Assembly (NCBI GenBank): GCA_965649825.1 | Contig: OZ287701.1 | Coordinates: 671,101 to 735,100, forward strand | DNA length: 64,000 nt | Source of the DNA: Penicillus capitatus | Lineage: Eukaryota > Plantae > Chlorophyta | Direction of reading: 5' to 3' | In this document: positions 1 to 64,000 of the stretch, in pieces | Position numbering within the stretch: the stretch's first letter is position 1 | How the letters are laid out: the number at the start of each line of letters is the position of its first letter | Notes under the pieces: model-generated | Seen by the model: the letters and a program-made list of their open reading frames with translations, nothing else | Databases searched by the model: none | What the model was told of the DNA's origin: nothing | Made by a program: the position numbers and the translations under genes

Positions 1-2556
1 CGCGCACCATATCTTCCAGCCTGTAGATCAGCGTATTCATGGCAGATTCGTATCCAAGATCCTTGGACTGCAGAGCATATGTCAGAGGTATCAGACAGGC
101 ATTCAGTTACAGAGGCTGATGTACCTCTTGAACGGCGTTTTCCATGAGGCAGATGGCGAAAACGGCCTTCTCAATGTCTTTCTTGAGACAGGCATCTACA
201 GACGATCGGTTGAGGCGACACGTCACATCAACTCTCCATTGTTGAAATTGGTAATCGGTGACATCCTCACTCAGTATAGCCAAATAGGCAGGACATCGCA
301 CTCCATTCAATTCAGAAAGCCCTGAGAATTGGTTGCGTTGTTGGGAGAATCTGTGCAGAAGATGACGTGCGTACCGAGAGATGTAAAATGTTTCTGAAGG
401 AGGCCTTCAAACGCTTCACGGACAAATCCGCAGATAAATTCTCGCAGATGGTGGTCATCTGGGCGCGCTTTCACACATAGGATCTTTGTTTCCGCCTGGG
501 GAATGTTCTCCCTGATCTCCTCATTGTCATCATTGATGTTGATGAAATTCTCTTCTCTGACACCCAATATCTCCAGCAGATTCTCAAAGTTCTTGCTGCG
601 CCGCTGAGCATTCTTGCCAAACGTAGGAGTCGCTGTGAGACCCAGTATCTATACGCACAGAAGGTGAGCGATCGGGTTGGGTCGCTTCGGTTTATCCGGA
701 TACGGTCATACCTTGATTCGTGCTTCCCTATTCTCTGGTCTGTGATACTTGTATCTCTCCAGAATCGCAGTGAAAGGACTCTCTCCTTTGGCGTTGTGCA
801 CCTCATCCAGGATCTACCATCATTGCACCGTTCAGGGAGATGAACTGGTAGGACATGAATGTCTTGCCATAAGTTGGATCATGGAGAATCTGATGTGACG
901 TTCGAAGAGATGGTTGCGGAGTTTTTCGGCGGTGATGATGATGACCGAGTGTTTCAGTATCGTTTCCACAGACGCCGAAGAATCGCCACTGAATGCCCCG
1001 ACCTTGTAGCCGGCAGCACGGAATCCATGCTCTTCGAAGGCGTCTTTGTGTTGATTGGTGAGTGCTCTCTTGGGCACCACCACCACGACTCTCGCAGATG
1101 GGTCCAGCATCAGCATCCGACGGGCCACTTCGATAAAGATTCTCGTCTTGCCGGCGCCAGTAGCAGCCGTTAGGAGGCAGTTGCCTCTCATCATGATGCG
1201 CTCGACGGCCGTCGTTTGGTAACTACGCAGCGAAAGAGGCGGAATGGAGCCATCGATCAGCAAAACGTCTCTCCGTCGATCTTCCTCCAAGCTGGGAGAC
1301 CAGTGCCACTCTGAAGCTGCGCCTCGATGAATGGGACGAGAGATCGGAGAAATAAAGGCAGCATTCATGGCTTGTTTGCCACATCTTGAGTAGAGAAGGC
1401 GCAGACAGTCCTCAAAGGCTGGATGTTCCACAATGCGGCCGATAACGTCCTGACGGAAACTCTGTCGATCATCTCTGGCGTATTCCAACAGATACGCTTT
1501 GTTGTCTTCGGGCGTTTCGCTTCCAGGCGGTTGTTTCTTTGGCGGGGACTTTTTGGTATTCCGATGAACAAATTGACGTATCGATCCCCATCTTTGTGAT
1601 CCCTCAGCAGCTTCTCGTCGAACACCTGATGGCGTCGAGATCCTTGGAAGCTGGGAAGAAGCTGACGAAACATTTGACCCACTGCTTTTCGTCAGAGCAC
1701 TGTTTTTTTGGCGATCCGACAGAGAGGAATCGTAACTGGGTGTATAAGATAAAACGCCCTTCGTTTCATTCGAGTCTTCCTCATCGGACCACTCCATTCG
1801 ACACGGCTCGACCAGTTTTTTAGCTTCTCCTTCTTCGAGCTGTTGAATCTCATACAGGACATGACGCTTCTCAACGCTGCCCTCAATTTCCACCGTGGCA
1901 TTGCTGAGCCGCGACTTGGAGCTCGGAAAGAGCCGAGAAGATGCCATGATTCTCACATCGGTATCATTGCTTTTCAGGATAACACGACATCCGTCCAGAT
2001 CCGAATGTACCCCCGACAACGTCGCCACCATTTCTTGCTTCGTCGGAGGCGTAGCTGATAGACGAAGATACACCCACTCACGCTTCTGCCAGACCGACTC
2101 AACGGTGAAGTGCTGTTCCGTCATCCTTTTCACGAGCTGCACTCGATCGACGATAAACTAAAAGCACAAGAGATGTCACACGCATCACATGATGAGATCT
2201 CACACTTCGTGAATGTAAAAGTCTTCTCTTCGTGTGAAGCGCATAAAGGAACGGACAACGGCAGGATGTGGTATCTGGCAAACACGTGGTGTCCACGAAT
2301 CCAAACACCCGACGCGACATTTCGTATGCGCGCGGTAAAAGTCTGAAGCCTTTTCGAAACTCTTCGCCGTATCATCTTCAAAAGTTCTCTGCAAAAGGAG
2401 AACGGGTTGGATGGGTTCTCTCTGTACATCGAGTCCTTGGATCGTCTTGCCCACGCAATCGTTCTTCGCAGGCGGCGCGAGACGAATGGACTGTCTGATG
2501 TCGCGGCATGTGCCACTCAACAACGTTTTGCATGTGTCGTCCGGTAACAATCCCAT
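1..2556 (-). CDS. DExD/H-box SF2 helicase, RIG-I/Dicer-like family, multi-exon, 3' end outside window
   Basis: ORF 832-2142 has motif I (AATGAGKT), Ia (VVPKRALTNQH) and Ib (IIITAEKL). Spliced exons give motif II ILDEVHNAKGESPF (about 780-815) and motif III ILGLTATPT (about 625-650). Long N-terminal extension; the start at 2556 is inferred via an intron near 2160-2205. Confidence 0.8.
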
Positions 2557-2628
2557 ATCGATGTGTGTGTTCGTGACGCAACGCAATGATTAAAAACGAT
2601 TCTCGTACTGTACAACACCGTGTTCAGC

Positions 2629-5371
2629 ATGAGACTTAGCACCGCGACGCGCTCGACTGCGCAACGCCCTTTCGTCACGCCGCGATCGACGACACGTCCG
2701 GTCGCCCAGGCAAAACAAACGAAAAAAGCAAGACGACATGCCTTCTGTCGCTCGAGGCGGAGAAGAACGCCGTTTCTAGTGGCGAGTAAACGAGATGGCG
2801 TCGCAGTTCCGAGAAATGCGCAAAGATATCGAACAAGACGAGATGGTGGCGTCCATGATGGCTGGATTGCGAGGAACGAACATAGATAACAGTAACTTCG
2901 CAGATGAAGGTGCGCATCAGAGGGTGAGCAGTTGGAGATCTCACTCTTTCGCGACAGGAGTGTCTATGCAATTGGTGGAAGTCGATATGAGCGACGACCC
3001 TTCCGATTGCCTGCCTCTCGTGTACGATCCAACACAAATCAACGCGTTCTGGTCCAAGCGGCCCATTTCGGTTGCCACACGCATGATTCAACTTATGGGT
3101 TCTCACTCTTTTCAACATAACGACGCGTCAGCAAGTGTGATAGGTGTGACGGGTGGATTTCTATTTTCCCTTCTGGCCGATGTGGTGTTCGGGAACCTCA
3201 AAGAGAACGAAGTGCAGAGAGCGATTGAGATTCGCAACATCGTGACATCTCTAGGACCTGCCTACATAAAACTGGGTCAGGCGCTTTCGATACGGCCAGA
3301 TCTATTGTCGCCCAAGGCTATGGTGGAGCTGCAGAAGCTTTGCGATAAAGTTCCGAGTTTTGACTCGGATATCGCGATGAACTTGATCGAGACGGAATTG
3401 GGACGTCCCTGGCAAGACGTCTTTAAGAAGCTAACACCAAGACCAATCGCAGCTGCTTCGTTGGGGCAAGTCTATAAGGGTGAATTGATGAGCGGAGAGG
3501 ATGTCGCTGTCAAAGTCCAGCGCCCCTACGTTGTCGAAACGGTGTCGATCGATCTGTACATTCTGCGCAAAGTGGGAGTCTTCCTGCATCGATTTCCGCA
3601 AATCAAGACAGATTTCGTGGCGCTGTTGGACGAATGGGCCGAACGATTCTTTGAAGAACTGGATTACGTCAAAGAAGGACAAAACGCCACAAAATTCGCC
3701 CAGCAGATGAAAGAGGACCTACCTCAGGTCACTGTTATCACTCAAAGAGACCGACAGGTCTGCATCGATGCTGCAGGTCATTGTGCCCAAAACGTTCTCA
3801 GACTTCACGACACGACGCGTGCTGACGACTGAATGGCTCGACGGAGAGAAGCTCTCTCAAAGCAAAGAACGAGATGTTGGTAAGCTGGTCAACATCGGCG
3901 TTATCTGTTACCTTAAGCAGCTTCTCCAAACAGGTCATCTCTCCTTTGGATGGCACTCAAGGAGACAGGGTCTTCGCGTTTGAAGGTTTCTTCCATGCCG
4001 ATCCGCATCCGGGGAACTTGATTCGAACACCAGATGGTCGCCTGGCTATATTGGACTTTGGTCTGATGTCGGTCGTCGATGACAACATCAAGTATGGAAT
4101 GATCGAAGCGATTTCGCATCTCATTCACCGAGACTATGAGGCGATCGTGGAGGACTTTGTGACGCTGGATTTTATTCCCGAAGGAACAGAGCTGAAACCC
4201 ATTCTGCCTGTTCTCGCCAAAGTACCCTCTCTATCGGTCACCTAAAACAAGAGGGGGACACCAAACACTCTGCGTCCAGGTGTTTGATCAGGCGCTGGAA
4301 GGAGGTGGCGCCAAGAACATCAATTTTCAGGAACTTGCCGCGGATCTGGCCCAGATCACATTCGATTATCCCTTTCGCATTCCTCCATACTTCGCTCTGA
4401 TCATTCGAGCGATTTCGGTGTTGGAAGGGATCGCTCTGGTAGGAGATCCAGATTTCGCCATTGTAGACGAGGCATATCCTTATCTGTCGAAACGATTGCT
4501 GACGGATGACTCTCCGCGTCTACAAGAGGCTCTCAGGTGCCGCACGGTGACTAGAAAAGGAGTGAATGGCTGCGTAGGTATATGATCTATGGCAAGAACA
4601 ATGTCTTCGATGCCGAGAGACTGGTGGATCTCCTCTCTGCTTTTGAATCTTTCAAGAGCGCTTCTCTTACTGCTCGTGGAAATATGGCGTCTTCAGACAC
4701 GACGAAGGCGAGAGACGCATCTGCTTTTGAGTTGTTTCCTGGATCGTGGCAGCCGTTTGGAAATCGCATACCATCTCCGACGCCCTTTCCCACTCCCATC
4801 GCATTTCTCTCCGATCGAACAGAAAACGGTAAAACTCGATCGCGATCGCGATGCAACGGAAGAGATCGAAACTGTGTGCCGATCAGATCGATTCGCAGAA
4901 GGGATGATCGTAAACAGCAACTCCGGCGAAGCGCGCGAGGCTCTGAAATTTCTTTTCTCACCCGAAGGCGCCTTGTTTCGCAATTTCTTGATGGATGAGC
5001 TCGTGAAGAGTGTCGATGCCTTGTCCCGTGAGCAGTTTCGTCAATTTGTGATGTCGATGGATCTCCAAAACGTGATGGTGCCCAACGTGATGCCATTTGC
5101 CGAAAGACCGATGCTTCCGCTCTCCCCGACCGTGACGGAATCCGATCGACAGGTCCTTCAAAACATTCACACCATTCTGAGTTTTCTCCTGGGAGGCAAC
5201 AGCTCCATCGGTACAGCCACAGATCTGAGAGCAGCCCTACAGAGAAGCGGCAGCATGGCAAGAGACTTGGGTCCCGTCTTGCCGACCGTCATCCAGGAGA
5301 TCCTTCCCGAAGTATCCGAGCGACTCGTCTCGAGGATTTCGGCCCGTCTATTACGAGATGTGCTGACATGA
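2629..5371 (+). CDS. ABC1K6: ABC1/UbiB atypical kinase, plastid type (similar to Arabidopsis ABC1K6/At3g24190), about 7 introns
   Basis: Motifs LGPAYIKLGQALSIRPD, LQKLCDKVPSF, AAASLGQVYKG, VAVKVQRP, FFHADPHPGN, LDFGLM. N-terminal LRGTNIDNSNFA resembles the ABC1K6 clade from memory. The first exon looks like an Arg/Ser/Thr-rich transit peptide. Confidence 0.85.
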
Positions 5372-5485
5372 GTCGTATCTGCCGCCCTTATTCTATCTTC
5401 GCATTCTTTATGAGCTGCAAACGCACATTGCTTGACAGCATTCTATGATTGTTCATTCTTTTTAACATCGATTGCCAATCGTGTC

Positions 5486-7977
5486 TCAGGGAGGAGGATT
5501 CTCATATGCCTCTCTTTTGGAGATGATAAGATCGCGCAGTTCTGTGTATTCGGACAGGTTGTCTGCGGCATAGTCTTTGACGATCTGTCCGAACGCACAC
5601 ACATCGAGCCAGTGTTGATGGTAGACGCTGGAGAGCTCATCTCCCTTTCCGCTTTCGCCTGAAGTTTCCGATGAAACGGCCAGTCTTCCTTTGTTCAGCC
5701 GACGAAGAGACATCCGACTCTTCTCCCAAAAACTCAAGATATCTTCCAGCGCTTGACGATAGGCCACACAGACTCTCCGAGCAACATGCGTTTTGATATG
5801 ACCCTTCACATCTTCGCCAACGCATGCGGCAACTGAATGGGACTCCAGAAAACGCTGCAGTGGTTCCAGTAGACCTAGATGGGCAACAGAATCATAACAC
5901 AGAGATTGGACATACAGGAGAAGGCGACACACGTTTGACGTAGTCGTTAGCAACCGTAGGATGATCGCCGCCAGGACGGAACATCGTGCTGCTGGCAGTC
6001 TTGACACTCTTCTTCATGATCGCACGGCATTCGTCGAAGAGATGCTCTCCGACAGCGTCAAGGAGACGCCTCTGCTGTTCTCGAATTCTCGAGAGAAATG
6101 CACAAACTAACTGATAGACAGCTTCCCGACAGCTCTCGTGCAGTCCATACAGATAGAACTCGGTCTCCAGAATGGAACAGGCATGTGTCACATCACGATC
6201 CAACAGAACCAGTTCCTCATTCTTTTGAGGAAACCTTGTCTGTGGTGCATCACTCCCTTCGTCCGTTTCTGTACAGTCTTTTCGTATTTCTGCCTCTGAT
6301 GTGACAGCTCACCTCACTTTTGAGAAGATGGTCGATGCTGGAGCAAAACCAGAGCTCAAATCTCGAGAGCAGTTTAAAGAAGAGCTTCATGAATTGATCC
6401 TGTAAGTCCTGTACAACGATCTGAGGATTGGAGCACTGCTGAAGACACTGAATCCAAATCGACATCCCTCTGAAGAAGAATCCATCGTTGGGTTCTCTCA
6501 ACGAAACCTGTTCGCTCTCGAGGGAATTGTCATACATCCCTAAACACACAGGCATTCCTCACATCCCTATAGAGGACTGAGTCCGTGGCCCTGACCTGCA
6601 ATCTCTTGAAAACGCATGGCGAAGTAGACTTGTAGATTCCAGGCTTTCATAAACTGCTTCATCGGCGCTCCGTCACGGAACTGTTCCAAAACTGAGACCG
6701 TTGGACAGCGACGCTCCAATGCATCAATAAACTCCAGAGATGCCTTGTAGTTTTCGAGAAAGACATCTGGTTTTCCTACAACCATCCCATCCTTGCTGCA
6801 TCGAGTAGCTGCGTGTGTGATGTGACAGGTGTGACCAGGAAAGAAAACAGATGGTCTGGATTTTGAGATATGGTCATGAAGGGCTGCCAAGATGCAGTTG
6901 CCGATGAAATCGTAATGCTGCAGACCGGCAGACGTTTCTAACGCAGCTGGAAAGAAGCCATGATAGATTCCATCCACCTGCTCTGCCACTCTCTCGGTCC
7001 ACGGCCGCAAATGCTGCGCCGCATGCGCCTCCTGTGAACACGCGTGCAAGAATGGCCCCAGCAGTATCTCTCTGATCAGCGCCTCTCCTTTCTCTGCCTT
7101 TCCCAACACGGACAGCGCATTGAGCAAACGGAAAGCCGAAGCATGATCGGGCGATTCCAACGCAAAGACAGTCTTGAGACACGAGACGATGCGATTCTCT
7201 ATCTGCTCTGCCACGGAGGTACTCTGTTGTACCAGAGCCTCGATCAATGCCAACTCCTGTCACCATCATGACACCTCACAACGATCTATGGTTCTCCTGA
7301 CAAACCATCTCACTTGGTTTTCGCGGGAGAGAAGGTTTAGTCGGCCAATTTCTCGTGCCGCCCTTTCCAGGAGAGCACTCTGATGTGGGACATCGTCTGT
7401 CTGAAGGGCAGCATGGACTTCTTGTGCCAGCTTTTCGACTTTGGATGCAATGTGTGTGGCATTTTGCATCGTCTCTAGTGATCGGCGAGCTGCTTTGACT
7501 TTCTGGCGGTGCTCGAGTGTGGCAGTGAGCAGCCGACATTCACTCTCAATGCCCCTTTCTACCATCCCCAGTTTTTTCTATACCATTGCCCATGACGATG
7601 ACTTTCCCTTCTGAGATGTCCTTCACTTTGAGCTCTGTCAGTGGTTTCCCCATACGAACAACGGCGCCCTCGACTCCACTCAACTGGTTCGCCAGTCCCA
7701 CGAAATCATTATACTTCGCATTAATCACGTCTACGAGCTAGAAATCGACAACAGCAAAAGTGTGACAAGCTATGCCGCCGAAGCCAATGTACTGAGGTCA
7801 CACTTCGAGCTTCAGTTGACTGAGATACGCCTCGAGCTGTTGACATATCGTCTCCAATGGGACATAACGGCTGAGTTCCGTGACATAGTTTCCCGGATCG
7901 AATGCTTCGTTCTTCAGCTGGTCCTCTTCGAACCACACAGGCGCGCGGGATTGCAGACGATCCTCAGAAGGATGCAT
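5486..7977 (-). CDS. COG2: Conserved oligomeric Golgi complex subunit 2, multi-exon
   Basis: N-terminal WFEEDQLKNEAFDPGNYVTELSRYVPLETI followed by INAKYNDFVGLANQLSGVEGAVVRM matches the COG2 N-terminal pattern. Helical exons continue to a TGA at 5486. Confidence 0.85.
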
Positions 7978-8220
7978 GATAAACATTAACATTAAATTAA
8001 TTACAAACAAACAGGCACATCTCTCATTTACTTCTGATTGTGATCGTAATGATGATGATGTACACCAACAATACAAACATCATACAGCAGTTACACTCGT
8101 GCCAAATACTGTCCTAGTACTCCCATCAAAACAATATATAGACAGACAGCAGTACTCGTATGCAGTATACAAAAAAAGGTTCTTTCTTCAGCCGAAGGTT
8201 ACGGCGCAGGTGTTTGTTGC

Positions 8221-9135
8221 TTAAGGTCTTCGGTTTCCAGGGACGATGACAACTTTGACTTCGAGATTGGCAGTGGTTGGATCGAAAGGACAGTGGCAAG
8301 AACGGGAGCGTTCTCTCAATTGATGCATGAGTTTTCCAGCTGGAATGACACATGCAGCCAGTCCATCTCCATACACACATCCAGTATCGAGTCCTGTTGC
8401 ATAGCACTTTAGTTGCAGGCGACGCATCGCATCGTGTCCAAAAATGACATGCTGTGGACCTACACTTGGAAAATGCGTTGCTGATGGGAAGTAGACAGAG
8501 AGGGGATCGATGACCTTTCCATACATTCGCCCATTGGACACAAGAGCCTTGTTCCGTTTCGAGGGCTTCCCATTTTGAATCTGTTTTGCGGAGGAATCGC
8601 ATTTTGTAGAGATCGGCGAGTTTTTGTTGTTGGAGCGGAATTCCGGGGACGATTCCGGCGTGGGCAATGAGGATGTTCAATTTTGGGATGGTAATGGTGA
8701 AAGGCATGGCATCCAAATACCGTGCCTGTTTCTCAGACATGTCCTTTACCCATGAATAATGAAAAAAGGGGTTAGGATTCGAAGGCAGAGAACGATAAGC
8801 AAAAAGAGCGCTGTCGTCGTGATTTCCTCTCACAGAGATGGCTCCATAAGTCATGGCCAGATCGATCACCTAGGCGAGAGGAATCGCATTTTGATGCCAG
8901 CGAACAAACATACTCCGCATGAGTTGGGTCCCTTGTTAACCAGATCCCCTGCGAAAACGAGACAGTCTTTGTGATGTGCGTAGCTGACCTTGTTAAGGAG
9001 CATTTTCAGTTGATCGAGGCACCCATGGACATCTCCCACGACAATGAGTCTGCCGTCTATGGGCATCCAGCTCAGGTCAACGATTTCGTGTATACAGTCA
9101 GGAAGTGTGTTGCCTGTGTGGTCACCAACGTGCAA
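8221..9135 (-). CDS. ApaH/PPP-family metallophosphoesterase (diadenosine tetraphosphatase/Ppn2-like), 5' end uncertain
   Basis: Motifs [33 protein letters not shown] and GLDTGCVYG appear in order across exons. Confidence 0.85.
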
Positions 9136-9483
9136 GAGGCAGAGGGAGATGGAAACAGACCATGGGGCGTAAGGTGTGGTCTCTGTGTCGGAGGGTGATC
9201 TCTAGCGTGTTGTTTTCTACCCTTATGTGTTATCCAGCCAACAATTTTTGCCAAGATGTTCATAGGCAACCCTCACACGCCAAAGAGACGCTAAGCGCAA
9301 GTGACGTCGCCCAGCTAAGGCGTAAATGTAACCGCGGCGCTAAGAATGACCCAAATAGTGGTCTAACCGCCATCGTTTACAGTGCTTGATCCTAACATCG
9401 CCAACAGCTAACGTCCGACTAGAGGATAGAGGTCGTCGATACGAGGCCCTCCTTCAGCCTGATTGTGGCTGCATCCTGGCCAG

Positions 9484-10950
9484 TCATCGAGGGACGATCT
9501 GAGAAAGATCACGCATGCGGCCTTTGATGGCTTTCTTGCGAGTCTCTGTGATACGTCGGCTCTGAAGAAAGCAATCAAAGGCATCTTGACCACTTGAGTT
9601 GAGAAGCTCCCTATCAGCTCCGTTCTGTACCAAGACCTACAGGGATAACAACGATGACATCTTGCTCTGGCGTTTGTGACCTCACGACCTCCGCAGCTTC
9701 GCAGCATCCATAGTGGTAGGCTAGATGGAGAGGCGTCCATCTTTGATCGTCTCGGATATCGAGTATGGCACCGGCGTCGATGAGAACCTACAGGGAAGAG
9801 CATTATCCGAGGAGAACGTAGGGGTAGAGTGAACGTTAAGGGATTCGACGGAGTTGTGTCGGGCTGCAAGGTGCAATGGACGCTTGCGTTTACTATCGGC
9901 TGCATCCACCTCGACCCCCTTGTCGATCAATGCCTATAACGAATAACATCACAGATGAGACGCGCAATGTCTGTCGTCTCTCCTCACTTGACAAACGTAC
10001 TGGTAGTTCTGTTGCGCGGCAATGTGCAACGCCGTTCTCCGTTGGTCGTCTAAAGAACGAATCTCCGACCCGGCATCGATCAGAATCTGTATGGACTGTG
10101 GTAGAAATGGAGAGATGGTGGATCCCGGAGGTCACCTGAGCACACGGCAAATGATCATTCCACAATGCGTGATGCAGAAGTGGACACTTGAATCGACCAG
10201 ATGCCGTTTGATCAAGCACCTACATATCCGACACCTCCAACGTGATCAACAACAACACATCCACGATACAGACGACCTCATTGTACACAATGCCGGCGTC
10301 TTGGAGGAGGGAGAGATCCTAAAGCGTTCAGATTCCTTCGATTCATGAGATGCGTGTGTGCAAAGACACACATGCTTCAGCTGCTCGACGGTGTTCGCAA
10401 GCGTGTTTTTCGCCTCCGTGAGAGAGCGGTTTTCTCGCTTGGCGCGATCCAGTCTTTGAATCAGTTCATTGTTTTTCGCATGCTCTGTTTGATAAGACTG
10501 CCGGAATTGTCGACAGCTTTCGTTGCTGCTACTGGCTTGAAGCCGCAATCGGCACACCTCCCACTTCAACTCCTGCTGTTTGCCTCGCCCACAGAGAAAG
10601 ATGTGACAGGTGCTTGCTTTGAGAGAGGTAGGCAGATCGTCATAAGCAGCGACATCTCTAACAAAGATCTATCATCGCATCGGATCGTAACGGACTCACG
10701 GTTGACCTTGGAGGTTCTGCCCCTTTTGGCGTGTGAGCGTTTTTCGAGTGGCGGGAGGCATCGACGATACACCCCAAGACGACGAGAACAAAAAACAAAC
10801 CCGTGCAGCAGAGGAAGATGAAGAAAAGGAAGTCAGAAAAGTCGCCCGACATATTGGCGCGTTTCGACGTCGAATACAGTACAATGCATCTCGCGAAGGA
10901 CTGTTTAGACTGGATGCGACATGTTGCATTTCGCTTTCCATCTGCAGGAC
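9484..10950 (-). CDS. Coiled-coil plus C-terminal ankyrin-repeat protein, multi-exon, 5' end uncertain (may extend to about 12.4 kb)
   Basis: Spliced ANK repeats RTALHIAAQQN, KRPLHLAARHN and WTPLHLAYHYG. Upstream coiled coil EHAKNNELIQRLDRAKRENRSLTEAKNTL. TGA at 9484-9486. Confidence 0.75.
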
Positions 10951-13900
10951 AAAATTCTGGTTGCATCGCTAGAATAGTAGATACAACATATATCATACGC
11001 GTCGAGCGGGCATCCGCCTTCGTCGCCATTTCACTCGATAGTCTTTGCAAATAAGATGCTTAGTAGCTATCCGTCCGTTGCTGTGGTGCATCGTCGAGTT
11101 ATTCCTACACAGCACGCTGCCTCGATGGATGACGGTTGACACAAGGAGCACTTGTAGAACAGGTAGGTGGGTGGTTCTCAAAAATAAAATCACTCGACGG
11201 TGCTCGTAGCAGTCCAAAACGCCTTTTGATCTAGCGGTTGTGAAGTGAGCGCAAGGATGCTTGTGGTGGGGAAACGGTCTGCATATTGCGGTCTCTTGCT
11301 GGTTCTCAGTCACTGGCTAGCATGACACGCGTTTCTGCGTTAGCCGTGTGGCTCAACAAGACGAGGCTTTTCCTTTGCCCTTCTCGTGGAAAACAGGTAA
11401 CGAACGTCGCTTCGGGAAAGCTTCGGTCATGGTGTCATGACCACAACGTACGAACAAACTTGCAGCTGACAGGCCGCTAAATGTCGACGCTTGTGTCTGG
11501 CGAAAGAGCTGGCGCAAGTCTAGATCGAGGACATTAAGCGACGTCTGCATATTTGAGCGTATTGTAAGGCCAATGCCGTCCACATGCAGGGAGAGAGAGA
11601 CTTGAGCACCTGCTTAAACAAACCAACGGTCTGTTTCTTGGTTAACTGTGGCTGCTCGTTAAGTCCCTACCTAACATTCCCGTTTTTGCACCGTCTTGCC
11701 AGTTCCAAGAATGGCATCACAATGAAAAATTCCAGACCAGCCGCTTTCTCACAAGACAGCGTTCGAGGCTGCAGTTTTTTTCCTTTTTAAAACGTCGGAA
11801 GCTTCGTGGAAGAGATTCAAAAGATCAGAAGCGATACCGACTTCGTCGAAGGGAGTCGAAGGATGAATTGAGCATCACTTCTCTCGTTGTGTCTAGTATT
11901 ACTACGCTTTGGTTCGGCTTTTGCTAAGGGAATGCACAAGCAGCGCAGCTCCGTCCTTATTTTGAGCGGAATGTGGGTAATGCACTTTGACGATTCGTCA
12001 CCGTCTCACCAGCCGTCTCCGAAGTCTTGAGCGTGCCGTACAAGTCCTCAAGTTCCTTCTCGGACGCGGAGCACTTTTTAGAGGCCGAGAACGGTTATTC
12101 AGTAAACGGCAAAAAGGACATGTCCGCAACTCTGACCGTCCTTTGACTCTGCTCCGTCTTTTCAATAGTCAGGTGATCATTGATCCTGAACAGCAATAGA
12201 GTCTGCGGCCAGATCTGCGTCCACAGGAGCATTGGAATGTCGCACGGGTCCTCAAATCTCCGATGCCAAAGATCCCATCGAGACGAAAGAATATCTCGAC
12301 AATCTGTGGATGTTTCAGTCAGATATTTAGCACCTGGAATGGAGACCTTGCAATGTGTGCATTGCAAAATGCGATTCGAAAGGAGACGGATGGAATCCGC
12401 GCACGATCTGTCCAGTTGCCATTCATTGAATGAAGATTAGCGTTGTGACGACTATACGAGATCTTCCTTTAAGAGGAACAAAGTGCCAACGACGATGACA
12501 GCCCTTATCTCAGCGACGCATTTATAACCACTCGCGAGGACAGTCAACACCAGAGACAAAATCAAAATGATCCGAAAAGACAGGGAGGTTCATGACTGCT
12601 CGGTTACTTTGCAGAAGCGGTCTGAGCTCAGGAGACACGTTGAAACGGTTATGTTTCAATATGGATGTCATTAGTTTGAGCTTCAGTGGACAAATTGTCG
12701 CCTACTCTTGTATTTCGTTCAGAAAAGCAGGCCCTGTAATGTTTACATGTTTATCAAATGTTCCTCTGTCAAATCATGTTGTCTCCATGATAATTCAGTG
12801 ACGCGTACTGCAGACCATGATGGAGTTGCTTGCAGCAAAACTAGCAGACTTCGGCAACAAATATGACGCAACGGGGATAGATGCGACAGCATTGCTTCAC
12901 ACGAGCAGCCGCCAAAATGCATTTCTGAATTAAAACCAGATAAAGCGAAGAAGCTTTTATAGAAAACAAATGCCACACTTCAAATGAAGGAGATCGACGA
13001 GTGTCATCCTTCAGAGTGCAAGGCAAGGCTTTGACACTATTCTCCTTTTACTCCCATCCTCTCAAACTCCATTTGTTGGTAGTTCTTGACGCAATTCTCA
13101 ACTCCCGTTGCAAAATGCTGCTTTCCTGTCTTTCTATACGGGATGCGCTATGCAGCTGCTGACCCGTTGTTCGCGAACGAATGTACGCAATGAGTGGTGC
13201 TTCCTGACAGGATCAAGCTACGTCGTCGGAAAACGTCGACATGTCAATACTGCTGGCTGAACAGTTCGTACCGGACATGAGAAGTCGCACTCACCCACAC
13301 AGCGATCGCAGTCTTTCTCACAGATGGTCCATCCACACACGCACTCTAGATGGCAGTCTATTTCGTCCAGCTGTCGTTCGGCATCTCTGGCTCCTCGATT
13401 ATCGTCGACGGTTTTGTCCGACGAAGGACAGGACGGCTGCCCACAGAGACGCGTATCTCTCCTTCCAGGTCTTATCAATTCAAACCACACGATCGGCTAT
13501 AGCCATCATATTTCTCTCGGTGATCTTGTGACATCAGCTTCTTCGTCGCATCCCGCTCCCGCGGCAACCACTTGTCAATTGGGCCTCGTTTTGTCTTGCA
13601 TAGATAGCGCCCTTTCATCACTGTCTTGTTCCGCGGCACTGTTGGTCTTCTCAGTGAACTTGTCGGTAGGCGTCACGTCATCATCGGCCTTTTGATGCTT
13701 GACGTAGCCTGTCGGTAGTGTTTGATGCAACTCCGAAGTCGAAACTTGCTCTTCGCCATGATTGACACACGGTCAAAAGACGCCAAGTGCGAGTTTAAGT
13801 TTGAATTGAGCCCTGAAGAAATCAAGGTCGCTGACGTTTCCCTCTCTGCGATAGCATCCAACCGAACATCGGCCGCTTTGCATCATGTAGGCTGACTTCG

Positions 13901-15589
13901 ACAAAATTGTTGCCGGCATTGAGGCGTTTAACAAGACGCTTCGACTGCAGAAAGCATATCGAGGCATCGAGAGGAAGTGAATTACGCGCCGCTTGTGAGA
14001 AGTCAAAATATCGACGTGCGATGTTTAGGACGTTACAGCCTTCAGGATTTGATTCGAGAGGACCTCCGCACCATCACGTGCGTGATTAGTTGGTATTCTT
14101 GTCAAAGACAAGGTGTCTTTGTGGGTGGGGATACGTTCAAAGCACGTCTTCTGCTATGTGAATTGACGTGACGTTTGGGCTTTTCCATGACGCCATGCGC
14201 ACGATAGTGGTGATGCGATCGCGACTGTATCATCATAAACACCTTCCGTAGATGTCGATCGTTGTCTTGCGTAAACGATTGCGTTGCCAGGCTGTGACCG
14301 CAGCAAATTCGATGAGAAATCTGATGACACACAGGTCTAACGAACCTTCGTACGATGTACATCGTTGCTGCGATTGATAGACTGATCTACTCTGTTGTCC
14401 TACACGGAGAACCATTTTAAGAGATCATGACAAGACTGCAACATCACGGGGGCGGAGATGGGACTTGTTCTCATTGGTGAACAGTGCTTTGTATACGATG
14501 TTGGCATCGGATTGCATTAGCTAAAAATCGAAGCGGCAGGGCTCAGCGACATGTGCTTAATACTCTCGTTTGGTTCGATGAGATCAGTCGTATTTCTTTT
14601 TAGATCAATCGCTGCAGGTTGATTGTACAGGATACATGGACGATCTACGATGGACAAAACGTCTGAATGGCGATTGAACGGTGATAAGCTGGTGTAGATG
14701 ATGTGCTTGAGGAACAACAACGAAGGATTGAGATGCGTTCGACGCGCTGACTCGACGAGGCTTGCGACATGCAGGCATCTGAAACTGCAAATAGAAGACA
14801 GCGCATGACCCTGTTACAGAGAGACATTATTTCCTGCTTAAAAGTTATGAACGGAGAATAGAATGCAAGCTACAGCAATTAGAAGTAATCGATCGAAGCC
14901 GAGCACAAAGGACTGACTGAGCTGGGAATTAACGTACAAAAAACTAAGAACCAAGAGATTTGCAATTTCATAAGACAGAAACGAGAGAACCGGCCACTTA
15001 CTCGATATTAGTCGAAACTGACGCGTCTTCGACTGTTGCTGACAGAATGAGGAATGGATTAGGAATGTGAAGTAGTCGTTGCATTGAGCTTCTTGAACAA
15101 TAATAGTCCATTTCAGTGTTTGAGGATCAAGAAAGAACGGAATCAATGTGGGAAGAGTGGGTCGCGGATGACAATTATGGCACGCTGCGATAATAATCTC
15201 CTCAACACCCACAGTAATCGATCGCCACGGATCAGGAATACTGTCGAGCACACGCGCTATTCTTAAGATCGCAAACTGCACTTATGCATCAAAATCGAGG
15301 GATTTGAAAAGCCTTCTCATTATACCATTAACGTGAACGTTACGTCCTAGCAAGCTTATCGACGAAAACAGGGACAACCTAGGAAGCTATTCTTTTCCAC
15401 AAAAGTTTATAAAATCCACGCACGACTTTATCGTATTTACGCAAGGCGCAGTTCAAGAGAAATACCTAGGCATTTAACTTGTTGCAGATTTAAACTCTTG
15501 TGTTATCGGACCACAGCTTCATTGGACAGTGTACATTGTCAATGTTTTACTCTAAGGAAAACAACAATGCTTTATTTGTTGTAAGACCG

Positions 15590-16015
15590 ATGTCGATTCG
15601 CATCGATTGAAATCGAATCGATTGTTGTTGATCGGCTTGATCGTATCGATTGGTTCTAATCGGAAACAAATTCGATCGATCGGTACCTGTCGATGTGGCG
15701 ATAGAATCGATCGGCGTCGATCGGCTTGATCTGATCAATCGGTCCATGTCAAAGTGAAGATCGAGTAAATCGCTCTCAATCGAATCGATCATTTGGTTCC
15801 AGTCAAATGGATATGATCGATCGACGCTAATCGAAGAGCGAATTCGATTGATCGATGCCTGTCAAAGTGAAGATCAAAACGCTCGCTGTCATCGGCTTGA
15901 TCTGATCGATCGACGCTAATCAAAGTGGAGATCGAGTAGATCGCTATCGGTCGAATCAATCGATCGTTGTTTGTCGATCGGATTTGATCGATTTGTGTCG
16001 ATCTAAATCGGAATG
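15590..16015. repeat. ATCGAT/CGATCG-rich island with internal 20-45 bp duplications
   Basis: Repeated GTCAAAGTGAAGATC (about 15747 and 15861, variant at 15919), TCGGCTTGATCTGATC (about 15721 and 15892) and GATCGATCGACGCTAATC (about 15815 and 15904). Confidence 0.8.
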
Positions 16016-17749
16016 TTCTTTAATTCGTCAGTGTCTCCGGTGCAGGACACTTTCAACAGACAACATCGAACGGAATTCGAGTCTTGGAGAGATACTCTCG
16101 TAAAGGCTTTTTCCAATACAAGAAGAAAGAAAGGAAATCAATTCTGGATCAAGATACTATAAGTAAGCCTTTTTCTTCTAACACGTATCTGTGTTCATTG
16201 GGCTTGTGATGAACGCTAAGAAACACGGGGGGAGTCACTCGAAGAGATTAGTTAGAGAAGAGTTGCCATTGGGTTTTAAGATGAACAGAACTGAAGCGGA
16301 GATGCAAAACGCATGCTTGTGTGTGATAAGAGTGCGAATGAGCAGTAGTTATTAGATCGGCTTCGAGAATTGGAAGAAAGGATCATTCAAGCAGCAGAAC
16401 AGACAGAACTTGGAATGCGATGCGAAAATCCATAGAGAGAAAGCCAGAGATCGCTATTGTCGAATCATCTAACTGATCAGACACATGACGCTTATACGAA
16501 AGCGCAGTGAAAGAGCATAAACTGCTGAATTTATTCATCATCATTCCTCATCTGTTAAAGCAGCTGCAAGATCTAACAATAAGGTATCCTTCCCTTCTTG
16601 CCTTACTGATTTCGCCAACTGCTGCATTTGCTGTAGCTTGGCGAATAAAGCGAATCGTTGATGACATCAGCTTTGGAAAGAAACACAGCAGCTGGAGAGT
16701 TTGTCAATGATGACATGGAGAAATGTGCAGAGAACGATCAGAAAGACTAACTGGCAAAGTCGGCCGTTTGCATGTAGTAGTCAGCATTAAAGTTAATCTT
16801 CGATGCACGTGGCAATCGCGAACGTGATCGTCAAAAGAACGAATGATGACCAGAGATCCGATGCTGTTATTTGCTTCCTCGGTATCTCGATTGTCTTATG
16901 ATCAAGAACATCTTTTCTTGTGCACCACGTATCTATTAAGCCTCTGTGATATATCCATTCATCTTCGCGAGCCATGCGTCCTTCTCTTGACCGTCCGAGT
17001 TCGAATGCCGGGCAGCTGCTGTGACTAAATACAGCACACTTGGCATGCAGATCAGCAGAAAAGTCGGCGACAACAATGATCTTGTTCACCTTTGCCGAGA
17101 ATACAGTGCTTGCGCCTGCTACTCAGCAGGGAGCAATTGATGGCCTGGGATAGACGATGTGTAGACCAGTCATTGGTGTTTTGCAAATGGCAGGCAGTAA
17201 ACGGCCTGGCGGTAATCATGGCTATAAGGGTGCCATCGATCGCTTTGCATATTTGGCACAGGGGACGCGCATCGTGTGGCAGAGTTCAAAAAACGGCTGC
17301 GGTGTTTATTAAATCAAACACTGAGAGGTAACCAGACGGATTCAGAGAGTCATGCAAAATCTCTAAAACTTATGCCGGAAAGAATGTGATCAGCTTCTCA
17401 TCTGCTTGTTAGACAACGCCTTCGGATGGGCAGAGGTCTGCCACACAGTTAATCATAACTTCGTACAACGGCACTTGCTTGAATCCTCTGCATATCTTAG
17501 TGTCATAGCATAAGTCCCATGCGGCAACGTCTCCATCTGTATACAGCCACCTCTTTCGACACTTGACTAAGTAGATCCAACAACGTACAAATATGGCAAG
17601 CCGCGGTTATGCACGTTTCATTATCAGAAATATTCTCGTAGACGTAGTCAGGTTCAGCTATGTACCTCTCACCCAGAAATGCTTCTACACAGCCACAATG
17701 AACAGATGATTTCGCGAGACTGCCATGCCTTGATTCGCGGATCCTTCTT

Positions 17750-19450
17750 TCAAAAACAGATTACCGACGACGTCTCCATTTTCGTCGACGACGTATTCTG
17801 TAGTGGGGCGATAAGCACACGCCTACCAGAACAGCAAACAGTCGCCATCGAGGGTTTTCGGTAAAGGAAGGAATCTTGCCGTGTGGAGGCAGAGAAGAGC
17901 GGCGACAGCAAACAGAGCTGTGTTGGCAGACATGGTACTTGAAACGGAGTTCGAAGAACCTCGAAGAGACAGAAGGCACAAACGCGCAAAGGAAAATGGC
18001 AGCGGTCAGGAATTCTGCTCGAATTTATACCATGCAGCTGGAGTTCGCTGTTTAAATCCAGACAGCAAACTTGAAGCTGCGTGTCCGAATTCGACGCTGC
18101 GTCGTTTGCTGACGAACGCAGAATCTAATTCGATCGCATCCGTCGCCTGCGACACAGCAGCTGGTGCTGCACGGAGAGCTTGCTGAGGATTCTCGTGCAC
18201 TCGTTCGGGAGAGCCATGATGTGACTGGTTCTGGCGCGCGCATGTGCCCGGCGGTTAGTGTCCATTCGCCTCTCAGCACGAAGCGAGTCAGTTTCTCTGA
18301 GAGACGAAACGCAGTCCACCACTCAGCACGGTGACTGTGAAAGAGAGCGGGGCTCTACCTTCTCTTCACAGGGACCAGACCAGCTGCCTGGACATGAGGA
18401 TGCCGTAGCTTGGTGCCATTTTTCGCTGATTCGACAGCAACGGAGAAGGTTTCGCGGCCGACAAAGTAGAAACTCGCGTTCCCTGTCCACTGTGGACAGC
18501 GAGAGATTTCCGCGAGAAACAAACCCTAGACGTGAAGACGATCTACGCCGCCGCATGTGGATGTGTCACCTGCGTGAACGATCGAGGTCGTGTAGAGGAA
18601 ATGGACACTTCTCAACTTGTCCGTGGCGGCTGTTTTTCTGTCGACAGGCGTATCTTCGACGAAAGAATCGGCACCAGCAAATAGCTTTTCCGTGGAGAAG
18701 AATGATGGACAGACAGCACACAGAACGCCCGTCGCGGTCCCTCCATTACCAACGTTTGCTTACAAGCGACTGACTGACTGTCCGCTCGTTCGAATCTGGA
18801 CGCGAGGTTCTCGTGGTGACCTTTGACAGCCAGCACGGCGACCCATCCTTCCGGTCGACGATTCCGCCGTCCGAACCAACGTCATCTGAGTCGCATGACA
18901 ACACGTTCTTGCTGTTTGCGATGGTCGGCAAGAAACGTCTAGCCCAGTCGACTCTTCTCCCATGCTGTCTGCGCATCTTCCATGCAGATGAAAACGTGGC
19001 CGATCTGGAATAGTGGTATTGCATGTAAGGAGATCAGGGAGGAGTCATTCAGTAAGGGTCTAGGAGATGCACGAAACACAGCCGTCCTTTATCTAACCGC
19101 TTTATAACTGTTAGCTCCCAGCTGCTGTCTGCCAGCCGAAAAGAAGATGTTCGAAAAACATAGATTCGTCCGAGATGCAGATCGGCATCAATGGGTCGAT
19201 CGAACGCACAACATCTCCAGCTTCTTGAGGCAGTATCGGCCATACAATGATTGAAAGGGAGAAGCAGCGGAAGTCAATCTTCCATGGAGCACTCAGAAGC
19301 TGCGATCGGTCGTGGTAATGTATGTTGAATAGCTTTGCCTTTCGCCGAAAAGGATCGAAAACGTGCAGACTGTATCGGCTGACTTCTTTACAGAACATGT
19401 CATGTCGAACAGGAATTCCAATGTCGAGACGCCAAAGTTCGTCTGTTACT
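17750..19450 (-). CDS. Possible multi-exon hypothetical protein
   Basis: Short protein-like frames (e.g. DADLHLGRIYVFRTSSFRL, SATFSSAWKMRR) are separated by plausible GT-AG introns. No recognisable domain and the model is unresolved. Confidence 0.25.
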
Positions 19451-19509
19451 GAACGTCCATATCTCAACAGTCCCCAGAAAACTATTAGATGGACATCCAC
19501 ATCTCATCA

Positions 19510-20400
19510 TCAACGACGTCCTTGTATCTGTCCAGGTCCTTGATTCCCTTGACCTGCCGCAGGATCCGCTACGTTACCCATAATCTGAAACAGCTGGACA
19601 AGCAGGGTGTCATTAAGAAGAGACGTTCAGATTGGGAATCGGCTTACAATAAGAGCACCAGCTAGAAGAAATGGCCAGTTCTGTTGGAGGAAGCTCTTTT
19701 GCTGTTTCTGAGCAGGACCTCTGCCATCTGCCGATGCGCCCTCAACAGATTCCGCCCTTCTCAGCACCTCATCCATGGACAACCGCGTTGCACGTTGCGG
19801 ATATCTGCAGTCCACTCTTAGGGGATCCAATGAGAATCCGGTATTTTCCTGATCCGCATCGATCGATACCTACCACATTTCTGTCATCACAGCTCAACGA
19901 ACAGAACAGCGATATTTCAGACCGATTGGTTGCGGCAGTCTGTTCTGTAGTCTACCCCGATCACACGATTGTCATATGTCAATTCGAGAACCAGCGACTC
20001 GTAGAACTTCGAAGCGAGTAGGCAGCGTGCAGGCACAGATGCCAATGCTGTCATGGCAGATGGGTCTCTGGAGAGCGACTGCACCCGGATGCTGTACATC
20101 CTAAAGATCTTGAACGTTTCATTCATGCTATGGCTGGGCATCTGTGCCTCGCCTGTTCTGAAAAGCACTCTCGATGAGGGACTCGAGATCCTTTTCCGTC
20201 AAAGGAACTCGATAGAAGCGAAAAGTCTCGAACTGACTTCCTTAGAGACGAGAGATTCGAATGCAACCGACCCAATGGCGTCATACGTCGTCGGATAAGG
20301 CGGCCGTCAATGTTCCAGCGTCCGAAAAGGCCTTCTCTCCCCATCGGTGTTCCAGCCTCGATCGGCAAAACGATTGCAATCGATAAGGAAACGTCGGAAT
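19510..20400 (-). CDS. EMC10: ER membrane protein complex subunit 10-like, multi-exon, start uncertain
   Basis: Segments LEHRWGEKAFSDAGTL, YSIRV...ALASVPARCLLAS and QKSFLQQNWPFLLAGALI before a C-terminal TM follow the EMC10 layout. The gene ends in TGA-TGA-TGA. Confidence 0.65.
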
Positions 20401-20859
20401 CGGATGCCAATAGCACCAATTGACATCACCCCGCGTTATTTCTCCAGGCCAACGACATCGAATGCAGCGAGGGCAACTCGATCTGATCAAAACTTCGTCA
20501 TTTCGACTTGCAGAGGTCGTGGTACAACCGCCAAACCTGGACACATAGCACGAAACACATTTAAATTCCAAACGATATTGCAAATCTGCGTGATGGATGG
20601 CACTTCTAGCCAGCGATCTTTCCGATTCGCCACCAAGTCGATAAAAAAGCCTTATGCCGAGAAATCATACCCGCATAATAGACCTGATCTCCCTTCCTCT
20701 TGGTTCTATGCGATATTGACACGCATGTCGTACTTCCGCCGCTGTCTAGGACCATTCACAACCGGTCATCGTGCATACGCAGCGATCCGCCGCTAATTGT
20801 AATGTCATCGACAAGCGTTGCTCTGCTACGACTCAGTACTGTCACCGATATTCGAGTTC

Positions 20860-21200
20860 TTAAGTGCGATCCATCGGTCTCTGACGATGCCAAGCGAGCT
20901 CCATTACTGATCGGCGCTGGTGATGCAGATGATTGTGAAGTGACCCGATTGGATTGATTAATGTCGATCCAAATCATCGTCAATCAAGCCGTACCAACGA
21001 CCGGAGATGGTGATGCTGCTGATTGTGAACTCCCCCGATTCGATCGATTCGATCGATTCGATCGATCCATCGATCTTAACAATTACGTAAATCGAACTTT
21101 ACCAAGGATCGTAGATGGTGAGTTGACGATTGTGAAATGCCGCGATTCGAACGATCGGGCGCCCTTAATGGTTCTGTTGTTTGCAGAATTTGATTTCAAG
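20860..21200. repeat. CGAT-rich island with local duplication and (CGATTCGAT)x3 tandem
   Basis: CGGCGCTGGTGATGCAGATGATTGTGAA (about 20912) versus CGGAGATGGTGATGCTGCTGATTGTGAA (about 21002); 9-bp tandem at 21036-21062. Confidence 0.7.
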
Positions 21201-21756
21201 CACGACTGAATCACATTCACCATCCTCGAATCGCTGCGAACATTGATTGCACTGAGACCTATGGTGTTGTCACATTTTCGATTATACCTCACTGTGCATC
21301 GAGTCAGAAACGAAGTTGGTAAACGTAATCTCATGGATCCTTTGTAGCTCATGCCGGTACCAGAAAGTTTTTTGGCAAAGATACGTACAACAACCGCCTT
21401 ACAAACAACATGGATCGAAAACGAATCTTAATTTACACACGGATTGTCCAAGACATTTCATAAAATATATCAAGTATTGAAGGTCCTCCCACCGCAAGAA
21501 TTGGATTTGCATATAGTCCTGTCTTTTTAAATATTTAGCAGTTATTTCTAAAAGAATAGACACGCTCCCAAAGAGATGGCGTGCAGAACGAACAACTGCC
21601 TAATACGTCATGCGGTCTTAAACTCGAGATTCGATTTCAAAGCGTCGGTTAGGATGTGGCCCAAATCGTACAGATGGCGAACAAGCTTTGCAGTGCATCG
21701 CTGGTTTTTGCATTTGAGGCGTCGCAGCTCTTGATTCCAACATCTGCTTGTTCCTC

Positions 21757-22556
21757 ATGACGAAGCATGTTTGTGCGCCAACCGCTCTGTTCGTTTTCTT
21801 GCTCCACGTCTCAATCGCCTGGTCAGAGAAAGTCCCTTGCTCAGAGGATGCTATCTACGAAGTCCTTCTAAAATGCCATTGGACAGACGAAACACACCCG
21901 ACGGATTTTCCTACACGAAATCCGCACTTCAGTGCGCTCTGCGGTACAGTGCACAACGAGGCATACACATTGTGGACAATTGGCGGTATTTCCACGCCTG
22001 GTGTACGGGAAGTGGCCGAATATGGCTCTTGCGCCACGTTGGAGGAAGAAATAGCATCCTGCGACGAGGATGGCAATTGCGACGCTGATGGCTATTTTGA
22101 ATGGGATTGCGACTACAGTGGCAGTTTAAAATCAGTATGTCAGTTTTCTGGCAATCTCACACTCAAGACAGATTATCGCTACGTCTCTATGATGTCCATG
22201 CTGGCCCCATCTCCGGACTGGAATATTGGCATCGATTCTGCTAACCTCTGTCGATCAGGCAAGCAATTCTTTGTATCGGAGATCGATAGATGACCCCCGC
22301 TGTCCCTTTTTCTTCAGATAACGTGACAGGAGAAGAGTACTGGATGAGACAGTATCCCGAGAATGGAACGTTGGATCTGATGGCTTTCGATGCAGGAACA
22401 AACGGAGGAATCAGTTTTCAGTCGCCTGTTTTCGGATTGGATCCATACGTGCCTATGACGTACTTCGATGCTCAAAATGCTTCGAATATATTCTTTCACA
22501 AAACAGAGAAGAAGCTCCACCCCATTTGCAAAGCGAAGTTGATGCTTCGAAACTGA
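21757..22556 (+). CDS. Secreted Spondin_N (F-spondin/mindin FS domain) protein, one intron
   Basis: Signal peptide followed by HPTDFPTRNPHFSALCGTVHN, TPGVREVAEYG, SMLAPSPDWNIGIDS and AFDAGTNGGISFQSP. Confidence 0.85.
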
Positions 22557-24122
22557 TGTCCAATGCATCGTCGTGATCGAAGGACATCTGCTGCTTTGAA
22601 GAGAGTGTTCAATAAATGTCCATCAATCCTACTGATTCAAACAATCAGTATTCTGCATAGCTCTGCGTGATCATGTCATACATGTGATTGTTTTATTGTT
22701 TCTATTGACACCAGTCATTAAAAATGTCTTGAAAGTACTAGACGATGACGAAACGGTCGGTTACTTCGCATCTTGCATCGACCAAAACAATGTAACGTGG
22801 CTACGTGTCGTCTAGAGAAACGAGAATGATGTTTTTTCCATGTACCACATTATAGGAAGAAAAGCTGCAGAACATCCTCTACGACGAGGACGATAGGTGA
22901 AGGCTGTCTAAGCAAACGATGTCAGGATTTCGACGGGGCGCACGCCCATTGCTGCCCGAACAATAACGATAAGATGGTCTTCTTCGCAAGAAAAAAATCC
23001 AAACCGTGTGCAATTAGTAGTTTAAGCACAGGGCAAAGGGCAGATTCATTAATGGGGCACTTCTGTACTTGCCTGTAGCAGATCGAGATCAGAACTTTGC
23101 CGAATCTGACTCGATTTCAGTGGTTTTCCCTTAGCATCTGATGATAATTCGACATATTCAGATCGTCGATATTCGATCCTATCGTCCAGATTGGTTTGCA
23201 CATGCGACGCATATTGGATCCTGAACAAATAGAATATGTAAAATCCCCGCAGACTTGCAGTGATGGACACGCAAACGATAACAAAGCACAAGGTCGGAGA
23301 GAATATGCAAGAGACAAAAAAGCGTGTGAGCGACCATAGAAGAATCAGTGTCGATGTGAAGAACCTCGTCTTTTACGGAGGTTCATCTGACAGTCGAATC
23401 TTACGGATCTCCGTGATCAACCAGGTGAAGATGACAGAGAAGACGACCGCTTGCAGCCTTGCGACCTTCACGCTTTTATTACTTGCATGCAAGAGTCATG
23501 AAAGGATTCCAACGGAGAGGGTTGCGTCGACGAAGTCAAACGCTTACGCCACAACTCCGATATCACATCTCACCTTGTACATCGCCCGACCGCAGTGTGT
23601 GCATTCCCTTTGCGTGCACACACTTCTTATAACCTCGGGCTTGGAAGCGGTTTAAGTTGCCATGGAGAATTTCAGTCCGGGGCCCAATCTGAATCGCCTG
23701 CGCCGTAAACGTCACCGGTGCTTTTGCGTCATACGCGTTGGGGAAGAGTAGAACCATCATTGTGAATGTTTACAACGCGAAGGATAATGTGACTATTCTT
23801 TCCGCGCTCAGCCGCTGTATGTTTCTTCAATGTGGACTCCTGCGAGGTAAAAAAAGATGCCTCACATCAACGCGGCTGTTACAGAGTTCACGTCGTGCAT
23901 GGATGAAAGCAGGCTCTCATTAAAATTACAACGAGAATTTCAAACCGCCTTTGATCTATCTCAACATCACATCACTCCGCCGATGATAACTCTGAAAGTC
24001 TCTTTGGCAGAGGTCAGTTGCACCGCACCGACACCTTTGGACCGTGGAAGACAGAGTCCGATGAACACGGTAGAACTTACAATTGGTTCAGCCGACTCCA
24101 CGAGAGACCGGAGATGGACACT

Positions 24123-25103
24123 TGGATGGACATCATTGCCCAGGGACATAAAGGACATTGGGGCTTCGAAAAGACAAAGAAAAATGTCGAGTAGGACTAT
24201 GGCACGCTGCCTGGATTGGCAAAAGATGTCATAGTATTCGTTGAAAGATGTGATCGGTGAAGTTCACGGTAGCAAGCAACACCGAGATCCACCTCGAGTG
24301 GAAATCTCTACGGAATTTGCGAGGACAGAATGTGTATGGATATCGCAGGTCCGTTTCGAGATGGACAATACTTCCTCGGCTTGGTCGATTCGGCAACACG
24401 GTGGTGCGAAGCCGGTGGTGTACTTGCACGACCACGTACGGATCAGATAATACCCATCCTTGAACGTTGGGTGCAACAATTCCCACGAAGACTTAAAACC
24501 ATTACCGTAGACCATGTCCAGGTCTGGCTAAGTTCTCAATTTCGGCGCTGGATAGCGGCTCACAAGATAGATATCACGGTCATACCTAGCTATTATCCGC
24601 AAGGTGTGAGTCTAGCTGAGCGTGCCATTGGTACTATGCTCAATCGACTGCGACGTTTGTGTGATGGAGATGTCGAAGACTGGCCAAGGCGTCTACAAAA
24701 GGCAGTCCATGCCTATAGTACTATTTGGCATCGCGGGATCGATTCCACTCCCATCACCCTTGCTTACGGACTAGATTGTAATCGACAAGGACTGCCAGTA
24801 GGGACGGTCCGAGATGAAAGATAGCATGCACTAGAGGTTCAAGAGCAAGCGAAAGCATACATGGAAGAATTTTACTGTCGCAAGCATTCACGTCTGTCAA
24901 AGCCGTTACAAGTAGGTGACAAAGTCTTAGTGTATGATCCTACAGCACGGATATCACGTAGGAAACTAGAATACCCATGGTTTGGCCCTCTGAAGATTGT
25001 AGCACATTATTCAAGATCGACTTGGATTGTGAGGGACCTGGCCGCAGCCGATCGACAGTTTTTGGTACATTCATCACATCTTCGAAGTTACCACACAAGC
25101 TAA
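24123..25103 (+). pseudogene. Retroelement integrase (HHCC zinc finger, DDE core, GPY/F-like C-terminus) with four in-frame stops
   Basis: A single frame reads GHKGHWG...CDR*, MDIAGP, VDH, AERAIG and KLEYPWFGP...VHSSHLRSY. Stops at 24192, 24258, 24270 and 24822. Confidence 0.9.
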
Positions 25104-25118
25104 AGGTGACTGGGCCCA

Positions 25119-25287
25119 TGTTGTAAAGGCCGCAAAGAGTTCGAAGAGATCGGTGGGATCAAGACGCTTAAAAACCGTACGACTATAAAAACACATCCTG
25201 GTGTGTAAACACATTCTAACTTGGTTCGCATAAAAAGCCTTCAACAATACCCGCAAGGTCTGTCCGATCTCATCCCATCAAACAACA
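25119..25287 (+). repeat. Putative 3' LTR of the degenerate element
   Basis: Starts 15 nt after the integrase stop, has a 6-bp terminal inverted repeat TGTTGT/ACAACA and a TATA-like CTATAAAAA. Its length is close to the 167-bp LTR of the neighbouring element. No second copy in the window, so the boundaries are inferred. Confidence 0.6.
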
Positions 25288-25354
25288 GTAAGGAGACGTT
25301 AGTAAATGGTACGCTTTGTGGATAAATCTGCAGTTCTCTAGCGCTAAACCGTTC

Positions 25355-25660
25355 GATTTCGATCTGTTCGATTACTTTCGTTCGAATAATCTAAGTCAAC
25401 TGAACCGAAATTGAAGATATCGAAATGATCGTCGCGATGCAATCGGTCAATTGCGGATCGATTCGATACGGGGTCGTCATAGGTTTAATGGAACAACACC
25501 TCACGCGCGATTTCGACATCGGTACTTTTGTTCTTCGAATTTTACTAATTGATAGAAGGAGATCGCTCGAATTCTCTATTCGATCAATCGCTTTTATGAA
25601 ACATCTGAATTGGTTACAAACAAAGTAGACAAAGTGCTCAAGAACCGATGTAGAAGACGG
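25355..25660. repeat. Dispersed repeat copy 1 (homologous to 31133-31445)
   Basis: Shared blocks TCGTTCGAATAATC, TTGAAGATATCGAAATGATCG, TTGCGGATCGATTCGAT, GATCAATCGC and AGACAAA...CT.AAGAACC occur in the same order. Confidence 0.8.
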
Positions 25661-25906
25661 ACGATAAAAAAGCAAAAATCTACTTACTTGCTGAGATGAA
25701 AGACTCGACTCTAGATTCATGTCGTATGATCGAGTTACGCAATCTGTTTATTTCATCGACTCGTTTAACGCTCGCCAAAAATATGTTGGGAGCATGCCTA
25801 CCGTTCTTTCTCGTTCCAGACTATTTCCGACTCAGAATCGGGCTCGAAAAACACCAACGCCTTCCTTTTGGTGTCGTACGTTCTCTGCGCGATTTCGCAT
25901 TTCTTC

Positions 25907-27516
25907 ATGGAGAAGTTGTTCGAGTGCATTAGGGAAGAAAGTGTCGTTCCCGAAGGATTGTCGAGAGAAACTCTTGTACTTGCTCCGGACGATTTTTACA
26001 GTGTAGTTGAAATGACCTGCTTCACATGGCCGCTGTTCTTCGATGTCAACCTCGACTCCAATCGACTCATCGCAGCGCTGAAAACACTTTTACGCAAATA
26101 CCCTTGTCTCTGTGGAAGACTCTGCCCACACGAAAATCTGCGTTTCGTCATCGAGGTATTCGTAAGAGCCAGTAAAGCCATAGAAAGACGAATCATTTTT
26201 TGGCAGATTTGCCCAGAGAAAGAGGACTGTTGTTGGATTCCGTTTGAGGAACTGAAGTCGGACATGTCGATAGCGACAGCGATTACAAAACATAGCAAGC
26301 TCCAAAGCAGGACAGCAGATTTTCCAGTAGTTCCCGATATTCCTTTCACGATGGACATCATCGACCACGAGAAAATGATCATGTAATGGTCACTCGGAAT
26401 TCTTTTCTAGAGTCATGGAGTTGGTTGTGCAGAGGAGAAGCTCCGATGACGAAGTTTCGCTTGATACACTTTGCTGACGGCTGTTCGTTGACAACTACGA
26501 TTTCTCACGTTTTGGTCGACGCTCAGCGCTGTATCGAAATGGTGGTCGATCTAGGCCGCGCTTACAGAGGCCTAGAAGTTCCGAATCGCAATCACGATCG
26601 CTCTTGTTTGTGGCCGGATCAATTGGCAAAGCATTACACGTTTCTGGGAGAAGAGATTGCTGATCTGCCACGAGCCGCCAGTCAAAACAAAGAAAAGATT
26701 GTCTCCGATCAATATCCCGAAGAAGGCTGCGTACAGGAGGCCCTGTACTTCAGCAAGGTTACACAAATGCGATCTCAAGCTGTTCTTCAATGTGCTGTGT
26801 AGGAGGCCCTGAACAAAATGAAATCCATTGCGAGACCGTTTCTCGCCGAAGGAGAATATCTCTCTGCCAATGACTTGCTATTTGCTTTTGTGCTAATGCT
26901 TAAGTATGAGGTGAGTGGAAGAATAAGCGGCGACGGCTCGTTCGATGTGACAGATACTGTGGCCGCTTGCGCCGCCGAGTGTCTTACAAATGGAATACAT
27001 GTCTTTCCAGAGAATTATGTCGGCAACGGTTCGGTGACGATATCCTTGTCCATACAAGGGCTGGAAATCGAAAGCAGATCTCTGTGTGAAGTCCTTGTCA
27101 CTTTTGCCAGGATGATGCGGAAAGGCATCACAGACTATAGACAGCAACCAGAGCTCCAGGCTCAGGCGTTCTTGAGCACATACTACACCGTTTTTACAGG
27201 AACATTACCTCCGGCGACAGAATCAATGGTGTCCTTCGTGTCTAACGTGTCGCGTACACCGTGGAACGATGTCGATTTTGGCAAAGGACCTCCAAGAATG
27301 GCAAAGCTCATAAACCTATTGCCGTTCACCGGCGTTCAGACAACATTTGGACCTGCTCCTGGAAGAGACAGTGGAGTCCTTGTGTACGTAGTGTTTACTG
27401 ATAGCCAGTACGCCAAGTTCAAGAAATCGAGAGTGGTACAGACAATCGCCCCAGACATGAAGCTCTTCTATTCTGAAATTACGACGGAGGAAGTGGATAC
27501 CATGCTCAAGTCCTGA
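25907..27516 (+). CDS. HXXXD-type (BAHD-like) CoA-dependent acyltransferase, about 3 introns
   Basis: LLRKYPCLCGRL, catalytic HVLVD, SANDLLFA, YVGN and DVDFGKG (DFGWG-like) motifs. Confidence 0.85.
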
Positions 27517-27699
27517 TGCCTCAGGAACGCAGTATCCCTGGCCAACATTTCATTTCTTCTCTCTCGTTGAACGCTATTGAACAATTATTGCTCGTGACGT
27601 GATACAATTGTTTGCAATTCGTGTACCGAATGACACTTCATGTGTGATCCGCGATAAGACGTCATGCATCAAGCTGGCTGTCTTGTCATCATCGAACAT

Positions 27700-28223
27700 T
27701 GTGTGGGAGCAAAAGACGTATCTTCTCGCTGCGTTTGCTCTGCTCGTGCGCCTCGCCATCAGTCTCGGGTCCTATTCGGGTCAGACAGTGACGTGACCCA
27801 ACTGCCCCATCGGAGTTGGTGGGTAGGTGCCGGGATACCTCCCAGATACGGCGACTATGAAGCCCAACGGCACTGGATGGAAATCACGATCAACCTCCCT
27901 GTCGCAGAATGGTAGGCGATGACGCGATGACAACGTCAGAAGTCGCGCATTGGAGGTATCGGAATTCGTCTAACAACGATTTGTCCTACTGGGGACTGGA
28001 CTATCCACCGTTGAGTGGCTATCAAGTAACGGACACCCTTTCTCCCTCTTTGAATCTCTGGAATCATATCACGCAGAGCTGGTTGCACGGCAAAGCGATT
28101 CAGCATTTGCAATACGAGGAGGATACAAACATTCTTGAGTGCATTGACAGAGGGCAGCGTTCTTTTTTATTCGCATCTATGTGGACTGCGAATCTGTTTA
28201 GACCACATCCTCGGATCCGATGA
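27700..28223 (+). pseudogene. ALG6: 5' fragment of ALG6-type dolichyl-P-Glc glucosyltransferase
   Basis: Four exons give [51 protein letters not shown] and SWLHGK. Similarity is then lost and a TGA follows. No in-frame ATG upstream and no room for the remaining roughly 400 aa. Confidence 0.75.
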
Positions 28224-28889
28224 CAATGTCCCAACATTGCCAGGGATTCTGGATCAGTGCATGCAGTTGCCGATCTTTGTGCTTCTAATAATTGCAAGGA
28301 CGCCGTCCGTCATTCGGATGTCCAGACCATATCATAGGATATATCCCCTCGATGCGGTTGGCAGGTCACTCGGATATATCAGCGTGTGGTGTCCTTAAGC
28401 AGGAACGATAATTGCTGATGGCAAATCAGAATCGTCGACCAGACTTCCTCCATCTGAGAGGCTCGTCCCCACTGTGACGTTCGTGAGAGGCTTGTTACGC
28501 ATGAGGTGAAGATGACATGAAGCATGACGCCCATGATGAGAAGCATTGATGAATCTATCTAACGGATCGTTCATCCACAGTGTGGGGACAAGCAAAAGGA
28601 AATGCTGTCCTAAATCATTAATAGAATTTTGCATCATTCAGACAGCGATCGTATCGACAAATGTTGTTAGAGACGACATCACCGTCAGTAGCTCTGTGAC
28701 CTCCGTAGATGCTGCTGCCGTATGATCGGAAACGATCAAGTCTCCAATAAGCAGAAACATGGTGACTGATGTCAAAAGCTCATAAAACAGTTATCTTTTA
28801 ATCCGATCCAACCTCTTTTGAATGTTGTTCCGGCCAGAAACTATCTAAAAGTATAAAAAACCGCCAAACGTCTGCAACGACTTTTCGCA

Positions 28890-29107
28890 TCGTTGATTTG
28901 TTCGATCGCTCATCGATCGATGTCGAATTGTACGATCGGCGCACGTTTTGGCGTCGTCGATTTGTTCGATCGCCCGTCGATCGATTTCTAATCGACTTTG
29001 ATTACGATTCGACGACTACCACGACGGCGGGATTTGATCGATCGATCGATCGATTAGGAAGAACGAATCGTCGATTGGAGATGAATGACGACACGTTTGT
29101 CGAAACG
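28890..29107. repeat. CGATCG-rich island interrupted by the LTR element (continues about 30699-30790)
   Basis: Dense TTCGATCG/GATCGATCGATCGAT runs on both sides of the insertion. Confidence 0.7.
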
Positions 29108-29274
29108 TGTCAGAATGACTAGAGCAGTCACATCGTGACTGCCTAGATTTCCGAGGGTTCTGTCTCCGAGAGGGCACTTACTAAGGGTTTACGTCACCTC
29201 AGGATCCTTACAAATACGGGAACGTGGCCCTGTGGATACCTTGCTCTGTAACACAGTGAAGATTTCCCCTGACA
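29108..29274 (+). repeat. 5' LTR
   Basis: Identical by eye to 30527-30693. Confidence 0.95.
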
Positions 29275-29286
29275 TGGTTTCGGAGC
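29275..29286 (+). promoter_or_regulatory. Primer binding site, tRNA-iMet-like
   Basis: TGGTTTCGGAGC immediately after the LTR; 10/12 match to the plant iMet PBS TGGTATCAGAGC. Confidence 0.75.
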
Positions 29287-29429
29287 TGAGTCTACGCTCC
29301 TTTGTTTGAACTCCGTCTGTGTGACGTTACGCGTTTTGCTGCGTGCTTTACGCGTTTTCCTGTGTGGAACTCGAGACCTGTCTAGACGCGTCTAGGCATA
29401 TCTAGGAATTTCAAGAAGCCTCGACAAGG

Positions 29430-30455
29430 ATGAGTCGAGCACAACCAAGAGAGCAGGGTCAAACAGAAGAGAGAAGGAGTAGCTTATACGGAACGTATCA
29501 ACTGGGTGATTATGGCTTCGTGAATGTCATCACTGAAGCGGGCGAAGACGAAAACTGTTTCCCTAAACTGAGGGGACGCCCGGTGTTGACGCAGCCAGAA
29601 GACGTTGTCGACGATGCGTGGTACTGGTTGGTGGATATGAATAAGATGAAGCGTTTTCTCGAGCGGATTGGCGCATGGGTACGGGAGAGACGTGACCTGC
29701 CGCAGAGGCTACAGGAAGAAAGACAAGCGAGTGATGGACTGCGGCGCGAGTTGACCGCAACAGGTGAAAACCTCACCAATGCACAAAGGGCGTTGCGCGT
29801 GGTTCGCGCGGAAAAGGAAGAATTGCTGAAAAGCCTGCAGGAAGAGCGGCGAATTAACGAGAAACTGCGAAGAGACATCACTGAGGATGTCCACCAGACC
29901 AAACACGAAGTGGACAAGGCCCGCATGGAAGCCTTTTCTCTCCAAGAGAAACTCAAAGAGACAGAAGCGGCCTTCACAGAGGCAAAGAACAATTTCATTT
30001 CGGCCCCTGATTTGGTGTCAAGTTTATGGTCGCTGACCAAAGAAGTAAAGACGGTGCAGAAAGAACTGAAGACGAATTTTGAAAAGACAGCTGAGGTGAT
30101 AGCGACGAGACCAGTTGTTGGACGACAAAGTTTGAGGACGCTGCAACAAATGAAACGGGTGCTGCATGACATTGGACGGTATCCGCAAAGACGGCGAACG
30201 AAGACTGACGTGACAGAAGACGGTTTGCGGAAAGTCAAGCGTGGCAGAATCTGTTATTTCTGCCGGTGCAAAGGACATCTGCTTCAAGATTGTCCGCGGA
30301 CGCGTAATGCGGATACGGCCGAATCAGCAGCCCCAGATACGTCGTATACTCAACTACGAACTGAGGGTTCACCGGAAACGACTGAAGAGACAGCATCAAC
30401 GGGTTGGAACGTCTTTTCGATTTTTAAAAGGACATTTACCTCGGGAATCGACTGA
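29430..30455 (+). CDS. Gag-like protein, 341 aa (coiled coil plus CCHC zinc knuckle)
   Basis: Intronless ORF inside the LTRs. CYFCRCKGHLLQDC fits CX2CX4HX4C, and there is a long heptad-rich central region. Confidence 0.85.
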   Translation: MSRAQPREQGQTEERRSSLYGTYQLGDYGFVNVITEAGEDENCFPKLRGRPVLTQPEDVVDDAWYWLVDMNKMKRFLERIGAWVRERRDLPQRLQEERQASDGLRRELTATGENLTNAQRALRVVRAEKEELLKSLQEERRINEKLRRDITEDVHQTKHEVDKARMEAFSLQEKLKETEAAFTEAKNNFISAPDLVSSLWSLTKEVKTVQKELKTNFEKTAEVIATRPVVGRQSLRTLQQMKRVLHDIGRYPQRRRTKTDVTEDGLRKVKRGRICYFCRCKGHLLQDCPRTRNADTAESAAPDTSYTQLRTEGSPETTEETASTGWNVFSIFKRTFTSGID

Positions 30456-30491
30456 ATTTTTAATTGTCCATTGGTGGGGGGGTTTCCTGTC

Positions 30492-30526
30492 TTCGGAGTT
30501 CCGCGCAGCGGAGATGAATGGGCCCA
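30492..30526 (+). other. tRNA-iMet 5'-half-like sequence in place of a polypurine tract
   Basis: TTCGGAGTTCCGCGCAGCGGAGATGAATGGGCCCA(T) versus plant iMet ATCAGAGTGGCGCAGCGGAAGCGTGGTGGGCCCAT (recalled). It abuts the 3' LTR. Confidence 0.65.
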
Positions 30527-30693
30527 TGTCAGAATGACTAGAGCAGTCACATCGTGACTGCCTAGATTTCCGAGGGTTCTGTCTCCGAGAGGGCACTTAC
30601 TAAGGGTTTACGTCACCTCAGGATCCTTACAAATACGGGAACGTGGCCCTGTGGATACCTTGCTCTGTAACACAGTGAAGATTTCCCCTGACA
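30527..30693 (+). repeat. 3' LTR
   Basis: Identical by eye to 29108-29274. Confidence 0.95.
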
Positions 30694-31132
30694 AAACGCT
30701 ATCACCGTCGATCGTCATCAATCTCACAACCGGACACACACAAAAAATCTCGATCGCATCAAAACACATCGATCTATGCGATCAGAGAGCCCCAAAGTAT
30801 CATGCTGCTTGCGGTTTCATGCGTCAAAAAGCCAGCAAAAGATCACTAATCTCGGTTCAATCGGCAATATTTCTGTAAAGATATAACTGCGGCTAATCTA
30901 TTATCCCTTCTGATTTCCTATTCATGTTACTGTTAGTCTGCGCCACTTGCTATCGTTCTTTGCTTTAATTTGCGCCGATGTCTTCCTTCTCCCTGCTGGT
31001 ACCAGTCTTTGAGTCTTCGTATTACATGTCCGGCGAAGGTTGGACGTCTAACACAACACATATTAGATGTTCCTTTTGCTCCTGATTATGGGTATGCTGT
31101 CGATGGATTCGGATGGCAGATCGTAGTTCGTG

Positions 31133-31445
31133 CGATTTCGATTCAAATTCGCGTGTAGTGTCTAGCCGACCGTATCGTTCGAATAATCGAGGTCGGCCGA
31201 ATCGTGTTTGAAGATATCGAAATGATCGACGTGATGCGATCGGTCCTTGCGGATCGATTCGATGCGGGGTCGATCATAGGGTCAATAGAATACCTCATGC
31301 CTGATGCGAAATCGGTGTTATTGTTTTCTGAAAGCCGATCGATAGGAAAAATTTGTCGAATTCTTTCTTTGATCAATCGCCTTTATCGGACGGACTTCCG
31401 ACTCCGTCCGAACAAATTAGACAAATCGCTGAAGAACCTGAACAG
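31133..31445. repeat. Dispersed repeat copy 2 (homologous to 25355-25660)
   Basis: Collinear shared blocks with copy 1. Confidence 0.8.
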
Positions 31446-32556
31446 TCTTCTGTCGTTTCCCTGTTTTGAGCATTACTAACTCTGCTTCGTGTCCTAAGAA
31501 GTATCAAAGGCGGTAGTGTTGTGAATACCCCGCCTTGTGCGGAGGAAAGAGTCTTGTTAGTTCCACTGTTGGCCACGTCGTTATCCCCACCTCGGTCTTG
31601 TCTTTTTGGCTTTCCTATCGACACTACCTGATTTTGTTTCTTATCGTGTGTCGTCATATCTGCACCACTCGCAGAACATGACGTCTGTAGAATTAAGCGA
31701 GCTCCTGCAGGCAAAGTCTTCGGCGAATCATCTTGTCCATTAATGCATCCTCGTCGTTTTCCAACATTGCCTACAATGCACACTCTCTCTGATTCGAATG
31801 CAAAGGATGTTTGCTACAGGAATTAAAGTTCTAGGCGAAGTCGATAATCGCGATATCTAAATCATTTTGCAGGTGTAACGATTGCATGATGCATCTTCAG
31901 CTATCGACCATCTACGGAAGCGGAAACGTTACTCGCTCCCAACTCTCCTCGACAGCACAGCCAAATTCTTAAAGCGCATCTTTGCGCTGTTTCTCCAAAC
32001 ATTTTCTTGACGACGGCCCATCGAGGTTTAACTAGAGTCTGAATCCGAGCGGTATAAATACACGATCCAACAACGCCTGTCCGAGTTTTAAAAAATCGTG
32101 ACAACGCGCGATAACGAGTTTTTGCCTAACACTGCGACCCAGCCACTGGAATTTCTGCTGCGACCAGTTAGAAATCGTCTGATTTTGTAAGGACACATCT
32201 CATTTGCCGTGCTGCGGATTCATAACGTGTCATCAATCGGCCTAAACAGCGTCACCTGTACGTAAGGGGTTCACGGCTTTGCTTGTCCCCGAGTGACACG
32301 TGTGAAAAGAGCTTAACTGTGAACCCGGCGTCAAGGAGCTGCTAAACCTCTTCCAGTGTAACCGTTTAGCATTACAAAGGCGTTTCAAAAAGGCCTTCTG
32401 CAACAAACATCTCAGACGTTTCACCGTTCTAGATTATTGTCGCGTCATAGAATTCTGCTTCTTTAACACTTCTGTTTATATACTGTCTTAAATTCTCGGT
32501 ATTTTCTCGTGTTTCCCAATCGATTTGCAGCACGGTCGTAATAGCTTCGTTTCACG

Positions 32557-34747
32557 ATGCGTTGGTTTTCTTGGGGACGTTCTGGAAAAGACGCAGAGAA
32601 AGATGATTATATGGACATCGACTATAGGAAACGGCTTTTGGTGCAATCCCGCGGGATGGGCTACATCGACTCCTCTGACCTATCCGACCTCGAAAGCCCG
32701 TTCGGGGCGCCGAGCTCACCATTCTCTCAGATTCTTCAATCCAACGACGACAACGTCTGCGAAGAGATCTTGTGCGTCGATTCCGTCTCAGACACGACCA
32801 TCATCATCAACCGCTGTCCAGGAATCTCGTTCGTGATGGGTCTGGTATCCAAGATCTCGTCGACGCATATCCAGAGGATGTCATTTCCGTGCTGAAGCAC
32901 CATGCTGTTAACAAACTCGGAACCTTTCAAGCCACAGTATCCCCAAAGCTGACACTTTGGCAGCTGGTTGACGGGACTCGAATGATAGGATTCGGAAGTG
33001 CTGAGGGCCTTTGGACAGAACTCCATGCTGACGCGCGGGTGTCAGACATTGCAAGACGAAAATTGGAAAGAGAACTGGATGGAACGCATCAAAACCAGAG
33101 CCAACACAACCACACGATTCGTCTCTGGTACAACGCCGTCACACTCTCACTCTTTCTTGATGCATTCGATGCAGTCGGATGGGAAGAAATGGTTTCATTG
33201 GGCGCCTACGCCGTGAACATCAAGAATGTTGCTGCCCGTGACCGCGGAGCTTTGTTACAGCTTCTTCTCATGAAGCACTACTCGGGGGCGGCGTCTAAGA
33301 AAATCTGGGAATTCCCGGCCGTCAGAGCTGTGATCAACTACCACTGGGAACATTGGGCGAAGCGCTTTCTCATCGCCTCTGCGATTCTCTTTCTCGGATG
33401 GCTCGCGTCTTTCGCGATCTATCTCGTCATCTACATAGTACCTCCCTTTTGCCTTAGATATATGGTTCATGTCGATCTCTGTCTTGCAGCAATCGGATAT
33501 TGATGACGACGGAATTGGAAAAAAAGGGTCAATGGCCCGCGTGGTTACCTATATTGTCAACATCTTGGCTTTTGTCTTCATGTGTCCTTTTGCGTTAATG
33601 GAATACTGGACCATCATTGAACAAAGATGGAGATGGATACAGGCCCGCAATGTCTTAGACATTTGCGCCATCGCCTTACAGATTTTCATATTCGCGTGCC
33701 ACATGCTGCAATGGCAAATTCATAAAGAGTGGTTCAGCACCGTCTTAGCATTCCAATGCGTCTTCCTGTTCTCGAAACTGCAGAATTTTGGACGGTACGC
33801 ACAGCAAGTCTCTTCGGCCGCCAATACTCGGAGCGTTCTTAGAGCTCTGGGTACTGGCGCATCGATCTCTGAGATATTCATCTCGGTCATCTACGATGTG
33901 CGCTACTTGCTGATTTACATTTTCTTCACCGGCATCTCAGCGTCTCTGTGCTTGGGTGCCATCTACAAATACGATGAGGTAGAACTCCCACTATCCATTC
34001 ATTTTTCCTCTTAGCAATAACGCACGATGTTGTCTGCAGAAATTCCGAGACGAGAGTCGGAACATTGGGTTGAGCGAGCACTTCGACGATTTCGAACATT
34101 TATTGGTGACAACCTTTCAGATCATTTTCGGGAGTTTCGACTCGAACTACATCTTCAAAGCGAAACATCCATGGATCAAAATCGTCTTCTTCTTCGGATT
34201 TCAAGTCCTTATGACCATCACCGTCCTCAACCTGCTCATCGCTGTCATGACGGAGTCTTATTCAAAAGTATGAAATTCTTCTCGTACGAGACATGACATG
34301 AGAATGTGGCACTCAGTTTGCAGCGGAACAACGCATTCGTTACAATCGTGGTCGAGCAAGTGTCATCGACGAATTGGACGTCCTTAGAATCTCTTCCTTC
34401 TTCGCTGACGAACTGCAACCCTATATACACTTCCTGGTCATCGAGAAGAAGACGAGGTGTGATCCATCAGCAACCACACCTAGCGGATCCCGTCTCTCGA
34501 TGCGCAGATCGACGAGTAACCGACCGAGCGCGCGTCCAAGTTTACAACCAAATGAATTTGCTTTTCCGGTACCCGAGACCAATGACGATCTGCGCAAGAA
34601 AATTGACGAACTCAGCGCTCAAGTGAACGTGAGATCATTCCTGTCCTGCTTTCTGCTGTTGCTGATCGACTTTCTTTGCAGACACTGGTTCAATTGATGC
34701 AGAACCAGAACACACAGAGATCTCTCAAAGAGATCTCACAGAAATGA
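32557..34747 (+). CDS. TRP-like six-TM cation channel, multi-exon
   Basis: Pre-S1 AVRAVINYHW, hydrophobic S1-S5, pore TTFQIIFGSFD, S6 LNLLIAVMTESY and a C-terminal coiled coil. TGA at 34745-34747 after splicing. Confidence 0.8.
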
Positions 34748-35081
34748 GCGAACACGTGCGACTGTTCCTCTCGGTCGGCCATTCTTCCGTCCCGTGCCGA
34801 TAATTTTTTCTTACCCCTCCCCCTTAAACAACATTTCCTCTTTTAGCGATCTCTGCCTGATGCACCATCGTGCAACCGTAATCTCGGGAACAGTGTTTCC
34901 GACGAGCTGATTTCATTGCTGCGCTGAACTTTTTTTACCACGGAATTGGCCAGAGAAGGGGATTCTTCGTTACACAGCCTTCTGCATTGGAAACGGGAAC
35001 GATGACCGGACAGCTTAATGTAAAAGTGTCGGATTTTGTACTTTAAATGTAAAGAATTTCGTAGATCGATGATACTTGCCG

Positions 35082-36291
35082 ATGACGAAGCAACAGTCGA
35101 GCAGTTCCTCCGGCCTCGAGTTTCGCTTGCATCCCGTTGAGTGCCGCTCCCGATGCGACGAATCGCGTAAATGCCATGTCCGTAGTTGGTGTTGATCAAT
35201 GTGAGTGACCACCACACGCGAATGCGATGTAACTCCCGGGATGCCGCGACGACGGTGATGGGATGTCTCTTGGGTCTCCAAACGGGACGCGTTGTCGATA
35301 TCAGCAATTCTTTCGAAGTGGTGCGCCACGCAGACGACATCGATTGGCAGTTCACCGAAACCCGCCTCGAACAATGTCACTCCCATCTTTTTGTCTTATC
35401 GTCCCATTGTGACACGCATGTCGTAGACAAGACGGTGTTCCCCGATCTCGATATCATTGGATGGTACTGCGTCGGTGAGACGGAGCTCTGCGAGCAACAC
35501 ATGGCGATTCAACGCAAGGCATCCACAGTGTTACGTGTGGTACATCGTAACAGTGCCGTCTAGATGATGGAGATGAATGAGAGTCCCGTATTCTTGATGA
35601 TGCATCCAACGATCGATCCAATGCAGAAAGATCTTCCTGTCTTTCTCTATGAAACGGAAGTGCATTTGATCGACGATATTCCGTCGTTCATCTTTGTCCG
35701 TGCCGCGTACTCCATTGCGGTAAGTGAATGCCCTTTCTCATATTTCCAGACAGCTCGTTGCTAAGAATCGCATACTAGACTGAAGATGCCGAACGTGTGG
35801 GTGTCAATCAAGTGGCGAAGAGTTCCACCGCAGACGGCGACAAAGGCACCGGTCAATGTACCATCGGATCACGCATCAGAAGAGCCGTGTTCATATGAAG
35901 CGGCTGCTGTTTCTAGTCATCTCACATCTTGGGGGACTTTATTCGGCCGTTAAGATGCTCAAGGACCGCCTGGCCATACTCTTCGCTCTCATGGACAAGA
36001 TGGAGTCGGGTGAGTTCCATCAAAGGGTGGGGCGATGTCGGGTGATGTTCGGTTTCAGGAGAGGTGGAAATGGATCACGGGTTGATGCGTGAGATTTCAG
36101 GCTTAGCTCAGAAGGTGCCACTCGTGGACGACGCCTCCTTTCAGGAGAGCTTTACACGCGAGTACGACGATGCATTGTTGACGATTCATCTGGCATCAGT
36201 GACGAAGGGTGTCTACGCTGCGAATACAATTCTCGAGAAGAGCCAGTACTTAATGGAACGCCCACGGAAGAAGCTCCTGTCGATGAGCTGA
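35082..36291 (+). CDS. CSN6: COP9 signalosome subunit 6 (MPN- domain), multi-exon
   Basis: Spliced SSGLEFRLHPLVLINVSDH, VMGCLLGLQTGRVVDISNSFE, VFPDLDIIGWY and ESPVFLMMHP; C-terminal FTREYDDALLTIHLASVTKG. Confidence 0.9.
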
Positions 36292-37779
36292 CATGGCGAT
36301 GGCGAAGCGTACGAAAGTGCATACGCGATCGATTGTGCGGCGATGTTGTGATTTTGGACGCGGTGCACGAACGCCTTGAACGACGGACGAAGTATGACGC
36401 CCTGTCTGACGCAATTATCTTCGATGAGTTACGCGGTTCAGTATTTTTTCACAGTAGACAGGCGCTATGTTCGTCACGCCTTCTGATGCCTCGGACGTCT
36501 TTTCACAAACGTCGTGCGCTGCCGAGAAAACGTTTAGGGTGTGGATGGCCTGCCTCGTGGCGATCATGTTCGACGAAAGGCCGTTCCGTTCGAAAGGGTG
36601 AGTACCCACTGTGCAGTTGCCATGCGTACTGCCGTCACCGCGAGACATCCGTAGACAGTATGGAGATAAAGACGCATCCGTAAACACTGGCATTTTCCAA
36701 CTGATAGAAAACAGGACGAAAAGCACGCAACGCTCGCAGAGTTTTCGCGGTGCATATATTCATGGTATGCTTGCGTTTGAGGATGCAGATCTTGGATGTT
36801 ATGCAACGGGTCCAACGTATCGATTAAAAATCGGTTCTGAGCATCGACCGAGTAGCGAAGCATTGAAGAACGACGATACGGGGCGACCGCTTAAAAGCCG
36901 CGCTTTAAATGAGGAGCAGTTCTTGGGTCGCAAAAGTTCAGTGCCGCCTGAGACGCGGCATGCGGTACATGAAGCGCGCGGATTTTTCTTTTCTGAAATC
37001 GAGCAGGAGGATTGGAGAAATGACATGAAAGTACAGGCACTGCATTGCGAAGCTGTTCGAATGCTAAGTCTATTTCCGTGTTGCGACTGCAATACGCCAC
37101 ATGCTTCACAAAACGGCCTCCCGATAACGCAGTCGTCGTTTTTAAGTGCGTCCGAACAACGCAAGCGGTTACCTGAAAGCCGGGAAAGATGGCGAGACCA
37201 CATGACATCGTCCTCGACGACAAGAACGCGCGTCTTCGTCGAATAACGTCTACTATGAGAAAATCTCAAAGCAGTAAAGATCATTTCCGGCACAACAAGG
37301 ACACCGCCAGGCAGATGAAGGTATCGCCGGAGTCGATTCTTTGCCATGCACACACTCTTCACGATTCAAAGTCGCGGGCGGAAGAACGAATTATTGATCT
37401 ATGAATATATCGTGCCGCGGAAGATTGGGCATCGATTTCATACGTGGTGGTTGAAGCCACTGAAGAGCTGTTGCGACCGAAGAAAAGAGGCTGACGTCTT
37501 GCATTACGTGTGTTTAATGCGTTCTTCTTTTCTTGTAAACTCGCGTCTATCCGGGGTACTCGGTTCACTGTGCTTCGAGTCTTTTGAGCGGCTCTTGACC
37601 TTATTCTCGGTGAGATACAGTCCTTTGTTAGACTAATGCGTCCAGTGCCGGCGTTTGAACGTCGGTTATGCGCGATGGTTTTCAAGGCGGCGAAAATGCT
37701 GAACACGGTGTGTGCTGTCAAGGGAGTCTTCCACGCAGTTTCCCATTCTGCGTCCGGTTCCTGGCCTGTTGACGTTTCA

Positions 37780-40700
37780 ATGGCGTACCCTCTGCATTTC
37801 TGCCGATGCTTACTGATTCTAATGCTCTGCCGTCCGATTCTTGCCTCTTCGGAAAGAGAGGAGAGCTGTATTCTTGATATCTTCCATGGATCACACCTTG
37901 CAATTCGATGCACTGGACCAGAAGAGATTGAAGAAGTATTTGACTGGGTAAATGTGACGGCACGACGGTCTTCTCCTATCGACATCGCCCCTGGAATACA
38001 ACTCTTTGGCGAAGTAGCTGACACAGGACAACGCACCTTTTTGCACATAGAAGATAGAACGCTGGAAATCAGCACCAACATGATGCCAAGCGATCGTAAG
38101 TCACGTCGTTAACAGAAGGCATGCGTATAAGAATTCTGTCCAGTGCTTGAGGCATGGGATGTCCAGAGTGCGATTGCTGTTGTGAATTCGACGGTATGGC
38201 TGGTGAGTAGCACTATCTACCCGGCCAATTCCACATCCATTTCTGGAGGTGAGTCCACGGACAGACACGAGATGTAGCTAGAGAAACTGATCGTGGTGAT
38301 CTAGGTCTCTTTGTTTCGAAATCGCATCTCATTGTCGAAGACTGTCAATTTTACGGGGAAGCTGCTTTTGAGAACAGGAATGAAGCTGGCGTTATTCGAG
38401 CGACGAATGGCTCGTCGGTGGACATTCGGAATTCGAATTTCAAAAACGTCGGCAGTGATGTGGCAGCGATTTTTATTGATGGGGAATCCCATCTCACTGT
38501 TGACGACTGTTCATTTGACGGGAATTTTTCCTCCAAGAACGTGGGTGAAGCTGGCATTGTTCGAGCAGTGAATGGCTCGTCAGTGGACGTGCGGAATTCG
38601 TATTTTCAGGACGTCAGCAGCGATGTGTCAACGATCGACATCGATGGAGCATCCCATCTCTTTGTCGACGGATGTTCATTTGGTGGGAAGTTTTTCTTCG
38701 CAAATAAAAATGCGGGAATTGTTCGAGCAACGAATAGCTCGTCCGTAGACGTCCGAAATACGAATTTTCAAGACGTCAGCAGCAATGGAGCGGCGATTGA
38801 CGTCCAAGGAGTGTCCCATCTCACTGTCGACGGTTGTTTCTTTCGCGGGGATCCTGCTTCTCTTGAGAATGGAAAGAAAACTGGCACAGTTCAAACAGAA
38901 AATGCCTCTCCAGTGAACAAGCGGAATGCGAAGAATCCAACCACTAAGTATGCGTATGAAGCTGGCATTGTTCGAGCAACAAATACATCTGTGGTCGTGC
39001 GGAATACGAAGTTTCGAGATGTCAGCAGTCACGTGGCAGCGATTCACGTCGTTGGGAAACGGCATCTCGATATCTCTGTCGTTACGTTTGCAAGAATCAC
39101 AGGATATCAAGGTTCCGCCATCTATGCCACAGATGGCAGCAGTGTTCGAATTGCTAACTCCTCGTTCTCTGGCTGCGATTCGTCGATGACGGGCACTGTC
39201 ACGATCGAGAGTAATGCTCTTACTCCATAAGTTCAACGTTTTGCTCATTTGCATCGCAGATGGAAAGGAACTGAATATCAGCGGAAGTACTTTGATGACG
39301 AGCAAAGGTGTGAACGGAGCAGCGGTGCATGTGCGGTCTCCATCAGCAGTTGGAGATCTGAACAACTCGGAAAGCGATGTCATGAAGCTACGCATATCCG
39401 ACAGTGACGTTCAGGCGAACGCTGCGACGGAGGACGGAGGTGCTCTGTACGTCTTTGGGGCGGATCTGGAGATAACGCGTACTCAGATCCTTGGAAACAA
39501 AGCCAGCGATCGTGGAGCTGGGCTTGCTCTTTTCGAAGCCAGAAAAGCGACAATCAGAGATTCTTCGGTCGAAGACCACTTCTTTCAGAGCACCAGCATA
39601 TGGTTTGAGCAAACAGGAGCCGGAATCTATGCCGAACTCGTGGAGAGCTTCATTCTAGATAACTGTACCCTTAGAGGCAACAATGCGATCAAAAAAGGCG
39701 GCGGTGGCTACTTTGTGTCGCTTCTGAAACTGGAGATTCGCAACTGCAATATTACGACAAATCACGCGAGAGAAGAGGCTGGATTGGGAGTCAAAGATGT
39801 GAAGAACGTCACTGTCATGAACACGAATGTCACGTCCAATCAGGCCAGTAACTTCGCAGCAGGCTTGTCCTTTCTGGAGACCATGGATTTAACGCTGCGC
39901 AATTTGGTCTTCAGAATGAACGAAGCTCCCAATGTCGGTGCCATGTCAGCAATGTCGGCGAGCAATGTCTGGATGGAAGAATGCACTTTCAGAAACAACT
40001 ATGCCACAGGCGGCGGCGCGGGTGCTCTGAAGCTCATGGCTGCGCTGAACGTCAATATCACTCGGACGAAGATTCTCTTCAACAACGCAAAGGGCGAAGC
40101 GGCTGGCATCTTAGCTGAAAGTGTGGATGACATGACGATCGATGCATCGGTATTTCGAAGAAACGAAGCGCACAGTGGAGCCTCGTGCTTGATCCGTCTA
40201 GCCAAGGCAGTGTACATCATCCAGTCTCGGTTCCGAAACAATCGTGCGACAGATGGAAGTGGAGGTGCTCTCTTTGTCGAACAGGTCGACAGGGCATTCG
40301 TAACGCAGTCGAATTTCTCCTACAATCAGGCACAGAGCGAAGGCGGGGCCTTTTCGATATCGGGCACTCCTCGTGTGAGCTGCATTCAGACGCGCTTTAT
40401 CCAAAACAACTCCACGATGGGATCTGCCGGGGCCTTCGCGGCCAAGCTGATGGACAATGTCTTCCTCCGAGGGTGTCGTTTCTATCAAAACGGTGCTTTC
40501 CGTGACGGAGGTGCCGTGAGTCTAGCAAGCGTCTACAATGAACTAGAGATCATAGATTCAGACTTTGCTGAAAATGAAGCTACTGGGAGGCAAGAATCGC
40601 AAGGCGGAGCTATTGCTGTCTTTCTCTTTTCGAAAATGAACATCGAACACTCAGCATTCAGGAACAACAAAGCACGTCTGAATGGAGGGGCCATAAGTCT

Positions 40701-43091
40701 TCCTGGGACTAAGAGAGAATTGAGTCGCAATCTAGTCATGACAGAAAACACGTTTGTTAGTAACGAAGCCGATGCTGGATCCGGTGGGGCGTTGTATTTT
40801 GAGGTAAGCTGAAGACCCTTTGCTGTCACATCATCACTGATAGATGTTCTTACAGAAATCGCCGCATCTCGAGCTCAATCGTGGACGTTTCGAGAGCAAC
40901 AGAGCCTCTCTAACGGGAGGTGCCATTCTGGTGCAGACAGGCGAACATGTTATCTTTTCTCAGACGTATCTTGGGGACAACCGACTGAAGAAAAGCGAGG
41001 CGGTCGCTGATGATAGCTTTGACAGAAGTCGTCGAGGAAAAGGCCATCGTCCAGAAACTAGAGGATTTCAGAGTGGCGAGGATGGAATCAACGGCAGTGT
41101 CTGGCAGCATCCAAACCGAATAAAGAATGGTGGCGCCATTGCATTGATAGAGATAGACAACACTTCTCTTCTCGGCGTCCAGCTGAGAGCAAACACCGCT
41201 CCAGGATCTGGAGGCGCAGCTTTCATCCAAGTCCTCGATCTCTCGACCCACCCCCTCTGTCGACTGACGAATGCTGTGCAGGGTTCTAGGAGTGTCGTAA
41301 CGGACGGGACAGAGTTTTCCGATAACGAGGCCTGGACGATGGGTGGAGGTCTCTTTGTCGATAGCGTCCAGGCGATTGCCATAGATGCATCAGAGTTTAA
41401 GTATAATCGCGTGAGTAGGAAAGACGACGAGCCAAACTACAAAGGCAACTTTGAACTCAACGGAGGGGGCTTGGTCATTAAGAGATCGCAGAACGTGCGT
41501 CTGAATAAACTCGTCTGTTCGCAGAACCAAGCCAGAGACTCGGGGGGAGCCATTAGCTTTGACGTAAGATCTCTGTCCTCTGTGTCGTGTCTCATCTTGT
41601 CTCTGTGTTTGGCAGATGGTGTCGTTGTTGGACGCTGAAAACTGCCAGTTTGGTCACAACCGTGCACGCAACGGCGGTGCCGTGCATGTGGTGGACTCCA
41701 ATAGGGGATCCATCCATCGTTGCCATTTTGCAGAGAACATGGCTGGTGGTCTGCTTGGAGATAATTCGAATCTCATGCCACAGAACGGCACTCGAGGAGA
41801 TGCAACGATCCCATTGAAGAATAACGCCGGTCATGGGGGTGCCATATTTTTCGAAGATGCACAACACTTCAACATCACAGCTCCAGAATTCCTATCCAAT
41901 CTGGCTCACGGTCGTGGAGGCGCTTTTCACTGCGCGAAATCGGGTAATCTAGCTCTGTCGAACAGTCGTTTTCTGAACAACAGTGCCCTCCACACCGGCG
42001 GCGCCATTTCGGTGCACAGAGGGAATCTCTCGCTGTCAATCGATCAGTTTACAAAGAACCATGCCGTGAACGGAAGCCTTCTGTCCGTTTCGGGAGGCAT
42101 CGTCAATGGCTCAGGAATACAAACCTATCAGAATATGGCTGATGAACACGGCGGATTGGTGTACTGCACCAACCCGAGCAGCATCCGTTTGGCCACGTCC
42201 AAGTTCGTCGACGATGGAAGCCAGCTGGGTGATTCCTTTATGGCGAACTGCAGCTGTCAGGTCGCCATTGTGGAGTCCAAGATCGTCTGTTCAAACGACG
42301 ATGTTCGTGGCTGCGGATTGGTGGCGGCGCCAGATGCCATGTGTGATTCGGGCGTCACTCTGAAGACGGCAAACGTGATCTACTACAACAAATTCTGGAG
42401 CATTTTCAAACTCATTGTACCGGCACTCGTCTCTGTGCCATTGCTGATTCTGATTGCACGGTTCTGCATGCTGCTGTGGACAGGAACTGCCAAGAAACTG
42501 GGAGTTTGGAAAGAAGATGTGGAGCCGGAACCGTTGCTCATCGATGGATATCCAGACATCTGGGGTCCATTACTTGACGACCACGCTGACAATGACAACC
42601 ATCCTCGCAGCAATCTCCACGTACACAGCACCGACATGTTGGATGAACACGTTCCGTGGGATCCATCCACGAACCGTCGTCCATCCACATTCCATCGACC
42701 GGCAGCCATGCGTGCATCCGTTCGCCCTGTTGACAGTGTTCAGTCCATGACGCTAAGGTCCCATCGACTGCGGATGGAGGACGACCTGCTTTGCAGTCCG
42801 AACACCGTTGGAGCAGATTCGAAGAAAGTCGATTATTGCATTTCGAATTTCGACGATTCTGCGACAGCTGTGGCACCTGATATCAAGTGTTATGGAATCA
42901 CAGGTCAACAGCAACATGCGCTTTGCACTCCATCTCTGAAGGAACATCGCATCACGGTCGATGATGACACGCCATCCTCTGTGGAAGATCTCAGACGTCA
43001 CATCTGTCATACGATTCACGAACAGCAAGATTTCAGATTTGAATACGAACAAATGATAGAAACGAGATTTGAGTCTTCGATTTTCGACTGA
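37780..43091 (+). CDS. Type I membrane protein with a large right-handed beta-helix (pectin-lyase-like, PMP-type GGA(I)/FxxN repeat) ectodomain, multi-exon
   Basis: Signal peptide MAYPLHFCRCLLILMLCRPILA, dozens of FxxNxAxxxGGA motifs across ORFs 38418-43091, and a TM segment FKLIVPALVSVPLLILIARFCMLLW. Confidence 0.85.
38382..39080 (+). repeat. Four tandem in-frame units of about 162-165 bp (about 55 aa) in the ectodomain
   Basis: Units start near 38382, 38547, 38709 and 38958 with GAAGCTGGC.TT.TTCGAGC. Confidence 0.85.
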
Positions 43092-43660
43092 TCGAGAGAT
43101 ACGATCAACAAGGGGCTGTATGGCGGGATCGTTGTATACGGATACCATGATTCTGGGCAATAGTCTCACGAACCAACAGGGTTTGTGACTGTTGTCTCTC
43201 TTTTTTTGTTCTCACGTTCGGATTCACCATTTTGGACCTTGATCACTTTACCCCATCTACAGCCTTCTTTTTACCATTGGCATGGAATAGACCACAACGA
43301 ATAAGAAGTTCATTTTTTTGTGCTGCCCCGCCGTCGGATTTGTTCGGTGAATGATGAACCCCATCACGCCATTTCATGAGGCACCAGAAAAGGTGATACA
43401 CAAAGACTTGTCCGATCTCACAGCCTCACACTGTTTAACGCGAAAGTCGTAGCTTTTTAACAGCGTCGCCGCTTAAGATCTTCCGTCACCTTTGGCGATC
43501 GCTGTCAGACGCTTAGAAAAATAAGGGCCTGTTGACAAGAGTACCGTGGGGACATTCGCAACGCGTCTCATGTGAATACGTTCACTCACCCCGTGCAATT
43601 CTTGAGATCCTGCAGCCTGTTTGGACGGATACAACAGTGTGGAGCTCTTTGTTTGTTTGT
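43092..43660 (+). pseudogene. Decayed protein kinase domain downstream of the beta-helix protein stop
   Basis: In order: INKGLYGGIVVYG (in frame after the TGA), FHEAPEKVIHKDL (43372), an AKI..FG remnant, STVGT (43540) and VWS (43637), broken by stops and frameshifts. Confidence 0.5.
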
Positions 43661-45158
43661 TTGCTTGTCTGTCTGTACTTCTACCACCACTTCCATCACT
43701 CATTCGATCGTCAACATTGCCAATGACTCGATCAAGACCTCTTGTTGTTTCATTTATTAAAAGGTCTAGCATAAGCCTTTGATGTGTTATCGATCAGAAT
43801 TGCCAATTGTCTAGTTTTGAGTACGTAATGACTGTGGTCGGAAGACCATTATCACAGTCTGACTGTATGTGTGTCCATGACTCGTTTAATTCCTTTCGGA
43901 TTACGGCAATTGTTATTGGGAAGGGCAGAACCTATCGACGAGCGTCTAATGCGTCGCTTCTAATCTCTTTCCGTTATCTAAACCGCGTGAGTTGGATGAA
44001 TGGTTTGCTGACGGAGAATCGTGCCTGGCCAGCATACCATGCCACGTGGTTAAATCATTCACATGAGATAGGCTTAGATGATGATGATGCATAGATCATC
44101 ACTAGAATCGTAACAGCGTGTTCTGTCGTGTTCCAATGCCAATTTAATGTAATCTCTAAACCTCAGGCTGTCGGAGCCTGTTTAGAAAATCACAGATCTC
44201 TAGCAAGCCTTAGTAAATTGTCAACCTTCTGTTTTCTTGTTTAGTTGTATCTAGTCCATCGGATTATGATTGGAAAGAAAAATAAGATGAAAGGCATGAC
44301 GCTGAGGCGCTATTCATGATATGATAGAGTCGAACAATGGGTGCGGGTTTCTGATTGTCATGTCAACGAGAGATCTGCCGATTCGATCTGCAAGAAGAAC
44401 AAATCATCATGGATCGGTAGATCTCAGTACTTTAACTGCCTGTAAGACTGCAACGCCAGACTCTGTGGTTGTTAACCAACTAACTGTCTATTCTATGCCG
44501 AGCTGAAGTCAGAGAGTGTTGCGAAGGCCCAGCGAATACAGCAGTTGCACATTCCTGTTGCAATGCACGCAACACCTGACTTTCTGACAAGCGCAGACTT
44601 TAATGAATTCTAAGTGCTAGATAGAATTCGGGCAGTATATCGGGAGGGGGAATACTTGTTCGTAAAGGTTATCTGTACAGGAAGAGTGATGCCTGTGTGT
44701 GACATCAAAGTGGGCAATGAGATATATGTCTTCGGACTCTTTCTAGTGTCTGTCTATCATAAGACCAGATCTCAGTCAGATCTCTTCCACGACTAAGTCT
44801 TTGCGAATGTTATCATCAGTGACTAAACTGTAAGTCGGTGTCCTGTTGCCATGCAATAACGCATATCTGCCTCGCGCCTCTCCTGTCCAAGAAAGAGTGA
44901 GAACAGAGCACGCACCTGATGTCATGCAACTTCCGTCCGGCAAAGGTAGCCGCCACTTCACATAACGCGTACATCGAACGCTTACACGTGCCCTGCCGAA
45001 GGAGACATTGTATGGTCTCTCATTATACGGCCGTTCGTTGCGATGTGGGTGAGATTTATCGAGTACCTGTTCAATGGCACTCGTCTGCTTTTCGATTTTA
45101 ACAGTGTTCTGCCAGTCACAGCTATGGCATTGTCCCGTTTCCCTCTTATCGTGCGATT

Positions 45159-45746
45159 CTAAGTGGTTGTCTCCGAAAACAATTCTGTGAAGGCATCGTT
45201 GGCAAACTTCTTCAGTTTGTCTTCAGATCTCTCTCCCGCAAATTTCTTGTGCACTTGACCATTGAAATACGTCTTCAATGTAGGATATCCCTTCACCTGA
45301 GCCCAACGCAACATGCCTCTCGATTTCAGCTGTTGTCATGTGAAACCTCTGCTTTTTCGCAGACCTCTTTGTCCGTAGTGCAATCCACATGGGCAATCAT
45401 GACATTGCCATTCTCTTTGAAGTGCGATCCGACGAGACTCCATGTGGGGGCCAGCTTCTTACAGTGACCTACGGGTAACGATAGCTTCGTGCATGACGAG
45501 GCATCGCTTCATGTCACGCACCACACCAAGGAGCATAGAACTTGATAAACCAGAGCTTCCCATCGCTCGTCTACCAACACATTTCACATAGAGTTCGTAT
45601 TGGCAGCTTCTTCGTACCTTCTCAGTGAAATCTTTCTTTGTCAAATGCACAACGTTCTCCGACGAGAATTGCGTTTTCGCTGAGACAACAACGAAGGCGG
45701 CAACAAGATAAAGAGCGATACCGAAGAGAGACAGGACGCGATCCAT
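45159..45746 (-). CDS. Single-domain PDI-like thioredoxin with signal peptide, multi-exon
   Basis: Signal peptide, [10 protein letters not shown], spliced [23 protein letters not shown] and GYPTLK. TAG at 45159-45161. Confidence 0.9.
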
Positions 45747-45803
45747 AGCGCCGCACTGAGGCTACAAGGCAATGACGATACGCGACACAACGAGGCGGCG
45801 TTA

Positions 45804-48762
45804 ATGACGTGGGTCGATACGTCGCTGTCATCTATGTCGTCGAAACAGAACGGAGTTCGTTGCGTCACCGTCGGCGCTGTCGGCGCCACGCTGACGATCG
45901 AAGACGTCGTGCGCGTTGCCTACGGTGATGGCGTCAACATCGAAACCGCTGCCCTTGAGCGCCTCAAACGTCACATCGAAGAAGACACCCTCCCTCCCCC
46001 TCCCGATGCCGCGGACGCTGAAAATCCACTCGAGACATTAAGAATCGCGCCAGAGCTCATACGAGCGGGTGTGTTCGTTCAGTTGGCCTCTCTCGCAAGA
46101 AGCAAAAGCGGTGTTCGCGTGGAGTGCCTGACCCGTCTACAAGAGAAGCTCCATGCCAAGGAGGACGAGATCATCATGGGACATCCCATGGATCGCAACC
46201 TGCTGGCAAAGCTGCTGCCAGAGGAGACAGAAATACCGAATGCCGAGAAATGGGTACTGACATCGGGGAACGCTTTCTCAGCTGGTATTGGTGCCATGGG
46301 TCTACATCTTGGTCTTGGATTGGCCTCCATAACCAATGGCATCGCTGCTCTTTCCTGTGAAGCCCTGGCGGCTTCGATCAAATCTTTCGATGCGCAACGG
46401 ATCGAAGCCTACGCAAACAAAAACGCTCAGGAAGTCGCTGAATCGATGAGGACATTGCTCAACGGATCCAAACGTGTGCAGTCGAAGAGTGCAGGGATCG
46501 GAAATGTATCAGGCATTCGAGATATCCCAGTGGTCCACGGAGCAGCAGTGGATGCCTTCTCTGCTGTTGAGCTTTCTTTGGTCTCCGAACTTAATGCCGA
46601 TGCACTCGATGCGAAGACGCTGATGGAGTTCCCTCACGAGACGTCGTTCACTTTCTTTACGCGGACGGAAAATGCTGTGCGAAGCGGGATCCATGTGCTC
46701 GAGCTCAGTATCAAACGTGTGGGCTATCTGCTCGATAAGCTTCCTGAACTCCATCCTCTCATGGAGACGTCGGGCATTGCATTGCCTCCCAGAGAAAAGC
46801 TCGAGGAGCTTGCAGCGTTTCTCAAGTCGATGCATGACTCGCTTCTGAAACAGGTGAAGGATCTCAAAGATCAATTGCAGGATGTTTTGCAATGCCAGAG
46901 TGAAGGGGCCCTTCCCACTGCTGGTGTTGCCCTGTTGTCACACGAAGTTCTGAAGAATTTGTCGTCGTCTTTGTCATTGGAATGCGTCCTCGCTTTACTC
47001 TCTCTGCATTTCTTGGAGCCCAAGATTCAGGACACCGACGAGGAGACCTCCGAGCACACATCTAAGAAAGAGAAGAAACGCAAAGGGAAACAGCGTGCGA
47101 CATTTCTGGGCCAAGGAACTGCCCATCTGCGTCGTTTTTTCCTTGAACAACTGCATGCATTGGTCCCTTTTGAAGAACAGTCGCAGACCAGTGTGGTAGA
47201 TAGCCAAGAGCATGTGACACAATGGATGGAGAAGTGCCTTGAGCTGCTGGCTGTGCATGGCTCGAGGCTCTACGAAGTGATCCGAGTGATCCATCAACAG
47301 ATCGATGAACATCAGGTGCAACGCAAGCCCAAGATTCCGAAAGGCGCTCGGGATTTCCTTCCGGATCAGATGCGCATTCGGGAGCAAGTGTTTGACATCA
47401 TCACATCCGTTTTCAAACGACATGGCGCCGTTGCTATCGACACGCCCGTTTTTGAATTGAAGGAGACATTGACAGGGAAGTACGGTGAAGATTCCAAGCT
47501 CATTTACGATCTGGCAGATCAAGGAGGCGAAATCCTCTCTCTCCGTTACGATCTCACTGTGCCCTTCGCCCGCTACGTGGCTCTGAACTCCGTCGGTAAT
47601 ATCAAGCGTTACCACATTGGTAAGGTCTACCGACGGGATCAGCCCCAAATGACCAAAGGACGTTTTCGCGAATTTTTCCAATGTGATTTCGACATCGCTG
47701 GATCGTATGCCTCGATGATTCCCGATGCCGAATGTATCAAAGTACTGGTCGAGGTGTTGAAGAATCTCGATCTGGGCGCGTTTGAAGTGCGGATCAATCA
47801 CCGTAAACTCATCGATGCTATGATGGATATCTGCGGCGTCCCCAGTTCAAAGCATCGCCCAATCTGCTCCGCCATCGACAAATTGGACAAAGAGCCATGG
47901 GAGGTCGTCAGGACTGAGATGGTGGTAGAGAAGGGATTGGATGCGTCCGTTGCCGATCAGCTCGGTGAGTTCGTGCAAGTTCGCGACGCACCGCGAGACC
48001 TTCTCCAAAAACTGACCGATGCTGCACATCCCTTTATGCAACACGACGAAGCTCAGGGCGCCCTGAAAGAGATGGAGACATTACTGAACTATGTGGACAA
48101 TCTGAAAGCGGCGGAACACATTGTATGGGATCTCAGTCTCGCTAGGGGACTGGATTACTATACCGGCGTCATCTACGAAGCAATCTACAAGGAAGGGGCG
48201 ACGGGATCTGTGGCGGCTGGCGGACGTTATGATGAACTGGTTGGGATGTTCAGTGGAAAAGATGTCCCGGCCGTCGGCGTCAGCATAGGCGTCGAACGGG
48301 TCTTTGCTCTCATGGAAAAGAAAATGAAAGAAAAAGCCGAAGCTGACGGCACAACGATTCGTACAAATGAAACTCAAGTGCGATGCCTGCCCCTTGCTTT
48401 GCTTGCCATGCGTCTGAGTGCTGCCTAGGTTTTGGTGGCATCAATTGGAAATGGACTGCAGACACGTCGCATGGAAATGTGCGCTGAGTTGTGGTCTGCA
48501 GGTATCGCTGCCGAATTCGGCTACAAACCGAATCCCAAAATGGGTGACAGTTTTGATTATGCCCTTCAAGAGGGCATCCCTTTTATGGTCTTGTCTACAT
48601 CTCTCACATATGTCGATCGACATCTCACTCTTTTAGGTTCTCTTTGGCGAGGACGAACTGAAGGAAGGTGTGGTCAAGATCAAAGATCTGGCTGCCCGGA
48701 CGGAAGAGGCCGTCAGCAATGCCGATCTCATTCCCGAACTCCTAAAGCGTCTCAACGCATGA
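45804..48762 (+). CDS. HARS: Cytosolic histidyl-tRNA synthetase with N-terminal HAL/PAL-like domain, two 3' introns
   Basis: [62 protein letters not shown] and AGGRYD. The N-terminus resembles ammonia-lyase helices. Confidence 0.95.
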
Positions 48763-48788
48763 AACGTCACATCATTCTCACCATTCCC

Positions 48789-50519
48789 ATGGACGACGAG
48801 CGCTTAGTGACGCGTTTGTTACTGAAGTTCTCAGACAAACGCCGAGGGTGGGTTGCGGTGCGGCGGCAGTCTGGTCGTCTCGCCCTAACGGAGTTTGTTC
48901 GTGCGTTCGAAGCGTTCATCGAGACCGAGACCGACGGCGACGGTGCACGGCGTCTGCGTCGCAACTTTTCTTACCTTCGCAAAACGATCGTCCGCTGTAT
49001 CGACGCATGGAATCGTGCTCGAGCGCGTAATGGCGTGTCGTCTTCCGACAACGTCCGTGTCGACGTGATCGGCGACCAGTTGACGAACGTCGCGCTGGTC
49101 CGACGCCGCGCCCAACCGCGTCATCGTCGACGCCCTGCGCCGACGTCGTTGACCGTCACCCGAACGAACATACCTTTTCTAATAGGTGACGCTTTAGGGA
49201 AGAGAATGGACACGAGTGGCTGCCCATGAAAGGCGAAATCATTATCGGCAATGAATTCGCAGGAGCCATTCTGGGACGCAAGGGCAATACGATACAGAGC
49301 ATTCGCGAGCAGTCGGGATGCCATGTCCATCTCTGTGACTCGCTCGATCACCGCACACGTGTGATCGATATCATCGGCAGTGAACACCAAGTACAGCTTC
49401 CTAGCAGCTTCCAAAGATTTCCGTGTCAGCATTCATGGACCCCACTCGACATATAGGTGATGGAGGCACACCGTTTGGTGAATCAGATTTTGCATAGAGA
49501 GTATCCGGAGTCTTTTCTCAAAGGCATTATGATTCCGATGAAAACGACAATCGATCTGAAAATGAGCATCGAATTAGCGACGTACTTAACGGGGATTAAC
49601 CGAAAAACGCTCTCAGAGATTCAGGCAACAACAGCCGTTGCAGCAACGCTACATGGTCACACATGTTGCATCGCTCTCACTCTTTTTTGAACTATTCGAT
49701 GTGACAGATGTGGAAGGAGAGGAGACATCGAAACGCGTTCGACTGACAGGAAGCTTTGACAAGATTCTCGAAGCGCATCAAGCTGTGCGTCTCACTCTTT
49801 TATTCGGCACTCTCATAAAAATCTCACTCTTAAAGGTCATGACCGTCTTGGACACATACGAAGCCTGGCTGTCCACCAATCAAGGATTTGAACGCCGCAA
49901 AAGAGATGAGATCGCATTGGCTGGTGCATCGAACGATGCAATGAGCGCCTTACGGACCGCTTCTGGTTGGGCACTGTCTCTCTGTCTGGTCTGCTTGTCT
50001 ATTGGACGTCTATCGTTCTGTGCTGAAGGGGACGTGCTTCAAATGTCGACCGTTTTGGTGATGCAGCCCGACGGCAGCTGCAAAGCGACGCAGGTATACG
50101 TGCCTTCTCATGCAGAGGCTACCCTGATCCACACGCCGCCACCCCCACCACCTCCCCCACCCAAACCCACCATACTCCACATGCCAGATCCCTCCTCTGT
50201 TGTTCAAGACACACTCTGTCGGACGCAACGTCCACTCTTTGTGGATGAGAGAATCGTTTCGCAGCAGCCATCGACCAGAGCGTGGCAGAGAGATGCCCAA
50301 ACGCCAGCAGCTGCTGCGACGCATTACACGCAATTGACACCAGCCATGTTGCAGCCAGTGGCAGCGGATTCGGGCCAAGTGTGGGTGCGTCCAGGGGCAA
50401 TGGACACGACTGCCGCCGCCGCCGCCGCCGTCAATGTTTTCCCGGCATCGTCTATGGATGTCATGAATAACACCAGTCCCTTGATTCTGCAACCCAAAGC
50501 CACCCACTATTACCATTGA
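48789..50519 (+). CDS. KH-domain RNA-binding protein with Pro/Ala-rich tail, multi-exon, start uncertain
   Basis: KH GxxG loop AGAILGRKGNTIQSIREQSG, and a second degenerate KH (YLTGINRKTLSEI...VRLTGS). Confidence 0.75.
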
Positions 50520-50572
50520 ACACGAACAGATACCTGTTGAAACACCCCTGCCATTTTGCCCCCTGCGTTTAG

Positions 50573-51426
50573 ATGATGACATCCATATCGTCGGAGACGG
50601 TATTTGAGAACGCGAGGAAGGGAGATATCGAATTTTTTCAGCAGCATGAGGACGTCGTCCACGCGCACTTGAGCGCCGTCGATGAGGATCGACGCACATT
50701 GCTTCACAATGCGACTGTGAGCGGTCGGCCTGAACTCGTCGAGTATTTACTGCGCCATGGGTCCGTGACCTATATCGACGGACAGGATGAAGAGGTGAGA
50801 CAGACAGATCGGCCAAATCGACAGCCGCGCCGTAGGGATGGGCGCCGTTGCATTCGGCAGCCAGTTGTGGCTTCGATCGCGTCGTGGAGCTCCTCTTGTC
50901 ACACGGAGCTCGGGTTGACATAGAGACATCCTCAAAGAGGACTCCCTTACACTACGCTGTCTGTCAGACGCTGTACGCTGAAGAAAGAGTGAGAAAAGTG
51001 TGATGTCTAGGCGAGTAAAGGGCATCGTGCTGTCCTGAAAATGTTGTTGAAGCATGGGGCACGGATTCAGGCAAAAGATGCCGTGGGCTTTACCCCCTTG
51101 CACCGAGCAGCCGCTTCGGGGAAACTTCAGTCCGTGCGGATTTTGGTGGACGATGCAGGTGCAACGATCGATGGAGAGGATCGGTATGGAAAGACGCCCA
51201 TTGTGGTGGCGGCCGAAAGTCAAAACGAAAGCACGGTGCTGTTCTTAGCCGCCAGAGGAGCAAACCTCGACGTTGACCTCTCGCATTCCACCCAGCCGTT
51301 TCCAATGGCGCTGCTGTGCAGGTGACGCTCGAAGATGGGAAGAAACTGGAAGACGTCTCGCCGAAACTCAGTCAGTCCATTCGAGATGTGTTAGAAGGAA
51401 GAATGGACATCGACGATTTGACATAA
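50573..51426 (+). CDS. Ankyrin-repeat protein, gankyrin/PSMD10-like, multi-exon
   Basis: Repeats RTLLHNA, GWAPLHSAAS, RTPLHYA, FTPLHRAAASG and KTPIVVAAE. TAA at 51424-51426. Confidence 0.8.
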
Positions 51427-51646
51427 GTTACGCGTCAGAGATGCATCGAACTCATAAGCACTGACGATCTGACAAGCATCGTAGAAATCTTGGCGTGTCT
51501 CTTGCACGGGGAATGCTTCTAATAACCTTGTTATAAAGCCTATATCACACACATCTCACTCTTTCTGCGATCCTCTTTCTCCAAAAGCCTCCATCTCCAC
51601 CTTGCATCACCGCAATGAGAGATCTTCTTCTGATCAGAAGGATCTA

Positions 51647-54600
51647 TCACACTACCTCCATATTGTCCTCGTCGGGGGCGAGAACATTCATGGCGTCTAG
51701 GACATAGTCCACAACGTAGGATGCCTGATGCAGTTTCTGCAGTCGATGGAAGTGCCGAATGGAGTACGCTTCGATCGCTTCGAGAAGCGAGGACACTCCA
51801 GGTATCGATGCGAGACGCTGCGGAGAATACCGCTCCAGAATCATTCTGAGCAAAAGCTGTGCCTCCTCACAATGCTTTGCATTGGTATTCCAATCCCGAA
51901 TATACTCCAGACACTGTTTCAGTGACGCGTCCTCGGTCAGGCCATCCACAACGGCCGAGAACATGCGAATATGATCATCTCTGGGCAGATGCTTCTTAAG
52001 CAACGCCAGTAGTCGACGTGGATGCTCCAATCCAAAAGCCAGCTTCGCCGCCAATCGAAAATCCCTAAGCTAAAACAATGCATGGCTCTGAATCTCCACG
52101 CGTCGCGTCGATTTAGGTCACCTACTTGGATCGCATTTGAGAGATGCTGTTCCTTGGCGAGCTCTTCCTGTCGCTGACGCACGTCGAGTTCTCTGTCCTG
52201 TTCAGTCGTGTCCTCCCAGATGACGAGCATCGAATCGCTGCCACCCGAAGCCATGAAACGTTCATGCTCCCCAGCAAATGCAATGGACCAGATTCGGTCC
52301 TCATGTTCATCGAACGTATGCACACATGCACATGTCGCAACGTTCCAAAGCTTTACCAACCCATCTCCTCCACAGGACATCACCTAAGACATTGCCATCC
52401 ATCTTGCTCATCACATGACGTGACGTCCAGCTGCATCCAGACCTGTTGAGATTTGGAGAGATAGAGCGCTTTGAGAATGGATCCAGAGTGTCCTTCGAAG
52501 GTACGTAGACAGGTGGCATCGCTGATGGACCACATTTTGATGGTCGTATCTGCCGAGCTGGAGAGCAGCGTTTTTTCAAAGGATGAGAATTGAACAGACC
52601 AGACGCCTCTCTTGTGTCCGGTAAGAGTGGACTGATGTGTCAGGCTGGGCAAGGCGAAGAGCTTAATGCTCTTGTCCATTGAACCTGTTGCCGCTAATGT
52701 ATCGTTCGGAGCCAGATCCACACAATTGATGTCCTTTGAATGCGCCACCACACCTGACGTGACCTTAAGCTTGGATATGGAGACAACATCTCCCTGCACC
52801 TCTAACTTCAGTTTCCAGACCTTCAGCAGTTTGTCACTGCTCACCGAGACGAGCAGTTTTCCTTCTCTGCAAAGAGAAAGTCGGAAAGCGCCTCGAGTCC
52901 CTAGATCATACCTTCTGGATGCGACAATGGACGTTACTGCTGCTGCATGACCGACGGCATCTGCCAGACAGCTCCCTGAGATGGTATCCCAAATACGAAT
53001 GCTCTGATCCTTGGCACCTGTCGATATCACACAACACACACTGTGTCCTCCTTGACAAATGCCAGTTGTGGCAGACCAGAGACGAGAAGACATCGGGAGT
53101 GATATGAAAAGGAAGCCATGCATAAGACGGCATCTGTGTGTCCCGTCAGGAGTCCCAGGCAGTTGAGATCTTTAGCATCGCACAGCCACTATTTTTACGA
53201 GTGCAGTAAAAAGAGGGTGTCGCACTTTGGGCATCGAAGATATGGAGAGCAGCAGCGTTGCTAGAAACGGCAATTCTGGATGCTTCTGCGTCGAGGAACT
53301 CCACATCGGTGATCTCGTCCAGATTGCCCATGAGAAACCGTGATCCATGCCACAGCACTTTTCCATCTGATAACGCATCCTGACACACTTCTCACTCAAA
53401 TCCTGTCTTCCCTTAGTGTGTCTTTGACCTGGAAGGTCAGCATTTCCAGAGAGCAGTCCGATTTTGCGATGAGGAGGGTTTGGGTATTGGGAAAGAGCTG
53501 GATGTTTGTGATCTCTTGCCGCGGGAGGCTGTCTGTTTGCGAGACTCGATCATAAATGTCTGTGCCATTATCCGTTCTCCAGATCCTCAACTGTCCCCGT
53601 TCGCCTCCTGTCCAGCAAAACAGTCTCTTCAGGAATCGGCAGCAAAAGAAAGCGACACCCACCAGATGCCATCAGGAGACAGGGATGTCGCGATTTCTTC
53701 CCTGACACCGCTAACTGTTTTTGCATCTCGAGTGATAAACATACCATATCTACACACACACTCCTCTTGTCTCATGTCACTTTCGCAGACACAGCAACAG
53801 ACCTTCCACAGATTCGAAAACTGGAAACTCTGCACATTTGGCGAAGTTTTGAGCTGACCAGACGATCATGACGTTATCCCTTCCAGCCGAAACGAGAAAT
53901 CGTCCTTCCATCGCATACATCACACACGTCACAGCGCTATTGTGTCCCTATCAGACATCCATTCTTTCAAACACATCCCTCCCTCTGTCTCCTGTCGACC
54001 TTCAGTGTTGTCTTGAGCTTAGCGTGCTGCAAATCCCAGATCTTGATCGTATGGTCTTGACTGCAGCTCGCGAGTTCCGCTTCTGTTGGATGAAACATGA
54101 CACGCATGACGATCGACCTATCCCAACCGTACACAGCTGTGGTATAAAGAGTGAGAACAGACTTGTGTCCCCTGAATGTGTGTGTCCTGAAACCGCCTTG
54201 GACATCATGCACGGTCACACTGCGATCGGCACTTCCAAAGGCCACTACGCTGCCACTCGGATCCACCATCATGTCGCTGACAGGTGCCGCATGGGCCTAA
54301 GACGATTCCTCTTAGAAGAGTGCAAAGCCAAAGGGTGACTGGCTTTGATAGTTTTAAGGCATTCCCCGGAAACGCTGCACCATTTTCTGACAAGCAGACT
54401 GCGAGATGCCACGTAGAGGGCTGTGCCGTCCGGTGTCCAGCACAGGGCTGTCACCAACTCTCCGTCCTGCGCGTTTGTTTTGTCTCCCTTGTCACATCAA
54501 CACCAAAACGCACCCCTGGTAGAGTCCTGATGACTGATCCCTTCTCCGCCTCCACGATCTGGGTCACTCTTTTATCATGAGTGTGACCTCGACCTCCTAT

Positions 54601-54719
54601 CTGACCTTCGCTTCCTGAAGACACGCACAGGCGATGTGCTTTGCGTTGGGGGCGATCTGAATAGGCCCTCCTGTGTAGAAGACTTCGAGTTTGGCCCGTG
54701 GGCGGTAGATGCGTTTCAT
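51647..54719 (-). CDS. UTP13: WD40 SSU processome subunit UTP13/TBL3, multi-exon
   Basis: N-terminal LEVFYTGG, many WD repeats (GHKRGVWSVQFS, GGSDSMLVIW) and the Utp13 C-terminal domain (IRDWNTNAKHCEEAQ, AYSIRHFHRL). Confidence 0.9.
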
Positions 54720-54756
54720 GACGATGCTTAAGACCAGAACGAAAACATTTCATTGA

Positions 54757-56132
54757 ATGCATTGCAGACGCGTGATGGCCTCAGTTCATACCGCGACGAG
54801 AGGCGCAGAGCGATTCGCTTTGCTGCGTCCCTCTCGATGCCGATCTTTTCGTATCCAAGCAACACGCGAACCCGTTCCCCTGCCGAAGCTAGTGACAACA
54901 GGAGTCGTGCAGTTGCCAGATGCACGATCTCTTGTATCCGAGGAGCTCCCTTTCGGTGTCGCCGCGACACAGGGTCCTCGCAGTACGATGGAAGACGAAG
55001 CTGTCGTCTTTCCCGAAGGGAAATGCGGATTCCTCTACGCAAGTAAGTCTCATGGGAAGTCAAAGATTCGAAGCTGAGAGGAAGCTGTTAGTGGTTTTGG
55101 ACGGACACGATGGACTCGAGTCCGTTCAGTGGCTCTCGGAGAATCTCTTTGGGATCTTCTCAGACGTCTTGGACGAATCACTCTACGACGGATCGTGTTC
55201 CATCGATCAAGCGGATCAGAATTCAGGACTGTGCTGTCCAGTGGAATTGAGCCCCACCTTAAAACAGAGTTTCCACGCAGCAGATCAACAGTTGTTAGAA
55301 AAACTCGAAAGCATGCCAACGCTGGCTGCAAAAGAACAAAGTGCGGAGAGCATCTCTGTTGGATAGGTTGCGGCGAGAAGAGGGCGATGAAATCTGGTTC
55401 AACGGCTACTGTGGCACTGGTGCGACAGAACAAGATCATCATTGCCAATGTTGGCGACTCCAGAGGTGTCCTCTGTCGCAACGGCCGAGCCATCGATCTC
55501 ACAACGGAGCATCGTGTGATGGGCCATGTACACCTGTCGTCGGAATGCTCGCCATATGTTGATACACGGTGTCAGGGAGCATCGGTCTCGTCCGAAATCG
55601 AGCGTGTTAAGGCAACGGGAGGATGGATTGATGATGGACGTGTCTGTGGGTTGTTAGCTGTGAGCCGAGCGTTTGGAGATTGGGAACTCAAAGGCAATGG
55701 ACTGAACGTTTTTCTCCAAGAATCCATCACGTCTCGTGCCACAGTTCATTCGATGTCTTTCCGATCGGATACCTGTTTTTTCAGGGACGGATTCGTGACA
55801 GAAGATTTCGCATCGAAGGTGCAGTTCACGAGCGATCCTTTGGTCTGTACACCTGACGTGACAGAAATGGATTTGATAGAAGGGGATCAGTTCGTTATCG
55901 TGGCGACAGATGGACTGTGGTACGGTACTGTTCTCTCTGTATAGCAGGCGTTATCATACAGTGATGTGCTGCATCTAGGGATGTGATGTCGAGCAACGAT
56001 GCCGTACGGTTTGTCAGTCGTCAGTTCAAGAAAGGCCTCAGTGCCGCTCGAGTGGCCGAGAATTTGGTGGATTTGGCAGTAAAGCGTTATACGACAGATA
56101 ATGTCGCTGCAGTGGTGATTCATCTTCAGTGA
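54757..56132 (+). CDS. PPH1: Plastid PP2C phosphatase, PPH1/TAP38-like, multi-exon
   Basis: QGPRSTMED, LDGH, SGSTAT, ANVGDSR, GGWIDDGRVCGLLAVSRAFGD, ATDGLW and DNV. The insertion FVTEDFASKVQFTSDPLV resembles the PPH1 clade. Transit-peptide-like N-terminus. Confidence 0.75.
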
Positions 56133-56879
56133 GCGCAGTCATAGCCTTTGGCAAAACCAAGAACAGTTTCTAACACATCATCATGGAAATAGGCATCGTC
56201 CATCACAACATGAGGCAGAAAATTTGTGTTTGTCTGTGAGTCTGGACAAGAACAACAACATCAATGACACCAACGACAACACTTCTTATTGTAACACTAC
56301 CCACAAACAATGATTGTACAAGAGACGCTTTGCGTGATCAGCACAGCTCATTGCGCAGTCTCTCATTAGGATGACGGAGAGACCAGTAACTTGCCGTGCC
56401 TCTATAGGAGAGTATGCTTCCAAGAATACGGGATTTTTATAGTAGGCTTAGGGTAGAGTTGTCCTTTCATGAAAGTATCGATTCTGTATGTACAGCAAGC
56501 AGTTTCAACATAGTATGTGTCGTAAAAGAATATGGAAAAGCTAAAGGGATCATGGGCATAAAAAGCGAAATCCAAACACTGTTTCCAATCCGACGTACCA
56601 CCACCTTATGAATCGAAAGAAAAGATATAAAATCTCGTTGACTGCATTATTGATCAAGGCAACGGAATCAAAGGGGGAAACAAGTACATGCATCCCACAT
56701 TCATATCGAGAGTCAAGATACCCCATCACAACAATACGCGTCTCGGAGAAAGAGACTCATAGTAAACGAGGACATAAATCGAAAAAACCCACGAGAAGCA
56801 CACATTTCTGCAATCTACACTTATTTTTGAGCCATTCGGCGAGTGAGGCGAGCCATATACCAATCAATCTAAAGAAAAA

Positions 56880-59800
56880 TCAAAAGGTCTTGAGAGAACG
56901 CTGAATCGTCATCAGATGCTCAAACAGTGTCAAAGAGGGCTGCTGTTTATGAAGGATCTTGAGGATCAGTTCAATCGTATCGCTTTCAAAGGTTTCCTCA
57001 CACGTAAAACAGATACAACGTGTATGACTGACGGTATTTAAGATGACTTCAGCATGGCCGTCTGACACACTTTCCTCATCATCTAAACAACCAGCCGCAC
57101 GTCGATTGCGAAGGCACAGCAGAACAGGTGTGCATTACCGAGTGAGATCTCGATGAGCTCCACATTCGCACGGGATGCTACGGCATGGAGCTCCGTTTTC
57201 TCTGGACGTAATCCTTTGATACAGACGATAAGAGCGATGTCATTTTCCAAAAGCATCCAAGGATTCAGTAGGCATTTTTTTCGGGCCATTTTAAGTACAG
57301 GCGAGAAAGAGACCGACTCTTCTCTTGGCAGACACACCGTTCCTAGAAAACGTGTCACAGAGGCACGTGGAATCTGCAGCATCCGTTAACAGAGTGAGTC
57401 GTGGATGATGTTGTTCAGCATCGATGATACCTTTTGTACAGACGATCGCGAAAAGGCTTCATCGGAAATCAATCGGCGGTAAGGAGGTAGTTTGTCCGAA
57501 GCGATGATGGTATCCAGCTTCTGACCAAGACTCGTCAGGTTAGGGCGCCACAGATGTCCCCGAATAAGAATGAACTGTAACAGATCGTAAACAATACCCT
57601 GGCCGCCACACGAGAGTAATCTAAACGCCGCCACATCTCAGAAGCGACACGTATGCATTGCCAATGCTCGTGCCTCTGTTTTTCGTTGTCAACGATGGCC
57701 ATGGTGTCCGTTGTGACTCTAAGAAAAAATCGAATCCAGTCTCGCTCGAACTGGAGGAATTCGCCGGTGACCAATTCGAACAGAAGACATCCAAGTGCCC
57801 ATACATCACTCGGAGGACCTGCACCCATGCGTTTACGACGATCGTACTCTGGTTTGTCTGTCTGCTGCGCATTCGCAATCAGCAACATCTCGGGACTCTT
57901 GTTAAACTCCGTGCCACTGTGCAGAGAAGGTTGTCTAGGAGAGTGAATGTATCAGAGGGACGTACTGATTGCGAACGGTTCGTGCTTCCCAGTTGTTGCT
58001 GTAACTTCGCGCTTCGCCAAAATCGGCCAACACCACTCGGAACGGTAGCTCCTCGGTCGGAGGATTCCAAAAGTGCTCTTCTGAGATACCCGGCAAAGGC
58101 TCCAACAGAATGTTGCTGCACTTGAGATCGAAATGCACCACGTTTTTATCGTGCAGCACCTAGAAAAGCACATCTGACAGGACAATCCCCTCCTGTCATT
58201 CCTCTCACCTTGACAGCGCTGATGATCTCGCGGAAGATGCGAATGAAAATCCGCAAACCTTCTGGAGCTTGCTCAGGAAATCTTTTGCGCCATTCCTTAA
58301 CAGCGCGATGCATCTTTCGATTTTCAGAAGTGTATGCTTACGAGGAGTGAGCATTTGTAGTCTTTCATGACAAGGAGGATGTTTCCCGCCGAGATACCGT
58401 AGTCGTAGAGATGGCTAATGCACTGCTCCGTTTTGAATTGCTCCATGATTGAGATCTCTGAGTATGCACCCATCAAACTCGACATCTCATTGTTTTCCAC
58501 CGGATGATCCAGTACTTTAATCACACAGGACTCCGGCTCTCCTGCACAACAAAACCCTAGTCACTCTTTCATCCAGCCGCCTAGCTCTATTTGCCTTCAA
58601 GAGGAAAAGGACACCGGAAAACGTGCGCAAAGGTTCCCCGGGCAACGTGATCCTGGTTGGCGTAGAGATCGGCTGGAAAGAGTGAACTGGTCAGCAGTCT
58701 CAGAAGACGGTAGAGGTTTGGCGAATGAAAACAGAGTTTCTTCTTGAGATGAGAGACGACAGGTTTGGAAGACAGGTGTTCCAGATGATGCATCAGGACC
58801 CTCGGCACATACTTAATGATCCGCTCGATGTGTAAGATATCTGTGTCGTGGTCTCGTGCCGGACGCGTATTATATTCTAGCAGCATTCCTTCAAGGAGCA
58901 GTTCCACCCAAACACTCCGCAGCGCGACATCCGAATAGACATAGCGCTCTTCCCGAGCAGTCTCATACGGATTCAGGTGCGTTGAGCTGTCAGGAATTCT
59001 CGCAGTGCCGCTGAGAAGCGCCGCGAATTCAGACTCGCTAACGCTCTCTTTGGTGGAGAGATGCATCCAAGAGAAAGAAGACAATTCGTCTAATTGGGAT
59101 TGACTTGCAGAGTACGTCGTCTCTGACGAGATCTTGGCACCGGATGGGCCTGCATGCTTTGCGCTGCTGCCTGGAACAGCACGGTCGGTTTTGAGGAAAT
59201 TTAGCTTCGGAACGGGAAGGGGATCGAAAACGGGTGATTGGCAGAGTTCCGTATCGTCGAGCAACGAATCCAGTCCATCCGAATCCGAAGTCGACGACGA
59301 CGTGGGCGTCTCTCCATTGTAAAGTCTTTCGAGTTTCTCCAATCTCTTCACGTCTTCGTCGACGTCTCCTGTATATTCGAAATCGCTGGGCGTCTTGAAG
59401 CCACTCAACTCCGAAGGATTGCGTTTGGGTAACCAGACCGCCGCCGTCGGCGATTCTCGGGATTGTGTAAGCTGTTGAACCGAAAGGCTGCGCCCTCGCG
59501 ACGCTAAGCCCCCGAGGCCTCGTTGGGTCAACTGCCTTGTCTCTTCGTCGGCGTCGGCATCAGCGGCGCTCCGTTCGGCGAAAGGAAGGGGATAGGATAA
59601 GGCTGGCCTGAGCGGTGCAGCCTCCTCACGATCTTCGCCTTGTGTTCCCATTCTGAGGAGTGGCACGACGGCAGGTCTGAGTTGCACGTGTGGTTCTTCA
59701 TAGCCGATATCCAGATCGCTGTCGGTGGAGAGCGGGGCCGAAAGTGTGGATGTTTCTCCGCGGTATTGCCTTTCGAGTGTCTCCAATCTCTTGCAATCCT

Positions 59801-62800
59801 CGGCAACGTCGCCGGTGTATTCAAAATCTGATGGTGTTTGAAAGCGCGTCGAATGGGGGCTTCCACTTGAAGACATAGTTCTTGTGTTCGAAAACCTGTA
59901 GCCAAGAAGGGAAGATGCTTCTTTCCCGTCCTTCCTGATCTCTGGCCTCTCTGCGCACGTCATCTCCAATCTCTTCTCCGTTCGAGTTCCGCAGTAGATA
60001 CCGAATGTCGGTGGACCGTGAGAATCGCAAGATTCATCGAGACTGCACACCCAAACACCATCGTGAGCGATCCGAGCACAGATACATGATGTGATCGACC
60101 GTTACCTTGGCTGACGTCCAACGTTGCGGTCTCGGACGGGTTGGGATCCGGAGGGAATGGTCATCGAAGGTGTTGGACAAAGGTCGTCACATTCCACGCT
60201 GAACTGATGCGAAAGTAAACCTAGATCAAAAAGCCATCGATGACGGCTGTGGTGTGGCGGCGCGATGCTCACCGTTTGGTTTATCGTTTTCATTGTCCAG
60301 CTTATCGGAGTTCGTCCGCTTCTTTTTGGTTCCGGTTTTGCTTGAGAGGCTTCTGTTTGAGAATTGGAGTTGGTTGCCACCAATACCAGCTTTTTGGGTC
60401 GGTGCGTTGAGGCTATTCAGATTCAACAGCGGAACATTTCTTGCCGTTCTTGTCAGCGAGTTTCCGGAAGAATGTCTTCGGGGGAACTCTGTTGTCGACG
60501 CTTTTTTCTCCACACTCAATCGAGAGACGTGCAGTCCAGGTGGACTGTAAGAGATGGTAGCACTCATGCCTCCACGCAACTTTCGGCCTGTCACTCTACA
60601 GCAACGCCACCACATCTCAAACTTACGGCGCATCCAGTAGATGTCATGTATCTACGTGTGAAGGCTATTGTCGATGCTCTTGTTGTTAATGGAATTGGCC
60701 CTTTTCACGGACTTCGTCTTTTTGATCGGTGCCAATTCTGCCGAAGGGGAGAGTCCAGGTAACGTTGCTTTGGTAGATTTCAGTTTTGAGAGATGGTGAG
60801 GATGGTCGAGGCTTCTGCTTGATTCTCTCGTGCCGCCAACAAAGGCAGATTTTGACATGTTTGTATTTCTTCCCGAATTCGAGCGCGTACGAAGTGAAGC
60901 TGAAGATTTCCTGCCAAGAAGACTCCTAAACGACTTTAAACCGCTGCCAAAACTCCGCGGCTCCTTCAGACATCAATTCCACGGTAACGAACATCAACAC
61001 ACATCTCGATAGCTTACCGTTGTGGACCGTGGGTGGTCGTTCGTCTGATCTGATTCCAAGAGCGCGTAGTTGTTGAAGGAAGGTGCACAAGGAATCCGTG
61101 TCTCAAAGTGAGACCAAACAGAAGAACTACTACACATCATGCCCTTTGTCTGGCAGAGCAATGACGGATCAACAGTGAAGAGAGATGGCGGGCAACGCAC
61201 TTCGGACTTTGTAGGGAATGACAGTAGACTTTTGGACCGCCAGTCATCTTTTCTATCGGAGCCTGGAGACCTCCGCTGTCTGAATAAAGGAATCTTTGAT
61301 GGTATTTCTTCACTCTTTGGTTTTCGATCGATTAACGAACGTAAATTTCGGAACGCGCGTGTTCCTCTCTTTCGAACCCCGCCTGATGACGAACTGCCAT
61401 GGTGCGGGGAACTATGATGCGTTCTGCTGTCCAAAGCAGGCAGTTGTGGAACTTCGCGCTGTCCGAAGCTGATGGACTGCAGCAGCACATTTGTCCACGA
61501 TTCCTGACTGCCTTTGGACGACTCGATTAAGGATTGAGAGGCAAAAGTATTGAGTCCTTCACTCGAAGCGAACTCGATCGAAGAAAGTAATCCAGAATCA
61601 GCATCTGTCGTGGAAAGGTTGGATGGCTGGCGTCGGAGTTGGACATAACCAGCTTTTGAAGTGGAAGCTTCACCGTTTGGTGACTCCGGATCACTGTCGG
61701 CCTCTCCAGCAACCCTCTTCAGTCGCGAAGGCGGCGGATCGAAGGGGCCGATGGTGATGGAACGCGCAGACTCCAACGCTATTTCATCAGCTAAAGAATC
61801 CATGATACCGAGCTTGATAGCTTGAGAGAAGATCTCGACATGGTGATGTCCAACAAGCACACGAATGACCTAGACATCATCACACGCGGATCGATCGAGG
61901 CAGGGAGGGAGGGAGTGTTGTTGCCTCCAGATGTCCTTTGCATACGATAGACGCAGCAAAACTGCGACGTTTTCCGGCTTTTATATAGTTCCGCTTAAAT
62001 CCACTCCAGTGCAACTCCATGTAATAGGTACTGATATCTCGTTGTTTGGCAAAAGCGTTGTTTGGAACGGAAAAAAGAGTCTTGAGGAAAACAAGAACCA
62101 ATGCATGAATCCCTCCACTAAAGGACGGTTTGGACGTCGTTCGCTCGCAATCGCGTTTTAGCAATGTGCGCGGTGCGTGACCTTCTTCTGCAACACGCAG
62201 GCCAACCGAGATCAAAACCATAGAGCTGAAGATATCATGGAGATGGATACCTGGTGCGACAAGAAAGCGTAAGAAATCGAGTGGATCTTGTCCAAAAGAT
62301 GTTGGGCATGTATCCTGATAGTCCTGAGGCAAATTTTCTGCACACATGTCTGTCCATGAGGCATGGGCAGAAGGAGCATCTTTAACTTACCGAGATTCTG
62401 AACACCGCTGTCACGTTGAGCACTGACCACTTTGACCAGCGCCGTGTGATACGTCCACACGCCGCTTCTAAGACATGTTAACTCTTCGTGTTCACACCTA
62501 GACGCACAGCATTCAGCTGACGGGGAGGCGTGATGATGATGTGACGGGCCTCTTTTCGAGTTTTTCTGAGAAAAGCACGACACGGGAATACTCTCTGACC
62601 AATCTGACCCAAGATTCCCGCTTCAGCAATGATATGACTAGAAACTCTTCTAAAACTATATCTGTGGCCCTTTCCAGCATGTATCTACGCAACAGATCGT
62701 CAAAGAGATCATACACTTGTGCCGGTCTCGACCTGAAAAGGCGAAGCAAATTGTGAAACAGACGAAAAACGATTGGTGGCCAGACAGCTGTCTCCCACGC

Positions 62801-64000
62801 TCCGAAAACGGAGGACTCCATTGGGAGAAACGCATCGAGACATGTATATGCCACCAACTGCGCTTGGGCAAACGAAGGGGAGGAAGCAACGAATTCACCA
62901 AGGAGATGTATCACTGCCGTCATCTCTTCCAAGGCACGGATGTCTATTGTCTGGTAATCGAAAATCATCGCCATTCTGTCTTTGGCCCCGGCCAGCAATG
63001 CCAAGTAGCTTTTCGTGTTCTGGTGCTCAGGCACAAATCGACGCACATTGTTCATACCCACAACGGATGGCAAGGCCGTTTCGTTGAGTGGATGGCATGC
63101 GAATTCGTGCATCACTGCTAAAGCCAGATGCATACCCCTTTCGGTGGGAGCCCATCGAATGGATGGCTGTTCTCCCGGAAAGATCTGCCAACTTGGAGCC
63201 AGTAGCTCAGATACGACCAGAGTGGATGGATGTGTGAGCTCTTCTTCATCTTCCTCGGCTCCATCTCTCTCTTCCAGACTCTCATTGAGGAGCATGAAAT
63301 CTCTGGTATTGCTGCATTCTTCGCAGATTTCCGTTTCCAGGTTCAACCGGGAGAACGCACACATGATTTCAAGAATAGTGCATTTGATCGCGAGGGCAAG
63401 GGGCATATCCGAATTCTCCATGGCCTCAGCATCGGCCGGGACATTCCAGGCATGAAGGGTACTCTCTGTTACTGTCCCACCAAAGGACAGATAGTCACGA
63501 TGTGGACTGTTCTGTCCAGTCATCAAAGAACTGGAATGTCCTGCAGCAATGCTTTGTCCATATTGGGCTGCTTCATTTGGCTCAAGATCATCATCAAACA
63601 CGATCGAACGTCCGTCAGGTAAACTAATAGAAGTGTGTGTGGTTGTTGAGTTCGTCGAACGGGCGCCGTCGTGATACGTCAACCAATAGAAAGTCAATCT
63701 TCTCGCACAAAATCAGGTGACGTGACTGGCATTCGGAAGATCTGATCGCATACTTGGGGACGTCTTGACGCTGCTCGTGTTCTTGTAGATCTGCCATGGC
63801 CAGATGCGAAGAGGCATGGTGCTGTTTGGTTTGCGATCCAACGATGTCCAGCGATAGCTTTGAGAGGGTAGTCCCTTCTGTTTCCGTCTGCACCACATGA
63901 TACGTGGAGCTTGGTTGCGGAGCAGTCATTGTTCGATTGGTATCGGAAACGGGAGAGGGACATGGCTTTGAGAATGAACTCGAGTCTGACTCGGCTAGAT
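56880..64000 (-). CDS. Large multi-exon Ser/Thr kinase (non-RD) with long helical and low-complexity N-terminus, 5' end outside window
   Basis: Kinase motifs VARGTFAHVF, VLIKV, HFDLKCSNILL, LADFGE, RGTEFNKSPE and SDVWALGC at 57.4-58.7 kb. Upstream open frames are joined by plausible introns. Continuity as one gene and the 3' exons (56880-57380) are inferred. Confidence 0.7.
59307..59846 (-). repeat. Two copies of a 32-aa motif (59751-59846 and 59307-59402)
   Basis: RFQTPSDFEYTGDVAEDCKRLETLERQYRGET versus GFKTPSDFEYTGDVDEDVKRLEKLERLYNGET. Confidence 0.9.

Follow-up and report, generated by a model that had tools for sequence, protein, structure and literature searches.

An initiator-tRNA-like motif at the 3' LTR boundary of a retrotransposon clade: a candidate atypical plus-strand primer signal

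Introduction

Priming from a polypurine tract (PPT) is the standard mechanism of plus-strand synthesis in retroviruses and LTR retrotransposons. Gag-encoding non-autonomous LTR elements are internally deleted derivatives. A PPT lies directly upstream of U3, is enriched in purines, defines the LTR start with its 3' end, and is retained by non-autonomous derivatives; the Ty3 PPT (GAGAGAGAGGAA) is not homopolymeric like that of HIV-1, and its cleavage depends on the fit between the RT and its own PPT (PMC5371799).

In copia and Ty5, 5' halves of initiator tRNA-Met (iMet) that end in the anticodon loop are established primers, and the minus-strand primer-binding site (PBS) next to the 5' LTR consists of the complement of the tRNA (PMC5371799). 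In Ty3, the iMet primer makes contact with the 5' PBS as well as with sequences at the genome's 3' end; in this bipartite arrangement, U3 holds the complements of the T and D arms (PMC5371799). TRIMs with tRNA- or 5S-derived LTR promoters also exist: the Helenus, Cassandra and Ajax elements ("TRIMp3"; Kojima 2024, PMC10886601) are non-autonomous, need autonomous partners, generate 5-bp TSDs, and carry a small-RNA-derived sequence inside the LTR that supplies a Pol III promoter.

Here we describe a sequence of about 38 nt that directly precedes the 3' LTR in two elements of a 64,000-nt stretch of contig OZ287701.1 from Penicillus capitatus (hereafter the window), together with its counterparts in related elements. 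We found no prior description in the literature of the PBS string of these elements or of tRNA-type plus-strand priming.

Results and Discussion

Two elements in the window share a sequence next to U3

Positions 25081-25121 span the point at which the internal region of a dead Ty3/Gypsy-type retrotransposon, element A, meets its 3' LTR; this copy is 5'-truncated and internally deleted. Downstream of a host Spondin_N exon (21718-22553), a forward-strand relic of the N-terminal, protease-side part of pol that precedes the RT (23582..24069; tblastn of amino acids 4-166 of the pol of an intact relative, L002, 52-61% identity) is fused to a decayed integrase (24099..25103, forward strand), and the RT and RNase H are missing between them. 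The integrase retains an H2C2 zinc finger, an rve core with a Pfam match, a GPY/F-like PWFGP and the C-terminus ..LRSYHTS; it is 76% identical to P0001 and 60% identical to P0002, and is broken by in-frame stops at 24192, 24258, 24270 and 24822 and by a frame change. Its end overlaps the long form of the pre-U3 motif (TTCGAAGTTACCACACAAGCTAAAGGTGACTGGGCCCA, 25081..25118, forward strand), which aligns to its counterparts in element B (30492-30526), L001, L002, L008 and L009-outer. The overlap with the last integrase codons reported in an earlier note on this DNA is real, as the first 23 nt of the motif double as these codons and the stop (25101-25103). The motif abuts a 3' LTR relic of about 128 nt bounded by TGTTG..CAACA (25119..25246, forward strand). 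Similarity to the orthologous LTR of L001 stops at ..CCTTCAACA(AT), window positions 25246-25248, and the length of the LTR is therefore probably 128 nt. This is the sole LTR copy of element A in the window, where blastn with a word size of 7 and 25100-25400 as the query detected no second one, and a 5' LTR was likewise not found in L001. What had been described as a second LTR element is thus a relic, consisting of a pol fragment, a stop-ridden integrase and a single LTR.

Element B is a gag-only element on the forward strand. Its 5' LTR (29108..29274) and 3' LTR (30527..30693), bounded by TGTCAG..CTGACA, are 167 nt long and 100% identical, and are flanked by the TSD AAACG (29103..29107 on the left and 30694-30698 on the right). 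Between them lie the PBS TGGTTTCGGAGC(T) (29275..29287), which is common to the whole clade, a gag-like ORF of 341 aa with a coiled coil and a CCHC knuckle (29430..30455), and the long form of the pre-U3 motif, TTCGGAGTTCCGCGCAGCGGAGATGAATGGGCCCA (30492..30526). The earlier figure of 167-169 bp for both LTRs thus fits element B and not element A.

Both motif stretches are present as the earlier note had quoted them, and the alignment of 25081-25121 with 30492-30529 yields 31 identities over 41 positions (z ~7.8), a score reached by 0 of 5000 shuffles. The window has just two copies of the string TGGGCCCATGT, one at the A junction and one at the B junction, compared with about 0.55 occurrences expected even when one mismatch is allowed. 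In both elements the LTR starts directly after TGGGCCCA, a perfect 8-nt palindrome. This boundary is confirmed by the intact L002, whose LTR pair (3190-3367 and 9596-9773; 178 nt, 99% identical, TSD AAAAG) includes a 3' LTR that begins right behind ..GGTGGATGGGCCCA; the same arrangement in L008 and L009-outer also backs the LTR start at 25119. An LTR pair together with a 5-bp TSD fixes the boundary not only in B and L002 but also in L009-outer (TCGTC), L009-inner (TTCTC), L010 (AGTGC) and L011 (GCAAG).

One difference between the two copies, CCACACA versus CCGCGCA, had been attributed to CpG deamination. This cannot be shown: CCACACA is also present in L001, so that the change is older than the window copy, and the CpG observed/expected ratio of the window is 1.09, yet the window copy shows an asymmetry in CG to TG/CA changes (23 versus 5).

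The motif is conserved across the clade

We compared 16 junctions, comprising 14 elements with both LTRs and two truncated relics, sampled from three autonomous lineages (integrases 28-76% identical) and several gag-only lineages. A related motif adjoins U3 at all 16, either in a long form, ..GGAAGGTGGATGGGCCCA directly before TGT, or in a short form, ..GGGAAGCG(TGG) directly before TGT. At the other end of the internal region, the PBS TGGTTT[C/A]G[G/C]AGC adjoins the 5' LTR with a spacing of 0-1 nt in all 14 elements with both LTRs. In pairwise comparisons of gag-only lineages, the LTRs are 49-51% identical, which is the random level, the 60-nt leader 75-97% and the 3' UTR 61-74%, and the identity of their gag proteins falls to 38-44%. 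The string TTTCGGAGT, located 22-37 nt upstream of U3 and the same as the PBS core, is invariant in all gag-only lineages.

A reading without any cis function would explain the similarity by shared coding ancestry of the integrase C-terminus plus chance. In the A lineage, CTTCGRAGT indeed encodes the conserved L-R-S of the integrase end (..QLRSYH), and this protein motif is kept in relatives as LRKYY, LRLFY and LKKYH. The motif is also found, however, in gag-only elements that have no integrase, across lineages whose LTRs have diverged to the random level, and none of the shuffles reached the A versus B score. It also occurs in autonomous elements with integrases only 28-35% identical to that of L002. 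In L009-outer, the integrase (..AHSSQLRLFYT) stops about 146 nt before the motif, and GGTGGATGGGCCCA nonetheless adjoins U3; coding ancestry alone is therefore no explanation, and the motif is non-coding in this element and in every gag-only element. We regard this reading as extremely improbable. In L009-inner, TTCGGAGT lies downstream of the L-R-S codons, so its position may not be homologous to that of TTCGGAGT in the gag-only elements. Taken at the level of sequence conservation, these results support the proposal of the earlier note that the motif is a clade-wide cis signal rather than an accident, and integrase-bearing relatives of the kind that it suggested mining do carry the motif directly before U3.

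The gag-like ORF of element B has 26 homologues of 190-505 aa (mostly 320-400 aa), and all eight retrieved with their surrounding DNA belong to elements without pol. Like known gag-encoding non-autonomous LTR elements, B possesses LTRs, a PBS, a gag-like ORF and a pre-U3 signal and lacks pol; unlike them, its gag-like protein has no detectable kinship to the gag of L002, the only intact A-type autonomous relative found. Because the two proteins share only the zinc knuckle, we rejected an origin of B by simple internal deletion of an A-type element.

The motif had also been proposed to point to the type of autonomous partner that mobilizes B. This is partly supported: the motif and the PBS would single out the present clade as the helper of the gag-only elements, but the A lineage differs from B in its termini (TGTTG..CAACA versus TGTCAG..CTGACA) and has an unrelated gag, so that A is not demonstrably the partner of B, and no other element was found that could be named as its specific autonomous partner. 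The PBS and pre-U3 motif together may serve as a signature tying non-autonomous elements to their helper clade despite unrelated LTRs and gag.

The motif resembles the 5' half of initiator tRNA-Met

The motif follows the iMet 5' half collinearly and in the sense orientation, from the D arm to the anticodon; in element A, the local match covers iMet nt 14-35. Using the human iMet sequence (PMC8216282), a reference that was chosen after the motif was seen and that may differ from the tRNA of the host, the mean local score over nine lineages was 24.7, compared with 12.5 +/- 1.2 for shuffled sequences, and 0 of 200,000 shuffles reached 24.7. Counting the post hoc choice of reference as about 200 implicit hypotheses, p remains below ~1e-3. 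The reverse complement, the iMet 3' half, the elongator Met tRNA and a Lys tRNA all scored at the null level, so the tRNA-half-like character noted earlier is specific to the sense 5' half of the initiator, as judged with the human reference. It is the family-level statistic alone that is strong, since 0.1-0.3% of random 80-nt windows match human iMet at least as well as single copies of the motif do. ARAGORN predicted no tRNA genes in the window or in eight other loci, and the 254 kb of sequence covered overall yielded no tRNA gene. Rfam scans with gathering thresholds and E-values, one of them on a stretch that ends at the anticodon, likewise returned no tRNA match; half a tRNA falls below the length that the generic model can pick up.

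This resemblance raises the question of whether a host tRNA itself takes part in priming. A 5' fragment of host iMet, which would be an anticodon-cut 5' half in long-form elements and a 5' tRF about 25 nt in length in short-form ones, would anneal to the minus-strand copy of the motif, and its 3' OH would start the plus strand at the first base of U3. The sense orientation, the collinearity and the significant similarity to iMet nt 8-35 would fit such a primer; moreover, the boundary of the long form falls inside the anticodon, between CCCA and U, where tRNA halves are cut, five lineages match iMet without a mismatch over the 9-10 nt of TGGGCCCA(T), where the 3' end of the primer would lie, and the long form has no clean PPT. 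The precedent of copia and Ty5 involves the same iMet 5' half beside an LTR boundary, but the geometry differs: after the 5' LTR, where those elements carry the complement of the iMet anticodon stem-loop, the clade has TGGTTTCGGAGC, a conventional TGG..-type site for a different 3' end (..CGCUCCGAAACCA), and its iMet-like block stands in the same sense before the 3' LTR. If true, host-fragment priming would make the motif a "plus-strand PBS", the mirror image of half-tRNA priming.

The recently active lineages, whose LTR pairs are 99-100% identical, speak against it. In L004-L006 the sequence reads TGGGACCA, which places a mismatch 4 nt away from where the primer would end even though the LTRs are 100% identical, and TGGGCCCA, the anticodon-stem part, is absent from L007, L010, L011 and L009-inner. 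In its middle part, the motif bears only a loose resemblance to a tRNA. In addition, 2',3'-cyclic phosphates are generally present on tRNA halves, and pairing is disturbed by bases such as m2,2G26; this chemistry argues against priming by a host fragment. We consider such priming unlikely, but the sequences described here make it directly testable.

A related idea was that the motif and the PBS represent the two strands of a single tRNA acceptor stem. The motif and the PBS core TTCGGAG behave in this manner, which would also favor a host primer, and a single tRNA with the acceptor UUCGGAG/CUCCGAA and the anticodon arm CUGGGCCCAUAACCCAG would, if it exists, mean that PBS and motif were copied from one molecule. 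In human iMet, however, the corresponding stem is AGCAGAG instead of TTCGGAG. The AGCAGAG stem is conserved in animal initiators, and the T loop to which a conserved leader box is complementary is of the elongator type (GAGTTCAAAC) and not of the initiator type; for these reasons, we demoted the idea to a lead. A regular-expression search of the 254 kb for a tRNA gene with the acceptor TTCGGAG/CTCCGAA or the iMet anticodon arm returned only the PBS regions of the elements themselves.

Because TTTCGGAG repeats the PBS core and is invariant in the gag-only lineages and L009-inner, the motif might alternatively offer the tRNA that primes the minus strand a second place to dock, in the manner of a Ty3-like bipartite PBS or a genome-cyclization signal. 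The repeat would bind the 3' acceptor strand of the primer, and the tRNA-like remainder would invade the stems of the primer and join the RNA ends; CGGAGTT can pair with the leader box AACTCCG. Ty3, too, has iMet-related sequence close to the PPT/U3 junction, at the 3' end of its genomic RNA. Those segments are complementary to the tRNA and lie in U3, whereas the motif is of the same sense as iMet, with the reverse complement scoring at the null level, and lies just upstream of U3. PBS variants (L002 TTTCGCAGC, L009-outer TTTAGGAGC) are not accompanied by co-variation in the 3' motif, and L009-outer lacks TTCGGAG altogether. No conserved RNA hairpin was found in the motif, for which the RNAalifold consensus reached an unconvincing -3.5 kcal/mol, and docking leaves the exact abutment to U3 unexplained. 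This alternative appears unlikely.

A further possibility is that the D-arm-like part serves Pol III as an A box, as in TRIMp3, or that the GGGCCC palindrome is an RNA dimerization site. Element B has a string resembling an A box (CGCGCAGCGG), and TGGGCCCA is palindromic. TRIMp3 are characterized by A and B boxes inside the LTR (PMC10886601); here the tRNA-like piece lies outside the LTR, comprises only half a tRNA and is also carried by autonomous elements. B-box-like sequences with up to 2 mismatches were found in 0 of 8 LTRs, A-box-like matches are missing from the motif in most lineages, and the short-form lineages lack the palindrome. A promoter or dimerization function is thus very unlikely.

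A candidate plus-strand primer signal

Our preferred interpretation, held with moderate confidence, is that the motif would be a tRNA-derived, imperfectly purine-rich plus-strand primer signal, which the gag-only elements would need in order to borrow RT and RNase H. The role in plus-strand synthesis, suggested by position and conservation only, is the most likely one, and the motif most likely represents an unusual variant of a known signal that is common to the whole retrotransposon clade.

Against a background of 9.1 +/- 2.4, purines account for 11-14 of the last 18 nt of the motif, and for 10 of 18 in the L003 copy, which has an additional TCCA. The long form reads GGAAGG-T-GGA-T-GGG-CCCA, with T residues breaking the purine run and CCCA between the last G run and U3, and thus departs from a canonical PPT, in which purines continue without a break for some 8-15 nt up to U3; the short forms, ending in GGGAAGCG, come nearer and look like an ordinary PPT. 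The motif also differs from a PPT in belonging to a block of about 35 nt collinear with the sense iMet 5' half and in overlapping the integrase stop in some elements. Because the purine-rich core can itself be an imperfect PPT, the absence of a PPT is not established.

We propose that the ~38 nt before the LTR act as a lineage-specific cis signal, kept by autonomous and gag-only members alike, which probably arose by an ancient capture of tRNA sequence, for example when RT switched template to a packaged tRNA during minus-strand synthesis. It would now be the atypical PPT of the clade: after minus-strand synthesis, RNase H would spare the purine-rich RNA core of the element itself, GGAAG(G/C)GTGG(A)TGGG(CCCA), and the 3' end of the spared RNA would set the first base of U3, after ..CCCA in the long form and after ..GGGAAGCG(TGG) in the short form, TGT following in both. 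Retention of the motif by the gag-only elements would reflect their dependence in trans on the RT, RNase H and integrase of autonomous clade members, and in those autonomous elements where the motif overlaps the last integrase codons it would be under a double constraint. The recent lineages that have TGGGACCA or lack TGGGCCCA are easier to reconcile with such a self-templated primer than with a host RNA of fixed sequence to which the element must pair. The role as a PPT does not explain why TTTCGGAGT is invariant in the gag-only lineages. If this ordinary reading is true, the clade would provide a well-documented case of a functional PPT departing far from a purine run. The resemblance to iMet suggests that tRNA sequence can be captured by RT and converted into a replication signal.

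Classification and distribution of the clade

Four features, namely LTR termini, TSDs, pol order and PBS, would place the clade among the Ty3/Gypsy-type elements. The LTRs are bounded by TG..CA with short inverted repeats, as seen in B, in L002, L008 and A (TGTTG..CAACA) and in L009-inner (TGTGAG..TTGACA), the LTR end of L009-outer (..GTGATA) being an exception. TSDs of 5 bp were found in B, L002, L003, L009-outer, L009-inner, L010 and L011, and in L002 and both L009 elements RVT_1 is followed by RVT_3/RT_RNaseH and then by Integrase_H2C2 and rve.

A profile search with the integrase in JGI metagenomes and a search of metagenomes for the PBS-leader DNA pattern gave no match. Among 5.8 billion proteins, homologues beyond the query numbered 5 for the integrase and 1 for the RT. 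In a sequence search of the PDB, the nearest matches of the RT were the RTs of foamy viruses, caulimoviruses and gammaretroviruses (E values of 1e-22 to 1e-16), followed by that of Ty3 (8e-12).

As a separate observation, the host domains Spondin_N, Kazal, NACHT and trypsin look animal-like.

A shared motif at two LTR junctions

Positions 25081-25121 of the window, which read TTCGAAGTTACCACACAAGCTAAAGGTGACTGGGCCCA followed by TGT, span the start of the 3' LTR of a decayed LTR retrotransposon (element A, 23582-25246) and align with positions 30492-30529 in a gag-only LTR element (element B, 29108-30693). The likeness described in the earlier note was reproduced, with 31 of 41 columns identical, a score reached by none of 5,000 shuffles, and TGGGCCCATGT occurs only twice in the window, at these two junctions. 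The left third of the alignment may reflect coding similarity instead of positional homology, because CTTCGRAGT encodes the conserved L-R-S of the integrase end in the lineage of element A, and an autonomous relative (L009-inner) carries the same protein motif (LKKYH) followed by TTCGGAGT. In element A, the first 23 nt of the stretch are integrase C-terminal codons with their stop (..HLRSYHTS, stop at 25101-25103).

Element B is bounded by identical 167-nt LTRs (29108-29274 and 30527-30693; 100% identity, TGTCAG..CTGACA ends) and a target-site duplication (TSD), AAACG. The primer-binding site (PBS) TGGTTTCGGAGC lies directly 3' of the 5' LTR, and an ORF encodes 341 aa with a coiled coil and a CCHC motif.

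Element A is a relic. A pol fragment (23582-24069) matching aa 4-166 of the pol ORF of an autonomous relative, L002, directly adjoins the integrase from its zinc finger onward (24099-25103), which indicates that reverse transcriptase (RT) and RNase H were deleted. The gag and 5' LTR are missing, and the integrase contains in-frame stops at 24192, 24258, 24270 and 24822 as well as one frame change. No second copy of the sequence 3' of 25119 was present in the window. This sequence is homologous to that following the same motif at a related locus, L001, and the similarity stops at ..CCTTCAACA(AT), window 25246-25248. The LTR is therefore most likely 128 nt (TGTTG..CAACA), shorter than the 167-169 nt first proposed from a later CAACA at 25287. 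Against the L001 relative, the integrase relic (24102-25250) shows 23 CG-to-TG/CA changes on the window copy and 5 in reverse, a hint that this copy decayed preferentially at CpG sites; the window has a CpG observed/expected ratio of 1.09, with no global depletion. Just 5' of the relic, host Spondin_N coding sequence occupies two adjacent frames on the plus strand (21718-22553).

Relatives and conservation of the motif

The clade is rare in databases. Searches returned 5 integrase homologues among 5.8 billion proteins, one RT homologue apart from the query itself and 26 homologues of the gag-like ORF, and JGI metagenomes scanned twice for clade members gave no match. Every relative comes from two ENA assemblies, and the comparison covers the ends of these elements.

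Three relatives are autonomous. L002 has a 178-nt LTR pair (99% identical), TSD AAAAG, PBS TGGTTTCGCAGC and ..GAAGGTGGATGGGCCCA before the TGTTG of U3. L009-outer has TSD TCGTC, PBS TGGTTTAGGAGC and ..TTGGCAGCGGACATTAGGTGGATGGGCCCA before TGTCAC, and L009-inner has 199-nt LTRs (100% identical), TSD TTCTC, PBS TGGTTTCGGAGCG and ..TTCGGAGTTTGTACAGGGAAGCG before TGTGAG. Their integrases share 35% (L009-outer) and 28% (L009-inner) identity with that of L002. The remaining relatives are pol-less elements of 1.0-2.6 kb (L003-L008, L010, L011 and a 1-kb minus-strand element in L001), all with PBS TGGTTTCGGAGC. Each bears either a long form of the motif, TTCGGAGT..CGCA..GGAAGGTGGATGGG(C/A)CCA, or a short form, TTCGGAG(T/A)T..GGC(A/G)GGGAAGCG(TGG), directly before TGT.

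Judged from these alignments, the pre-U3 motif is under constraint as a cis element. LTRs of different gag-only lineages are no more alike than random sequence (49-51% identity) and gag-like proteins fall to 38-44% identity, while the first 60 nt 3' of the 5' LTR retain 75-97% and the 3' UTR 61-74%. The motif abuts U3 at every junction compared, a boundary for which LTR pairs and TSDs give independent evidence. It cannot be due to integrase coding alone, since the gag-only elements lack integrase and in L009-outer the integrase end (..AHSSQLRLFYT, then stop) lies about 146 nt upstream, yet GGTGGATGGGCCCA abuts U3.

Resemblance to initiator tRNA

With human initiator tRNA-Met (iMet) as reference (PMC8216282), the motif follows the 5' half of the tRNA in the same order and the same sense, matching in the D arm (GCGCAGCGGAAGCGUG) and in the anticodon stem-loop (CUGGGCCCAU). 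In the long form, U3 begins within the anticodon, between CA and U, and the short form stops at about tRNA position 25. Taken singly, copies rank no higher than the best 0.1-0.3% of random windows of 80 nt. At the family level, the mean score was 24.7 against a null of 12.5 +/- 1.2 (null maximum 22.9), and none of 200,000 shuffles reached it; because the tRNA was shuffled, kinship among elements does not inflate the score. Even after correction for the roughly 200 combinations of tRNA, half and strand that were implicitly open to choice, p is still under about 1e-3. The reverse complement of iMet, its 3' half, and the halves of elongator tRNA-Met and tRNA-Lys all scored at the null level.

The likeness would fit best with an ancient capture event, for example by a minus-strand template switch onto packaged iMet. 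Base 37 of this tRNA carries a bulky modification, and the captured copy would begin 5' of it. The motif's first 7 bases, TTCGGAG, are also the PBS core (TGG-T-TTCGGAG-C), the pattern expected if PBS and motif had been copied from opposite strands of a single acceptor stem. This idea is only a lead. The acceptor stem AGCAGAG is conserved in animal initiator tRNAs. The human initiator carries it in place of TTCGGAG (PMC8216282), the motif does not covary with PBS variants, and the complement of a conserved leader box (GTTTGAACTCCGTCT) is GAGTTCAAAC, which resembles a T loop of the elongator type. The box lies about 30 nt past the PBS in gag-only 5' leaders (window 29288-29330; L003-L011) and can base-pair with CGGAG in either the PBS or the 3' motif. 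It may extend the PBS or act as a signal for cyclisation.

A probable plus-strand primer site

The last 18 nt of the motif contain 11-14 purines in all copies but L003 (10/18), against a background of 9.1 +/- 2.4. Purine enrichment is thus moderate, and the claim that a polypurine tract (PPT) is absent was not established. The block is probably the clade's plus-strand primer site, at which a purine-rich core of the element's own RNA would survive RNase H and its 3' end would set the first base of U3. Such a role would explain why the motif is indispensable to elements that use a borrowed RT. It is consistent with what is known of Ty3, whose PPT is unlike the homopolymeric PPT of HIV-1 and whose cleavage precision depends on the RT matching its own PPT (PMC5371799).

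Alternatively, a host iMet 5' fragment could anneal to minus-strand DNA and itself act as the plus-strand primer. The sense orientation of the motif, the boundary inside the anticodon and a perfect match over the 9-10 nt where the primer would end fit this testable but low-probability reading. Against it, the L004-L006 lineage, with 99-100% identical LTRs, has TGGGACCA, and other lineages with equally identical LTRs lack the anticodon-stem part. Readings of the motif as a second docking site for the tRNA, as in Ty3, as an A box for Pol III or as a palindrome for dimerisation are unsupported or contradicted.

The closest known object is an ordinary PPT, of which the motif would be an unusual, tRNA-derived and partly coding variant. 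A half-tRNA PBS of the copia/Ty5 type is ruled out, as the motif lies on the wrong strand and at the wrong element end. A Ty3-type 3' PBS segment is unlikely, as the motif is same-sense and upstream of U3, and it is no Helenus/Cassandra-type Pol III promoter, as the LTR does not include it and a B box is missing (PMC10886601). In the literature searched, no account was found of a tRNA-half block in sense orientation where a PPT would lie. Apart from the corrections to element A, the observation behind the earlier note was real, and its reading as a family-wide, tRNA-half-like cis signal largely right.

Candidate helper elements

The common PBS and pre-U3 motif tie the gag-only elements to autonomous members of the clade, in line with the proposal in the earlier note. 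Both motif forms occur in gag-only and autonomous members (long in L002 and L009-outer, short in L009-inner), and this same-form pairing suggests that signal and RNase H co-evolve. As a pointer to the helper of element B, the motif leads to the clade; B's particular autonomous partner was not recovered among the relatives found. A-type termini (TGTTG..CAACA) match the gag-only L008 (TGTTG..CACAACA), element B has TGTCAG..CTGACA, and the A-type gag is unrelated to the element B ORF. Over its last 38 nt, the B LTR is 87% identical to the L005/L006 copies.

Other features of the loci

The minus-strand element of about 1 kb in L001 (2350-3353) has the clade PBS and the short-form motif, and its leader repeats GGGAAGCGTTGC, resembling its own pre-U3/LTR junction. 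L009-outer lies within a satellite of about 95 nt (L009 7200-7552, 17649-17831) and is interrupted at 11449-16137 by a minus-strand autonomous element of the same clade with 100% identical LTRs. The intact A-type element of L002 contains a nested repeat pair (6299-7920; copies of at least 300 nt that are 100% identical and 1322 bp apart), which lies within a larger pair (454-11445; copies of about 600 nt separated by 10.4 kb). The ends of both pairs lack the PBS and the motif of the clade. A B-type copy in L003 has four additional bases, TCCA, separating TGGGCCCA from the LTR (10090-10101) and an insertion of about 1 kb between 5' LTR and ORF, probably post-insertion mutations.

Within the window, each of the two elements is followed, a few hundred bases further 3', by a copy of a dispersed repeat of some 270 nt (25378-25646 and 31175-31438; 74-81% identity). 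The ORFs overlapping its copies show no protein similarity to each other, and the repeat may belong to the host, stem from duplication of an intergenic segment or mark a preferred target. The window also has a Transferase-family ORF (26818-27513) and two tandem arrays, one at 38385-38852 with three units (about 165 nt each, 72-77% identical) and one at 15720-15992 with two (171 nt each, 75% identical).

Follow-up and report, generated by a model that had tools for sequence, protein, structure and literature searches.

A family of LTR retrotransposons to which an element of the green alga Penicillus capitatus belongs carries, directly against its 3' LTR, a same-sense copy of the 5' part of a tRNA, and the tRNA concerned appears to be the one that primes the family's minus strand, namely an initiator-like tRNA-Met whose acceptor stem has a U1:A72 pair. 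The element lies in a 64,000-nt stretch of contig OZ287701.1 (positions 671,101 to 735,100), hereafter called the window, and all positions below are counted from the first letter of that stretch.

The window element is 1.59 kb long, is read on the plus strand throughout, and contains one ORF between two identical LTRs. Both LTRs (29108–29274 and 30527–30693) are 167 nt long, agree at 167/167 positions and run from TGTCAG to CTGACA, and they are flanked on the left and right by the target-site duplication AAACG (29103–29107 and 30694–30698). The 12-nt primer-binding site (PBS), TGGTTTCGGAGC, follows the 5' LTR at 29275–29286 and ends in TGG, as expected for pairing with a CCA end, and the sole ORF (341 aa) occupies 29430–30455. 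Downstream of the ORF there is a G-run, GGTGGGGGGG (30473–30482), with a G-rich run at the equivalent place in relatives of the element. The tRNA look-alike, which lies 10 nt beyond it at 30492–30527, corresponds in sense to tRNA nt 1–35, counted along the gene, and sits at the position of a polypurine tract. On re-reading, all of the coordinates and strings that the first-pass annotation gave for the element were correct. We class the element among the non-autonomous LTR retrotransposons, and it has recently been active.

The 341-aa ORF product has a small N-terminal part, a coiled-coil helix at about residues 70–224 and a CX2CX4HX4C zinc knuckle, with a predicted structure that is mostly one long helix, and it contains no RT, RNase H, protease or integrase domain. 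Its 26 homologues are all found in ENA assemblies, and a search of viral contigs returned no relatives. The proteins for mobilisation may instead be supplied by Ty3/gypsy elements of the type present at L061 and L062, which encode a zinc knuckle, protease, RT, RNase H and integrase. The Pfam matches in the autonomous partner's P0027 (zinc knuckle at 369–385, protease at 415–516, RT at 776–935, RNase H at 1014–1109 and integrase at 1168–1381) follow the protease-RT-RNase H-integrase order of Ty3/gypsy (Metaviridae). A search with the autonomous polyprotein returned only itself, one relative at 88% and one relative at 26%. L061 and L062 have the same 12-nt PBS as the window element and a D-arm-like block before the LTR. 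The 341-aa ORF is unrelated to the N-terminal part of the autonomous polyprotein, and the small and the autonomous element of this pair have only cis signals in common.

A tRNA gene that fits the PBS, an initiator-like tRNA-Met(CAT) gene, is present in environmental contigs. A metagenome scan for it gave 53 loci, and 25 of the 53 extracted 72-nt stretches are identical (TTCGGAGTGGCGCAGCGGAAGCGTGGAGGGCCCATAACCCTCAGGTCCCTGGATCGAAACCAGGCTCCGAAA, labelled tRNA-Met(cat) by ARAGORN), the rest being variants or intron-bearing. None of the gene copies in the environmental contigs encodes CCA, and some contain introns. Once CCA is added, the tRNA's 3' end, GCUCCGAAACCA, is exactly complementary to the 12-nt PBS. 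Eukaryotic cytoplasmic initiator tRNA-Met is marked by a CAU anticodon, three G:C pairs in the anticodon stem, A54 and A60, and an A1:U72 pair. The environmental gene shows the CAU anticodon, an anticodon stem with three G:C pairs at its base, and both A54 and A60 (in an AUCGAAA T loop), but its acceptor stem is TTCGGAG/CTCCGAA, followed by A73, and the 1:72 pair is accordingly U:A and not A:U. The first-pass annotation had named the implied U1:A72 pair as a difficulty for its own proposal, being atypical of eukaryotic initiator tRNA. That difficulty is removed by the existence of just such a gene in many copies in environmental contigs, and an initiator-like tRNA that departs from the A1:U72 rule is thereby brought to light. 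Searches gave no link between this gene and the elements in one organism: ARAGORN detected a tRNA gene neither in the window nor in L001–L007, and the tRNA-bearing metagenome loci were matched neither by the family proteins (tblastn) nor by the window (blastn, tblastx). A search with histidyl-tRNA synthetase, meant to place the host, did not single one out; its best named matches were green algae at 68–71% identity, with brown algae at about 63%.

Reading towards the 3' LTR of the window element, the look-alike consists of TTCGGAG (30492–30498), TTCC, GCGCAGCGGA (30503–30512), GATGAA and TGGGCCCA (30519–30526), after which the LTR opens with TGT. TTCGGAG equals tRNA nt 1–7, GCGCAGCGGA equals nt 10–19, and GGGCCCA together with the first T of the LTR equals nt 28–35, while the look-alike has a 2-nt insertion and a diverged middle. 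In a sense local alignment to the tRNA, the 48 nt at the 3' LTR edge score 29, as against 12.0 ± 2.0 for shuffles of the same edge (0 of 2000 reach 29) and 16 in antisense. When 21,314 overlapping 60-nt stretches were taken from both strands of the whole window, the pre-LTR site ranked top with its score of 29. The next distinct tRNA-matching site was the PBS, with 24, and all others scored at most 24; the tRNA-like sites of the window lie at the inner borders of the two LTRs and outside them. The ATGGGCCCAT block is a 10-nt palindrome and because of this leaves the strand unfixed when taken alone, whereas the D-arm block fixes it. A control with other tRNAs was uninformative, since the loci had been selected for the tRNA-Met in question.

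These results uphold the earlier proposals that the segment looks, in sense, like the 5' part of a tRNA-Met of initiator type and that the PBS and the pre-LTR segment point to one tRNA, as both match the U1:A72 tRNA-Met gene. The further statement that no purine tract precedes the 3' LTR stands in part. It is strictly true, in that the element ends in CCCA and no uninterrupted polypurine tract abuts the LTR, but 10 of the last 15 nt (AGATGAATGGGCCCA) are purines and the G-run described above lies a short way upstream.

The same 12-nt PBS is present in every relative, autonomous elements included, which indicates a single minus-strand primer, the U1:A72 tRNA-Met, for the whole family. The look-alike was likewise found in all relatives examined, which are at 42–50% protein identity, and in the autonomous partner, decayed in different ways, so that its conservation in other copies is borne out. 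Eight elements gave sense scores of 26–34, reached by 0–1 of 2000 shuffles. All of the small-element alignments begin at tRNA nt 1 and end at the LTR junction or 1–2 nt inside the LTR; the autonomous element keeps tRNA nt 8–25 only, the acceptor part being absent. The segment comes in five sequence types across proteins that are only 42–50% identical, and the five differently decayed versions together span tRNA nt 1–35 in lineages whose LTRs can no longer be aligned with one another. Every type is found in copies with 98–100% identical LTRs and with target duplications (4–5 bp in L006 and 5 bp in the other family copies).

The point at which the LTR cuts off the tRNA copy falls in three registers, namely after tRNA nt 34 (window clade and L006), nt 26 (L005, L063, L064 and the small element of L061) or nt 23 (the autonomous elements L061 and L062). 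The best-conserved parts of the segment are its two ends. All copies long enough to include the GGG of the anticodon stem have a T in front of it, and a U directly 5' of this GGG is accordingly predicted in the host tRNA. TTCGGAG is invariant in the small elements, 30–35 nt upstream of the LTR, and the core common to all types, the autonomous element included, is a purine-rich GGAAGCG(TGG) block; 10–11 of the last 15 nt before the LTR are purines in every intact copy. Relative to the tRNA, every copy has indels, and these are common to close relatives (the window element and L002; L003, L004 and L065), which argues that the segment is inherited from the element and is not recopied from the tRNA. 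L003-type copies also have a mismatch to the tRNA 4 nt from the would-be primer end (position −4). The L002 copy, with LTRs identical at 165/167 positions, has an extra TCCA before the LTR, which we dropped as a clue to priming because this older copy harbors a nested insertion with inverted ends and the 4 nt may postdate integration.

Compared with an ordinary polypurine tract (e.g., that of Ty3; PMC5371799), the segment is alike in abutting the 3' LTR, in having 10–11 purines among its last 15 nt and, probably, in being the site of plus-strand priming. It differs in being recognisable as a sense copy, 23–36 nt long, of the element's own primer tRNA (the 5' part), and in ending, in the window clade, in CCCA and not in purines. 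The half-tRNA priming of copia, Ty5 and Osser also makes use of an initiator tRNA's 5' part, as far as the anticodon loop, and when the opposite strand is read, the LTR edge followed by TGGGCCCAT resembles a copia-type PBS. However, the copia/Ty5/Osser site is complementary to the tRNA, adjoins the 5' LTR and primes the minus strand, whereas the window element has a usual PBS that pairs with the CCA end and has its half-tRNA copy in sense beside the 3' LTR. Alignment and duplex tests agree with the first-pass annotation that the layout is neither this one nor the complementary 3' PBS of Ty3. Helenus has a tRNA-like part (a polymerase III promoter) inside its LTR, with an ordinary PBS and polypurine tract between the LTRs (PMC10886601). 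Like Helenus and other TRIMs with small-RNA-derived LTRs (PMC10886601), the window element is a non-autonomous LTR element with tRNA-derived sequence, but its LTRs lack a tRNA-like part and its tRNA copy replaces the polypurine tract. It is not of the Helenus/TRIMp3 type, as Rfam returned no tRNA match in 29000–30800 even at E ≤ 10 and the tRNA-like sites lie outside the LTRs. Self-priming of the Tf1 type does not apply to the family either, its LTRs holding at most CTCCGA of the PBS complement and most of them none of it.

The explanation that we tentatively place first, giving it as a whole a little less than an even chance, is that the conserved segment is functional and that the plus-strand primer would be a tRNA-derived, purine-rich piece cut from the element's own RNA. 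Capture of nt 1–35 of the mature tRNA at the pre-LTR position would have taken place in an ancestor of the family, as the five decayed versions suggest. Purine-rich GCGGAAGCGUGGNGGG, which runs from the 3' side of the D arm through the 5' strand of the anticodon stem, would then be the family's equivalent of a polypurine tract, and RNase H would leave there a primer of the element's own RNA ending directly before the UG that opens the LTR. Later lineages may have cut the copy short by deletions between TG microhomologies, yielding the junctions after nt 34, 26 or 23, and the invariant TTCGGAG of the small elements would have an additional role beyond that of a polypurine tract. A primer cut in cis is favored because each of the three junction registers precedes a TG, which is awkward for a single tRNA cleavage product, and a primer from the element's own RNA also fits the 10–11 purines in the last 15 nt and the purine-rich core of all types. 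Once the minus strand has been made, the element RNA is already hybridised at the site of plus-strand priming.

Several observations count against a primer cut from the element's own RNA. CCCA adjoins the LTR in the window clade and L006, and characterised polypurine tracts are not known to end in CCCA. TTCGGAG at 30–35 nt and the exact 10-nt D-arm block at 15–24 nt upstream of the LTR are left unexplained, and the single ancestral capture is itself reconstructed from five decayed versions.

It is conceivable, though rather doubtful, that the primer is instead supplied in trans, i.e., that a 5' fragment of the minus-strand primer tRNA would anneal to the minus-strand DNA and prime the plus strand, with RNase H or a host nuclease trimming at the LTR edge. 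Both strands would then have one tRNA as their primer, and the sense copy would exist so that the minus-strand DNA complements the tRNA fragment. Priming of this kind would suit the start of the sense copy exactly at mature-tRNA nt 1 in all small elements, the match that reaches the LTR and extends 1–2 nt inside it, the invariance of TTCGGAG far upstream of any ordinary polypurine tract, and the junction CCCA, which is unlike a polypurine tract; the two conserved ends of the segment would serve as an anchor and a priming end. Moreover, copia and Ty5 accept initiator-tRNA 5' fragments as minus-strand primers (PMC5371799). Nevertheless, the registers at nt 34, 26 and 23 would demand three fragment ends, the autonomous element has nt 8–25 only and no acceptor part, and indels break the complementarity in every type, with the mismatch at −4 added in the L003 type. 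The fragment would also have to displace element RNA that is already paired at the site. G26 and G9 are usually methylated in eukaryotic tRNAs, and the methylated bases would hinder pairing. The literature that we searched gives no description of such priming. As the first-pass annotation had worded it, the plus-strand primer would be a tRNA half cleaved at the anticodon. The three junction registers argue against one cleavage site, and an anticodon-cut tRNA half is therefore unlikely as the rule for the family.

We consider it improbable that the segment acts by mimicry at the RNA level, in which case the sense copy would mimic three parts of the primer tRNA (acceptor strand, D arm and anticodon arm), either recruiting a factor that binds tRNA (the element's RT or its nucleocapsid, an initiation factor, or Met-tRNA synthetase) or undergoing strand exchange with the primer complex, and priming of the plus strand would be a separate or incidental property. 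In HIV-1, a tRNA-like element near the PBS imitates the anticodon arm of tRNA-Lys3 by its shape and binds the synthetase. Both it and the window segment are sense imitations of part of the primer tRNA in a retroelement genome, but that of HIV-1 lies beside the 5' PBS and is based on shape, whereas the window segment lies at the 3' LTR and has no stable fold. Mimicry would agree with the sense orientation and with conserved blocks that are not purine-rich (TTCGGAG, TGGCG and GGGCCCAT). It would also agree with CTTCCGCTG(C), found near the 3' end of the LTR in several lineages, which is antisense to tRNA nt 12/13–21 and hence to the D-arm copy, a match reached by 2–9 of 500 shuffles. However, no stable local RNA fold was predicted for the segment (z-scores from −0.6 to +1.0), and closure of a cloverleaf by a CTCCGAA partner in the LTR was rejected, as the LTR contains no such partner. 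With the 5' leader, the segment pairs no better than shuffles do, the stems are too decayed in the copies to imitate the shape of a tRNA, and mimicry would leave the strict abutment on the LTR edge unexplained.

It is very improbable that the segment is a second, 3' PBS of the Ty3/gypsy type, which would link the two ends of the genomic RNA by pairing with the primer tRNA. Bipartite 5'–3' sites exist in Ty3 and Drosophila gypsy (PMC5371799, PMC1635307), and in these elements, as in the window element, both termini of the genomic RNA contain primer-tRNA-related sequence. In addition, TTTCGGAG and ATGGGCCC would each be able to pair with 8 nt of the tRNA (nt 66–73 and nt 28–35, respectively), a pairing that is possible because both strands read alike in the stems and in the GGGCCC palindrome. 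In contrast to the 3' parts of Ty3 and gypsy, which are complementary to T, D or anticodon arms, the window segment is in sense. Antisense scores of 12–19 across the eight elements amount to noise beside the sense scores of 26–34, and the predicted energy of an antiparallel duplex between segment and tRNA is no better than that of shuffles (z from −1.8 to +2.4). The GGGCCC palindrome is absent from the lineages with a junction after nt 26 or 23, and TTTCGGAG and the PBS would be rivals for one set of tRNA bases. It is hardly credible that the resemblance is due to chance or that the segment is a functionless, neutral relic, even though the two strongest blocks of the window element are GC-rich and partly self-complementary (TCCGC/GCGGA, GGGCCC) and so invite over-reading, given that 0 of 2000 shuffles reach the score, that the site is the top match of the window, and that five decayed versions jointly cover nt 1–35 in lineages with unalignable LTRs, all in recently active copies.

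Our literature searches for a sense tRNA half at the site of a polypurine tract found no description of one. In textbook reverse transcription, the first strand is primed by a host tRNA and the second by a purine tract that belongs to the RNA of the element itself. In the present family, which is still active, the site for the second strand copies the primer of the first and has long been kept across the family. The window element differs from the tRNA in having TTCC-G in place of UGG after the acceptor strand and GATGAA in place of AGCGUGG, and these known differences make a primer from the element's own RNA and a tRNA-fragment primer distinguishable. Should the primer come from the element's own RNA, it would follow that a captured primer tRNA can give rise to a polypurine tract and that the specificity of RNase H can tolerate non-purine ends such as CCCA. 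Should a tRNA fragment prime, both the priming mechanism and the use made of tRNA 5' fragments would be new, and the family would be the first case of an LTR retroelement with a host RNA, and not a piece of its own genome, as the second-strand primer.

The element at 29108-30693 is an LTR retrotransposon of 1586 nt that is not autonomous and was inserted very recently, since its two direct repeats (29108-29274 and 30527-30693, 167 nt each) are identical at 167/167 positions, the 5-nt target duplication AAACG lies on both flanks, and a domain search of its single ORF (29430-30455) revealed neither a reverse transcriptase nor a protease or integrase domain. The LTRs start with TGTCAG, finish with CTGACA and enclose 1252 nt, and the primer-binding site (PBS), TGGTTTCGGAGC, stands directly after the left LTR (29275-29286). 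The coordinates and strings reported in the first-pass annotation were all correct when checked against the window sequence. The ORF product is modeled as one long coiled-coil helix with a CX2CX4HX4C zinc knuckle. It is not capsid-like; apart from the knuckle and a small N-terminal part, it is made up of a single helix of about 150 residues. The model has a mean pLDDT of 65.5, with values above 90 in the helix region. The C-terminus, ...FTSGID, is conserved.

The primer tRNA gene was sought by scanning metagenome contigs for TCGGAGTGGCGCAGNGGAAGCG, which gave 53 loci; an identical 72-nt gene, TTCGGAGTGGCGCAGCGGAAGCGTGGAGGGCCCATAACCCTCAGGTCCCTGGATCGAAACCAGGCTCCGAAA, is present in 25 of the 53 extracted stretches, and the remaining variants include single-base differences or an intron after the anticodon loop. 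ARAGORN assigns the gene to tRNA-Met(cat). It has a CAT anticodon. Its anticodon stem has three G:C pairs at the base and its T loop reads AUCGAAA, both typical eukaryotic initiator features; CCA is not encoded, and T-runs lie downstream. Once CCA is added, the tRNA ends in GCUCCGAAACCA at its 3' side, to which the 12-nt PBS is exactly complementary. The gene also has a U1:A72 pair, with A73. Such a pair is atypical for an initiator tRNA, in which A1:U72 is usual, and this had been the main worry of the first-pass annotation, as both the PBS and the 7-mer preceding the 3' LTR imply it; the metagenome contigs nevertheless carry a real tRNA-Met(cat) gene with U1:A72. No tRNA gene was found in the window or in the related loci L001-L007, and the tRNA-bearing contigs have nothing else in common with the window, so it is the element that suggests that a U1:A72 tRNA-Met is present in the host. 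Among the metagenome loci (L008-L060; e.g., L008 7540-7611), this initiator-like tRNA is multi-copy, and some copies carry introns. The L010 copy has an internal deletion, and L014 contains tandem repeats made of the anticodon-arm part (CCCATAACCCTCAGG...). At L017 5545-5584, an isolated, almost perfect copy of the tRNA 5' part (nt 1-40, variant sequence) is followed by TGTGGAAC..., with neither a tRNA 3' half nor an LTR repeat in the 8-kb contig, and it recurs in the same way in L018 and L051 (three samples).

When 48 nt spanning the edge of the 3' LTR were compared with this tRNA, tRNA nt 1-35 aligned in sense with a score of 29 (antisense 16; shuffles 12.0 +/- 2.0, with 0/2000 reaching 29). 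This segment (30492-30527) is the best tRNA match among the 21,314 stretches of the whole window, both strands included; the next distinct match is the PBS, with a score of 24, and the rest score at most 24. Of all sites in 128 kb of sequence, the two most tRNA-related are thus exactly the inner LTR borders. The ATGGGCCCAT block of the segment is palindromic and hence strand-neutral, and it is the exact D-arm 10-mer GCGCAGCGGA that fixes the strand as sense. The earlier statement that no purine tract precedes the 3' LTR holds for the last four bases, CCCA, yet purines make up 10 of the last 15. A G-run lies upstream of the segment at 30473-30482. An 11-mer of the segment, GGAGATGAATG, occurs at 30510, at 29077 (31 nt ahead of the 5' LTR) and at 35569, 5 kb off, where no element features were found around it; a match of this length was reached by 3/2000 shuffles in the flank comparison, and the 11-mer is probably a common purine-rich word.

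The window ORF has 26 homologues, in clusters 42-50% identical to the window protein, and the surroundings of 12 of them were compared at the DNA level together with the autonomous element described below. Both the identical 12-nt PBS and a sense tRNA look-alike against the 3' LTR are kept in all family loci examined, the autonomous element included. The family segments have sense scores of 26-34, reached by 0-1 of 2000 shuffles. Type A (window, L002) reads TTCGGAG TTCC GCGCAGCGGA GATGAA TGGGCCCA, type A2 (L003, L004, L065) TTCGGAG TCT GCGCAAACGGAAGGTGGA TGGGACCA, and type B (L006) TTCGGAG TATA CGCAAGCGAAAGGGG TGGGCCCA, with the LTR beginning after tRNA nt 34 in all three; type C (L005, L063, L064 and the small element of L061) reads TTCGGAG T(T) TGGCG GGAAGCGTGG, with the LTR after nt 26, and type D (the autonomous elements of L061 and L062) T TGGCGCAG GGAAGCG, with the LTR after nt 23. 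Each type lacks different parts, the types jointly span tRNA nt 1-35, and each element's segment differs from the tRNA at known positions. The LTRs of differing types cannot be aligned except for short motifs. All types are present in copies with target duplications (4-5 bp in L006, 5 bp in the others) and LTRs 98-100% identical, which indicates that every version of the segment works. We are highly confident that a sense segment derived from the very tRNA that the PBS matches occupies the plus-strand site throughout the family.

Within the family, L002, a 97% relative of the window element, carries in its leader a 1.0-kb insertion (~1436-2465) with 52-bp perfect terminal inverted repeats, a MITE-like DNA transposon, and has four additional nucleotides (TCCA) between GGGCCCA and the 3' LTR. 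L064 (101-5770) holds three small elements head to tail at 1450-nt spacing with identical 341-aa ORFs, followed by a fourth from a different lineage, forming a tandem array with shared LTRs.

The autonomous element (L061 3423-8193) has identical 151-nt LTRs, a GATGC target duplication and a single 1503-aa ORF encoding a zinc knuckle, protease, reverse transcriptase, RNase H and integrase, arranged as in Ty3/gypsy elements; a second sample yielded an 88% identical element (L062 2354-7118). No relationship was found between the N-terminal part of its polyprotein and the small-element protein. Small and autonomous elements have two things in common, the PBS and, at the 3' LTR, the D-arm-like block; this is the pattern expected of parasite and helper, and this helper may mobilize the window element. 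The autonomous element is only 4.8 kb long; its start codon straddles the border of LTR and PBS, the 5' LTR supplying its last A and the PBS the TG, and its ORF extends into the 3' LTR, so that the tRNA-like block lies inside coding sequence.

Near the LTR 3' end, several lineages carry CTTCCGCTG(C), which is complementary in sense to the D arm (tRNA nt 12/13-21, antisense match; L003 2400-2408, L006 2818-2827, L005 6329-6337), with a match length reached by 2-9 of 500 shuffles; it is decayed in L065 and in the window copy (29263-29271, TTTCCCCTG). By analogy with Ty1 and Ty3, it could be a candidate extra tRNA contact. Downstream of the PBS, at a distance of about 25 nt, the window (29311-29315) and its relatives share a conserved (GAA)CTCCGTCT, which can pair with CGGAG of the PBS in a predicted hairpin that would hide the PBS, or could equally pair with CGGAG before the 3' LTR, each over only 5-6 bp, with no covariation possible. 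Elsewhere in the window, one ORF (45804-48428) is a fusion of an aromatic-amino-acid-lyase-like part with a histidyl-tRNA synthetase, as also seen in several metagenome proteins; among named organisms, green algae match the synthetase best, at 68-71%, implying a poorly sampled host lineage. Four consecutive ORFs (38418-43091) have beta-helix and Chlamydia-PMP-type repeats, and such a gene also adjoins the autonomous element in L062.

Given how reverse transcription proceeds, the site adjoining the 3' LTR should be where the plus strand starts. We tentatively favor, at somewhat under an even chance, a plus-strand primer that is a piece of the element RNA itself: RNase H would leave a primer at the 3' LTR edge, and the segment would merely descend from a captured tRNA, its purine-richness being a coincidence of the 3' side of the D arm and the 5' strand of the anticodon stem. 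The element RNA is already paired at this site once the minus strand is complete, the autonomous element retains just tRNA nt 8-25, and the common denominator of all types is a purine-rich GGAAGCG core. The LTR starts after nt 34, 26 or 23 by lineage, always before TG, which looks like deletion between TG microhomologies from an ancestor that would have had nt 1-35; indels are inherited within lineages, which argues against any recopying of the segment from the tRNA. The proposal of the first-pass annotation, that a tRNA 5' fragment anneals to minus-strand DNA and primes the plus strand, is the more doubtful of the two. Consistent with it, the segment begins at nt 1 of the mature tRNA, TTCGGAG is invariant 30-35 nt upstream, the exact D-arm block lies outside polypurine-tract range, and the CCCA end is not polypurine-tract-like; initiator-tRNA 5' fragments serve as primers in copia and Ty5, which is a precedent.

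Mimicry of the tRNA at the RNA level is improbable: no stable fold of the segment was predicted, and the LTR offers no partner that would close a cloverleaf. There is about as small a chance that none of the readings considered here is correct. A Ty3/gypsy-type 3' binding site and a chance or neutral relic are jointly less probable still, and each is very unlikely, the relic slightly more so. The 3' sites of Ty3 and gypsy are complementary to the tRNA (PMC5371799, PMC1635307), whereas the segment here is sense and its antisense scores lie in the noise; duplexes of the segment with the tRNA, or with the 5' leader of the element, have predicted energies not better than those of shuffles. A half-tRNA PBS of the copia/Ty5 type would lie on the opposite strand and at the other LTR. 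The strand, the LTR and the antisense scores agree with the first-pass view that the layout belongs to neither system. Nor is it of the Helenus kind, in which the LTR is tRNA-derived (PMC10886601).

No published description of a sense tRNA-derived plus-strand site was found in the full-text literature, a search in which most subscription journals lie outside coverage, so that absence is unproven. What is new here, within the known kind of LTR retrotransposons, is the tRNA-derived plus-strand site, and if a tRNA 5' fragment does prime the plus strand, this family would represent a new priming mechanism.
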